This document shows positions 1 through 64,000 of a DNA stretch of 64,000 bases, piece after piece (position 1 is the stretch's first letter; each line of letters starts with the position of its first letter). The stretch lies in assembly GCA_964106915.2 (NCBI GenBank), contig OZ066916.1. One strand, given 5' to 3'. This stretch comes from Podarcis gaigeae (taxonomy: Eukaryota). The notes under the pieces were generated by a model that was given only the letters and a program-made list of their open reading frames with translations, was not told where the DNA came from and ran no database searches. A program made the position numbers and the translations under genes.

Positions 1-191
1 CACCAGGCCTTTGGTCAGGGCGCAGCCTGACCCCCTCCTCTGGCAATCTGCACAGAATTTTGCTTAATGGTTGCCATCAATTTGATTTTAATTAATTTTA
101 TAATGAATGTTTTTAGAATGTTGGATTATTTTGATTGTTGTTAGCCACCCTGAGCCCAGCTTTGGCTGGGGAGGGTGGGATATAAATAAAA

Positions 192-231
<40 letters not shown>
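1..231 (+). mobile_element. 3' end of an L2-type LINE with a (TAT)n tail
   Basis: gttagccaccctgagccc...ggatataaataaaa followed by (tat)n; similar in layout to the L2 ends at 14870 and 63780. Confidence 0.65.
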
Positions 232-233
<2 letters not shown>

Positions 234-2991
234 AGCCTGAGACATCTTTAAGTTAAAGTAAACAAGTTAACTTCTACCTGAAGGAACACATTTTCTGACT
301 TTTGTTCAATAAGCTTTTCTTGTGTTTGTTCAACTCCTGCCTGAGACTCTAAATCATTAAGTTTTCTCTCACACAAGTCCCCCACTAGACAATCTGTGGT
401 AAATTGTAAAGTTTGTGTAACTGGTGTACCATGAGGTGGGTGAACTACCGGTATATTTCATAGGGGGCAGTTAGCAGGAGTGGATCTGCCACAATTGCAT
501 TCACATCCTGTATTTAAAACACTATGCCGCTTTTCGACAGTCATGACTTCTCTCAAAGAATTCTGGGAGCTGATAGTTCAGGAGTGTGACATGAGGCACT
601 GGGTAAGACACAAACTAGTGCAAGTGTGTGTCTGCAATGGGGATTCTCCTTCCTCTTCTCCTCTTTCCCTGCCCCCAAATCTGCCATGGGTGGTTGGAAT
701 ACACCCATAGCACTTTCTGAGGGCATGCGGAAGGTTCTGGGAGGCAGAGAGAAGAGAAACGGGAATTGTTGCAGGATCAAATGTCCATTGTGCAATCAGG
801 CAGACTTAACTGGATGTCGCCCACTGCTATGCTGTTAACATTTTGACACCACTAATGTCTCTGGTGTATGGGTTTTGCAGTGTGTTTCAGAAACACCGAG
901 TAAGTGATATTTGTGTTAATGCTTACATCCCAGTAACAAGGCTACTATCATCTTATTATCAACCCTCTAAGGAAGAGGGGAAAGACCCTTGTTATCTTTC
1001 CCCACTCAAACCCCTTTCTGTTGAGTAACACAACTGTACCCTGCTTTTCTGTACACTGCTTAGGAATTCTTTAACCAACTTATACACATATAAAATTCTA
1101 AATAAAATACAATGTATAGTTTGTAGAAGGCAAGTACTAAATTCCATTACACCTTTTTTGGTTCTATATTTGAGAACAAAGCAATAATGTTCTTGTTTAA
1201 AATGGTACCACCAAGTTGTTAGGTTTTCCAATGATTGTGCAGTATTAAATTACTACTGCTCTCCAAGGCTACTTAAAAAAAAACAACTTACACTGTCAGA
1301 TAAAGCAGACTAATGGCTAACTGAACAGCACAAACAGATGCTGCAGTTAAGAGGAATAAATAAACCGTACGAAATGAATGATGCTTCTCACTGTTACTGA
1401 CAGGTTAAAAAGGCGAAGTCTGCCCCAGTTAGGTGGACCTTGCATAAACGAGATGCAAGTGTCAGCAATGCTGAAGCAAGATTACAATTTCCCTATTTTG
1501 ATGCATACCTCTTACATTTTCTACTTAAGGGATATCCAGCAACCACATGTTAAAACCTTGTATCTTTAAAACATTTGCCTCCTGCGTCCAGGCATTATTG
1601 AAGGAGAGCCACTTTATCAATAAATGCCAGGGTTTCCATACAAACTCTAAGAATATTTCAACCATTTCACATTTCTGCGTGTTTGCTTTTTCACCTTTGA
1701 GTTCAGCTGTGGAGCAATGCTGCCACCTATGGAGGCTGTAAAGAAAAGTCCCACAAATAAAAATGGAGAAAGTTCAAGACAATTGTTCGGACCAGAAACA
1801 AATGAGAAGATGGAGTATACCAAAAACAAATCAGAAACTGAGCATTTTGGTAGCTGGATTTAAAGACAATCAAACAGGCGTGTCATCATTTAGACCTGAG
1901 CATAGACTTCTGCTATTCACTGTGGCTACTTTCCCAAATGAACCAAGGAAGGGGAAGGAACATGTCAATGTGAGACTCAAATACCAAAGGAATAGCAAAA
2001 ACATGGAAACCAAGTGCTGTAAATTAATAGCTTATATATAGTGTGTGGGAAATCATTTTTACCTGAGGGACATTTCTCTTCCCCTCCCCCCATCTCATAG
2101 GGCCACCCACCTTTCAATCATCTGGAGCAATGATTGAACTTTTTGCTCAGCAAGTGACGAATGTGCAGTCCAATTCTGCTCTCTGCAGGGGTCTGTTTTG
2201 CCAGCAGGATTGAACCCCAGTGACCTCAGCTGACTGACAGGTGGATGTGGCTCGGGGTAAATGCCCTTGTGGGCCAAATTAGATCTAATGGTGAGCAAAG
2301 GCCAGTCTACAAACCAGAAGTTCCTCACTCCTGTTGTATTCACTAGGCAAAACACTCCCACATAGCCCCAAAACGAATAAAATACAGACAAAAAAACCAA
2401 ACAACACCCCCCATGCAAACAAAAAAGAAGCAATTTCAATTTAAATTGTAACATTGGGAGGGGCAAGCAGCTCTGGCTGGCTCCGAGGGAGATGTCTGAG
2501 GATGCAATGGTGACAACTGGGGCCCAGGTTTAAATATATACCTTCAACTGTAAATACAGAACTAGCTAAATTTCACATTGTATTAAATTAAATGGCATAC
2601 AAGGATCTGACTGCATGTGTGTGTCATTAGATTCAGTGCAGAGACAAGTCTTTGGACTGCTCCCCCCCCCCCCCCGGAGACTTCTGTTTTCAAAGACCTG
2701 CATGTGCCCTATGCAACAACACACATACACAGAAAAGGAAAACACAGACTCACCATTTTTCATCGGAAACATTTTATGTACAAATCTACACAAGTATGGT
2801 AACTCCCCACCCTTCCCCATTAACTAGTCAGTGTATCTGTTGTGTATACTCCACGTATACACCTCATAAATCAAATTAGATTATGAAAATTCATTTACAT
2901 ATATAAAAGAGCTGTTCAAATAGTAATAAAAATGGCACTAACCCTGCAAGAAGTTATTTTTTAAAAAATCAAATCTACACGCCATTTGTAG

Positions 2992-2997
2992 TTTAAT
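2992..2997 (-). terminator. Candidate distal poly(A) signal ATTAAA followed by GU/U-rich sequence
   Basis: tttaat on the + strand; the minus strand continues ggcgtgtagatttgatttttt. Confidence 0.25.
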
Positions 2998-5167
2998 GAC
3001 CGCTACAGCTGTTCCCAGCAGCAGTAATTGTTTCTGATTCAAATACCTAAAATTTCCCTTGCAATTGAGTCTGATTTGCAGCAACTACAGACTGTAAAGT
3101 ATTACAAAGGTTGCCTTATGCATCTCGTATTACCTGTTAAACTAGGTTCCAGATTCATAAACTATTCTGCCTTTAAAATTTCCTCTTTACCAGAGATGGC
3201 TAGTGGGAAACCCCAGTTATGGCTGCATGCCAATCAAGGAGAGAAGGGAAAGCCATCCTGGTAGCCATGTGGACTGTGGCAGGAGAGATAAGAGTTCCAG
3301 GAGTTTCCACCTTAAGGATGCAGGATTCACAGCCCTCCAGATGCTGTCAGACTACAACTCCCATCAGCCCCTGCCAGCATGACAAATGGCCAGGGATGAT
3401 GGGAGTCCAAAAACACCAGGAGGGCCAGAGATTCCCTGTGCTAGCTAGTTCCTGCTTGGACAAGCTTCCTTCTCCCTACTTTACTGACCTGAAACAGTCA
3501 AATCCCACCAAAGTACCAGATCATGAAGGGTGAGGCTTCGAAAACCAATACAGTCATTTTATGGCAGGAGATTAGGTCGCAATTCCCTGGGAATGTTGCA
3601 AGTGCAGATACCACTGAGGTTTGTGCCTCTGAACATCTGACTCTTCTGATAACCTATTAATTGTGGAGCAAGAGAAGCTAGAATAATTTCAGTGACACAG
3701 GAGCACGGGGTTTGTCGGTGGTGCAAGAGCTCATAGCTACCACCAAAAATGAAAGTCAGTAATACTCCCTTGTTGGAAATAGGAAGGCATCTTAAGACTT
3801 GCATCCTAGCGGTAATACATTTCATCCTCTTTTTGTCATTATTTATACAAGCTTAATTTCTGTTGATTTTGTTTCTGAAGAACAAAATGCAAAGGTCAAC
3901 ATGTCCTTGCAGACATCTGCTGTGAGCCCCACCTACTTAAGGTAAATGCTCATCTGCATACAATTAGCCTCACCCCTTCCACTGTAGGGAGAAAAACACA
4001 TCTTTATGTTCAACCACAAGTGAATCGCTTTTGATGACAACAAGTGAATGCTTAAGCAAAGCCCAGGGCCATACCTTTCACTGTGAGACTGTCAGCCATG
4101 TTAATCTGCACAGAATGCACAACAGTGTGCTCAACGACTACACTGTAAGCTTCAACGTGAGTATGCTGAAATTAAAAGGTCATGAATATTATCTTTGGAC
4201 TTCACTGACTTTAGACAATACTGAATTGAAAACATTATCTGTGCATATGTCTAAGACATTGGGGGGATATTTGACCCTTGAATGATCATTGATATGACTA
4301 TATGACTAGTCACATTAATACCATACATGGAGACACTATACATATTATTCTTTTCCCAACCTGTTTCCCATAGATTGCCCAGTGTGAGTATTACACTCAT
4401 CACACAGAAGCATCTATATTCAAATTTTCACACTATTGTCAACATGGAATTATGAAGGAAATGTTATGGAACTTAAGTTCCATATATATTTCCTTTCCCT
4501 AGAGTGCTTATATTTGTGGCAGCTCATTAAGAATTGAGAAGACTATGGAATCTAGGATGATAATACAGAGATTTTCTTAGGTATAGTGGCTTCATAGCAA
4601 TACATTTTTCATCACAATGATCACAGGAATTGTTTCCAGGTAAAGATAGTTTTGTCAGTATTATGTCACATTAGCTTTCACATATGAATGTGTTTTAGGA
4701 GACAGAAAGGGTAGGTACATGGTTTTATGTGACTTAAACAAATGAATGTAGTAAGTTTGTGTGGCATACTTTGTGCCACTATTGTCCTGATTACATAAGG
4801 AATACAAGCACCATTTATAATTTGGATGGCCCAATGAAGGAACATCTAATTTTTACAGATGTCTTTGTTAGGAAAATTGACCCTTCATTGGAGAAATGAA
4901 GCCATAACAAGCAATCTGAAAATAGTGGAAATTAGATGGGACCATACCAAAGGCACAATGGTTCCCATAAGAAAAAAGTTCTGTACATACTGTTCCTGTG
5001 CAACAAAATCAGTTAAGATCACACAGCTACCTGCCCAACCAGTTTTGCTACAGTAGTTTGCATTGACTTGGGAGAAAGGGAGAAGGCTTTCTGTAAGCCA
5101 ACTGCAGCACTGACAATGCCCCTTAACAATGCAATATTTGTGATGTATCCAATGAATACATCACGCT

Positions 5168-5173
5168 TTTATT
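5168..5173 (-). terminator. Candidate proximal poly(A) signal AATAAA, ~70 nt after the ARHGAP18 stop
   Basis: tttatt on the + strand; use not demonstrated. Confidence 0.4.
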
Positions 5174-5242
5174 TTGGTGCACGTGAACATTAGTTTTACA
5201 AAAATCAGTCACAGTTAATCTCTTTGTAAATTAAAAAAAAAG

Positions 5243-5334
5243 TCAGCAGTTTTTAGATTTTATAACCCACTCAGCATTTGGGTTTAGCTGATGCAAATCC
5301 TTCATGTAGGTATCATCATCCAGGCAGCGTTCAC
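5243..5334 (-). CDS. ARHGAP18: ARHGAP18 exon 15, coding part (92 nt): ERCLDDDTYMKDLHQLNPNAEWVIKSKNC*
   Basis: Acceptor taacag|GT; TGA at 5245-5243. Confidence 0.96.
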
Positions 5335-8300
5335 CTGTTAGGAAAACACATATATTATGTAAAACTACAGATTATTTTGAAAATGATTAAGACTGTATGC
5401 AAATAGGAATAAGTCCTATTGAGCTTAGTGGAAGTTGTTTCTGTGTCAACATGCATCGGATTATGGAAACAGAGGAAATGAGGACCAACCAAGGGATGAA
5501 ACCAAACCACAACTTTATTAACTCTGATTGAGTTAATAACTGAAGCAAACCATAACACCTAATCACACAGTGATCTCAGCAGATCAGATGCTGAATTCTA
5601 AGTGAGTTCCACACTGGTTCAGAGACAGAAGAAGTAAAAACCACTGATCAGTCAACTGCCACGCTTTGTGGTACACTTAGGGAATCCATACTAAATTCAC
5701 CCTCCAAGCCAATTACTTTTAGATGGGCAAGTCCAGCATGCCCCCAGCTTCCTCACCCCAATTGTCTTGAAAGGATGGTCACTTTATGTTTCACCTTAAG
5801 GAGCACACCAATCTTTACTGCTCTCTCTTTTACTTGTACTATTCCAGCAGTTGTGAACGTATAATGATAATCTAATTAGGCCCTGTGCAATACATCTCCC
5901 CTGCTGAGAATCCTACTCAGCTCTGAAGCTGGCCAGTTAATACCATACCATGGCTAAAGGGAGAGTGGGTGGGTGCTGAGCTCCCTACAAATCTATTGCC
6001 TGTTTTTTGAGGTAGTGCTGATTAATACAGCCCTCAATCCTCATTGACTGTCACTGCATGAGGACACACTTTGCCAATAAATCCTCACCTCGCTCTTTCT
6101 ACTCCTGTACATTCAAACCTGCACATCAGGGGAAAGCTTCTAGCCTAATTCTTGACATACGTCACTTCCAAAACAATAGGTATTGGGGGCACTTCCAAGC
6201 AAGAAATTATTCATACACCTGTATGAGGTCATTCCAGCTGCAACATGTGCTTTAAGCAAAGTTTGAAACCAGCACCAAGTCTACAGTGTAAAGAACCTTA
6301 CCAATGTTCCCTCCAACTTCATATAAAAACACTTCTTCTTTCTTCAGAGACTGGACGGTCCCACTACAAAGGAATGCAACAAAATTATTCAGCAGAGTAC
6401 CAAATAACTTGCAACCAAAAGCTACTAGATGTGCTTAGGAAAATGCTCTACAGCTCAGGAGATTTGCCAGTGCGCTAAAATTATCTTGCTATCTTTCTCC
6501 ATCTGTTAACTTACTGAATAAACATCTCATATTGGGATGATTAGAAAAAGGAGCTACACGCTACAATGAACTGCATGGAAACAAAATTACTTGTAGAAAC
6601 TCATATACTCAAAGGTCCACAAAGGTGATTTGCGGAATCCTATAGTCCCCAAGATACCCTCACAGAGACCCACAGCACCGTGCCCTAAATATACACTGGT
6701 CCCTTGAGCTTAATTATGTCAGGGTACATTTGTTTTTTTTCTTGCTGCAGAATCAAGTCAACACAAAGAAGAAGAGGAGGAGGAGGAGGAGGAGGAGGAG
6801 GAGGAGTCGTGATGGAGTTTGGGAGAAAATGAGAGACGGAAATGCTTGTACCTTTTTTGGCTGAGGAACCTGGCCACTACATCACAAGCTTTTAGTTCTT
6901 CCGTCAGCTGGATTGCCATGGAAACTTTGGAAAGATGAGGCGCTTGCACCCGTATTACTCCCTGAGGAACATCAGCCTGCAGAGCAATAATGGAATTGGA
7001 ATGGAGCAGCTTGCAGCTGGCTTTAGGAGTTTCTCCAAACATAGTGCAGAATAAATAGTTGGGACAGCTCACGTACTGAATACTCAAGTTAGGGATATTG
7101 TATGGAGAGCAAGATGGCGGGGTGGGTGGGAATTACCAGTTATACAATTTTGCAAAATGCTTAAAGACGCCTATATTTTACATTGTTACCACCACATTTG
7201 CACAGGGCACATTATGAAGCATGATTTTGTGATATTACATTTGCACATTAATCGGATCCTGTTGTGCACCAGAAACTAACAAAATATTATTCTGAATTGT
7301 ACCTTAGGTTATTATAAGAACATTTCTGAACCAATTAGATATTTTTTAACCAAATGTGAATTCTCTTTTCAGTTATACTACAGACCTAAAGAAAAGCTTT
7401 CATGCAACTCTTAATTGCAAAATGTGAAGAAATGAGTTTAATTTCAAATTCTGAATGAACTATCTCATATCAAATTATAAAATGAAATTGCTTTTAAAAT
7501 CTTAGGGTTCTTTCCTTCTTTAAAATCCAACACATCCTACATAAAGTTTTATTAAAACCTATCTTATTAGTTGTAATCCTTGGATAACCTCTGGAAGGTT
7601 TTTGCTACTATAGCCTAGCTTCTCATATACTAGATTTAATAACGGGAAAGAAAGCATTAGGAGTGCCAGCAGAGCAGGTGGTATCCACTTCTCAGCTTGC
7701 AAAAAAAGAAAATACAAACTCTTTTTTATTACAGAACAGAGGCACAGATAATAATGGATAGGTGAGTTGGGAAGCTATATGTAGAGGGTTACAAAGTCTT
7801 CCTACTAATGTGTAGGGCAAGAAACCAATAGCTTCCAACTCCTTCCAGAAACTGTAATAATAATCATAATAATTTATGTTCCCTTCCTTTAGTGCCTGCA
7901 GGCCTGATATGGGTCCCAATTTGGCCTACAAGGCCATTTCCCCCAAACTACGGCCACTTGCCCAACCACTGATGTTATATGTTGGTGCCAATTGTTGGTG
8001 GTTGCAAAGTGTTTTGCTTATTCAACAGCGAGATCCACAGAGTTCCCTTCATCAGCTGACTGGTGCTGGCAGCTAGTGAGTCCCACTGGGATCAGCTACA
8101 CTGCAGAGCTACTGATCAGGAAGCTGAGGACGTACAGTCCTTTGCAAGCCCCCCCCCCCCCGGCATCAGATGATTCCCTTTCAAAGCACTGCCTTTACCC
8201 ACAACAGTTTGATTTCAAGCCACATGGGCAAGGAAAACACGCCCACTGACGCCACTATGATTGGTCCCAGGGGACTGACAGGTTGGTTGACACAGGGTGG

Positions 8301-11300
8301 AAGAGATAAGGATCCACCCCTACTTTACTGTAGCACTCTATATTCCTAATGGCCAAGCTGACTTTTGCCATTTCTAGATAGGTCTAGACCAGCGTTGGCC
8401 AAAGTTGGGTCTCCAGCTGTTTTGGGACTACAATTCCCATCATCCCTGACTACTGGTCCTGTTAGCTAGGGATGATGGGAGTTGTAGTCCAAAAACAGCT
8501 GGAGACCCAAGTTTGGCCAACACTGGCATTGAGAAATAATTTGTTCAGTATCAAGATGGCCTGAAATGACTGAAGCCAGCTATATCCAGTAGATGTTTGC
8601 ACAACACACTGAAGGCATGCTGTGTAATGAGTTCCACTTGCCTTCCTGCTACATCGTCAGGTGACAGCCTGAGTCACCTTGACTTGTACTGCGGTGATCA
8701 GGGACAAAGAGTGCAGGGCTCACACTCATTAAAAGACAATGGAAAAAGGGAATTGGAGAAGGTGCTAGATATTCTTACTCTCCTGAGGTTCCCTCTTGTC
8801 TATACAGCTGCATACAAAGCGCATGGCATGCTGCACTATCCAAGCCCATAAACAATAACAACTTTTTATTTACTTTTTATTTACCAAGAGAATTCAGTTT
8901 CAAATTTTAGTTTTGAAATTGCTGTAATTAAGAGAGCTGACCAAATTTTGAGGATTCTGCATGCTGTGCCCTAGATACATATGAAGCAGTGAGCTATAGG
9001 GCCTAATTTTAACATCAGGAGGCCACAGTGGGGATAAGGGTAGGGGAACCCTTTTCTGCTTTATTGTCGGATGCTTTGTCACTCAAACTCCCTCCCCCAG
9101 CCAGGTCAGAAACTGGAATGGTGGAGCACAAGGAGTTAAACTGGGAAAAGGTTTATCTCCTGCTCTTATTTTATATTTAAAAGTTAAATACACAGCACCC
9201 AAAAAAATTGTAACAAAAATGCCTACCATCACCACATCCAGTTTGGCCCCCAATATGCCAATAGATTATAATGAATAATCATTATTAGAACGTGATGAGC
9301 CAGTGCAATTTTGCATTCTTCCACAAGATGTCTCTAATTCACTAAATTCTGAATATGACTTTAGTTAATGATGGGTTACACACATCCAAAGAGAATCTGC
9401 ATTCAGAATACAAATCATGTATGTATTCTGATATTTGATCTTAACACAGGCTGGGTATAATTAATGAGAGACAAAGTTATGTTTAACCAATCAAGAACAA
9501 CAGAGCAGCAAGTATTTACCCCAAAACGCTAGTGACTGTGAATTGATTTGTACCTTTAAATATATATATATATCTCCATACTTAAAAAGGGGGATGGATT
9601 TGGTTTCTTATGCTGCTGTTCTTACAGATACTTCCATGACTGTTTTTAGAGACTGTGTTCTAAAATCACTTTATTGTTTATTGGCATTTTTTATGTGGTG
9701 CACTAATCTGGATGCCAAACTGACAAAAGAAATAAACTTCAATTATTTCAGAAGCACTCTTCTACTTTCCTCTACTGAAACAAGTATGCAGTTTACACCC
9801 TTGCTCAGGGCCATGAATCTTTACCTTTCACTCTGAAAGTGAAGCAAGAAAGCTAGGTACGACTGAACCATTACAGTTTCGCAACATTAAGCAAGCGCTT
9901 TGGAACGTCAAGCGTTACAAATATAGGCCTTCCGAACTGGAACATCTAGCCATTTTGATTATCTTAGTAACTAAATACATGTTATAAACCCTTCTTTGCT
10001 AATAGGCAAGGCATTGTTTTAATAAGATCATGTTTTTCAGATAATTACATTTATTCATCAAGAAAAGGCAAATTGTAAATATGGCAGCGCTGCTATTTTA
10101 TCACTACCACTAGCTCTGGTAGTTCCAATTGGAGAACAGCCTTTACCAAAGGTGCCATGGGCTTTGAAGACACTCCAACTCAGGACGCAAGGGAGAAACA
10201 TGCTAAGAGGAAGGCATGCTTGGCAAACCCCACCGTGATTAACTCCAGCCCAGAAACCTATGTCCCCACTGTGGAAAGATGTGCGGATCCAGAATTGGCC
10301 TCCACAGTCATTGTTAAAACTGTGTTTATGGAAGACAATCTTACTCAGCTACAAGCAATCACCAAAGAAGAAGACGACCTACTCTAATTTACTGAAAGTT
10401 ACTTGCTTACCTCATTGACACTTTTTACATCATTGACATTTTTATCTTGCTTCTCGTGTTTTTCACGGTCATAAGCCATTTTCTTCAGCAATTTTTTCAC
10501 AGCTTTGTCCTTTTTCTCCTTTTTCTGACTTTCAGTATTTTGTTTTCTTACTTGGTTCACAAGGAATGTAGGAATCTAAGCAGACATAAAATCTATTATT
10601 AACACCATTGATGCAGTCAGCTCCTCCAAACAAATGTTTATATCCTTCTAGTGACAAGACATATCAAATATGGAATATCAAACACCAATATTAATGTCAA
10701 ACAAGAACAGAATTATATTGTTAAAAATGAGACACAAATGATAGATGCAAAGACATGGTATGAAATATAATTGCACAGAACCTCTTCATAGTAAAACCAT
10801 ATAAGGAGTAGCTAATCATCTCAGGTCAGTTTTTGTACAAGTAACGGGGTCTATATTGGTGTCATGAAATCAGACTCCCCCGCAAGCAGTTTCTCATGAA
10901 TGGTGCTCTGTCTTCCATATTGTTGTTTGCATGTGTGAATAAACCTACAGAAGGGCAAAACTAAGCTTTCAACACTAATGTATATGGAAATAACCAAGAT
11001 ATAACAAAATACGGCACTAGTGGTATAATTCATTCTAGAATTTGTTTTCTGTCTTTCTGTGTAATACATACTCAAAAAAATTGTGTCACCAACATGAAAA
11101 ATTTGGAAAACTCTTCTCTAATGACAATAAGCACTTTTAAACAAACTTACAGTCCATAAAAGGTTTTGGTTTCTAATCATAAAACGCATGACATTTGCTG
11201 TCCCAGCCGCCATAACGAACTCGCTTTGCTCTGTGTTCTTTGAGCCCAAACCATGAAACATGAAGATGTTTGGAGCCATAACCATGGCAACATTCTTTAG

Positions 11301-11610
11301 GGTCATTTTATTTTTATCTCGGTGATCAATTACCCTTTGAAGAAATTCAAGCAGTGCCTGAAAATGAGAACAGGATTGGCAAAGTAGGCATGTGCAAACA
11401 AACAAGAAACATGCTCAAATAGTGCGCTTTTTAAAAAGTATGTTCTAGTTCTAGTATGTGCACAGCGTTAAATCAACTAGTAACTTCAGTAGTTAAACTA
11501 AACAAGTGATTTCTCCAAAAATCAAAGTCAACTTCCTTTTACTTTCAGTAAAAAGAAAGGTAGGCATCTGAAATCTTTATTCTGGATCAGAGATAGCCAA
11601 CATGATGTCC

Positions 11611-11664
<54 letters not shown>

Positions 11665-14600
11665 AATAAATAAATAATTGTCATTGTACAACCTGTGTAC
11701 AATGAAATTAAACAAGCCTTGTTTAACTACAATTTCCATGAGCCCAAGCCAGCATGGCCAATGGTCAGGGTGATAGGAGTTGGATTCCACCAACATCTGT
11801 AGGAAACCACACTGGCTATCCTTCTTCTAACGAAGATATGGTTGACTAGGTCAAGCATATATCACATATTCAAGGTTGCCCTAGATTTTGTTTAGCTGTT
11901 CTCTGGTTCTTTGCAAGACCAGCAGTGACCCTCTCTCTGGGCTGCCTCACTCCTTAAAGGTAAATTTGTGTTAGTGGTTGTGAGATTCATTATGGGGCTG
12001 GGAAGGGACCTTGTAGGCCAACTAGTCTAGCAGAAAATCCAGAGGTAGAGTATCCATCAATGGCTGTCCAGACCCAACTTGAAAACCTCCAGTGTGGAAC
12101 AGTCCCTCTAGTTTTATTGCTAAATTGTTCTTATGGTCAAGTGATTTCTCCTAATGTTGTACTAATAGCTATCCTCTAAGCCCATTAGATCTGAGGCAGA
12201 AGAACAAGTGAGAGCTTTTCTGATATTTGAGGAGTGCTACCATATCAGTCCAGGGACGCAGGTGGCGCTGTGGGTTAAAGCCTCAGCGCCTAGGACTTGC
12301 CGATCGAAAGGTCGGCGGTTCGAATCCCTGCGGCGGGGTGCGCTCCCGCTGCTCGGTCCCAGCGCCTGCCAACCTAGCAGTTCGAAAGCACCTCCGGGTA
12401 CAAGTAGATAAATAGGGACCGCTTACCAGCGGGAAGGTAAACGGCGTTTCCGTGTGCGGCTCTGGCTCGCCAGAGCAGCGATGTCACGCTGGCCACGTGA
12501 CCCGGAAGTGTCTCCGGACAGCGCTGGCCCCTGGCCTCTTGAGTGAGATGGGCGCACAACCCCAGAGTCTGTCAAGACTGGCCCGTACGGGCAGGGGTAC
12601 CTTTACCTTTACCTTTACCATATCAGTCCTCTTATTCAGGGTAAACATACCCATTCCCTTAACCTCTCCTCAAAGGAGAGGTTGTTTCCATACCCCCGAC
12701 CATCCTTTCTGAAACCATTCTAATTTGTCCACATTCTCCTTTGAAGTGTAGTGCCAAGAATTAGGCCCCGCACTTACACCTTTCCCGCAATCAAGATTCC
12801 AGGCCTATCCTTGTGGTAGAAGCATGGCTCTGGAACCCCAACTGGGGAGGAAGAGAAGTGGGGAGTAGCCCTAGGTGCTGTGGGTAGAAGTGTAATTGCA
12901 GAAGTGCTTTTTTAATGGTGAAGTCTTAAGTCTAACCTTAAGAGTATCTCTATTTCCATCTGGGAGAAGGAGGACCAAAAGATTCAGTGCTTGCAGCTGA
13001 TGCTTCTTCGTTGGAAGTTCTGTCAGTGAAACATGCAAATCTCAATTTGTGAGTATGTTTTTGAATCGTTTTGCATTTTCCTCAAAAATATTAATGTTTA
13101 TGGATTTCTCTTGGTTATCTTCACAGGTAAAAAGCAACCAAGACATTTTGACACCTCAGGCAAACCAAAAAATGGCACCCCACTCTCCGTCAGGTAAGAA
13201 GGGGAGGTGAACATCAACATCAGGAACAAAGGAAGTTTAAATGTCTACATTGGGATTGACAGCCCTGTGGATCCTGCTGCCTCACCTAGCATCTTGTTTT
13301 CCGATTCTGTTTCATGACTCAACTGCCACAAGATCCATTATTACCAATTTTGAGATTCACGATTTCCCAGGTAATGCCTTACTTTTGCTACTTTGTTTCA
13401 TAATGTAATGCTTATTAATACAATATTTAGTAGACCAAATAAAAATCCTTCACAGATGAAACATCCATTTATGCCCACGACTATGCAAGGAATTTATGAC
13501 AGTCAGTAAAAAGAATGGCTTAGTGTCACATGCTAAAAAGCTCACTGAAGCACAATGCTCTTTGTTGACCATGCTTCTGGTATTGCTGCATTGCAAGTCA
13601 TTTGTGGTGCTAAATGTAGTATGGGAGTTCCACATCTCTGGAGGATTTCTAAGGCAGCAATTACAACCAACAACAACATCATTAGGTGTGTTCAGCAACC
13701 TTGAAAATCTCTATGTAGACATTTTCTTTAAATCATGGCAGACAGGGTTGCCAACTGGAATAAAATATTGGAGGGAGGTAAGCCCTGCCCTACATAATTA
13801 TTATTTTTTTTCCCACTATGAAAGACATAAATATCGTTTTATGAATTCATCTACTGTTTGCTGAACAGTATGAGGCACTTGTGTACAGAAAACCATTCTG
13901 TGTGTTTGTTTTCAGATGCAAGCAAGCTAATGGACTATTTGCAGAAAATTTCATGGACTCCCTTGCCAATGAAGAATAGCCATGCCCAGAAAAGATTAAT
14001 GGTGCAAGTGGTTGTTTAACTATTCCACATCAAAGAACTATGAGGGAGAACATTTTCCAGAACTGTAGGAACACAATTCTTGTATGTGCAACATGATATT
14101 CTACAACATGGGTTATTAACCTGTAGCCTGCAAGGCCATACAGATTTTTTCTCCTTGTGGCTCTCCAGAACTCCACAAAGTTTGTTATTTCTAGAACTGT
14201 TTGGGGGGGTTAATTACGGAGTCCTCCCCTAGGTTCCCTATAGGGATGTAAGAAGGCTGACCTGGAAAAAAAGGCCTGCTCTGCATAATGACTCCCCTAA
14301 TTCTGAACCAGGACTTATGCTTACTTTGCACATCCTGGAAGGCCTTGAGATACTCCACAGTGAGCAGCGGTTGAGGCAGTTCTCGAATAAAGAGTTTCAG
14401 AAGACTTGCTGCATCGTGCTGTTTTACATTTTCCCAGTGGAAAGTCCCTTCATAAAACTTTGCTTCAAGCTCCTGGCAAAGATTCTAGAAGACAAGAGGC
14501 TGAAAAGTCTTTATGCACTTCACACATACATTTAATGCTTTTAAAAAGGGGGCATATGAAATCGTCTTATTTATCCAAAACATCAACGGTAAAACTAGGC

Positions 14601-17600
14601 ACACATTTTAACATAAAAAACTGAGCTAGGTTTTTGGGTGTGTGTCAATTATATGTCAGGGCGTAGTGCTAAAAATGACGTTTTGTATTTCCTGTGTTTA
14701 TATAATGCTACGTATGCAGTCAAAACAGATACTCCATTTGACAATGGATCTCCTTTGTGCTCCCTGGCCCATTAACAGTATTCAATAGCAAAAGAGAATG
14801 TGCAAAGGCACATTCAGTGTCATGTATCAAAATGCTCTCTATTTATACAACATCTCTAGAAATATGATCAATAATAATAATAATAATAATTTATTATTTA
14901 TACCCCGCCCATCTGGCTGAGTTTCCCCAGCCACTCTGGGCGGCTCCCAATCAGTGTTAAAAACAGTACAGCATTACATATTAAAAACTTCCCTGAACAG
15001 GGCTGCCTTAAGATGTCTTCTGAATGTCAGGTAATTCTTTATCTCTTTGACATCTGATGGGAGGACGTTCCACAGGGCGGGCGCCACTACCGAGAAGGCC
15101 CTCTGTCTGGTTCCCTGTAGCCTCACTTCTCGCAATGAGGGAACCGCCAGAAGGCCCTCGGCGCTGGATCTCAGTGTCCGGGCTGAACGATGGGGGTGGA
15201 GACGCTCCTTCAGGTATACAGGACCGAGGCCGTTTAGGGCTTTAAAGGTCAGCACCAACACTTTGAATCGTGCTCGGAAACATACTGGGAGCCAGTGCAG
15301 ATCTCTCAGAACCGGTGTTATGTGGTCCCGGCGGCCACTCCCAGTCACCAGTCTAGCTGCCGCATTCTGGATTAATTGCAGTTTCCGGGTCACCTTCAAA
15401 GGTAGCCCCACGTAGAGCGCGTTGCAGTAGTCCAAGCGTGAGATAACCAGAGCATGCACCACTCTGGCGAGACGGTCCGCGGGGAGGTAGGGTCTTAGCC
15501 TGCGTACCAGGTGGAGCTGGTAGACAGCTGCCCTGGACACAGAGTTAACCTGCGCCTCCATGGACAGCTGTGAGTCCAAAATGACTCCCAAGTGTTGCAG
15601 ATGTTTGAATTCAAGTGTTTTGAATTCATTTATGGCTCTTCAGATGATTAACACATGATGCCAATCTTCCTAAGCCAGGCAGGTCCAAAGTCCATTTTGG
15701 GGGCCTAATCCGGCCCACCATTTGGTTCAATCTGGCTCCTGTAGCAGTTTATTTCCCAGGGTAAAATCCTAAAAAATCTCAACAACTTCAACCCCCCAAA
15801 AAGGCTAACAACATCGGTTGACCCTATGGTCGGCCCTTACGGCCCTTCACTTCATCAAATCTGGCCCTCTTTTTAAAAAGTTTAGACACCACTGTCCTAA
15901 GTTAACAAGACACCTATCTGCAATTCAACATTCAGAGCAGGTTAAATGAATAGCTCCTGTGGTCTCCACACATTTCTCTCCAAAAAGAGCTTGCATGCAT
16001 GCTTATTTGGCCATCTAAACAGAGGCTTGCAATCACTCTGCATGTTTGGACAACAGGGATTTGTATTGTATTTACCCTCCCCACTCCATTATTGCCTATT
16101 TCATCTCAATGGAGCTATGCTTCAATTCAGCCACTTTGCCAGGTCAAGAAGATTTCTATGCAAGCATAATCCACAATTAGCAGGCCCAGAGTATGCACAT
16201 GATGCTAAATATGAAAACCATCTGCTCTAGATTTAAAATTTGACATGCACAGTGGTAAAAATCAGGTATGAAGTGCAATAAAAAAAGAGGATGAGTTTTT
16301 ATCCAAAAAAAAACCAGTCCATACACAGATGCTCTCAGAGGGACTGAGAGCAAAGACTTGTTTAAGTAAAGGTAAAGGTACCCCTGCCCGTACGGGCCAG
16401 TCTTGACAGACTCTGGGGTTGTGCGCCCATCTCACTTAAGAGGCCAGGGGCCAGCGCTGTCCGGAGACACTTCCGGGTCACGTGGCCAGCATGACAAAGC
16501 TGCATCTGGCGAGCCAGAGCCGCACACGGAAACGCCGTTTACCTTCCCGCTGGTAAGCGGTCCCTATTTATCTACTTGCACCCGGAGGTGCTTTCGAACT
16601 GCTAGGTTGGCAGGCGCTGGGACCGAGCAGCGGGAGCGCACCCCGCCGCAGGGATTCGAACCGCCGACCTTTCGATCGGCAAGTCCTAGGCGCTGAGGCT
16701 TTAACCCACAGCGCCACCTGCGTCCCAAAAAGACTTGTTTACCCAGGTGGCTAACCACAATCCAGGATAACATCAGAGTAATGAAGGGTCAACATGTAGG
16801 AAGAATAGAGTCAATTGTCCTTCATCCTGTCCTTAATTCAATAAAAGAATAGCTATAGCAATGCATACAAAAAGCCTACATTTGTGAACAAACCAGAACT
16901 CACAATGTAATAAAATAAGTTTTGGAAAGGAGGTTTCTGTCACACACACTCCTGCTCAGTCACTCAGCTTTGGCAAAACCACTGTCAGTTGTCCAAGGAT
17001 TAATATAAAATTGTTTTTAAGATACGATTGTTATAATTATAAAATGTCGTAAGGATCTCAAGATCTTGCCACTGAACACAAGTTACCAAATTATTACTAT
17101 TATTAATAAAATAAATGTAATTAATCTAACACTCTCTTTCCAGAATTGAAAAATTAGTTTACCTTTACCCTTGCTGCCACACCCGGTATTCGAAGAAGCC
17201 CTTCTGTATCCAGCTTTCCTTCTTCTATATGGGAAATGAGCTGCAAATTAAAATAGAAAGTATCTCAACTCAAGTTGGCGGCAACTAAAATGCTAGTTGA
17301 AAAATAGAAAATTTGTTCTACTGAAAACTGGAATGCAGCTGTGGCTAAACAGTTACAAGCTTTTCTGCGCACTGATGTAACTATAGGTGCCTTATATGTT
17401 TGCGTTCTGCTGAAACCTAACTGGTATAGAAGAAACTGACTGGTCAGCCTACAGTACTCACTTTTTGAAAAATTAGTGGTATCCGGATGCCTGGCACCCT
17501 CTTCTGATCTTGTTCTAGCAAAACTGACAGTGGAACACCAAAAAGACCAGATTCTGCATGAAACAACAAAAGACAAACAATTGGCTTATGACGACATGAA

Positions 17601-20600
17601 AAATGGTTTCATAGACTCTTCTCCACTATGTTCAGATCAACACAGTTTATAATTAATAAATCCAGACAAACAATTTACAGTCCAATCCTATGTACACTTA
17701 GCAAGGAGTAAATCCCACCAAACAGAGTGGGGTTGAATCGTATGCATATTCACCCAGAAGCAAGTCCCACTGCATTCAATGGGAATTTACTGCCTGTAAA
17801 CATGCACAAGGTTGAAGCATCAGCCAGCTCTGCATATTTGAATAATGCATGCTAGCTGAAAGCAAAAAGTTGCAGACGAACCCTACAAAGCTGACCCACT
17901 TCAGAATTCATTGCAAATCGAAATGTCAATAGCATTTTCAAACAGACATTATTTCTTGCTGCATACATCCCTCTACTACCATATAAATTAGGTACACTTC
18001 ATCTTCTCAAATAGCAGGATTGAAATATTCTTCTGTTTTTACATTTCTGCTATCTGTCTTGGTATTAATTGGCTATTATTGTATCTATTTTTTAAGATTT
18101 TCAAACATTTAAAGCAAGAAAGGGGCTCCAGCAAAAATAAATATACCATAAGTAAAGAAAAGGAGGAATACTTCCAAACATTTAACCTTTGGAATAGCTC
18201 ACTGACACGTACAAGATTGTAACCTCGGTCATTCTATTTCCTGCTGTATGAGTGGCCTGTGAACAGGGCCCATTCTAACTAGAGGGCTTTAGGCAAACTA
18301 TTATTGTCTTTGCCTTAGCTGCTCATCTGCAATATAGGAACAAAAATGCTGGCCTTTCTTTAATAGGGCTGTTGTGAAGGTTGTCGAGATAAAGATATGC
18401 AAGCCTTTGAGCATGTGAAGTACCCTCCCGTCAAGTTAAGTATTGGGTTGTATCCAATGGTTGTGCAAGTGGAAGGCAGCTTGCACAACTGATGTTTCCC
18501 TTCCCTCCTCCTAATCTCCACAGCCCTGGTAGCACCACACCTCCCCACCGAAAAACCTCTCTAGAAGTGAATAGTGTGGACTGTGTTCTATGGGGAAAAA
18601 CCGATTTGCTAAACACTAAGCAAAGGGGACCTCATGCATGTGGAGCTGCCTTCGAGTCATGAAGCAAGTGGACACAGCCTTTATTATTCACAGTGATGCA
18701 GTCACCAACCATAGCTGGTGCTGAGGTAGGGATGGTAGAGTAAACCATTTGATGGAACATCTATAGGAGGCTGCTGAGTCAGACCATTGGTCCATCTAGC
18801 TCAGTTGGCTTACAAACGCCTTGGGTTACAAACGCTTCAGGTTACATACGCTTCAGGTTACAGACTCCGCTAACCCAGAAATAGTACCTCAGGTTAAGTA
18901 CTTTGCTTCAGGATGAGAACAGAAATCGTGCTCCGGTGGCCCAGCGGCAGCAGCAGGAGGCCACATTAGCTAAAGTGGTGCTTCAGGTTAAGAACAGTTT
19001 CAGGTTAAGAACGGACCTCCAGAACGAATTAAGTACTTAACCCGAGGTACCACTGTAATGTCCACACACCAGCAGCAGAATTCTCCAGAATTTCAGACAG
19101 CCATCTCTACCAGATCTAACCCCAAGAAGCGAAGGATTGAACCTGGGACCTTCTGCATGCAAGGCAAATACTCTACCCTGAGCAATAGCCCCTTTTCCTA
19201 TGGAAAGACAATGGGGTTTTCCCAAATCAGAATACCCTCAGGAAAAATCCCATGGAACAAGAAGTTGGACTGAATCAAGACGGTCTCTCTGTAGCCCTTA
19301 AAAATGTGTGATCTGCAGAGACCCTCTATTTCCCAGGGATGAAAGGAAAAAATGGCTATCCTAAAGCAATATTCCATATTCAAGAAGTATTTGGCATAGC
19401 TTTGGTATGTTTAACCGGACACGGCTTTTTTAAGAATATAAAAATGGAAGGTTGTGGAGGAGGGAAGGTTCCTTTACCCTAATGTGGCTGGAAGAAGTTA
19501 TTTTCTGAGCTGTGAAATGAAGATTGTATTCAGAGAACTCAACTGTACCCAGCTGTATCTCCCTCATCACTCACAGTTGCTTTCAATTATTTAGCTACTG
19601 CATTGTCGTCTCTGCTGAACCCTGACTGCAAGTTTTTGCCCAAGAAGATATTTGATTAACTGGTAACATGTTTCAGGTCCTTGTAAAACATTAAAGAGAA
19701 GGTCAGAAATACAGGCAGTTAACAAAATGGAAACGTTTCCTGTATTTCATAGGTTACTTTTAAATCTGTGCAATGCTGCTGCTTCAAATTTAGCTCTGCA
19801 TTATGTTTTATTATTTCTACACATTTTTAATTCATATAAGCTGCACTTAACTTCAGATTGAAGGGAAAGCAAAGGGGGAATCCTCAATCAACCAATAAAT
19901 AAATAAAATATTCCCAGTCCAATGCGTTTAACAAGGGCTGTACTCACTAGAAGCTAATCTGGAAATATACAAAACTTCAGTTTAAAAATAAAACTTTTTA
20001 AATGTAAAAGTCGCATCTAAAACATACAAGTGAAACTAAATAAAAACAATGAAAATGTTAATGGAGAATTTTCAAATATATACAGTCAAAGACACATAAA
20101 TTTGCAAGTCAACAATCTCAAAATCAGTATTAGAGGTCAACTTTCCCTAATAAAAATTCTGTTCTTTTGTGAGTTTCCCCACACTAAACTAAGCCTATTT
20201 TACAGGATATTGACTTTACAGATATATGCATGCAGTACCTATATACACGTTTGTATTTTCAATCAGAGGAGCGGGGAAGCAACACTGCTTTTCCTCTTTT
20301 TTAATAGGAAAAGGACTTGATAGTATGCCATTTAACTTGGTGATCTCAAAATGTTCCCAGTTGCCCATATCTATATTAAAGGTAAATATATATATAAAAA
20401 ACCAATATGGACTGTTGGTTGGGAAGTCCAAAAAGAATCCCTGTATAAGGAGTGGAGAATGATATGAGTGTATAACTGAAGACTTATAAACAAATAAAGA
20501 AAAAGAAGTTACTCATTTGGATTAAATTTGCTTTGAAAATTTGACAGGCCGCCTTTGCTCTGATGGAGGATGCCATCACTCACTCACACACACACCCCAG

Positions 20601-23600
20601 AACTGGAACGAAATCTCATGCCAAACTAGAAACCACAGGAAAAGGTCATAAAGCTGTAATTTTCATAAAGCGTTTGCCTAGAATAGGAACACTGCAATTA
20701 TATTGTTATGTAACATAAATTACAATTTTGTTGAAAGCCTCCAAGTGCAGTCATGTTAAGTTATTTCATCCCGCCCTATAGATCATAATCAATATGGATG
20801 GTTCTCCACAAACAAAAATAAATCATGGTTGAGAGCACTTTTAGAGTTAAGCTTCTAAAGACAGGCAAAGGAAAGAAACGAAACGTTCAAGCAGTGAAAC
20901 AAGCATGACAGCATTAAGGACAAGCTTAGTGAAACACTCCATCAGGTTTAAAGTAGGAAGAAGTGGTATATTCCTAGCCTCGTTTGGCATGATTCAGCCA
21001 GAGTTTGAATCTCTCTCTCTCATTACAGTCAATGCAACTTGAATGTAATTAAGTTGCATTGACTGTAATGAGAGAGCTAAGATCATGCTTAACAGGTCGC
21101 CACTAAACCTGATGGAATGCAAAAATGCTTCATATGGCATGGATTGTACCCATCCTACGCACCTGACTACGTACGCCAAGCCACAACCCTTTAAAACAAA
21201 TGCATTTGGTCTGCAGGTTCTGTTGACTCCCAGTGGATACCTGAAGCCCATTACTTCATTTAGAATACGAGAATACACAATGTGATGCGATGCATGTACA
21301 GTGGTACCTCGGGTTACATATGCTTCAGGTTACATACACTTCAGGTTACACTCTGCTAACCCAGAAATATTGCTTCAGGTTAAGAACTTTGCTTCAGGAT
21401 GAGAATAGAAATCACGTAGCAGTGACGTGGCAGCAGTGGGAGGCCCCATTAGCTAAAGTGGTGCTTCAGGTTAAGAACAGTTTCAGGTTAAGTGCGGACC
21501 TCTGGAACGAATTAAGTACTTAACCCAAGGTACCACTGTATAGCGCATCCCACCAAAGCAAATGGGAAGTCTCAACGACCTTACTTCATTTTTGCCGCAC
21601 CTTCTACAGTTTTCAAGGGGAAACCAAAAAAGTGACCTCAAAGATTACACATATAGAAATGCACATCAACATAGTAGCACTGCAAATGGAAGAAACTGAC
21701 CTTTGGTTTTGATTTTTATTGCTTTTTGTGGCTTCAGTTCTGTTCCAAGGATATCAAAGAGAGCCGTCAGCTCAATTAGTGCCAGAGCGTGGACCTTCTT
21801 CATATCCTGAGGGGCAAGGTCTCCAATCTTTGTTGTACCCGTTTTGTCTTTTGGCAGTCTGAAATTCTAAGAGTTTAAAATAATAGCATTAAAGTCTGCT
21901 CTCTAACAAGCAACAAAAGGAAGCGGGAGCTCGTGCTGCATTTCAGCGGTGCCTATTATTGGCGAAGGTATTATTTTTTGCTATAATAAATTCACTTTTG
22001 CACTCCTAGTTTAAAAATTCCCTCCCCTCCCAAGCATATTATTAAAATTACAGCTTCACTGGGGACTAGTACACTGGTACCAAACTGGAGGTACATGTGG
22101 GGCTGCGGTCTCTGTGGGTAACAAAATAAGGGGTGGAGGAGTTACTGATGCCTTAGAAGTGTTTGAAAGTGGGTTACCCATACCTTGAAAGCGGATTTGG
22201 CTTTTGCCTGTTTGAAAACTGAATGCATGCCAAGAGCACCGTGCATCTTTCTTTAAGCAATCAACGATGGACAAATAAATTCGGACTAGAGCAATGAGCA
22301 CCTGATCACGAAAGTGAAAGTGTTTTCATCCCTAGAAAAGGACCTAAAGCCTGGTCTAAACAGCTGAAGTAGTAAAATAGTTCCTAGAACTATAAATCTT
22401 CAAACTGCAGGTGGTAATGGTGAAGGCTGCATATGTGAACACTTCCCAGCCCATTACTGAACACAGAAAACTAGATTAAGACTCTGCAGTTTCACACTTC
22501 ATTTTCCATGAATGCCCCATTACCAACAATGCAATCGAACACACATATTGGCTAAACACATGTCAACATTCTACATGTCTGAATATGTAGTACTCTCTAT
22601 TTCTTTGAACTTGAAGTTCTCCAGTGTAATTTTGTTCAGTGTAATTTTGCAGAAGATAAATAAATAAGAAACCCCCACAGAATGAAAGATATTAAAGCAA
22701 GACCAAAAAAGCCCCTACAGGAAGGAGTGTGTCATCCTCTTTGCCCTTCAAGACTTTGCCTGCTGGGTCATCTTTGAGCGTAGCTGCCTGCTCCGAAAAT
22801 GATATTTCCAAGTTAATGTCTGTTTCAGTGACTGGAACATCTTCTCTTTGATGATCATAATCAATATGTTGACAAGATGCTAGATGTGGTGAAAAAGAAA
22901 TGGGGGAAATGGTCATTAAAGTTTAAATGCAACTTTTTCCCCACTTCCATCACCATAATTGAGGAGGGTGCTGAATTAATCATGGATTGGCTCCAGAGAT
23001 TCATGAACAGAAAATCTGCTCACAGAATGCTTCCACCTTCTGATAGGTTATGGGAGCCTTTATGAACCTCAGCTGGATCACAGTCCCCTTACACGAGCAT
23101 ATAACTGCTTTGCAATCAAGGCACATTATGAAGATCACAAATTTTTAGAATCCTCCCTCCCCCTAATAATCTTACTGTTGTGCTGTTTAAAAAAAAATCT
23201 ATACTGTACTTCCTAGCATGTAAACGTCCTTGATGGTAAACCGCTATTATGTTACTGTCTCTAGCTTTACAAAGATAATACCACAAGTAATGTGCAGCAT
23301 TGCTCAGTTCCAAAGTTAATAAATTACTATCATTTTTCAATCATGAGGCAAATGTGATGACTACTGCAGCTTTAAATATTTTGTGAAACACCACCTAATT
23401 ATCACAGATTATTATCAGAGATGAGAAAATTACTTCGCTCCCCTACTTTGCTCACTGCCCCAAACCCTAAAGACACTCCCAACTTTTACTAACAAGCTTT
23501 TAGCTTTGAATTTCACTTCAAGAATATTTGGTGCCTTTGAAATGCCAGGCAATTCCTATTGCCGTTGGAAAAACAACTGCCCCCCCCCCACTATGCTCTG

Positions 23601-26600
23601 CTAAAACAACACTGACTATTAGCTCCTTATTACTGACGAGCCTCTGGCACAGCCCAGAAACAGGTGCTGAAGTTTGTACCCAGCAAAACTGGGGCAATTC
23701 TGCAAATGGAACAGATTTCTCTCCCATTCCAATCCTGGCAGCAGAGATGCACTTTACAGCAAGGTTCCCAACAGCTGTAACATATCAGAATATACACAGG
23801 CTGATTTAGCTTTTCCCTTTTCATTCAGTGCTATGAGAGCGTTAGCATATGGAAACTGCCTTTCAGAACTTCTCCATTTCTAAAGGCTCATCAAGAGGCA
23901 CTGGAGAAAAAAGAACCAGATGTTATGAAATTCTTAAATAAAATGCTTGGTAATTTTCCAGACCAAGATTCTACAGCAGTTTACTGGCATAAGCCCTGTG
24001 CTTTTCTGTCTGCCTCTCTGCCTTGTGCTGACCCAGCAGTTTGGCAGCAATCCCATCTTTGAAACTGTTCTTGCTAGTGAATGGCTGCCTGGTGGCTGAA
24101 GCAAACAGAGAAAAGGCTCATTAAGGCTCCTCTAAGCACATATTATTCAGCTGACGGTATCTTTCTGTTTCACAAGATTTTGTATTTCCAACTTGGCTCC
24201 TGCTTATTGAACATGTATTCAGAGTTCTGAAATATATTGATAATAGGTAATATATCCCATTTTTTAATATCAAACTTCATGGGTATCATCCTTATCATTA
24301 GTGATAAAAGCAGTGCTCTTGTTTTTCTCCTTATTTGGAAGCATACCTTTCTCCTGTTTCCCCCACCCCCCAGTCAATTATATACAGGCATTTATGGCTA
24401 TGGTACACAAATTCCTGTTTTGTAATTAGTCATTTTTCTGACCATGCTTCCTTATCCTACTTTTAAGATTTCCTTGTCTCTCAGACTTGGACCTAGCTGC
24501 CTTTGTATAGGCTTCAAAATACAGTAAGGTTGCCAAGTCATTACTCTGGTGTCTTGAGATTTCCATAAATACATCCAAGAGTTGAGGAACTCTAGTTCCA
24601 TTATGAGAGTACAACTGAGTTCAATGTGCTTTAGTTTTATTTATTATGAATTCCCAACAGCCAGATTTATATACCCATCTTAATCCAATGACTGGATTTC
24701 ACAGAGCTAGTCAAATGCAATTGTTGCAATTGTTTTATTAACTTAACAATTGGGTGCAATTGTTTTATTAACTTGTTTAATCTGCTCCTTTACAGTTTTT
24801 GGAAAGACAAATTGGTCAAAGCTTGCCATTAGGGTGTGCAACTGGGGTCCCAACACCAGGCACATAATCTGGAGAGGGAGGCGCTGGCACACAAGACTGG
24901 CTGCTGCCATTGACATTAAACAAATGTTACAACTTTCATTATGCAATATATGGATTGTAAGAGTTTATGAATATTATGATTACCAAATAATAATTATTTT
25001 GGTCTGGTTGCTGTTTATAGAAATAGCAATGGTATTCGATCCACACTGGGAACAGTTATGGTTAATTAGGGCATTGGAGCCACAAGACTAAATCCTTGCA
25101 TCTGATGAGGTTTTTGACTTGGCAGAGATTCTGACACGTGTTTGGGTTGTCTAAAAGACTTCTCCAGAATATGGTCCATATCCTAGAAAAAGCTTTCTTT
25201 TTTAAAAAATGAACTTGTTCAGCAATATATCTTGTTAAGACATTTTAAAATAGAAACAATACAGAAAATTTGTTAAGATTTACCCTCTTTTGTGTCCTCC
25301 TCTTTGTTTTCTTTTGTTCTTACAGACTGGTGTTCACTGTCAATTTCCTAAAACGCAGAAAATAAAATATTCTGAATATTTATTCAGAAAATAAAATAAT
25401 AGACAAGATGTTTTGCTCCCAACTGATCTTAAGACAGACATCAGAAAAATTGCTCTTGCATGGACGTTTTCATGTTTGAATTTCATGTACAGTGGTACCT
25501 CGGGTTAAGTACTTAATTCGTTCCGGAGGTCTGTTCTTAACCTGAAACTGTTCTTAACCTGAAGCATCACTTTAGCTAATGGGGCCTCCTGCTGCTGCCA
25601 CGCCGTCAGAGCACGATTTCTGTTCTCATCCTGAAGCAAAGTACTTAACCTGAGGTACTATTTCTGAGTTAGCGGAATGTGTAACCTGAAGCGTATGTAC
25701 AGTGGTACCTCGCAAGACATATGCCTCGCAAGAGGGAAAACTCGCAAGAAGAAAGAGTTTTCCGTTTTTCGAGGTGCTTCGCCAGACGAATTTCCCTATG
25801 GGCTTCCTTCGCAAGACGAAAGCCCATAGGGAAATCTCCGGGGACAGCGGGGAAGCGCAGCGCGTCTTCCCCACTGTCCTCGGACCTCCTCCGAAGGCTC
25901 GCGGTGGGGCAGAGACCTCCTCCCGCCGCCAGGCTTCGGAAGGCTCCTCCGAAGGCTGGCGGTGGGGCGGAGAGACCTCCTCCCCCCCCCGCCAGGCTTC
26001 GGAAGGCTCCTCCGAAGGCTGGCGGTGGGGCGGAGAGCCCTTCTCCCCCCGCCAGGCTTCGGAAGGCTGCTCCGAAGGCTGGCGGTGGGGCGGAGAGACC
26101 TCCTCCCGCCACCAGGCTTCGGAAGGCTGCTCCGAAGGCTGGCAGTGGGGCGGAGAGACCTCCTCCCGCCGCCAGGCTTCGGAAGGCTCCTCCGAAGGCT
26201 GGCGGTGGGGCAGAGAGCCCTTCTCCCCGTGCCAGCCTTCGGATGGCTGTTCTGAAGGCTGGCGGTGGGGCGGAGAGACCTCCTCCCGCCACCAGGCTTC
26301 GGAAGGCTCCTCCTAAGGCTGGCGGTGGGGCGGAGAGACCTCCTCCCCCCCGCCAGGCTTCGGAAGGCTCCTCCGAAGGCTGGCGGTGGGGCGGAGAGCC
26401 CTTCTCCCCGCGCCAGCCTTCAGATGGCTGTTCTGAAGGCTGGCGGTGGACCGCCAGCCTTCAGAACAGGTCCGGGGACAGAGAAGCGCAACGCGCCTTC
26501 CCCTCTGTTCCCAGACCTGTCCTGAAGACTAGCGGTGGGAGGAGGGTTTTCCTTCCCACCGCCAACATTCAGAATGCTGTTCTGAATGTTGGCGGTGGGG

Positions 26601-29600
26601 AGGAAAGCCCTTCTCCTCACCGCAAGCTCCGGGAACAGAGGAGATGCGCAGCGCGCCTTCCCCTCTGTTCCCGGACCTGTCCTGAAGGCTTGCAGTGGGG
26701 AGAAAAGCCCTTCTCCGCACCGCCAGCCCGGCAAGCGGTTTCCATAGGAACGCATTAATTGATTTTCAGTGCATTCCTATGGGAAACCGTGCTTCGCAAG
26801 ACAAAAAACTCGCAAGAAGAAAAAACTCGTGGAACGAATTAATTTCGTCTAGCGAGGTACCACTGTAACCTGAAGCGTATGTAACCCAAGGTACCACTGT
26901 ACAGAATTTATAGAAAATATTGCCAAGATTTAGAAAAGATTTTTAACACAGTCAGTACTTGAAAACTTTCAAAACTTGAAAGGCCAGAGTTTTGGGGATA
27001 TATGGAGAATCCCTGCTTCAGAAGCAAGGAGCCTATTGTCCTCCAGATGTTGCTGAATTACAACTCCCCCTGTTCCTGACCATTGGGCTGGGGCTGATGG
27101 AAGCTGAGAGCCCAACAACATCTGGGAGACAAAGGATTACCCACAACAGCCTGCATGAAGAACAGCTTTTAAGCATATTGTGATGGCCAACCGTGAAGGA
27201 TGTTTGGAATTTGGAAACTATGAATGAACTTGCAGTATATAACCAAAGGTATAACCGAGTTGTTATTCTGTCTGAACATGTGAAAGTTTGAAGAGCCTAA
27301 AGGGGATAGGGAAATTATTAATATTCATTTTAACAGCTGCTCAATGTACAATCAATTACATATGGAAACCAAAAGGCCCCGTGCCCTAAAAAAATGTATG
27401 ATGAGGTGCTCATGCTGAAACTCATAAATATTAACAGAATTGGAGGGGGCAGACTGGGAAATAAGATTTGTTTGAGAAATGGACCGTTTTTGTTATGCAT
27501 AGGAAACACACACACAAGCAAGTATATAAATATATAATGAAACAGTTGGAATAAGAGCACATTGTTTATAAAAAACAGTTTTGTTGACTATACATTTCTG
27601 ATTTAATTTCTTTGTGCATCCATTTTTTTAAAAAAAGAATACATTGATACACACAAATATTATGCTTGGTCTTTTTAGTTCCAATTACTAGAGATGTCAG
27701 TGAGGTTTGCTGGGCTCAGGCTCAGAATTGAGACTCTGGGATCCTGTAAGGCTCAACCCAAAGGGAGAGGTGAACATTAGAAGGTTAATCCCCCCCCCCC
27801 CCAGTTCAGGTTAACATATTGGGCTGGAAAAGGCTTCCCAGTGCATTCCTTCTTTGCAGAGCAGCCCCAGAGGAAACTGGTGTTGAGGGCAAAAACTTAA
27901 CCCCAAATGGGATCATCTTCCCCCATAGGAGGGAAGGGCTTTTGCTCAGAAGCCCCAATTTTCCACAGTCCCAATCCCAGCTTCTCATTTTATCTGGGCC
28001 TCAGAAAGTCAGCCAAGTTCTTCTTCCTCCCCACAAAAAGCCGGGGGGGGGGGGCTCCGACTATTTCTGAGGCAAGTAGCAGAGAACTTCCCCTTTCCCT
28101 GTGGTTATATGCTTCTGCTAATACTTGAACAGGTTCTTCCAGTGCAGGGAAGTTTGCATATTAATCCAAGGTCAGGTTAGCCAGAACAGGTGCAACCGCT
28201 TCTTGCTCTTGACACTTCTCCACATTCCCCATGAATAATGATATTGATAGCCTTTATTTCAGTATAAGAGCAATCTTTCTCGTAGATTTCCAAACCCTAA
28301 ACTGGGAAGGGTAAATACAAGCACACTAGCGAACTTCCCCAACCTTCCCAACAATCTCCAGATGTTTGGTACTACCACTCCTATTGGACCTTATCAGCAC
28401 AGCACAGCTGGATGGGGTTGATGGGAGTTGCAGTCCAACACATCTGGAGGGCACTGAATTGGAAAAGGCTGCACTACAGAGAAAAGAGGAATCAGTGAAA
28501 CCTTCTATATACATGATGGCTTCTTTCTGCCATCCATTACTGACAGCAGTTCAGACAACACTTTAAGAACGTATTTGCCACCCAATCCTAAGTTTGGAAG
28601 CCCATCAAATTTAGGTACATGTTAAAAAATTGCCTGAAGCAGTGTCAGACCACTCAGGATTGTCTATGTTGACTAGCAATGACACTCCAGGGTTTCAGAC
28701 AAGTGCCATGCCTATAGTCCTACCCAGAAATGCCAGAATTAAAGCTGGCATCTTCTGCATGTGATTCAGATGTTCTACAACTGAACAATTGGCCCTTCGG
28801 TACACATTTTGATGGGACACATTCCCAAGTAAAGGTACACAGGATTGCAGTCCAGGGAAGTGTTTCATATCTTTTCATTACTAGCCTTCTCTCTAGTTGT
28901 TGCTCCTTATTTGGTTTTATGCAGCAACATTTTAGGACCAAATTGCTCCAGAGGAAAACAGGAACCTTTAATTCTTGCAAGTATAAACATAATAGTGCAA
29001 TTGCTGTGTGTGTTATTTCCTATTGTTTTAGTAAGTAATTGATTTTTGTAGCAGTTATTTATGATTTTGAATACAGAACAGCAGCATGTGGCTAAAGGAC
29101 AAACATTTAAATGAGCCTAATATGTGGCTGATGTCACCACAGGTTGAGAATGCAATTACATTGCTCTAAAAAGGAATGCACAGCACTTTTTGATTCAGTA
29201 AAAATAACACAAAGCACCTCTGGATAAATATTCACTTCAAAAAGGGAACTGAAGCACTAGCTAGATCATCTGACAGATTATCGCATCCATAATAAATGGA
29301 GCATCAGCTAATTTATTATTTTATTATTTACTAATTTCATAGTTTAATAGAACACCCCTATGTCTGGCTCTCAGGCACATAAATGAGTAAAGTCTGACAT
29401 TCCCAAAATGGGAAAAGGTGTCTCCTGAACCTGTGCATCTTTCCAAGTTTTCTATACAGGAAATTATTTTTGCAGATTTGTAAAATAGGGAGTCTAACAG
29501 ACAAATGGATTTCTCCATTTTCAGAACTGGAGAAAGCATCGGGATATTGAAAGTCATCCCACAGCTGAACAATCTACATGCCAGCAAATAAACCCTATGA

Positions 29601-32600
29601 CTTGATTGGTACTTAAAGTCAGGAAAAAGGAGCTCCACCTCACCTGAATCTGCTGCCTGAACAAACTGCTTCCCTTTGTTTCATGTGAAGACCTGTTTCA
29701 CAAACTAAAGCTAGACTTCGCAAAATATATGCAAGGCCCCCTTGTCAGTAAAACACAAAACTTCATCTTCTTCCTAGCAAATTTAAACCCAGCAGCATGG
29801 CCGTATCCTCTAAGCAGCATGCAACAAGCAAAGCAGCCTTTAGAAAATGCCCTCTTGTTGAGATTTGTGAAACAGTGTCTCCTCCAACTTAACCCTAATA
29901 GCCTACATTCCTATACAGGTTTTTTTTTTTTTAAGTGAGGCTAAACCAAAAGCCACAAACCAGGAACTCACTTTTTCCTTTGACTCATTTTGCTGCTTGA
30001 AGATATCTCTCACATCAGGAACTTGGTACTGCTTGTTTTTCTTCCTCATTGTCTGTGTGACTGTCTCCACTCGTTTCTGCACGGCTGCTGCCTGTGTACG
30101 CGTCAGCGTAGCCAAAACCACCATGCTTTCTTGAGAGTCAGCAGCTGCTTCACCAAAGAGGTTTGACAAACCGGCTTCTTTTAACCACTCTTCTTCCAAT
30201 TCCCCCTCTGGCCCAGACAAAAGAAGATAAAAATTAATTTGATGACATTTGCATGACCGCAAATTTGATGACATTTGCATGACCATGGGTTTGCGTTATA
30301 CCCAAAGTCAGCCATAGATTTCTGCAGGAAAGTGAGAGGTATATAAAAAAACCAAACTGCAAGCAGTTCCATGGAAGCTGTTCCTTATACAATCTGCACA
30401 GAAACCTTTGGTTCTTCCCCCATACATATTCCCTGTAAAATAGGATTGTGGCGGGGTTGGGGGGGTGGAATCTGTTTCCTACATGGAATTAGAAAGCCCA
30501 GCACCAGAATTTATATACAATTGCCACATTCAATGGATTTGTACACCATTTCTGCTAGTTCGGCCTTCGCTCCCAGCTGTAACAGTGCCTTGTTTTCTTA
30601 GTACAACTCTTCATTAGTTTAATTTAATCAGAGGTTATCAAGGCTAATGGGTGATCTTACTGCAAATGGGTGATTGTATTGCAGCATCCAATTATGCTTG
30701 CTGCTGCGTTCTCTACTCCTTAGTGATTTTCAGTAAGGTGATCATTTCCTCATTGTTTCTAGATGGCAACACATTGTTTACTAAAAACAAAACAGTCCCA
30801 GCAAACAAAAAACGCAGGCCATTTGCTATATATAGAAATAACTAGCAAGGTTTTTTTTTTTCATGTTAGGAATATAAGAAGCTACTCATACAAAAGAGAG
30901 GATTGCAGAAGTGTGCTTTAATGTCAGAGAAATGGCATCGACTTAGAACATTTCCTAGGAAACATTTACCTGAACCTCAGCATTTGTTCGCTAAAATTAG
31001 TATAGAAAACAGAAGTGCATTCTCAGTAAAAGGGTTCTAAGGTATTATCTCCCCCCCCCCCCCAGCTTCAGAGTCCTTGCCAAGAAAACATGATTATATG
31101 TTCATACACACACACCTCCAATCAGAATTTATTTTGCATAATTTTAAACATTAAAGACGCTCTATTGCGGAGTGGGGAGGGTATTTTACTCAAATGTAAT
31201 ATTATTTGAGAGTATGATCTTGTTCCTCCATTGTTGATAGTGGTGGTGGCAATATGTAACTGCCTCTCCACTGTCTTTGGGCAGTAGAGGCATGCTGCTA
31301 GTGTTCCAAAGTGGCGGAGGTCCCATCATAGCCCAGTAAGTGAGGTCCCATCATTGCCAGCAGTGGCAAGTGAATGGAAAGCATTGAAATGGGGAGTTGC
31401 AGGGTGGCAGCAAGTTTAGAATCACAGGATCCAAAATCCCTGAATCCCTCAGACCCAAAGTCTTGTGGATTCCTCAAGGGGCCCATTCCTTGGGCCTCTC
31501 AATGACGCCAGCCTGGAGCAGGTGTGGTGAAACATTATGAGGAAACCCCCACATTTCACCTTGACTGACAATTGTGTTTTTTAAGAACAGTCCCTACCAC
31601 ACCCACTATAAATAGGTCTGAGATATCATGTACCTATTAACCTATTGACTACCATATAGTCAAATGCATTTGGCAACTGAAAGGGCTGTTTATTTGCACT
31701 AGGGTGTTTAGTTGCTTTCTCTTTTTTCCAAATACACTGCATTTTACTACTGTAGGTAGAAGCTGTTTTATCGTTGTTGTTTTTACTATATAATTCTGAC
31801 TTCCTACAGGAATTATTGCTCTTTGTGTGATTCTGGGTACTATGGTAACCAGAATAGATATGACTTCTGAAGAAGCAAAAGAACTTTCCATTACCCTTAC
31901 CAAAGCAGTGGTCAAAATCCAGTGACAGTTTATTGCAAAACAGCAGAAATGTAAATGAAGAAAAGAGGAAATTCTCTCTTGCTGCAAAAGCTTTAAAAAG
32001 CACATCTTGGGGCAATAATATGCATAAGTTATGAATTCAAGCAAGTACTTTCTTAAAGTATCATGGTTTTCCTCCAGTTCAGGATAGTCTAGTCCACAAC
32101 AGCAATTCCAGGTCCTTGAAAATAATTGCCATTACACAGTCAATGTGTTGCCAGATTTACAGAGGCATGAGTCAATTCCAACTGACCAAATCTTAAATCT
32201 ATCTTGGTACGTGGTTTCAAGCACAATAAATGAAAGATCTAAAACAGAGTCTTCAAAACAGAGAAACGGTTTTCTTAATTCCAGTTATAATTACCATCAG
32301 GCTCCTTCACCAGAACCACTGCTTGTTCTTCAGAGTTATTGCCTCTGGTTTCATTAATGTTTTCAAGTTCTTTCCAGTAGTCATCCATGGATAATTCATC
32401 GAGTGAATCTTGAGAACCTGAACGGTTATAAGGGGGCTTCCCTGAGGGCTTCTTAGAGTTGTCATGGTTCATATTATATTGACCAGATCTCCTGCTAGAA
32501 AACACACACACAGAGAGAGAGAGAGACTTAATAATGTGGTGCATAGTTTACAGTAACATCAGCAAAGCCAATTAGAAACATACCACTGGTCTTCATACAA

Positions 32601-33332
32601 CTTTTAACATTTCAAAATGTGACATTTTAAGTAGCAATTTGTCTTTTATCAATATTTCTAGACTTTGAAGACCAATGCATATTTTATAAAGTGTGGAGTG
32701 GAGAGGAGGGTTTCCACTTTCTCAAAGTATGAATTACAGTAAGTCTGCAACTTATATGCTTTCAGCTTCACGTGTGTAGCATAAAATTAAAAAAATTAAA
32801 AGGGGACAGGAAAGGGGTGGGTTTCTGAGGGAAATGATGTTGGCAACCCTACCCACCATTGAACCCAATGTGTTTTGACTACACGCGATTTTGGTTTTAG
32901 TCACGATCCCTGAAACATAACCCCCATGTTAAGTTACAGGCTTACTGTACTTTTAAAACATCTCATCAATACTGAGGAGTCCATTGCTCTCCCTGAAGGA
33001 GGAAGAATTAGTTTTTTTCCCAGAGTAGGGCAATAGCTAACTGAATTGTTTATCACTTTGTAGCTGTATTTAGATATAAACACTTCAAATATGAATCAGC
33101 TCTTCTGGGACAGCTTGTGCTGAACTGAAGAAAACAAGTTCAATATTCTGAAGTTCACCCTGGCATTCAGATTGAGGCAGGACTTTAGCTTCTGTAGTTC
33201 CTATTTTTTAAAGAAATGTAGCTTTCTATGTGAGCCTCCGTGGCAAAGGCAGGACATTTTGCCCCACAATGTGCACTTACTCATTGAGCTATATGGAGCT
33301 AACTCCTAGAAAAGCAAGTCTAAAGGTCACAG

Positions 33333-33368
<36 letters not shown>

Positions 33369-36300
33369 AAACATGTTTCCTCTTTTACATCATTTAAATA
33401 CATTCCTCCCTCTTAATTTCCTGCTCCAACAAATCTATCTGGAGTTTCAACAGCGTTATGTACTTTGCTTCCTTGATTTTTGATATAGCCAGTGCTTTTT
33501 TTTCTGGGGGGACGCAGGGGGACACATACCCCTAAACATTTTGTGTATCTAAGTTTGGCTTCATTGAGGGGCAGTATTTCAAAATGAGTAGGAAAATGAG
33601 AGTACTTGTAAACATTCTTTTAGGGGGGGGGGAGCACTGAATATAGCAATGAAAAAGGCATTACTCTGTAGATTCATTTCCATGAATTCAATATGACATA
33701 GCAACTCCTGACCATGAATGACCATCCATGACAATCCTTTAGGTAGGCACACCAGGAAGAGAAAAAACAAACCCTGAACTTTCCGTGACTTCTGAGTCCC
33801 ATTTATGTCCATTCTCCCTAGGAGGTTAGAACCAATCAGTATCACAGAGGAAAGGTGCACGGAAACCCATTCACAAAAGGTTTGCGCTAACAGGGTTTTC
33901 TATGTCCTGTGCAGATTAATGTAACAGTAGCCCAAGGGATACCAATTACCTTCACAGCAATTCCTGGTAGTTAAAGGCAACAGGGTAACAATGTTAGCGG
34001 GATATAATGGCTGGGGTAGAGAAGGATGTTTCTCACTGATCACACAAAAAAAATATTAAAATACACATGAGTATATTTTTTTTTTTATAATAATTTTTAT
34101 TAAGGTTTTCCAAATTAAAACAAATCAAAACCAATTAAATCCAATCTATAAACTTTTTGCCAATAACTAGGACTTCCCCTCCCTACCCCCTCTTGTGTTC
34201 CAAATCTTCCAAATAAGCAATTAAATTCAACAAGTTCTTATCCCCAAATTACACTCTTCATCAATAACCCAATTTATCCAAATTCTCATCCCCTAAGATC
34301 GATCTATACCCTTCCACGAGTTTCCCCCTTTCAAACATAGTACAGATGGAAGTAAGATAAATATGAATAATAATTTTACAGCCTTTGGATTCCAATTTTC
34401 CCTCCCCTCTTTCCCCTTTGCGTTTCACCTATCCCTCCACTTCTAATATCTTCCTGGAGTTCCCACATTACACTATGTCCCTCCGGTCCTTTGCCAGTCT
34501 TTAATTACGGATGTCCAATCGTAGAAGGAGTCTATCAAATAAGGGCCCATTTCTTCTATCCAGGTTTTTATATCCAGGAGTAAAAACTCCAATTTTGTAT
34601 CCATAAGCTTGTCAAACCTGAATATCCCAAATGTTCCCCCAGTTCTGTCCAGTTCTTGTTATTTCCTTGTTCTTATCAATCATTCTCCTCCTTTTTATTT
34701 CTCTGTTCTCCCACAGAAATGTTCTTTTTCCAAAAGTTTCTAGTGTCTCTGCAGAGGTTTGTTATTCATGGAGCAAAGCATTGCATCATGTTCCTTTCAT
34801 TTTCCAACAAATAGTTCCATTGTTTCCTGTAGTGTGTAGACCTCTGTAGACAAAATAATGTTCCATTCCTGCAGTTTCCCAGGAGATTAAAAGTTCCATT
34901 CAACTGTTCAGATTTCCTGTGAAAAACACATGCAATATCCCTCGGCTCCTCTAGGTGGATTGCAGTAACAAAGTTCCCTTCCAGAATCACATCCACCAGA
35001 CCAAGTAGCTTGTTGACCGATATTTAAAACAGTTTGTATTCAATTTGTAACAAATATAACCGGCAAAGTCCTCATAACAAAGTCTCTATTTTAATCTTCC
35101 TTTTTGACAGCTCTTTGACAGCTGTCAAAACCTCCATCACTTTTCTCCAGGCAGTTTCACGAATCGCTCCAGGGATTCCGGGGGGGTTGCTTTTTTTAAA
35201 ACAATTCCACTTTTCTCCTCCAGCTCAATCTTATAATTTTCCCTCGCAAAGTTGCTGATTCGGCAAGATAAGGTTACACTCGATCTTAGTTGTCCAGTCC
35301 TTTGTTTTGGCTCTTCTACAATTTAGGGGTGGGCTGACTTCCTTTTTTCCACCTCCCCCGTTCGCTCCAAATTTTAAAAATTTATCCCCTTTTTTTTAGT
35401 CCATATTCCAATTACTCACGGGTTCTTCTTTAGAGCCGAATTTTCAATAGAAGAAGTCAGCGCTCTCCGCCGGATGGCATGCGGCTGCGCTCGGCAGGGA
35501 TAGCAGAGAACTCAAAGCACCACGCTTCTCCCCGGCACCCGATCCGTAGCCTTTAAAAAGGCTCCTTCACGAGTCGGGAGAGCGCTAACGGTGCCAGCCG
35601 AGTCTCCATGTCCACGGCCTCAATCTGGCCGTGGTTTTTAAGGGTCCCCGCATCGCCGGTGCGGTAGGACCCAGCCCCTGCCAAGCCGGCTCCCTCCGGA
35701 GCTCGGAGGGAGCCCGCCATTCGGCGATGGCGCCGACCCGGAAGTCTAAAATACACATGCGTATAAACTAAGTTGCTGGAAACCTAAAACCAACTTCATT
35801 GCTACTATGGCCACTATTCCTGCAGAATCTAGATCCAAGAGAAAATGGAAACCGTTTAATTTAAGAAATGATAGCTAATACTGGCCTAGCTCATGACATA
35901 AGGACCCTAAAACATTAAATATACCTTTTCTAATTTTAATCCAGTAGAACCAGAAGGGATAGCAGTGCACTTGTTACAGACCTATTTTCCAGTTGCAAAA
36001 TAACTCATTGTAGGCTGGTCTGCTTATGGAAGTCAAGAGTGTTGAGCTACCATTTATATCATGTTGGAAGATAGAAGAAAATCTGCATTCACGTAAAGCA
36101 CAATGCCTATATAATTGCAGGTCTAGAATCTGGGCTTTACTATGGCAGACAGAACACTCGCTTTCCACACAGCAAGATTTCTATGTGAGGCTGATTCAAG
36201 CAGTACATACATAAATACATACATATATATAATTATGAGAACTATACCACACCCTGATTATGTGAGACTTGCCTCAAAGGGCCAAATCAGAAAGGATGTT

Positions 36301-39300
36301 AAATTTCCAGCTGCCACCAAAACCAGCAGCCACGCACGCCGTTAGTTTCCCTTCAAAGAGTCAGGTAAACCTCACTGCAATGGTGCTACCACAATACTGC
36401 TTTTCACTTACACCCGCTTGACATCATTGGTTGCTGCCAGATGAGAACAGGCAAATGCATGATATAATGATGGCAAGTAGTAAAGTAGCATATACACGTG
36501 AAATATAGCACACATAGCACCCAGTCTAGAGCCCTAAGAGTGGGGAAATGAAACTTGCAATCTAAGAAAGAAGATGTTGAAATGCAAATCATTGTGGTAA
36601 ACAATGTTTTAGCTTATAATTTAACAGTTTTAGCTTTTAGTGTTTCCAAAAGTTACGATATGGTAACTAAGCCATTTCCAAGGGTTCTGGTTTTCTCTAT
36701 TCTTCCCTTCACATGATGCTCCCATGTCATTACAGCAATGTTCCAGATTTTACACAAGCATTCCTCAGCAGACTAGGGTGAGTCCTCTAGGGACAATAAG
36801 ATTCTGGGATTCCAAAAATACCATATTTTTCACTCTATAAGACGCACCAGACCACAAGACACACCTAGTTTTTGGAGGAGAAAAACAAGAAAAAAAATAT
36901 TCTGAATCTCAGAAGCCAGAACAGCAAGAGGAATCGCTGTGAAGTGAAAGCAGCAATCCCTCTTGCTGTTCTGGCTTCTGGGATAGCTGCGCAGCCTGCA
37001 TTCACTCCATAAGACACACACACATTTCCCCTTACTTTTTAGGAGGAGAAAAGTGAGTCTTATAGAGCAAAAAATACGGTAATGTATTATGTTATTTTCT
37101 TACACAATTGTTTTGATATTTCAACAAAACATGAACTGGATGGGAAAGAACCAATAGTTTGCTATCATCTTTTCAAAATCCATGGAGTTTAGAACCATGA
37201 AAAATGTTTGTTTAAAAAAAAGCCTGCTTTGTTTCTGCTACAGCCCTAACATTTATCACTGTGTTTTTCTGCAAATCTTGTTTACTTTCTAGGGAAAGAA
37301 CACAATTGTTTTGGTACAAGGAAAATCTGCTGGACTCTTGGAAGAAGTCTACCACACTGTCACCAAGTTTCAAATGTTTTTTCTCTTATATAGCAATAAC
37401 TTCTGTATACAAAAATGCTATTTTCTAGAATTATTGCTACAAGTTATTAAACAAATCTGGTTAACTAAGTGTGCTGGGGAAATGGCTAAATTCCTTAGAG
37501 ATAATATGCCCTTTAAAATGTTATACACCTGAATCTGGCATTTCTCCACCTTCCAAACCAAGCATTGGTTTGAAGAAAAGATGTTGAAGAGCACTGTGTA
37601 GAAAACACAGTATATAACATTGCATTATCTAGTGAGACATGCCTCAAATTTGCATCGCCTCTTGCAAATCAGCAGTACCAGTTGAATATGCAAATAATGT
37701 GTGCTGCTCAGGTACAGGAACATAGGAAGCTGCCTAATGCCAAGCCAGACGATTGGCTCATTTAGCTCAGTATTGTTGACACTGGCTGGCAGCTGCTCTC
37801 CAAAGTTTCAGTCAGTCAGGGGATACTTCAAGACCTAATTGGAGATGTTATATACTCTATGTCACTGAGCTGCAGCCCCTCTCCAACTTGTACAGCTTTA
37901 AATTGTGATTGACAGCTATCATGCATATTAACATTAATACAATAAAGAAACAAAAGTATTCCTTTCTACTAGGCTTTTTTCACTTGCAGTGGTACCTTGG
38001 TTCTCAAACTTAATCCATTCCAGAAGTCCGTTCCAAAACCAAAGCGTTCCAAAACCAAGGCATGCTTTCCCACAGAAAGTAATGGAAAATGGATTAATCC
38101 GTTCCAGATTTTTAATAACAATCCCAAAAAAACCAATTTAACATGAATTTTACTATCTAATGAGACCACTGATCCATAAAATGAAAGCAATAAACAATGT
38201 ACTGCAGTCACACAATCAATCAATCAGTAGCTGAATTGGGTTCCACGCAGTCACACACACACAAAAAGAGCCACAAAAATGCAAAATAAATAGCAAAAAA
38301 CAGACGGACGTCAGTGTAACAATCCACACGGAAGTGTGGCACTCAAAATGGAAGTGTAACACTCAAAACGGAAGTGTGGCACTCCAAACAGAAGGGTGGC
38401 ACTCCAAACAGAAGGGTGGCACTCAAATTGCAAGCGTAAGACTCAAATAGGCTCACCCAATAGGCTTCATAGCTGAGTGGGAATTTGAAGTCGAGTTTCC
38501 CAAGGACTCGTCTGACATTCTAACCACTACACTAGCCCTTACTAGTTCACCAACATCTTCCATAGTATTTGAAAACCTAAGAAAGGAATGGATCATGCAG
38601 AACAACAGTTACACTCAAAATATGCCAGATTAGCTTAATTTATTCCAGATCAAATACTTTGGATTTAGAAAACTTTTTACAGAAGGCCTGTGACTGCCAG
38701 AAACTGCTGATGGGATTCCCTTCCCAGCTCACCCATTGTGGCCACAGCCTCCTCTCTCGGCCTTCCCTCCAGCATCACATTTGGGTTTCAAAAAAATCCT
38801 CATACCAAAGCACAGGAAGGGGGTTTGAAGGTGAAATACATTCACTTGTGAAGGAATCACATAGGCATAGATTGGTGTCAATGCCTCACATATGCATATA
38901 CAGTGGTACCTCGGGTTACATACACTTCAGGTTACATACGCTTCAGGTTACAAACTCCGCTAACACAGAAATATTACCTCGGGTTAAGAACTTTGCTTCA
39001 GGATGAGAACAGAAATTGTGCTTCTGCAGCGCGGCGGCAGCAGGAGGCCCCATTAGCAGTGGCGTAGCGTGGGGGGTGCAGGGGGGGCTGGCCGCACCGG
39101 GCGCAACATCTGGGGGTTAGTGTTAGGGGGCGCAAATCCACGGGTTAGGGGGCGCAAATCCATGGGTTAGGGGACGCAACTTACTTGCCTTGCCCCGGGT
39201 GCTGACAACCCACGCTATGCCACTGCCCATTAGCTAAAGTGGTGCTTCAGGTTAAGAACAGTTTCAGGTTAAGAAAGGACCTCCGGAACGAATTAAGTAC

Positions 39301-42300
39301 TTAACCCGAGGTACCACTGTACAATCAGACACACTGAATGATGTTATGACTTCAAATCAGTAACCTCTGGGGATTAGCTGAATGCTTTGGCGCTATCAAC
39401 AGGCATTTTTTTAAGTACATATATAGAATGACAAGGCATGTAACACAAGAACATAAATCTTTCTTTTCACTCCTCCCCCTCCTCCCCCCCTCTCTCTCAC
39501 ACACAAAAATTCTCAATACCGTAGCTTTCCATTTGCATATCAATCCTTACTCAGGTTTGAAGTCTATATTCATATCTCCTGCCATTTGATGATAAGGACA
39601 GAAATGCAAGAAATAATCTATCAGGAAATCTCCTTAGTCTGCCAGAAATCACTTCATTAAAAGCAGCAATCCCTGTCAGTCCCACAAAGTGTTGTATAGG
39701 AAACCAAATCTTATTAATCACACTTCTTTCAACATTGCTTCTTCAAATACTTTTACTGCAGGGTCATGTATCAAAGGTTAAATAAGCGCAAAACTCAAAC
39801 TCCTCCCCTGCACATAGAGGCCAGATTTATGATTTGCCTTGCTAACAGGTATTCCTTCAGTAGCTAAAGAATTTATAACTCCAATACAGTATTTATGGCA
39901 AGTGCCAATGCAAACAAGTGAAAACAATTTTGCCTCTACTCACTGACTTTTGTAAATAATGGTAATTGTTCAAATATTTGCTTTTTGACAGAAAAAGTTG
40001 TTTTTACAATGAAGATTTCAGGTATCAGAAAGGCATTAAAGATCCTGAATTTGCACTTGAGTGTACTTCCATGTTCCTTAAAGGAAAACTCAAAATTAAA
40101 AAGTGTCACTCAAAACTAAAGCAAATGTTCCACTCTGCACTAAAATAAACAAACTCGGTGAAGATATTTAAATATTTTGATTGTCTTCCAAATAAATACA
40201 AGCCCAACAAAAAGTCTGACCACCTATTACTGAGCTTACAATGCTCAAGGTTTAAGAACTGAAGCATCCCAAGATGTCAAAGGTGTCAATAGTTGGACAA
40301 AGCCATCACCTACTTCCAAATCTGTCTGAAAATTCTCATTTCCGCTACACTTTTCTACCAATGCATTCATAAAAGGATATATGGAGGAACCCATCTGCCA
40401 CAGGACACATGCTCCAATATTGAATTGCAATGATGTGTGGATTCCTACACTAATTGGTTATGAAGCATCAAGCATGCAATCTTTACCCTCTTCTTGTAAA
40501 CCTAAGAGAAGACTTTGCTGGATCAGACTAAAGTCCTATCTAATCCAGCATCCTGTACGCTCAGTGGTCAACTAGACGCTTCTGGGGAACCCGACTGCAA
40601 CAGCATTCTTTTCCCTTGTGATTTCCATAAACTGATAGTCGAACACATACTGCCTCAACTGGAGGCAGTACACAGCCATAATGGCCAATAGCCTTATTGT
40701 CAATGAATCTGCCTAATCCCCTTTTAATGCCATCCACATTAGCAGCCATCACAAATTCCAAAACTTTAATTATGTGCTGTGTACCACTCCCTTTTTTCCA
40801 TCCTGAAACTTCCAATATTCAGCTTCAACAGAATGTCTCGTTTCTAGAATTATGAGCAAGAAAATCTTCTCTCTATCCACTTGCCACACACCACATACAA
40901 TTTTCTAAACTAAAAGGCTGAAATGTTGCAACCTTTTGTCGTGGTGGAGTTGCTCCAGCCCCTTGATCATTTTGGTTACTCTTTTCAGAACCTTTTCCAA
41001 CTCTACAATATCCTTTTGGGAGATGAGGTAACCAGAATTTAACACATATTTACTTTTGGCTTTTGAAGGTGAAATCTTTGTTTTAGACCAACAGGGGCAG
41101 AAACCTTTACACAAAATGCATTTTGAGGTCACATATATTGGAGAGTGCACTGATGAAGCCAGGATCTTGCTCTTACCAGCAGCTCTCAAATTTCAGCAGA
41201 ACCCTGTGTGATGCTAAAATTTAGCGCTCCCTTACTTATCAAGCTCCTTTCTACATCACTGTTGTGGGTCCCAATGGCACTGGTACCCAGTCCTGCCAAA
41301 CCAGTCACACTACCCTAAAACCACCTTTGCTCTTACACAAGTTCAGCATACACACTTTTAAGAACATGGAGCACAGGGCTTATATCAGGTTCCATACAAT
41401 CTTTCACCTGTGGTGTAAATCAACCTCACCTAATGCATTTTGCGTAAATCATTAAAATTTGAAGTGAAGGAAGAGGCTATAATTTTTATTTTTTAAAAAA
41501 TTATAGCCTCTTCCTCCACTTCATATTTTATGAACATGTGTTTATTTATCTGTGGGATCTGTCGGACAGATGCTTGTAACAAAATCCACCTTATTTCCTG
41601 TAGATGAGAAAGCCATTGTTAATTTAAAAGGAAACAGGAAAACTTGAATCTGAACAATGCCTTAAAAGGAAAAAAAATCAAATACATTTATTTTTGAGTA
41701 ACAATGCCAAGGTGTGTTTATGATAAAACCAGTTGTGTGCCGTTACACAACAGATTTATTACACCAAACAATTGTGGTTTTTTTCAGTAGTTGGGAACAA
41801 TGTATTTTAAGATGATGCATCAACAGCTGGGCAGAAATAATTCTGGATACAGTGGAAGTAAAAGACTTATCTAGCTGACATTATTTTTCTGCTACAAAAT
41901 TGGAGGGTAGGAGTGGTATAAAACCAACTGAAATCTAAGTTCAGGTTTGGAGAACACTGGCAATTCAGAGCTGAACACCAGGCTACACTGGAAATGCTCT
42001 CTGACACCAGGCTCCATCTTACAATACGCTCATGTTCAAAAGCACAGCCAGGTATAAGATAAGAAATTTTGGTATCTACAACTGATTATAGCAGGAGGCT
42101 GCAAACTGTTGGCAAATCTAGGTAGAGAAAGCATTAGCTGATCAGTTGGTGAGTGAGTAAAAAACATAGTGCACATGTTAAAAATACACCAACAACCTGA
42201 GGGAAAATTTACAAATTGTCAATGAGAGAAGACTGTCCAGAAGTTTGAACAGGCACAAGAAAATGTTCCATCAAGGATTCAGTAGCTTGGTGATCATTCA

Positions 42301-45300
42301 AATGCCAACAGTTCAGAAATTCAGCCCTTCATTTTCATAGCATCTGTCTCTGTGTTAAGAAAGGCTAGACAGCAGTTTTAGTCCATGCCATTATCCTATT
42401 GGGTCCAGCTTCTATTGTTAAAAGGTTGCTTAGCATAATTTGGCTATCAAATGAACAGAGTTCAAGCACGCAAGGCCAACAGGTTACTCATTGTATCTCC
42501 ACACACACTGTCCCTTCTCATGCAGCATTACAAGAGTGCAATACTATGCACATCTCAGATACAAGTCCTGCAGAGATCAAGGGGGATTACTCTTAAATAA
42601 GTTTCCAGGCCCAACTAAACATGCTCACATTAGTGTTTAACCCCTAAACGATGTAGGTCCCAAATATCTGAAGGACTGCCTCCTACCCTATAGACTCTCT
42701 GAGGTGTTAAGGTGGCAGTTTAACCACCCCTGGAAGCACAGAGCACTGCATTCTTTGTGGCAGCTTCCAAAATGCAGAAATCCATTCCAATGGAGGTGCA
42801 TCAATATTAATCTTCATAGTTTATGTCAGTTGCTGAAGTCACAACTCTTTACCCTAGACCTTTGATAGTTAAGGTATTTTGTTTTTTGTGACCCACCTCT
42901 ATTGTCTGATGCACATTCTTTGGTTTGTTTTCAGTTGCTTTATTGGATTTTAATGTTATGTGATTATATGGTTGTAATGCACTCTGAGACCTTATGCTGA
43001 AAAGTGGGTAGGAAATCTTTTATAAATAAATGGGAACAGGCTTGCGGCATAATAGTTTCTTAGCATCATTAAATATTGCACTAGCCATTGGCCTTGACAT
43101 TATTGAGACAAACTTTCCGCATAAAATTTCTATTAGAAAAGGCTACCATAAAACCTTTCATACTAAATCTATTCATCTCAAAAATACTATTAAAATGTTT
43201 CCCCTCAGAACAGATCCTAAGAGGTCTGTTATCTAAGATCATAAGAGGTCAATTATATCATATCCTCTAGTTCTTTCTGTTTATTCTGCCTGAATTTTCC
43301 TTGAAGGTAAAAAAGGGATGGTGAACGTTTTTCAGCCCAAGGCCACGTTCCTTGGTGCTAGTGGTGGGGGCCAGACAGCACAAGAAGGTTGACAAGAAGT
43401 CTAGTCTTGGGCACAAAAAGAGAGAGAGCATCCAAACAGAAATAACAGAGAGGCAGCTGGAGATGTGAGACCCGAGTTCTGGAGAAGCAGTTCTGGGGTA
43501 GAGGAAGCTGGGCATTATCTGCATTTAGGTGACACTGTAAGGCGTGGGATTTGATGAGGTCATCCATGGACAACATGGAAAGAGCATAGAACCAACAACA
43601 GATCCTTTAAGGACCCCAACAGAGACTAGAAAAGCCAATGTAGCATTTTCATATATGAATAGGTAGGAAAAAATGCTTCTCCTGGCCCACCACAATAATC
43701 CTCTGCCTAGTTGTGCTCCACAAACTTTTGCCTCCCCTATGCAAGAGACATGTTTAGTCATAAATAAGTCCCCTGACTACAGATAATCACATGCATCACA
43801 TGTACTTTTGTCCTGGGAATAAAACCATGACAAACCATCATTTGTCAGAGCACACATAGCTCTTACAAATCCAGCTGCACAACAAAAGGGCAGCTCGTAT
43901 CATAATGTACCAATATAACCATTACTTCAGAATAATCACATGGAATTCCAAAGCATTTCAGAACCATCAGCTATCATTCTTTTTATCCTAAAAGGACATA
44001 TACAACAGTATAGCAGCAAAAAACATTTCTTTACAAGTGAAGATGTGATTCTATACATATTGCATTGCTACTTTATCAATGAGCAACACTTGTTGGCACA
44101 TTTTTAATCTCATCGCTTTACTGCAGGTCTAAGTATCACTGTAACCTCTGACATATCAGATAAGACACATGATTCAGTCTCACCAAATCTGTTTCACTTC
44201 TTCTCCTGGAGACCAAGTAGCTGACACTATCTCACATGGCAATGTGAAACAGCCATACCAAACGAAACGTGGCAGCAAGAGATCTATGATTGGAACTCCC
44301 AATGGGTTTTTTTTTAATTTTTAGGGCAAATACAAGGGTAGAGGGGGGTACCAGATGAAAAGGGATAACCCTGTGTCATTTTCCCACTCCAAATCTCTTC
44401 CTGGAGGTGCCATTCCCAAATAGGGAAAAACATACAACTCTGATCTCAGATTGCACTTTTCCAGAGTATCTGCAGAACTCTATTACACTGCAGTACACAG
44501 CTGTTTTTCCTATATTGGAATTCTAATTGGACGACACTTAAGTTTACAGTTGCTAGCGTAACGGATTCCATACACACAAGCCCCGTTTTCATTTTCCATT
44601 GCTCAAGTTTTATGAATGGGATTAGAACCTGATTAACCATGTTAAAGCAACAGAAAACCCAGCTGGGCTTCTGGGGGGGGGGGAACGACCATGAAACCCT
44701 TACATCTTGCTTCGCACAATAAATCCCATGCAAATTATCAAAAAAAGTGTATGCTAAGTATTCAAACAGCCTAACAACATTTCTTCATGTCACATCAAAA
44801 TAACCTCATGTTGCATCTGGACATAACTTTGGGCTCGTGAGGAAAGCGATGTAAAACTAAGCGCTCAAATGCTTCCTTGGAATGAAGCCTTATTAAGCAC
44901 ATCTGGTGTGGGGGAGGATTAGAAAAAGCAGCCGCTGAAGAGGAAGTGACTTCCTTCCCATCGCAGAGAAGGAGTGCTTAGTGACAATGTAACAATGCTG
45001 GCAGGCTCATGGGATTCAGATGCTCAACTCCAAATTTCAATTTAGCAACACAGGCGCTGATCTCATCAAGATTATTTGCGGCGACAGCTGTAGCAATAGC
45101 TGGTCACTATATCTGCAGAGACAGGGACTCCACCACTATAAGTTTCTTCTCAAGAGGCATGGATGCAACATGAAACACAAAAGCACCTGAAGGGGCCTCA
45201 TTTGAATGTCCACCAGATCCTGCCGTGATCCATCTTAAAACATACAGGTTGCAGGTGTTGGTGGCTTGATTACCACCAGCAGGCTGGTCTCCCCCCTCCC

Positions 45301-46458
45301 CCGGTGTTGTTGTTTTTTAACAACTAGCCTGATTATGTAAAGGTAAAGGTAAAGATACCCATGACCATTAGGTCCATTTGTGACCAACTCTGGGGTTGTG
45401 CACTCATCTCGCTCTATATGCCGAGGGAGCCGGCGTACAGCTTCCAGGTCATGTGGCCAGCATGACTAAGCTGCTTCTGCCGAACCAGAGCAGCGCACGG
45501 AAACGCCGTTTACCTTCCCGCCGGAGCGGTACCTATTTCTCTACTTGCACTTTGACGTGCTTTCGAACTGCTAGGTTGGCAGGAGCAGGGACCGAGCAAT
45601 GGGAGCTCACCCCGTCGTAGGGATTTGAACTGCCGACCTTCTGATTGGCAAGCCCAAGGCTCTGTGGTTTAACCCACAGCGCACCCCTGTCCTGATCAAG
45701 GGGGATTCAAAAGCTGGCACACTGCTTTGTGACTTTTTGGTTGTTGCCTTAATAAATCTGGGTTTATTTATTTACAGGCCAACAACATGCAAGGAGTACA
45801 GGCAAAAGTGAATGGAGCCTGCTGGATCAGGCCAAAGGCCTATCTGGTCCAGCACTCTGGTCTCACAGTGGCCAAGCAGATGCCTATGGGAAGACCCAAA
45901 GCAGGCTCTGAGAACAACACTCTTCCCACCTGTGATTCCCGGCACCTAGTATTCAGACGCATACTGGCTCCAACAGTGGAAGCAGAACATAGCCATTGTG
46001 GTTAGCAGCCGCTGAGAACCTTATTCTCCATGAATTTGTCTAAATCTCTTGTAAAGCCATTTAAGCCAGGTGAAAAAGTACTTCCTTGTATCTGTCATGC
46101 AACTTCCAACATTCAGCTTCTTTGCACTGCCCCAGGTTCTAGTACTGAGAGGGCGGGAGAAAAACATTTCTCTGTACACTTTATCACTGTACATGTATAA
46201 TTCTGTATTACTCTATCATAACCCCTCCCCCTACTTGCCTTTTCTCTAAACTAAAAAGTAGTAACTTTTCCTCATAGGGCAGTTCTTCCAATCCATTAAT
46301 CATTTTGGTTGTTCTTTTACACACCTTTTCCAGCTCTAATATCCTTTTTGAGGTGAGGTGACCAGACATGTACACAGGATTCCAAGTACAGTCACACCAT
46401 TTATTTGTATTAATACCATTGCCATTCTAGCCACACACAAGTCAGGCATTTCTACACA

Positions 46459-46511
<53 letters not shown>

Positions 46512-48119
46512 AATGACTCTAGGAAGAGGTATTAGATCAGTTTGAAGACACATTCTAGGGAGGCAGAAGGAATTGAGTAGAGTGCAGAGGAGTACCAGTG
46601 AGGAATGTAGCCTGAGGCAGGTCACGGCCCAGGAAGAGTCCTGAGGGTCAGACAAATAGGCCCTCTTCAGTCCCCCTACCCTGGAATAAGAATCATTATT
46701 ACAAAACTAAAACCTGATATTGTAAGAAAACCCGCTTTCCTTGAAACACACACCTATATCAGGACACAGTGAACAGAGGTTGAATATGCCCCAATCCTGT
46801 TGAAATTGTTCTACTTCACACTTGTCTTTCCTCCCAAACCCCACATAGGTGCCTTCAGGAGCAAAAGACTCCACTCCAAGAGTATTCATTCTATTTTCAA
46901 GCAAGCTTTCTTGTCTGTGATGGCCTCTAGTTTATGGCCTCTTGTCTGTGATGGCCTCTAGTATTTTGACACAGACCTCAGAGTAATAAAAATGTATCGA
47001 GCTCATTGGAGGGAAATGATGGTGATGGGGAACCAAAGTGCTGCTCATTGCAGGAAATACTGTTTGCACCACGGCAAGCAATGGGAAAGGGGATATTTGT
47101 ACTTGTAAAATAGCCTAATAATTTACTCTTGCTATTCTTACAAATAATTATTGAAAGCGGTTTAAATGTGTGTGTTCTTCCTTTTAACAATACAAAATGC
47201 TGTTTCTTTTTTCCATAGGCAGTCCCAAAAGAGAACTAACAGAAAGCTAGTGCCTCCCTCTGCCATAAGGTAGCTCAGCTTTTCCCCCACCAACACCTTC
47301 CATTCATTGTTGGATCCTTGTAGTTACATGGAAGGAAAATCCCTTTTCACACATAATTTTTTATAACTACATTTATAAGAAAAATTCAAAAAAGACTAAT
47401 TCTAGGTAAACCTCTTAGATAATGTTTCATCAAGTAGCATACTAATCATGCTAAATAAGAAATAAATAATGCCTACATCGAAGTAAACTCAAAATTGGCA
47501 GGACACATTTAGAGGAAAACATGCTTAGGATCGGAGTGTAAGGGCAAGACGATGTTATTTCTCCTCCAGAAATCGAACGTGCAGGTGCCGCTGGCTGAAT
47601 TTCAGAACTTTTGCTTTGGATGCGCTACCCTCCACTATTTAGTACACTATCTTATTCCTCCTCTCGCAGACACACAAAATTTATACGCCGCTTGCTCGTT
47701 CAGAACAAAGCAAAACAAGCCCTCCAAGCGGTTTACAAACCGCAGCCGGCATTAGCCTTCGCTTTCCACCTGTTGCACGCTCGGCAGCCGCGCCCCAGGG
47801 TGGTGGAGCTGCTGGCATTCCTCCTGACCGTCCTTTAAACTTTGGTCACATGGCCTGACGCAGCCCTTCGAGAGAGGCAGCCTTTTGTACCTGGCTCCAG
47901 CCACCCTGCCTACGTCAACAGGTAAGCAGGCAGGCAGGCAGCCCTCCCTTGTCCTCCTCCACGAGAACCACCCGCGCAGTTGCCGCGGGCGCCCCTTCCT
48001 TACCTTACGGGGGACGCGCCCGCCGCCTCCTTGGCGCTGCTTCCCGGCGCCTCGGCATCGGCGCTGCTGGGGTGATAGGCTGTGAGCACCACCCCCTGGG
48101 AAGCAGACCAGCGGCTCAT
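5243..48119 (-). CDS. ARHGAP18: ARHGAP18, complete multi-exon CDS (15 coding exons, 2007 nt, 668 aa): join of 48004-48119, 32295-32494, 29972-30207, 25284-25347, 22719-22879, 21701-21866, 17462-17553, 17163-17240, 14325-14484, 12937-13019, 11151-11357, 10411-10575, 6852-6976, 6302-6363, 5243-5334
   Basis: Hand-spliced exons translate without stops. Motifs match vertebrate ARHGAP18 as recalled: SQGVVLTAYHPS, SQDSLDELSMDDYW, EGELEEEWLKEAGL, GLLRIPG, ERCLDDDTYMKDL. All introns GT-AG with matching phases. Confidence 0.96.
6302..6363 (-). CDS. ARHGAP18: ARHGAP18 exon 14 (62 nt): GTVQSLKKEEVFLYEVGGNI
   Basis: Acceptor ttgtag|T, donor G|gtaagg. Confidence 0.95.
6767..6806. repeat. (GAA)(GAG)n microsatellite
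   Basis: Directly visible. Confidence 0.95.
6852..6976 (-). CDS. ARHGAP18: ARHGAP18 exon 13 (125 nt): ADVPQGVIRVQAPHLSKVSMAIQLTEELKACDVVARFLSQK
   Basis: Acceptor ctgcag|, donor AG|gtacaa; lies within ORF 6758..7087. Confidence 0.96.
8390..8525. mobile_element. Palindromic hAT-like MITE, ~136 bp, almost fully self-complementary
   Basis: cagcgttggccaaagttgggtctccagctg ... cagctggagacccaagtttggccaacactg. Decayed relatives near 3330-3440, 11720-11810, 27030-27150 and 28340-28470. Confidence 0.8.
10411..10575 (-). CDS. ARHGAP18: ARHGAP18 exon 12 (165 nt; 147 nt if the inner donor at 10428 is used): IPTFLVNQVRKQNTE...DKNVNDVKSVNE
   Basis: Acceptor cttag|, donor GAG|gtaagc; alternative in-frame donor GAT|gtaaaa. 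Confidence 0.9.
11151..11357 (-). CDS. ARHGAP18: ARHGAP18 exon 11 (207 nt): ALLEFLQRVIDHRDKNKMTLKNVAMVMAPNIF...QNLLWT
   Basis: Acceptor tttcag|, donor ACT|gtaagt; NKM..NVAMVMAPN RhoGAP motif. Confidence 0.96.
11612..11677. repeat. (ATA)n(AAAT)n microsatellite
   Basis: Directly visible. Confidence 0.95.
11985..12770 (-). mobile_element. Decayed CR1-like LINE 3' fragment, interrupted by the Sauria SINE
   Basis: gggctgggaagggaccttgtaggccaactagtc... resembles reversed CR1 3' ends. Confidence 0.5.
12253..12615 (+). mobile_element. Full-length young Sauria SINE (Squam1 type) with 14-bp TSD taccatatcagtcc
   Basis: tRNA-like head (tggcgctgtgggtt, ggttcgaatcc), (accttt)n tail, TSD at 12238-12251 and 12616-12629, CpGs intact. 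Confidence 0.92.
12937..13019 (-). CDS. ARHGAP18: ARHGAP18 exon 10 (83 nt): LPTKKHQLQALNLLVLLLPDGNRDTLK
   Basis: Acceptor gacag|AA, donor AAG|gttaga; manual translation. Confidence 0.95.
14325..14484 (-). CDS. ARHGAP18: ARHGAP18 exon 9 (160 nt): NLCQELEAKFYEG...HDAASLLKLFIRELPQPLL...FQDVQ
   Basis: Acceptor ttctag|, donor A|gtaagc; ASLLKLFIRELPQPLL RhoGAP motif. Confidence 0.96.
14870..15592 (-). mobile_element. 5'-truncated young L2-clade LINE with intact ORF2 C-terminus (14974-15591) and (ATT)n tail
   Basis: ORF contains VHALVISRLDYCNALY, LQLIQNAAARLV and HITPVLRDLHWLPV, typical of the L2 post-RT region. Confidence 0.9.
15676..15894. mobile_element. hAT (Charlie-like) non-autonomous element with 8-bp TSD tcctaagc/tcctaagt
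   Basis: CAG...CTG ends, imperfect TIR caggcaggtccaaag / tttagacaccactg, internal ggccc motifs. Confidence 0.7.
16365..16726 (-). mobile_element. Full-length young Sauria SINE with 13-bp TSD aaagacttgttta
   Basis: Reverse complement is nearly identical to 12253-12615; TSD at 16352-16364 and 16729-16741. Confidence 0.92.
17163..17240 (-). CDS. ARHGAP18: ARHGAP18 exon 8 (78 nt): LISHIEEGKLDTEGLLRIPGVAARVK, containing the arginine finger
   Basis: Acceptor ttgcag|, donor AAG|gtaaac; EGLLRIPG catalytic motif. Confidence 0.95.
17462..17553 (-). CDS. ARHGAP18: ARHGAP18 exon 7 (92 nt): SGLFGVPLSVLLEQDQKRVPGIRIPLIFQK, start of the RhoGAP domain
   Basis: Acceptor tgcag|AA, donor AAA|gtgagt; FGVPL RhoGAP start motif. 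Confidence 0.95.
18755..19197 (-). mobile_element. Older tRNA-derived SINE (Squam3-like) interrupted by a Tigger-like MITE
   Basis: ggattgaacctgggaccttctgcatgcaag (B-box region) and gagtcagaccattggtccatctagctcag. Relatives near 28620-28800, 37715-37885 and 57080-57200. Confidence 0.65.
18808..19055 (+). mobile_element. Tc1/mariner-Tigger-like MITE (family A) with the left TIR missing
   Basis: Shares the gcttcaggtta repeats and the right end gaggtaccactg-TA with 21299-21538. Confidence 0.8.
21299..21538 (+). mobile_element. Tigger-like MITE (family A) with TA TSD
   Basis: TA-cagtggtacctcgggtta ... taacccaaggtaccactg-TA. Confidence 0.9.
21701..21866 (-). CDS. ARHGAP18: ARHGAP18 exon 6 (166 nt): NFRLPKDKTGTTKIGDLAPQDMKKV...KIKTK
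   Basis: Acceptor cttag|, donor G|gtcagt; manual translation. Confidence 0.95.
22719..22879 (-). CDS. ARHGAP18: ARHGAP18 exon 5 (161 nt): SCQHIDYD...ETDINLEISFSEQA...DDTLLP
   Basis: Acceptor ctag|CA, donor CCT|gtaggg; ETDINLE motif. Confidence 0.9.
25284..25347 (-). CDS. ARHGAP18: ARHGAP18 exon 4 (64 nt): EIDSEHQSVRTKENKEEDTKE
   Basis: Acceptor ttttag|, donor G|gtaaat. Phase 0 to 1 bridges exons 3 and 5, and the peptide resembles mammalian SQSLRTNENK. Confidence 0.87.
25700..26865. mobile_element. Nested non-autonomous Tigger-like transposon (1166 bp) with an internal GC-rich minisatellite
   Basis: TIR cagtggtacctcgcaagac / gtctagcgaggtaccactg, TA TSD, no transposase ORF. Confidence 0.9.
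25890..26465. repeat. ~60-bp GC-rich minisatellite, ~9 units, each an inverted repeat
   Basis: Unit ggagagacctcctcccgccgccaggcttcggaaggctcctccgaaggctggcggtggggc. Confidence 0.92.
29972..30207 (-). CDS. ARHGAP18: ARHGAP18 exon 3 (236 nt): GELEEEWLKEAGLSNLF...QQNESKEK
   Basis: Acceptor gccag|AG, donor AAA|gtgagt; lies within ORF 29903..30286. Confidence 0.96.
32295..32494 (-). CDS. ARHGAP18: ARHGAP18 exon 2 (200 nt): RRSGQYNMNHD...SQDSLDELSMDDYWKELENI...VKEPD
   Basis: Acceptor ttttctag|C, donor G|gtaatt; lies within ORF 32275..32544. Confidence 0.94.
33335..33364. repeat. (GT)n microsatellite
   Basis: Directly visible. Confidence 0.95.
33490..33639. mobile_element. hAT-like MITE with 8-bp TSD gatatagc/aatatagc
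   Basis: Ends cagtgct ... agcactg; near-perfect 8-bp flanking duplication. Confidence 0.75.
34076..35746 (-). mobile_element. Non-coding L1-type retroposon (1671 bp) with CpG-rich head, AATAAA plus poly(A), and 19-bp TSD
   Basis: TSD taaaatacacatg(a/c)gtata at 34057-34075 and 35747-35765; T-run at 34076; 5' start GACTTCCGGG; no long ORF. Confidence 0.85.
36821..37079. mobile_element. Tc1/mariner (Tc2/pogo-like) MITE with TA TSD
   Basis: TA-ccatatttttcactctataagac ... gtcttatagagcaaaaaatacgg-TA. Confidence 0.8.
37987..38447 (+). mobile_element. Truncated Tigger-like element ending in ~6 copies of a 20-bp repeat (ggaagtgtggcactcaaaat)
   Basis: Left TIR cagtggtaccttggtt; no right TIR; tandem repeats at 38330-38447. 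Confidence 0.7.
38901..39319 (+). mobile_element. Tigger-like MITE (family A) with a nested hAT element
   Basis: TA-cagtggtacctcgggtta ... taacccgaggtaccactg-TA. Confidence 0.9.
39057..39225. mobile_element. Nested 169-bp hAT MITE with 17-bp TIR and perfect 8-bp TSD cccattag
   Basis: cagtggcgtagcgtggg / cccacgctatgccactg; TSD at 39049-39056 and 39226-39233. Confidence 0.9.
40500..41045 (-). mobile_element. Decayed CR1 LINE 3' fragment
   Basis: Residual translation KDIVELEKVLKRVTKMIKGLEQL matches the CR1 ORF2 C-terminal motif. Confidence 0.8.
43270..43640 (-). mobile_element. Ancient L2 reverse-transcriptase remnant
   Basis: Degenerate GVLKGSVVGSMLF (GVPQGSVLGP-like) and HLNADNAQL (YADDTQL-like) motifs in adjacent frames. 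Confidence 0.7.
45337..45692 (-). mobile_element. Older, more diverged Sauria SINE
   Basis: gtaaaggtaaagg tail and body similar to 16365-16726 with many substitutions. Confidence 0.85.
45810..46420 (-). mobile_element. Decayed CR1 LINE 3' fragment
   Basis: Similar to 40500-41045 (gcctgctggatcag..., cattttggttgttctttt). A further short piece lies near 62220-62390. Confidence 0.7.
46454..46508. repeat. Compound (AC)n(AG)n microsatellite
   Basis: Directly visible. Confidence 0.95.
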
Positions 48120-48740
48120 GATGCGGGCGAGGGCATCGTTGTTCCTGGACTGAGCGCAGCGCCGGCGAAGTTCCTGCCTCGCCCGGCCGCGGGGCGTATT
48201 AGCTGGCCGCGGGTCCGCCCCCTCGGAGGCGAGGCTGCGCTTCGCACTGGGCGTCGCGAGCGAGGGGAGGACCAGCCTCCGTCCGGACCGCCTCCAATGA
48301 TATCCTCGCAGCCTGGGCCGAGTACCCCGGCCGCCTTTTTTCCAACCGAGTCTTGCTCTCGGGCGACCTTTTCATGAGTCAGCCACATGTTTACGCTCAT
48401 ATATTCTTCGCGCGGAGGGATTTTACGCCGGCCTTTCCCCACCCCAGCCGGGAGCGTCGCTTTGCCTTTTCTTTTTTCTCCCTTTAGTTTCCTCCACCTC
48501 TTCCTTCCCAACTGATTGTGTCTTCTGTGCAACGCTTCTTAACCCCTTGCTCGCAGGTTTCCTTCTCTCAGCGCAGGGATCTCAGGACGCCGTGGCACAA
48601 GCCTATCTATGATTGGCACGCATGGCCATCTCAGCGTTTCCTCGCCGCTTTAGTGGGACGTTTCTTGCTCGCTACATGGAAACCAGGATTGATCCCGCTA
48701 CTGTGCTGAGTCAGGTGCACTCAGCTCGCTGACTTGCTAG
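47690..48740 (-). promoter_or_regulatory. CpG island and promoter of ARHGAP18, with a CCAAT box at 48612-48616 (minus) and GC-rich motifs
   Basis: Abrupt rise in GC and CpG density around exon 1; gattggc at 48611; no obvious TATA box. Confidence 0.85.
48004..48119 (-). CDS. ARHGAP18: ARHGAP18 coding exon 1 (116 nt): MSRWSASQGVVLTAYHPSSADAEAPGSSAKEAAGASPV
   Basis: ATG at 48119 inside the CpG island; SQGVVLTAYHPS motif; donor AG|GTAAGG, phase 2. Confidence 0.93.
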
Positions 48741-51700
48741 GTTCGGACATTTGTAAAGAATCGTTTATAAACGAGAGGAGCCAAACTAAAACTTGGAGTT
48801 TCTGCATTCCTCAAAGAAGTTGCTGCAACAAAGGAACTTTGAGGCACATTTTAAGAACGTAAGATGAGCCCTACAGGGTGAGGCCAGAGGCGCATCTAAT
48901 TCACAACCCTATTCTGCGGAATTTAGTTTGGGTTTGGGTTTTGATAGGAATGTGCTGTGTGTAATTACGCAAGCCATTGTTATTATCCTTTGTTATTATC
49001 CTCTCTCTCTCTTTAGGAAAAAGGGTCTTCTCTTGGCAGGTCACTTCAGGTGGCTACGTATAAGAAAAAGGCATTCATGGAATCATAGCCTGTAGAGTTG
49101 GGAGAGATAGAGAGGGTCATCTAGTCAAACCTCCTGCAAAATCTCTTTCATTCCCTCCTTGTTGCTACGCAGACCAAGCCCTGACATAAAAAATAGATTC
49201 AGAGTTACTTGCGAGTGGTCATCCATTACACTTCTGGCAGGGTTAAAAGACACCTACCGCAATTATGGTTATTTGAGAATAGGTCTGGGATTTCCTGAAT
49301 TCGCTCTTGTACAACCTCTCTGTCTTGGAGCAGAGTGCATCATTTGTGAATCAAGACACCAACAGCAGCTGGGACAATTTCTTCTATACAACCAGCTGAA
49401 TGATGGGTTGTTTTTTGATTCAGTTTACCATAAGACATGTGTAATAGGAGGTGGCTCCCAATTTATTGTTGGGCTTCAACTCCCATCGTCCCTGAAAATT
49501 GACCATAGTGGCTGGAGCCAGGTCCTGCCCACCGATGAGGCAAGCTGAGGTGATTGCCTCAGGCGGCAGGATCACAGGAGTGGCAGTTGCTAATGGTGCA
49601 ATTCCCCACCCCATCCTGTCCCTATCAAATGAATATTCATATAGAAAATGAAAAGGGATTAGAGATGAACCTGCCCTTAGACTTGACTGGATTGCACAGT
49701 ACTGGATATGTGTGTATGTGTGTGTGTATATACAGCTTCCTTTCACTCCTGTGAGATATGGATATTTTTTTAAAAGGAAAATAAATATGTATTTGCCTAT
49801 TTATGTAAAAAGTAAGAACAAGCTTGGGGCAGGTAACACAACTTGTCAGAGCCAAACACAGCAATTGCAGTGAAGCAGGCATTAACATCTCAGTCAAAAC
49901 CATGGGCTGGCGGAACAGTCCTATCCGTTATTCAAAAGTGAGCCTTAAAAAGTTCGGTGAGACTTGCAGCCTAAATTGACCTGCTGCCCACCGGGCATAC
50001 CTCAATATGATCATTGTCATTAAACTTTTAAAAATTATCTTTCCTGTTACCTGAGCTCCTGGAGGATATACACCTGTGTAAGTGAAGTAAGGAAATCATA
50101 GACATGGTACAGCACAGTCCTTACACAGTCCTTCTACTCAGAAGTAAGTTTTATTGGATTCTGTGGGACTGAACTTCCAAGTAAGTGGGAGTTAGGATTT
50201 CAGCCTTAATAGAACATTGTCTTGCCATAGCTTTTCTTTGAACATATGCTGTACAACACTGAAAGGATTTACAACTTTGATACCATGGAAGTATTCATTG
50301 TTTTAACTGCATACCAAAAGCTATCCTCTGCTACTAAACATCCTACAGTGAATAAGAAAAAAAAACTTGAGGGAGGAAAGAAGAACATAGAATCAAATGT
50401 ATATAATTTACAATAAATATGCAATACAGACACGATGTACAAACAATACAAGCCTTTGTTGTACAAAACCTTTGAACACAATACAATTCTATAAACTAAA
50501 ACAGGATACAGATTGGGCATTCTAAAAATAAATATGCAAAAGCTATCTTTCATTTAAGAGGAATCTGAAAAGATTCCACAGCTAAGGTTGAACAAAGCAA
50601 AGTTTTTACATGTCGGAGTATGCAAAAGCAGCTTGATCCAGCTGAGCTGTCATTAGGGACTGCTGAAAGAGACAGAATTGAAAATGGTAAAGGAGGAACC
50701 ACCTAACCACATGCTGATGGCACAGTGGGACTCAGGAAGGATTAGAATGACTTCTAAAGAGAATCAGTAAATATTTGCCACTTTCAGAATTACAAACTCC
50801 TGCCTGCAGATACTGAACAGATTTATTTGAGAATATTGAGAAGATAAAAGCATGATTGTTCATTACTCTCAAATTTAAAACATAGTTTTTAACTGAAACT
50901 CTCTCCAAGTGAAAAAAATGTTCAGTGCTGAACCAAGCAATTGCATAGAATTCACTAAGAAGAGAGTAACAGGAATGCTGAAATATATTCAAGAACTTTT
51001 TCTCATTGGTGGATTCATTAACTCTTTAAAGTGTGCTTGAAAAGCAAGGATGAAATGTGTCTTATAAGACAGTATGTGCTTTATTACCATTAAAAAATAC
51101 AATTAAGGTTAGTGCACCTTTCAGAATGGATCTATGGCTACAATTTTATGCACAGTGCACTGAACTCACAGGGACTTGCTTCCAAGTAAACATGCATGAA
51201 ATAAGCCTGTAAACATCTTTGCCCTAACACACCCAATGTTGCTGCTGCTGAGACACTATGATTCTTTGTCAAGTAGCAGTTAGCTATTGTCTGTGCCATC
51301 TCAAATGTAGTGATGTGGTCCCAGAACGCCTAACGATGCTGTGAGGTTGCTGGTGATGCACAACACAAATTCTTGTCCAAGCCAGCTGCAGTCTATGACC
51401 CATTCATATTTTAAACTTTTTAAAAAAACTTTCAACGCTGAGTGCTTTTACTTTCTGTAACCATAGCATTAACATAAGTACCCTCCTCCTCTTTCCATTT
51501 ATTCTGAGGAAATTTCCATTTCCCTGTCTGTATTAGCAGGTTATGAAGATAAGGCAAACAATTAGGTAAACAAGGTGAGGTAAACAATTTTGTCTCCAAC
51601 TTGCAGCAGTTTCCCAAGAATTAGGGGGCCATGTAAAGTCTGGTGGAATGCAAAGGCCTGCAACCTAAACAGAAAGCTGTGCCAAGCACACAAATTGGGA

Positions 51701-54577
51701 CTTTCAATGGAATGAACAATAAAGGCAGCTGTAAGAGCTCACACTAACACCAACAACTGCAAAGACTTATCAAGGGCCAAGTCTCTCTTTTAAAAGATCT
51801 TCAGGTCACAGAGAATATCACAGTAGACGTACCTCATAAAATTGGCTAATTAAACTACGCTTAGTGCAAAGGTACATAATATCAGCACAAACTAGGCCAT
51901 GTAACCTTGTAAAGAGGTGCCTGGGTTTAACAGTACTGTAACATGTTTTTGCTTCCTGCACTACTGCTCAAGGCCACTTGCCTCATTTTCTTTAATTGTG
52001 TTATGTGCACACTTGAGCATTTGTTTCTTTCATCTGGTTGTATTACGCACAACGTTTTGTTGGATATTAAAAGAATTCAATAAAAATTGTGATATTTATA
52101 TTGGTTAATACTCTTTCCACAGGCATGCGGGGACAGATAGCGATCTCTCTGTAGTGCAAATTCAATATTTATTTAAGAAGCAAATTTACTCTGGTGCTTT
52201 TACAAGCTAAATCTGGCACCTCCTGGCAATTAAACAGAGGCATATCAGCAACGTGACATGGAAGGAAGCTTCACTGAATTTCACTGAGGTTATGCAGGTC
52301 TGCATGTTCAGCGTTTTAAACTTCTGTCCATTCTTTGCTCTCTTAAATAAAAGATTAATGTTGAAATGTAGCAGGAATGTACAGCTGTAAAGTACAGACA
52401 TAAGAGCACCCCTATAATACAGGGGAATTTAGGGGAGGGGAAGTATAATCCATGTTTCTACTTTTCTTAAAATTTGATATCTCAGTACTCGTGAGCTATT
52501 TCTGTTTGCAGATAAATAAACCAATAAATTAGAAAAAGGTCGACTTGCAGTTAGTTAAGGCTACCAATCAACTGAGGTACCAATCAATCTTGCTTTTATG
52601 TGACCAAAATAAATCCCGCTAGTTTAGACAGTTGTTTCTGCATGGCTTAGCTGTAGATGCATTGTAATTAACTGTATTTAGTACTGGTACATGACTTACT
52701 TCACATTCAAAGCTAATGCAATATAAAAGTTCTGTCCACACGTTAAATAACATATACAAATAAATGGAGCTTGGCCCTTTTGTCCTACAGATAATTTAAA
52801 AAGGGTATGTTGGTGCACTCTGGTGGTTGCTTTTGTAACTATTTTTAATAAACAAGTGGGATGAGAGGAGACAAATAGTAGAAATGTAGAGGGTACCACG
52901 CTTCACCAAGTAGTCACTTCATTGTGCAATGAATGACTATCCTACATGTATGGAAATCAATGGAATTTCCTACCAAGATGTATTAACCTTGATCCAGGAA
53001 CAGTGCTAGATTGTATGACAGTTGTATGTAAATATCCCAATATGCAACAGACTGCTTTGCACTGCCTCTGCCATAACCTGAAAAAGAGTAACCAATATTT
53101 ATTCTTGGCTTATTGCATGTGGTTTGTTTGTGGGAGATAAATTAAAAACTTGGGTTCAGACATACTGCTATGCCATACTGTGGTTTTGCTCTCAGTAGCA
53201 TGGCAACTACAGGAGGGGTGGGGAGAGAAGCAAAGCAGCCATGATTTTATCATTGCATGCACTTGCTCATCAAGCTATAGTTTGACTCAGTATTACATGC
53301 AAATGAGACCGCAGGCTGCTTTACATCACAGGCTTACAAATAGCGTTTTTGAACTGTTTTATATGCCACGCTGCCCTTTTTTTTCTTTTATAAATCCAAT
53401 GTGTCTGATGGTTTGCAGGTCCGCCTTGTGTAACAGAGCACCCCATAAAGAAAGAAAAGCTCTTTTTCAAGTGCATTTGGTCCTGCTCTATGAGGATACT
53501 CTTGAAATCAGTTCATCCTCCTTGAATTCATCTTCTAAGTGCATCAACGCTTTATATTTTCTATGCTATACTCCTTGTTATGTTTTTGCCACTAGAGCTG
53601 ATCTATATGCCTCTTTATTACTATAGTACACCCATTCACTTCCGCCAAATAGGTCACTACACCCAATACTCTTCTTACGATCCTTTGTTCTCATTTGTTT
53701 CTGCCCCTATAATTTCAAACTGGAACCTGTTAAACAACGGGGAAAATAGCCCTCACTCTGTGGACTAGAATTCCAAACACTGTCATTTAAGTCACTTTCC
53801 AAATCAAGTATAAGGGGGTGGACCCTGCATGAATTTTCTGAGTTCTGGCATATGCTGTGGATCCATAAGATCTCTAACCATTTGCAATGAAATGTCACAA
53901 AACAACAACAACAACAAGCCTAGAGTTGTACAGTGTACAGACAGCAACCATTTTAGGCGTGTCCAATTTCTCTCACACACACACCACATGCCTCTATGTC
54001 AAGCTGAAAGTTGGTATTCTCAAAATTTTCACTCATATCTGAAGTAAACTAGACAACGGGCAATTTGTCCCCCGTTAATGGTATACTTTATCTTGCCTAA
54101 AGGTAGGGCCAAGTCTGTATTTGCCTAGCACTCTGCCAGCTCTCATTCTGCTGACACGGAGCCCCTACAATCTGCTCATCATGAGTGAAGCACAATGTCT
54201 ACAACCCTTTCTCTGCGACAATGAGAGGCAGAAACACAGCTCCACCATCAGCACCCCACATGGTGGAGCAAATGCTGGGCTCTGGCACAGAGGCCCCAAA
54301 GGCCTTGCTGATGCTGATGCCAGCCTCCCTTTTTAATTTAAAACCAAAAACAAGTACAGGTAAGTGATTTTACATACCATCACTCTAAAAGGAAACATCT
54401 GATGAGGTAGCTGTAACCACAACCATAATAACTTTCCCAGAATGCTTTTTGGCCACAACATTCAGTTCAGAGGCATTCTGACAAATTAAGATGGCGGCTG
54501 CTGCAATGGATTCTTCACCTGGCACTTCACTTTTCAGAGCTGGACTGTCCATTGCTACCACCTTTCCCACTACTGCC

Positions 54578-55180
54578 TGCTATTCGCAATGAGGGAACTG
54601 CCAAAAGGCCCTCGGTTGTAGACCTCAGTGTCTAGGCTGAACAATAGGTACTGAGACACTCCTTCAAGTATATAGGGCTGAATCCATTAAGGGCTTTAAA
54701 TGTCAACACCAACACTTTGAATTGTGCTTGGAAATGTACAGGAAGCCAATGAGTTTTAGGACCGGTGTTATATGGTCCTGGCTGCCATTCCCAATCAGCA
54801 ATCTGGCAGCTGCATTCTGGATTAATTGTAGTTTCCGGGTCACCTTCTAAGGTAGTCCCATGTAGAGCACATTGCAGTAGTCCAAGCAGGAGATAACCAG
54901 AGCCTGTGCCACTCTGGTGAGACAGTGCATAGGCAGGTAGGGTCTCTGCTGGCATACCAAATGAAGCTGGTAGACAGACAAACTGGACACTAGAATTGAC
55001 CTGTGCCTCCATGGACAGCTGTGAGTCCTAAATGACCCCAAGGTTGTGCACCTCGTCCTTCAGGACCAGGGAGCCCCACCCCTGCTCACCTCCTATCCCT
55101 CAGTTCTTCTGACTTGTTGGGATTCAGCCTCAATCCATTAACTGCCATCTACCCTCCAACCGCCTCCAGACACTCACTGA
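54578..55180 (-). mobile_element. Frameshifted L2 ORF2 fragment, same family as 14870-15592
   Basis: Direct similarity to 15130-15592; QALVISCLDYCNVLY and HWLPVHFQAQFKVLVLTFKALNG in different frames. Confidence 0.85.
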
Positions 55181-55983
55181 CTCTCTATATGATAAACTCA
55201 CAACATATAATCATAACTCAGAAATCCTAGAGCTTTTGAAAAATATCCATTCCTGTATTCCAGCCAGAAATGTAATGAGGAACAAATTACTAGAACTAAT
55301 TTTAGAATACTTTTCAGATGTTTCCAGGTGGAAAGAGTTTGCAGTTGCACTGAATTGGTTGCTTGCCATCTGCTGGCTGAAATATAATGCTGCTGCAATG
55401 CAAAAGCACTTTCAGGAGTTTGTTAAATTCAGATGAGAGAAGTCTCGGAGTATCAGTTAGCAAACCATTTCAGAGAGTAATGAAGTTCTCATCCTGTATC
55501 ACCTGTACCTTAATACTGGCAGATGGTAGGTGGGCATTTTGACCACCTGCTGTATTTTATATGACTCAAGACTTAATTTGATTTCTGAGGCAGCCTAATT
55601 TTTAAAGGAGAAATGGGCAGGGTTTTCTCTCTCTTTACAACTCCGTCTCTCTCAGACCCCAAACCAAAATACAGTACCGCTAATCTGTTCAGGAGGAACA
55701 AGGAAAGATGTTCCTATTCCAGCAAGCATTCAGAGAGTAATGGCAATGGTCGTTTTGGGCAGGCAGGATATTATTATTATTATTTATTAAATTTATTGGG
55801 GGGCTACTAAGGCAACACAAAGCAACTTACAATACACAAACAAACAAATGTCAGGTGCCTGCAAGCGGTGTGTGCAGCCCCAATGAAAATGGATCTAGAA
55901 AATTAGGTTAATCCAAGATAGCCTGTATCTGGCATGCAACTACTTACTCAAGAACCTTGTCCAAGAAGGAGAGATTAGCATTA

Positions 55984-56225
55984 CAGTAATAACTCTGGTT
56001 ATGAACCATCCTCCTTGCAAATGCTTCGGGTTACGAGCTCCGCTAACCCAGAAGTAGGCGCTCCTGGTTGCGAACTTTGCCCCAGGATGTGAGTGGAAAT
56101 CACATGCCAGAGGCATGTGCACAGCAGGAGACCCCATTAGCAAAAGCACACCTCAGGTTAAGAACGGTTTTGAGTTGAGAATGGACCTCCAGAACGAATT
56201 AAGTTCATACCCAGAGGTACCACTG
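55984..56225 (+). mobile_element. Diverged Tigger-like MITE related to family A
   Basis: Right end ccagaggtaccactg-TA; internal cgctaacccagaa and ccccattagc. Confidence 0.75.
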
Positions 56226-56399
56226 TACTGACCAAATTACTGACCAAATCCAGGTAGGGTTTCTTAAGGAATGGCCATACTTATCACTGTTTCCTTTCAG
56301 CAGACAGAGACCAACCCCTCTTGCAGCTGGCTGTCCCCTCCCCACTAGTTTTTCTCAACTATGATTGGCAAGAGACATGGGCACAAGTCATGGGACCTG

Positions 56400-56680
56400 G
56401 ATTGAACCAAGCACCTTGTCCACATCCTTGAGCCTTACAAATTTAAACTCATCCCACATAACAGAACCAGACAGTGTTCTGGACACCTCTAGAGATTCAT
56501 CTGCTATAACAGCAGGCAAGATCCTGGCAGATACAAGCAATTTTATCCCCAAAACACTTTGCAAATGAGCCACAGCAATCCACCATTGGTTCTACCACCT
56601 CCTTCGGCCCACTCTATAAAAGGCCCCATACTACCTGGAAAAGCTCTGCCAGAGAGAACCATGAAGATGCAATGGAGGAA
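56400..56680 (-). mobile_element. Decayed L2 ORF2 internal fragment
   Basis: Residual translation WDEFKFVRLKDVDKVLGS resembles the L2 pre-RT region. Confidence 0.5.
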
Positions 56681-58562
56681 GCAAAGTATGCCATGGTTGT
56701 CACTTTCACTGCCACTGAGTAGGCTTGATAGTGACCAATTGTATTCAATTGTATTCAACTGTATTAGTCTGTAGCTTTCCTCCATTTGCGTTGAAGGTGT
56801 CTCTCAGCTTGTTTCATTGCCCTGAGCTCTGGTGTGCACAAAGGTACCAAGCGGGATATACAAAGTGGGAGAGGACACAGGGGATTATTGTATCAATGGC
56901 CTGAGCCATTCTCATGTTCCACAAATTAGCCAGCGCTTCAACAGAAACACCAGTCATATTAGCCAGAACATTTATTAAGAGTGCTGGGAATAGTAGCTCT
57001 GTGGGAGTAAACTACAGCTCCCCTGATTATTTGGGAGAGAGCCATGTGTTTTAAATGTATGGTGTGGATGTCACCTTGTTCCATCTAGCTTTATACAGCA
57101 TTGTCCACTGGATGGAAGCAGCTCTAGAGGATTTCAGATAGGTCCTATCAAGAGATACCAAGGGTTGAACTTGGGCCTTCTGCTTAAGCTAGTGCCCTCT
57201 TGTGTCTCTGGTGAAGAATGCCCATGCATCTGAAATCTCATGCTACAACAAATGAGCATGCTTGTTTGGGGTATATCATAGAGCTCTTTTCTGCTGATCA
57301 AGTCATGCCTTGCTTTGTGAGGCAGTCTGGAGTGCCTGTGGAATTCCAAATCAGAATGGCTAGGGGATTATAAATATTACTTGTAAACTATTGATACAAT
57401 CAGTATTAATTACTATTCATTATGAATCTTATTTAAAAGGGAAGTGCTTACTTTTTTGAAAATGAGTGTTATATATATGCACATACAGTATTGCAAACAT
57501 GTAAATTTCAATTTGTTTTTATAAGCCACACAGGGAAAGGCAGTCTTTTCTATGCTGTATAGTCTGATCTGTTTTGAAGAGATTATAAATATATTTGTAT
57601 TTTTTTTGTTTAGTTTAGACACCATATATCTAATCAAGATTTAACACTGTTTGAACACTTATCTGAAGTCCACAGCCTCCTTTAAATTTGAATATGAGAG
57701 TTTTTTCTGATTCTGGTGAGTTTTGTGTTATCTAAATTTCAGTGAATTTGCTATTACCATAGTAAACATCTCTTGAATTTGGATGCAAATGAAAGAAATG
57801 TTAATGTAGACAAGATGTCCTGTGATCTAAAACCTAATTCTTTTCCAACAATGGTAGGACAGATTTGATAACCAGAGCATAATGGTCTGCTCTGTTAGTC
57901 AAACCAACAATTAAATGTGGTCAGAAAGGGGAGGGGGATGTTTGCTCTGGTTGCTAAGCAGTGATTCATCATTTGTGTTATAATCATTTGTAATATTTGC
58001 TCTACATACTCAATAGATAAGAAACCAAGTTACATCTATCTATCTGGCGTCCTTTAAAAAATCATCATGTATGTCATAAAGTTCAGGAATTTTCAATTTT
58101 TTAAATAAACGCATACTTGGACAATCCAAAGATAAGCACTTAGCCATCCTTCACCACAAGTTCCCAGGGCAGGTTGCAATAACATAATATACAAACCAAT
58201 AAAATATTTGCAATTATAAAAACAAGTAAAACCATTCCAACTAGAACAAAACAGCCCTTTGGTTTTAATAAGAGAAATGTAAGTGTGTCCTTAATTTTCT
58301 CAATGAAGTTTCATTTTGCAGGTTCTCCAATTATTTTTAAAATATTTTATTTGCCACTCATTTGTAAGCTTTTTAATTGGTGTGCTGGTGTGGAAGAGAA
58401 AGAAATATTTTAAATTTCTAACTTTGTTAGCTCCCTTGAGTGGCTCAGCCCTGAACTAGTCAGTGGGGGGGGGGATATACTTAATAATCCATTAATTAAT
58501 TAAATCAATAGCACCCAAAAGTGGGTTATGCCACCAGTGGGTGTTATTTGGTCTGTGATATA

Positions 58563-58701
58563 CCGTATTTTTCCATGTATAAGACTAGGGGTTTTTACCA
58601 AAAAATTAGGGGCTCGTCTTATACACAGGTAGTGCTGAGGAGTGTTTTCTTAATTTGGAGTCACCAAAAATAGGGGGCATCTTATACATGGAAAAACACG
58701 G
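58563..58701. mobile_element. Tc1/mariner-type MITE with TA TSD
   Basis: TA-ccgtatttttccatgtataaga ... tcttatacatggaaaaacacgg-TA. Confidence 0.8.
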
Positions 58702-59941
58702 TATATAGTATGTTTTATGAGAGTTATAAATGGAAAATACAAGTATCAATTAAATAGTCTTAAAAATATCATTCAGTGCAGATGTTCATTCCAAAGAGAC
58801 TTTAACTCTGCTCCCACTTAGAATGGAGGCTCATATGGGCTCCATGCACCTAGGCTGCCCTACGAGAGAATAGGTACATGTGGTTCACCACTCTCCAGTT
58901 TATCTCAGAATCAGTGTAATAAGAGAGCTGGGGGGGGTGGAGTGTCCCACCCTTCACTAATACACTTTCAGGGTGGCTAACAGCCATGAGACTATTAACA
59001 CAATAAACAAAATAAACAACACAACATAATAATGTCAACCAACAGGGGTAATAAGAAATACTGAATTCAGTAACATTTACTTCCTGGTAAGTGGATTTAG
59101 TTATAGATCGCAGTCCAGTGCTGCACAAGTCTGCTTTCCACTGACTTCAATGAGCCATATTCACAGATTTGTGTGTAGAGGTTTGCAGCCCTTAAAATCC
59201 ACCCCTCTGCTATTATTGACACCGTCTTTATGTAATGTGCTATACAAGTATCTTTTGTAACATCAGTGACCGCTTTGCTTATGAATACTGTCTTGTTTTT
59301 TATTGGTCTGCCCATTCTTTGTCTTGCTTTGTTTGTTCAGTGTTTCTCATATTAGTCATTTGAGCCTGTTCTATCCATTTCTGTCTCCTTTGTTCATTGT
59401 TCTAAAGTATTATTTCACATTGGCTGTGAATTTATTTAATTATATGTAAACATATTTAAATTGTGTACAGTGTTTTTATCAACAGGGAAGCTTTCCTAAA
59501 AACAGAAGGAAATACTTTTGGTGTACTATTTTTATATTTTGACTTACACCCAATTTGCATAGAAATATTAGTAGTGGAATCCTGGAAACGACATGATTAA
59601 TTTGTTAACAGAACAAGTATGCTTAACGCAAATCAAAATATAAACAACTTTTCTTTTTTTTTTACAATTAAAGCAGTGTATTAGAACACCCATTTCAGAA
59701 ACTATAGCAGCCCAAATCTAGTATGTTAGTTAATCAGTGCATAAATGAATCAGTTTAATTTGCTGCAACTAAGTAAAGTCGTTTCTCGGCCACCCAGAGT
59801 CGCCACAGTTTCTAGAAGGGAATTGAGAAGAGACACATAAGGAGAAATCCAGAACCATCAGGCTCAGCCCTCAGAAGCCTTTCAAGCTGAATGTTTGATA
59901 ACCTAAAATCTTTGATAACCCATAGTTTTCTACTATTCCTA

Positions 59942-60128
59942 GTAAGGTAGCCATGTTAGTCTGCCGCAGAAAAACCAACAAAGAGTATTGTGTCAGTCTG
60001 GAGACTAATACATTCATTATGGCAGAAGCTTTGACAGACTACTGTTCACTTCATCATATGCATGAAAGCTTGTGCCTTAATAAATGCATTAGCCTTTAAT
60101 GCACCACAAGGCTCTTCGTTGTTGTTTT
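59942..60128. mobile_element. Penelope-like terminal remnant forming an imperfect palindrome
   Basis: gtagccatgttagtctg...aacaaagag...aagcttt...cacttcatcatatgcatgaaagctt...ctcttcgttgtt resembles reptile Penelope termini. Confidence 0.55.
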
Positions 60129-60480
60129 TACTAATTAACTAGTTAACCTAACGAAAGGAGATGATCGAGGACAGAACTAAAATGGATTCAAGGGCAACAG
60201 TCCCTAAAGATGAAGCAGAGAAGAAATCTGAACTGGATGTCCTATTCTAAAACACATTCGGTCTACTCTGATTATAATTTAGTTGAATAATGTATTTTTG
60301 ATAATGTAGAGAGAGTAGAGAGGTTACAGTAAGGAGTTATATGAAATTTAGCAGCAGGCTGAGCACAATGTTTGATTCCTGTTTGAATCAAAGGCTGCAG
60401 CTATGGGAGAAGCAAGACCCTCTTGGGGTATTAATACTGTGAACCCCTCCATTGTAAGCTCAGGTTGTGTGTCTGTGTGT

Positions 60481-60483
<3 letters not shown>

Positions 60484-60532
<49 letters not shown>
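60484..60532. repeat. (CA)n microsatellite
   Basis: Directly visible. Confidence 0.95.
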
Positions 60533-60533
<1 letters not shown>

Positions 60534-63500
60534 ATATATCATAATGACACCACAATCTCTGTTGTGCCTCATTTCCAAAAGGAAACACAAAACCTAGGTA
60601 AAACCACTGGAACTCATGGAATCCCACACCACTCTGAGATTGGGGTGGCATTCAACATTATGTTCACACACATATGGTGATCTTCCTCCTCTCACAAGAC
60701 TGGGCTTCTTTCAGCTGACTATGACATCATCATGCTGATCAACTGCTCTCACGATTCAAAAGGAAAGTTTTATCATGTTAGAAATACAAAATTCAAGTAT
60801 TCTTCCATTTCCTTTGCATATCCAAATGCTTACCATGAATATCTCTCTAATGAGTAGCAAGAACATACTTGCTACCTGTTAGTTGCATTGATTTCCTTCT
60901 TGTCACCCATTCGTTATTAACATTTGCCTCTGTATTTACCTATTCTATCAGTGTCTGAAGTTTGTTAAACGTTGCTGCATTAGTCTGCTCAGCCTTGGAA
61001 AAACATTATGCCTTCCAGTTCTATGCCAAATAGGCATTAAAAACATAAATATTGTGTTCTACTCTTGTTTTTTATTTCCCATCGGTACTGCTGATTCTCT
61101 AACTACCAGGTCAGCTCATAATGATTTCAGATAAGCAAGAACCATCATAGTAATTTATTGCTTAACTGTAGGTCATAACAACAGTAAATAGAAGAGGATA
61201 AATAATTAAAGTCAACAAGCACAGATGCATAACAGTAAATAGGCACTGCACTGCATAAAATCTGGGCAAGGGATAAATTTTAGCCTCACAAAAAAAGGTA
61301 ATCCACAGTAACATAATACATTTGCATAGGCCGCCTCCACCATAATGTTTAATTAAATCAGACTTGTCTTCCCCGTTTAGGTATATCAGTGTCTAGACCC
61401 GAATTCCCTGCCGGTTTTTTCCCTTTTTGAAGTGTGGCTGATTCAGTTCAGTAACTGTGTTCAAGACTCAGCTTACAAAGACCTTACATTCTGAGTGTAA
61501 TCAATCGAGTGAATTTGATTATGCCAGGATAGCCAAAGCTTGCCTAATTAATTAACTGAGAGTGATTAATGACTCAGGCATTTATCAATCAGTATTTTTT
61601 ACACATTCTCAATTTTATGAATATAATATGAACCCAAGCAAAACTATCTCAGCACAGAGAAGTTCCTCCTGCATTCCATATGTAGCTGCCATGAGTATGC
61701 TCCAGGCAAAATTTCTCCATCCTTATTTCTTCATTGCAAATGATTCAACATATAACCATGTCATTAAAGTAAGTTTAAAATGTATAAGATAATCCTTTTA
61801 ACAAATATAAAATGAGATGCAGTCTTTTGCAAATCTATGCATTTAGCAAAGTATGGGAGAGGAAGGATTTTTAAGGCATATATTTACAACAAACATACCG
61901 TGCATACTACAGTTCAAGAATAATCCTTTTTTTAAAGTGATAATTCAAGCGCTTCTAGCTTAGCAAATATGGAAAGACATCTGACCCTCACAGCCTGACT
62001 CATTGAGGTATCTATTATTTGCTAGGACACTTCCAAATCATAAAGAAATTTGGAATACAGAAAAGCAAGTATCCAAACAACTGATTCTGAATGTTCAATA
62101 GGGCTTTAATTTTTAATTTCTCCAACAGTAGCTACCCATGTTACATGGCAAGTTATGTTTGAACCTAAGGAGACTTTCCAGAGCAGTTTATAACATGGTA
62201 AGGGAGTCTTCCAATGAGAACATATGAGCTATGCTAGTCCATCTAGTCTAGCATTCTGTTCTTACATTGGCCAGTCTGATGCCAATTGGAAAACCCCATG
62301 CAGAATCTGAGTGCAAAAGCACCCTTCCCAACTGATTCCCAGCAACTGATATACAGAGGCATACTGCCTCAGAGACAGTGGAGACGGTGTATGTAAAAAA
62401 AAAAATCCTGCTAGTTATGGTCTTTAGATTCCAGCAATATTCAAGGTACTTTCATCACTAGTCAAGTTTGAAAAACACATTTTTTTAATAACAGTTGATA
62501 TGCATACTGCAAAATTTTCCTCCGAAGCACACTACCAGAAAACAAGCCTGATTTGCACATGGCACAGAAAAACTTCAGGTACTGCTGAGTTCCTATTTCC
62601 TGACTTAAACCATGATCAGAGTAAGTAAGGGATAAGAATATGAGTAGCCCAGAATGAATCTACCTTGCTGTCTATCATATGCAGTTGGGAACATATGCAT
62701 ATGTACAGTTGGAGAGATAACAGAGTTCCATCGTCACTCAGAAACACATTTTTTTGCTTACAGAATGCATGCTATGTTAACCACTGCGTTGTAAGAATTT
62801 ACTTGTAAAGAAATCAGAGCTACCACTTCATGCATTAGCAAACAGTTGTGCAAATATCAATGCTTAAAGGCTGAAATGGGTCCTCTCTAAGGATATGCAT
62901 ATTATGATCGTTTGTATTCCAGGAAAATCAATTTCCACTAACATACCCCCAAGTATTATTATTATTATTTGATGAAGAGAAAAGCAAACAGGCTTGAAAC
63001 ATCAAAATGAACAGAGTGGAGGCAGGATTACACTGAAAACATTTTCCAGAAATCAGGATGAAAAAAGTTTAAAATAATAAATGAAATATGTGCCAAGATA
63101 GTTTGCTAGTGTAGAATCTACCTCACTCCCATCAGTCTATGTGAAGATATCCTCATTTAATGGTTCTACACTAGGACCACCTGCAACAACTATTTTTATA
63201 TGAAAACATATAAATTGTGTTATATAAACATATTGTAACTTCTACTAATAAAGTTCTTCTTGCACCCCTCATCTTTACAAGTGATATTTATAAAACAAAA
63301 TCAATACAAAATATCAGTTCTCCCATTTAAGAGCAGCAGTCACCCTAGAACGGACTTACCAACTGACAAGGCATTTGAAAACCTATTGCTCCCCAGAAGA
63401 TCTACCGCAGGTAGAGTGTATAGTTTGGTATCTGTATGTTTTCTCCAAGGAGCGGTTTGTGTGAATATGTAAGAAGTGGTTTGAATTTAATCCAGAATTT

Positions 63501-63778
63501 TTTTGCACAGGGAAAGAGGTCCTGATCCAATATCTTTTCAGCTACCCAACCCCGCAGGCACTCTCCGCCTGCTTTTGTTTTGTGTTTCCTCTGTACCTTC
63601 CCAAGGGCCAGCAGTCCCGACTCCCATTCCCCAGTGGCATGTCCAGTTTGGGATGGAACTGGCAATTTAGCCTGATGCCTAGAGACTTGCCTGATAGTGA
63701 CAATGGGCATATCCCTAAAAGACAGGTGGGTGCATTTGTTGCAAGTGTGTTGGATGAATTGCTAGGAGGGGGGTGCAT

Positions 63779-63972
63779 TTAGATGTCAAGGAAATAAACA
63801 ACTCTCTGACTTTTAGAAGACATTTGAAGGCAGCCCTGTTTAGGGAAGTTTTTAATGTTTGATGTTTTATCTCTTTTTTATTATTAATATCCTGTTGCGA
63901 GCCACCCAAAGTGACTGAGGAAACCCAGCCAGATGGGCAGGGTATAAATAATAATTTATTATTATTATCATT
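63779..63972 (+). mobile_element. L2 LINE 3' end, same family as 14870-15592
   Basis: gatgtcaaggaaataaacaac...gaagacatttgaaggcagccctgtttagggaag...cagatgggcagggtataaataataa. Confidence 0.85.
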
Positions 63973-64000
63973 AAATTAGTATAAATTAGTATGCATTTAA

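Follow-up and report, generated by a model that had tools for sequence, protein, structure and literature searches.

An inverted pair of young Squam1 SINEs around exons 9 and 10 of lizard ARHGAP18, likely placed there by chance

Two nearly identical Squam1 SINEs, here called copies A and B, lie in opposite orientation in the ARHGAP18 gene of Podarcis gaigeae and enclose exons 9 and 10, the only coding exons between them. There is roughly a three in four probability that the pair arose by chance from a recent burst of more than 11,000 near-identical copies, that its arms form a stem of ~360 bp in the pre-mRNA, and that the consequences are editing and at most minor circles or skipped transcripts, with no selected switch. 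The pair is a further instance of a known arrangement, one that is to be expected from a massive recent SINE burst.

The SINE pair and the exons it encloses

The window, the whole 64,000-nt stretch of DNA that was analysed, holds 15 ARHGAP18 coding blocks, as mapped by tblastn with the P. muralis ARHGAP18 protein (P0013, 668 aa). Copy A is a full-length element of 363 nt (12253..12615, plus strand) in intron 10, where it is antisense to the transcript, and it has a 14-nt TSD (12238..12251 / 12616-12629, plus strand). Copy B, also full length at 362 nt (16365..16726, minus strand), lies in intron 8 in the sense orientation and has its own TSD of 13 nt (16729..16741 / 16352-16364, minus strand). 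The copies are arranged tail to tail with 3,749 nt between them, and they are 98.3% identical over 361 aligned nt (5 substitutions and 1 indel), in agreement with the ~98% originally given for a full-length inverted pair. They form the longest inverted repeat of the window, and no competing third copy of the same family was found within intron 8 or intron 10.

The published hallmarks of the Sauria SINE/Squam1 family include a length of about 360 nt and A and B boxes (PMC10058329), together with an (ACCTTT)n tail and a TSD that begins with T and has a T stretch ~10 nt upstream, the Tn-TA signature (PMC13295347). Copy A has the boxes of a Pol III internal promoter (an A-box-like motif at 11 and a B box at 65), both copies terminate in 2-3 units of (ACCTTT)n, and both TSDs begin with TA, preceded by three upstream Ts for A and only two for B. 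Neither ARAGORN nor Rfam identified an intact tRNA in the SINE sequence. By length, boxes, tail and TSDs, A and B appear to match ordinary young members of the family, and the accessible text of the published descriptions gives the same length, boxes, tail and TSD start, with no difference noted (PMC10670947, PMC10058329, PMC13295347). Sauria SINEs have a 3' end homologous to the Bov-B LINE and, to judge from the literature, both insertions would have been driven by Bov-B.

The loop between the copies also contains a 5'-truncated LINE 3' fragment of ~730 nt (about 14860..15590, minus strand), with an open frame resembling the RT C-terminus and a (TAA)n tail. This fragment, which we take to be L2-like, was absent from the original prediction.

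Exon 9 (14325..14484, minus strand, 160 nt) and exon 10 (12937..13019, minus strand, 83 nt) are the only coding blocks enclosed. Together they make up 243 nt with AG/GT outer ends and phase 0 at both ends, just as had been proposed. Exon 8 (17163..17242, minus strand) and exon 11 (11151..11357, minus strand) lie outside the loop and would supply the donor and the acceptor, respectively, for a possible skip; exon 11 is 100% identical to ARHGAP18 of Podarcis muralis, raffonei and lilfordi, and 99% identical to that of Lacerta and Zootoca. The enclosed exons encode residues 372-452, all 81 of which are identical in the P. muralis protein, with exon 9 covering RhoGAP profile positions of about 31-83. 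Since the RhoGAP domain spans residues 340-484 (145 residues), an in-frame skip would indeed remove 81 aa of the RhoGAP core, or 56% of the domain. The arginine motif of exon 8, which would be kept by a skip, is presumably the finger. A search of the PDB returned distant RhoGAPs only. An exon 9 retrocopy was considered and ruled out, because exon 9 has a single match in genome G000.

A circle made of these two exons would be 243 nt long, with an 81-codon coding frame that is open throughout and has no in-frame Met. These properties were described correctly at the outset; their value as evidence does not hold up. The frame is open because a phase 0-0 block of coding exons has been circularised, and hence its openness is not independent evidence. 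A reading of the open frame as a sign of translation is ruled out, since phase alone explains the openness and the frame lacks a Met.

Copy number, age and distribution of the insertions

Is such a close and similar pair special, as was first thought? The young subfamily is very abundant. A 49-mer of the element has 9,177 exact matches in the 1.51 Gb genome and a 20-mer of the young subfamily has 11,559 (7.6 copies per Mb), with 0 matches for control patterns in both cases. A and B were compared with 22 copies drawn from 20 loci; these 24 copies, each 300 nt or longer and with an identity of 90% or more, have a median pairwise difference of 1.7% over 276 pairs. A and B differ at 5/360 sites, and 9 of the 22 other copies are only 2-3 sites away from A. 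Thus, the 98% identity of A and B reflects the age of the subfamily and is typical of unlinked copies. Neither gene conversion nor local duplication accounts for the similarity of A and B, since A resembles unlinked copies more than it resembles B. Unlike A, copy B has a 1-nt diagnostic insertion and two changes that are common to the copies at loci L005, L019 and L020, which suggests that A and B stem from different source sub-lineages. Together with the separate TSDs, this upholds the proposal that the insertions were independent.

Close inverted pairs are also expected in large numbers. A Poisson expectation gives ~182 inverted young pairs within 4.2 kb genome-wide, which leaves little that is special about the closeness and similarity of A and B. 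For example, L001 and L003 are similar close inverted pairs, with 98-99% identity to A. In the 100 copies listed first for C1, too small a sample to detect a depletion of inverted pairs, 4/99 neighbours lie within 6 kb of each other (2 inverted and 2 direct), and 4.6 were expected. The copies of all ages are far more numerous, at 107,000-131,000 Squam1 copies in two Podarcis species (PMC10670947, Table 1). With these numbers, ~1/3 of copies would have an opposite-strand partner within 5 kb. In a simulation on the ARHGAP18 layout, a gene has a chance of 1.3-2.0e-3 that two young copies in opposite orientation lie within 5 kb and enclose an internal exon. If the genome has 150-200k internal exons, about 15-31 exon-bracketing inverted young pairs are expected per genome. 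The arrangement around exons 9 and 10 therefore likely arose by chance. What counts against chance is that the configuration is rare for any one gene, at about 1 in 500-800.

When did the two copies insert? Sample X15 (organism C, the closest of those tested) has 1 difference in 1,890 nt, with unbroken full-depth contigs running into the tail of A and both ends of B. This suggests that X15 carries both copies and is homozygous for both, with the qualification that the assembly may have been made from X15, which would then not be independent. Its apparent homozygosity fits fixation, whatever the cause. Sample X17 (organism D) differs at 34 positions over some 2,230 nt and gives a contig with 552 letters beyond 12616 that diverge from A, and an alignment that begins at the first base of the B TSD, with 39 letters ahead of it. 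Sample X20 (organism A) has 548 letters past the A site and 9 letters at the B site. If these sites are read as empty, the X17 and X20 contigs start at 11686, 11724 and 16313, adjoining a microsatellite that ends at 11674 and a poly-A run that ends at 16313, both of which are expected contig breakpoints. From this contig geometry we infer that both SINEs are absent in organisms D and A, the 9-letter X20 case being weak. The X17 and X20 contigs join across the LINE fragment (14860-15590).

The inferred absence of A and B in organisms D and A supports recent, lineage-restricted insertion. The insertions had been described as “recent, possibly polymorphic”; the first part of this description stands, and the second is unsupported, as the single X15 sample looks homozygous. 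Lineage-restricted Squam1 insertion is common in Podarcis. For example, P. muralis differs from P. raffonei at 19,914 and 31,580 presence/absence loci (PMC10670947, Table 2).

Expected effects, and the evidence from RNA and protein records

What would the pair do? First, the recent burst would have dropped A and B independently, in opposite orientation, around exons 9 and 10. Second, sense B in intron 8 would pair in the pre-mRNA with antisense A in intron 10 to give a stem of ~360 bp that may form in vivo; the predicted energy of the duplex is -841 kcal/mol, versus about -160 for each arm alone. Third, the stem would likely be edited A-to-I, such a duplex being an ADAR substrate, and the effects on splicing would likely be at most minor by-product circles or skipped mRNA, as with inverted Alus. 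By this analogy, there are roughly even odds that the stem gives detectable low-level products. Counting against a minor effect is the identity of the A/B stem, which is far above that of typical Alu pairs, and since a higher stem identity meant more skipping in engineered mouse Tbxt (PMC10901737), the effect could exceed “minor.”

It is also conceivable, if unlikely, that the pair is inert because exons 8-11 are spliced co-transcriptionally before A is made or before pairing is possible, with no measurable circle, skip or editing. The geometry offers some grounds for this. The loop is 3.75 kb long, 1,880 nt separate B from the acceptor of exon 9 (the exon 10 donor is 321 nt from A), and the acceptors of exons 9 and 11 have good pyrimidine tracts, as judged by eye. 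Moreover, the link between structure and skipping is confined to exons with weak acceptors, and inverted Alus flank many constitutive exons (Denisko et al., PMC13019027). However, an inverted Alu pair of 4,188 bp that encloses two exons of TBXT does lead to a detectable minor skip (PMC10901737), and the A/B stem is the more perfect of the two.

The RNA evidence bears out the exons but is silent on any effect of the SINEs; the RNA runs listed include none of organism C. In RNA from organism A, position 12958 in exon 10 has a read depth of 10 (X23), 1 (X24) and 0 (X21), and the only exon joint is 13019-14325, seen in 1 read of X23 and in a 1,355-nt contig of X1. A 2,950-nt contig of X13 (organism B) contains exons 10, 9 and 8 in order with zero differences. 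No back-splice joint is listed for X23, X24, X21 or X1, which come from an organism inferred to lack the SINEs and have a read depth of ~10 at best, and none is among the joints listed for X13. A joint call requires 3 reads, and 0 of about 10 reads corresponds to an upper bound near 25% for an alternative joint. The SINE arms themselves attract reads from thousands of near-identical copies. An A>G difference at 12958 (10/10 reads of X23, and also the X1 contig) was considered as editing and rejected in favour of an allele, since on the strand of the transcript it reads T>C. Thus, the original proposal of a regulatory cassette finds no back-splice, skip or editing evidence in RNA that is ~10 reads deep and comes mostly from organism A.

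Protein records give a broader view of the exon 9+10 cassette, based on 120 listed ARHGAP18 orthologues. The full cassette spacing is present in 111/120; it is longer in 1, exactly the 81 residues are missing in 1, and 7 are unscorable by motif (5 short fragments and 2 in which the cassette is present on alignment). Mean identity of the cassette is 93% over the 111 orthologues, and with such strong conservation its loss is unlikely to have been favoured. The one record that lacks 81 residues is P0048 (KAJ7395728.1), a bird gene model in which exon 8 is joined exactly to exon 11. It alone, among the 120 listed of 234 found, covers a junction-spanning query. With this deletion, P0048 falls from 143 to 45 bits on the Pfam RhoGAP profile, and on these sequence grounds a skipped product would likely be GAP-dead.

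P0048 is the one point in favour of an older, SINE-independent tendency of ARHGAP18 to skip or circularise exons 9 and 10, with the SINEs as bystanders. This is exceedingly improbable. P0048 is 1 of 120 listed records, a singleton that stands as a submitter's model on a scaffold of 744 kb, and its deletion is probably a prediction or assembly gap; RNA from organism A has the 9-10 joint only; and the human circARHGAP18 in print uses other exons (PMC12218994).

A functional role for the pair is given very little chance. It would take the form of a TBXT-like cassette, in which either an abundant circRNA or a species-specific, NMD-escaping ARHGAP18 isoform stripped of most of its RhoGAP fold alters the control of RhoA. 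The frame-preserving block and near-perfect stem are in keeping with this very unlikely role, as are the lineage restriction of both SINEs, their apparent homozygosity in X15, and the size of the RhoGAP deletion. Against it, chance would be expected to yield tens of pairs of this kind, no expression evidence supports it, and none of the 21 listed lacertid ARHGAP18 records, among which SINE carriers are not distinguished, lacks the cassette.

Comparison with known systems

A chance pair with minor effects has parallels in mammals. Gruhl et al. (2021) describe circRNAs of five mammals as by-products of splicing that are linked to young, species-specific SINEs (PMC8516420). As in ARHGAP18, young species-specific SINE dimers lie there in the introns around constitutive exons. 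The mammalian circles differ in being real, whereas the ARHGAP18 circle is hypothetical and what has been found is the reverse-complementary match (361 bp, 98.3%). Denisko et al. (2026) report that loop-out skipping by inverted Alus is modest genome-wide and strongest at weak acceptors (PMC13019027). Their cases also have both repeats within 5 kb of the exons, although their unit is a single exon, in contrast to the two-exon block of ARHGAP18. The single form of human circARHGAP18 found in print consists of exons 6-8 (PMC12218994), and the literature matches listed contain nothing on an exon 9-10 circle. For squamates, no study demonstrating back-splicing, skipping or editing driven by a SINE pair was found in a search that left most subscription papers outside its range; in its accessible text, the Darevskia genome paper only speculates on such effects (PMC9498476).

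There is nothing unusual about the ARHGAP18 pair as a single locus, but it can serve as a natural test case for SINE-driven back-splicing in squamates: a near-perfect stem, a frame-preserving block and relatives that apparently lack the SINEs provide a built-in control for comparing lizard Squam1 with primate Alu. Since pairs of this kind probably number some tens in the genome, a genome-wide approach suits the question better.

The closest known system is TBXT. Xia et al. (2024) describe loop-out skipping by an AluSx1-AluY pair around exon 6 and an AluSx1-AluSq2 pair around exons 6-7, the latter being a 4,188-bp Alu pair that gives a minor transcript, and in engineered mouse Tbxt, skipping rises with the identity of the stem (PMC10901737). 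ARHGAP18 shares with TBXT the inverted intronic SINEs around exons, the lineage-specific insertion and a two-exon geometry like that of the 4,188-bp pair; the skip of TBXT exon 6 is likewise in-frame. There are also differences. The TBXT isoforms have been seen and are lost on Alu deletion, whereas the ARHGAP18 pair is known here from its sequence; and in ARHGAP18 the two SINEs are both young, with 98% identity, and a skip would gut the catalytic domain. It is very improbable that the Squam1 pair loops out exons 9 and 10 so strongly that this wall-lizard lineage alone has an in-frame GAP-less isoform and a circRNA in abundance. If it does, the carrier-specific isoform or circle would be the squamate equivalent of the Alu pair in TBXT, with sister species as the contrast.

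Possible splice and polyadenylation signals around exons 9 and 10

Could the two full-length Squam1 SINEs that bracket coding exons 9 and 10 of ARHGAP18 be drawn into the transcript themselves? In copy A (12253-12615, +; intron 10), which runs antisense to the transcript, positions 12425-12433 resemble the consensus for a 5' splice site. A pyrimidine-rich acceptor was looked for in copy A and in copy B (16365-16726, -; intron 8) and found in neither, and on this sequence evidence exonisation of either copy looks unlikely. Intron 8 also carries a LINE 3' fragment (14860-15590, -), sense to the gene, with an open frame of 221 codons and, at ~14895, an AATAAA directly ahead of its (TAA)n tail. 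This motif could serve as an intronic polyadenylation site. The fragment is the third lineage-restricted insertion inside 4.5 kb.

Exons 9 and 10 in protein records and DNA contigs

The bird gene model KAJ7395728.1 lacks precisely the 81 residues encoded by exons 9 and 10, a gap that is probably a prediction artefact. DNA contigs from the closest organism tested, which carries both SINEs, end at the exon 9 acceptor (14455-14484). This break is probably a graph artefact; a search of the whole genome for a second copy of exon 9 found none.

Inverted repeats in ARHGAP18 and beyond

Further possible reverse-complementary matches exist within ARHGAP18, since inverted members (93-96% identity) of a second repeat family flank exons 5-6 (21426/25488). 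Members of this family lie at 18800-19057, 21290-21540, 25488-25700, 38890-39321 and 55997-56227. Intron 1 holds an older Squam1 copy (45340-45682, -; ~80% identical), inverted relative to copy A at a distance of 33 kb, and intron 3 a GC-rich tandem array (25850-26730) of ~9-10 60-nt units.

Genome-wide, one 20-mer is common to at least 11,559 Squam1 copies, which fall into at least two sub-lineages, and the burst is very young. Young copies form tail-to-tail inverted pairs at two other fetched loci, spaced 1.3 kb (L001:2615-4496) and 5.5 kb (L003:2604-8813) apart. Young Squam1 copies offer a plentiful supply of both species markers and inverted pairs.
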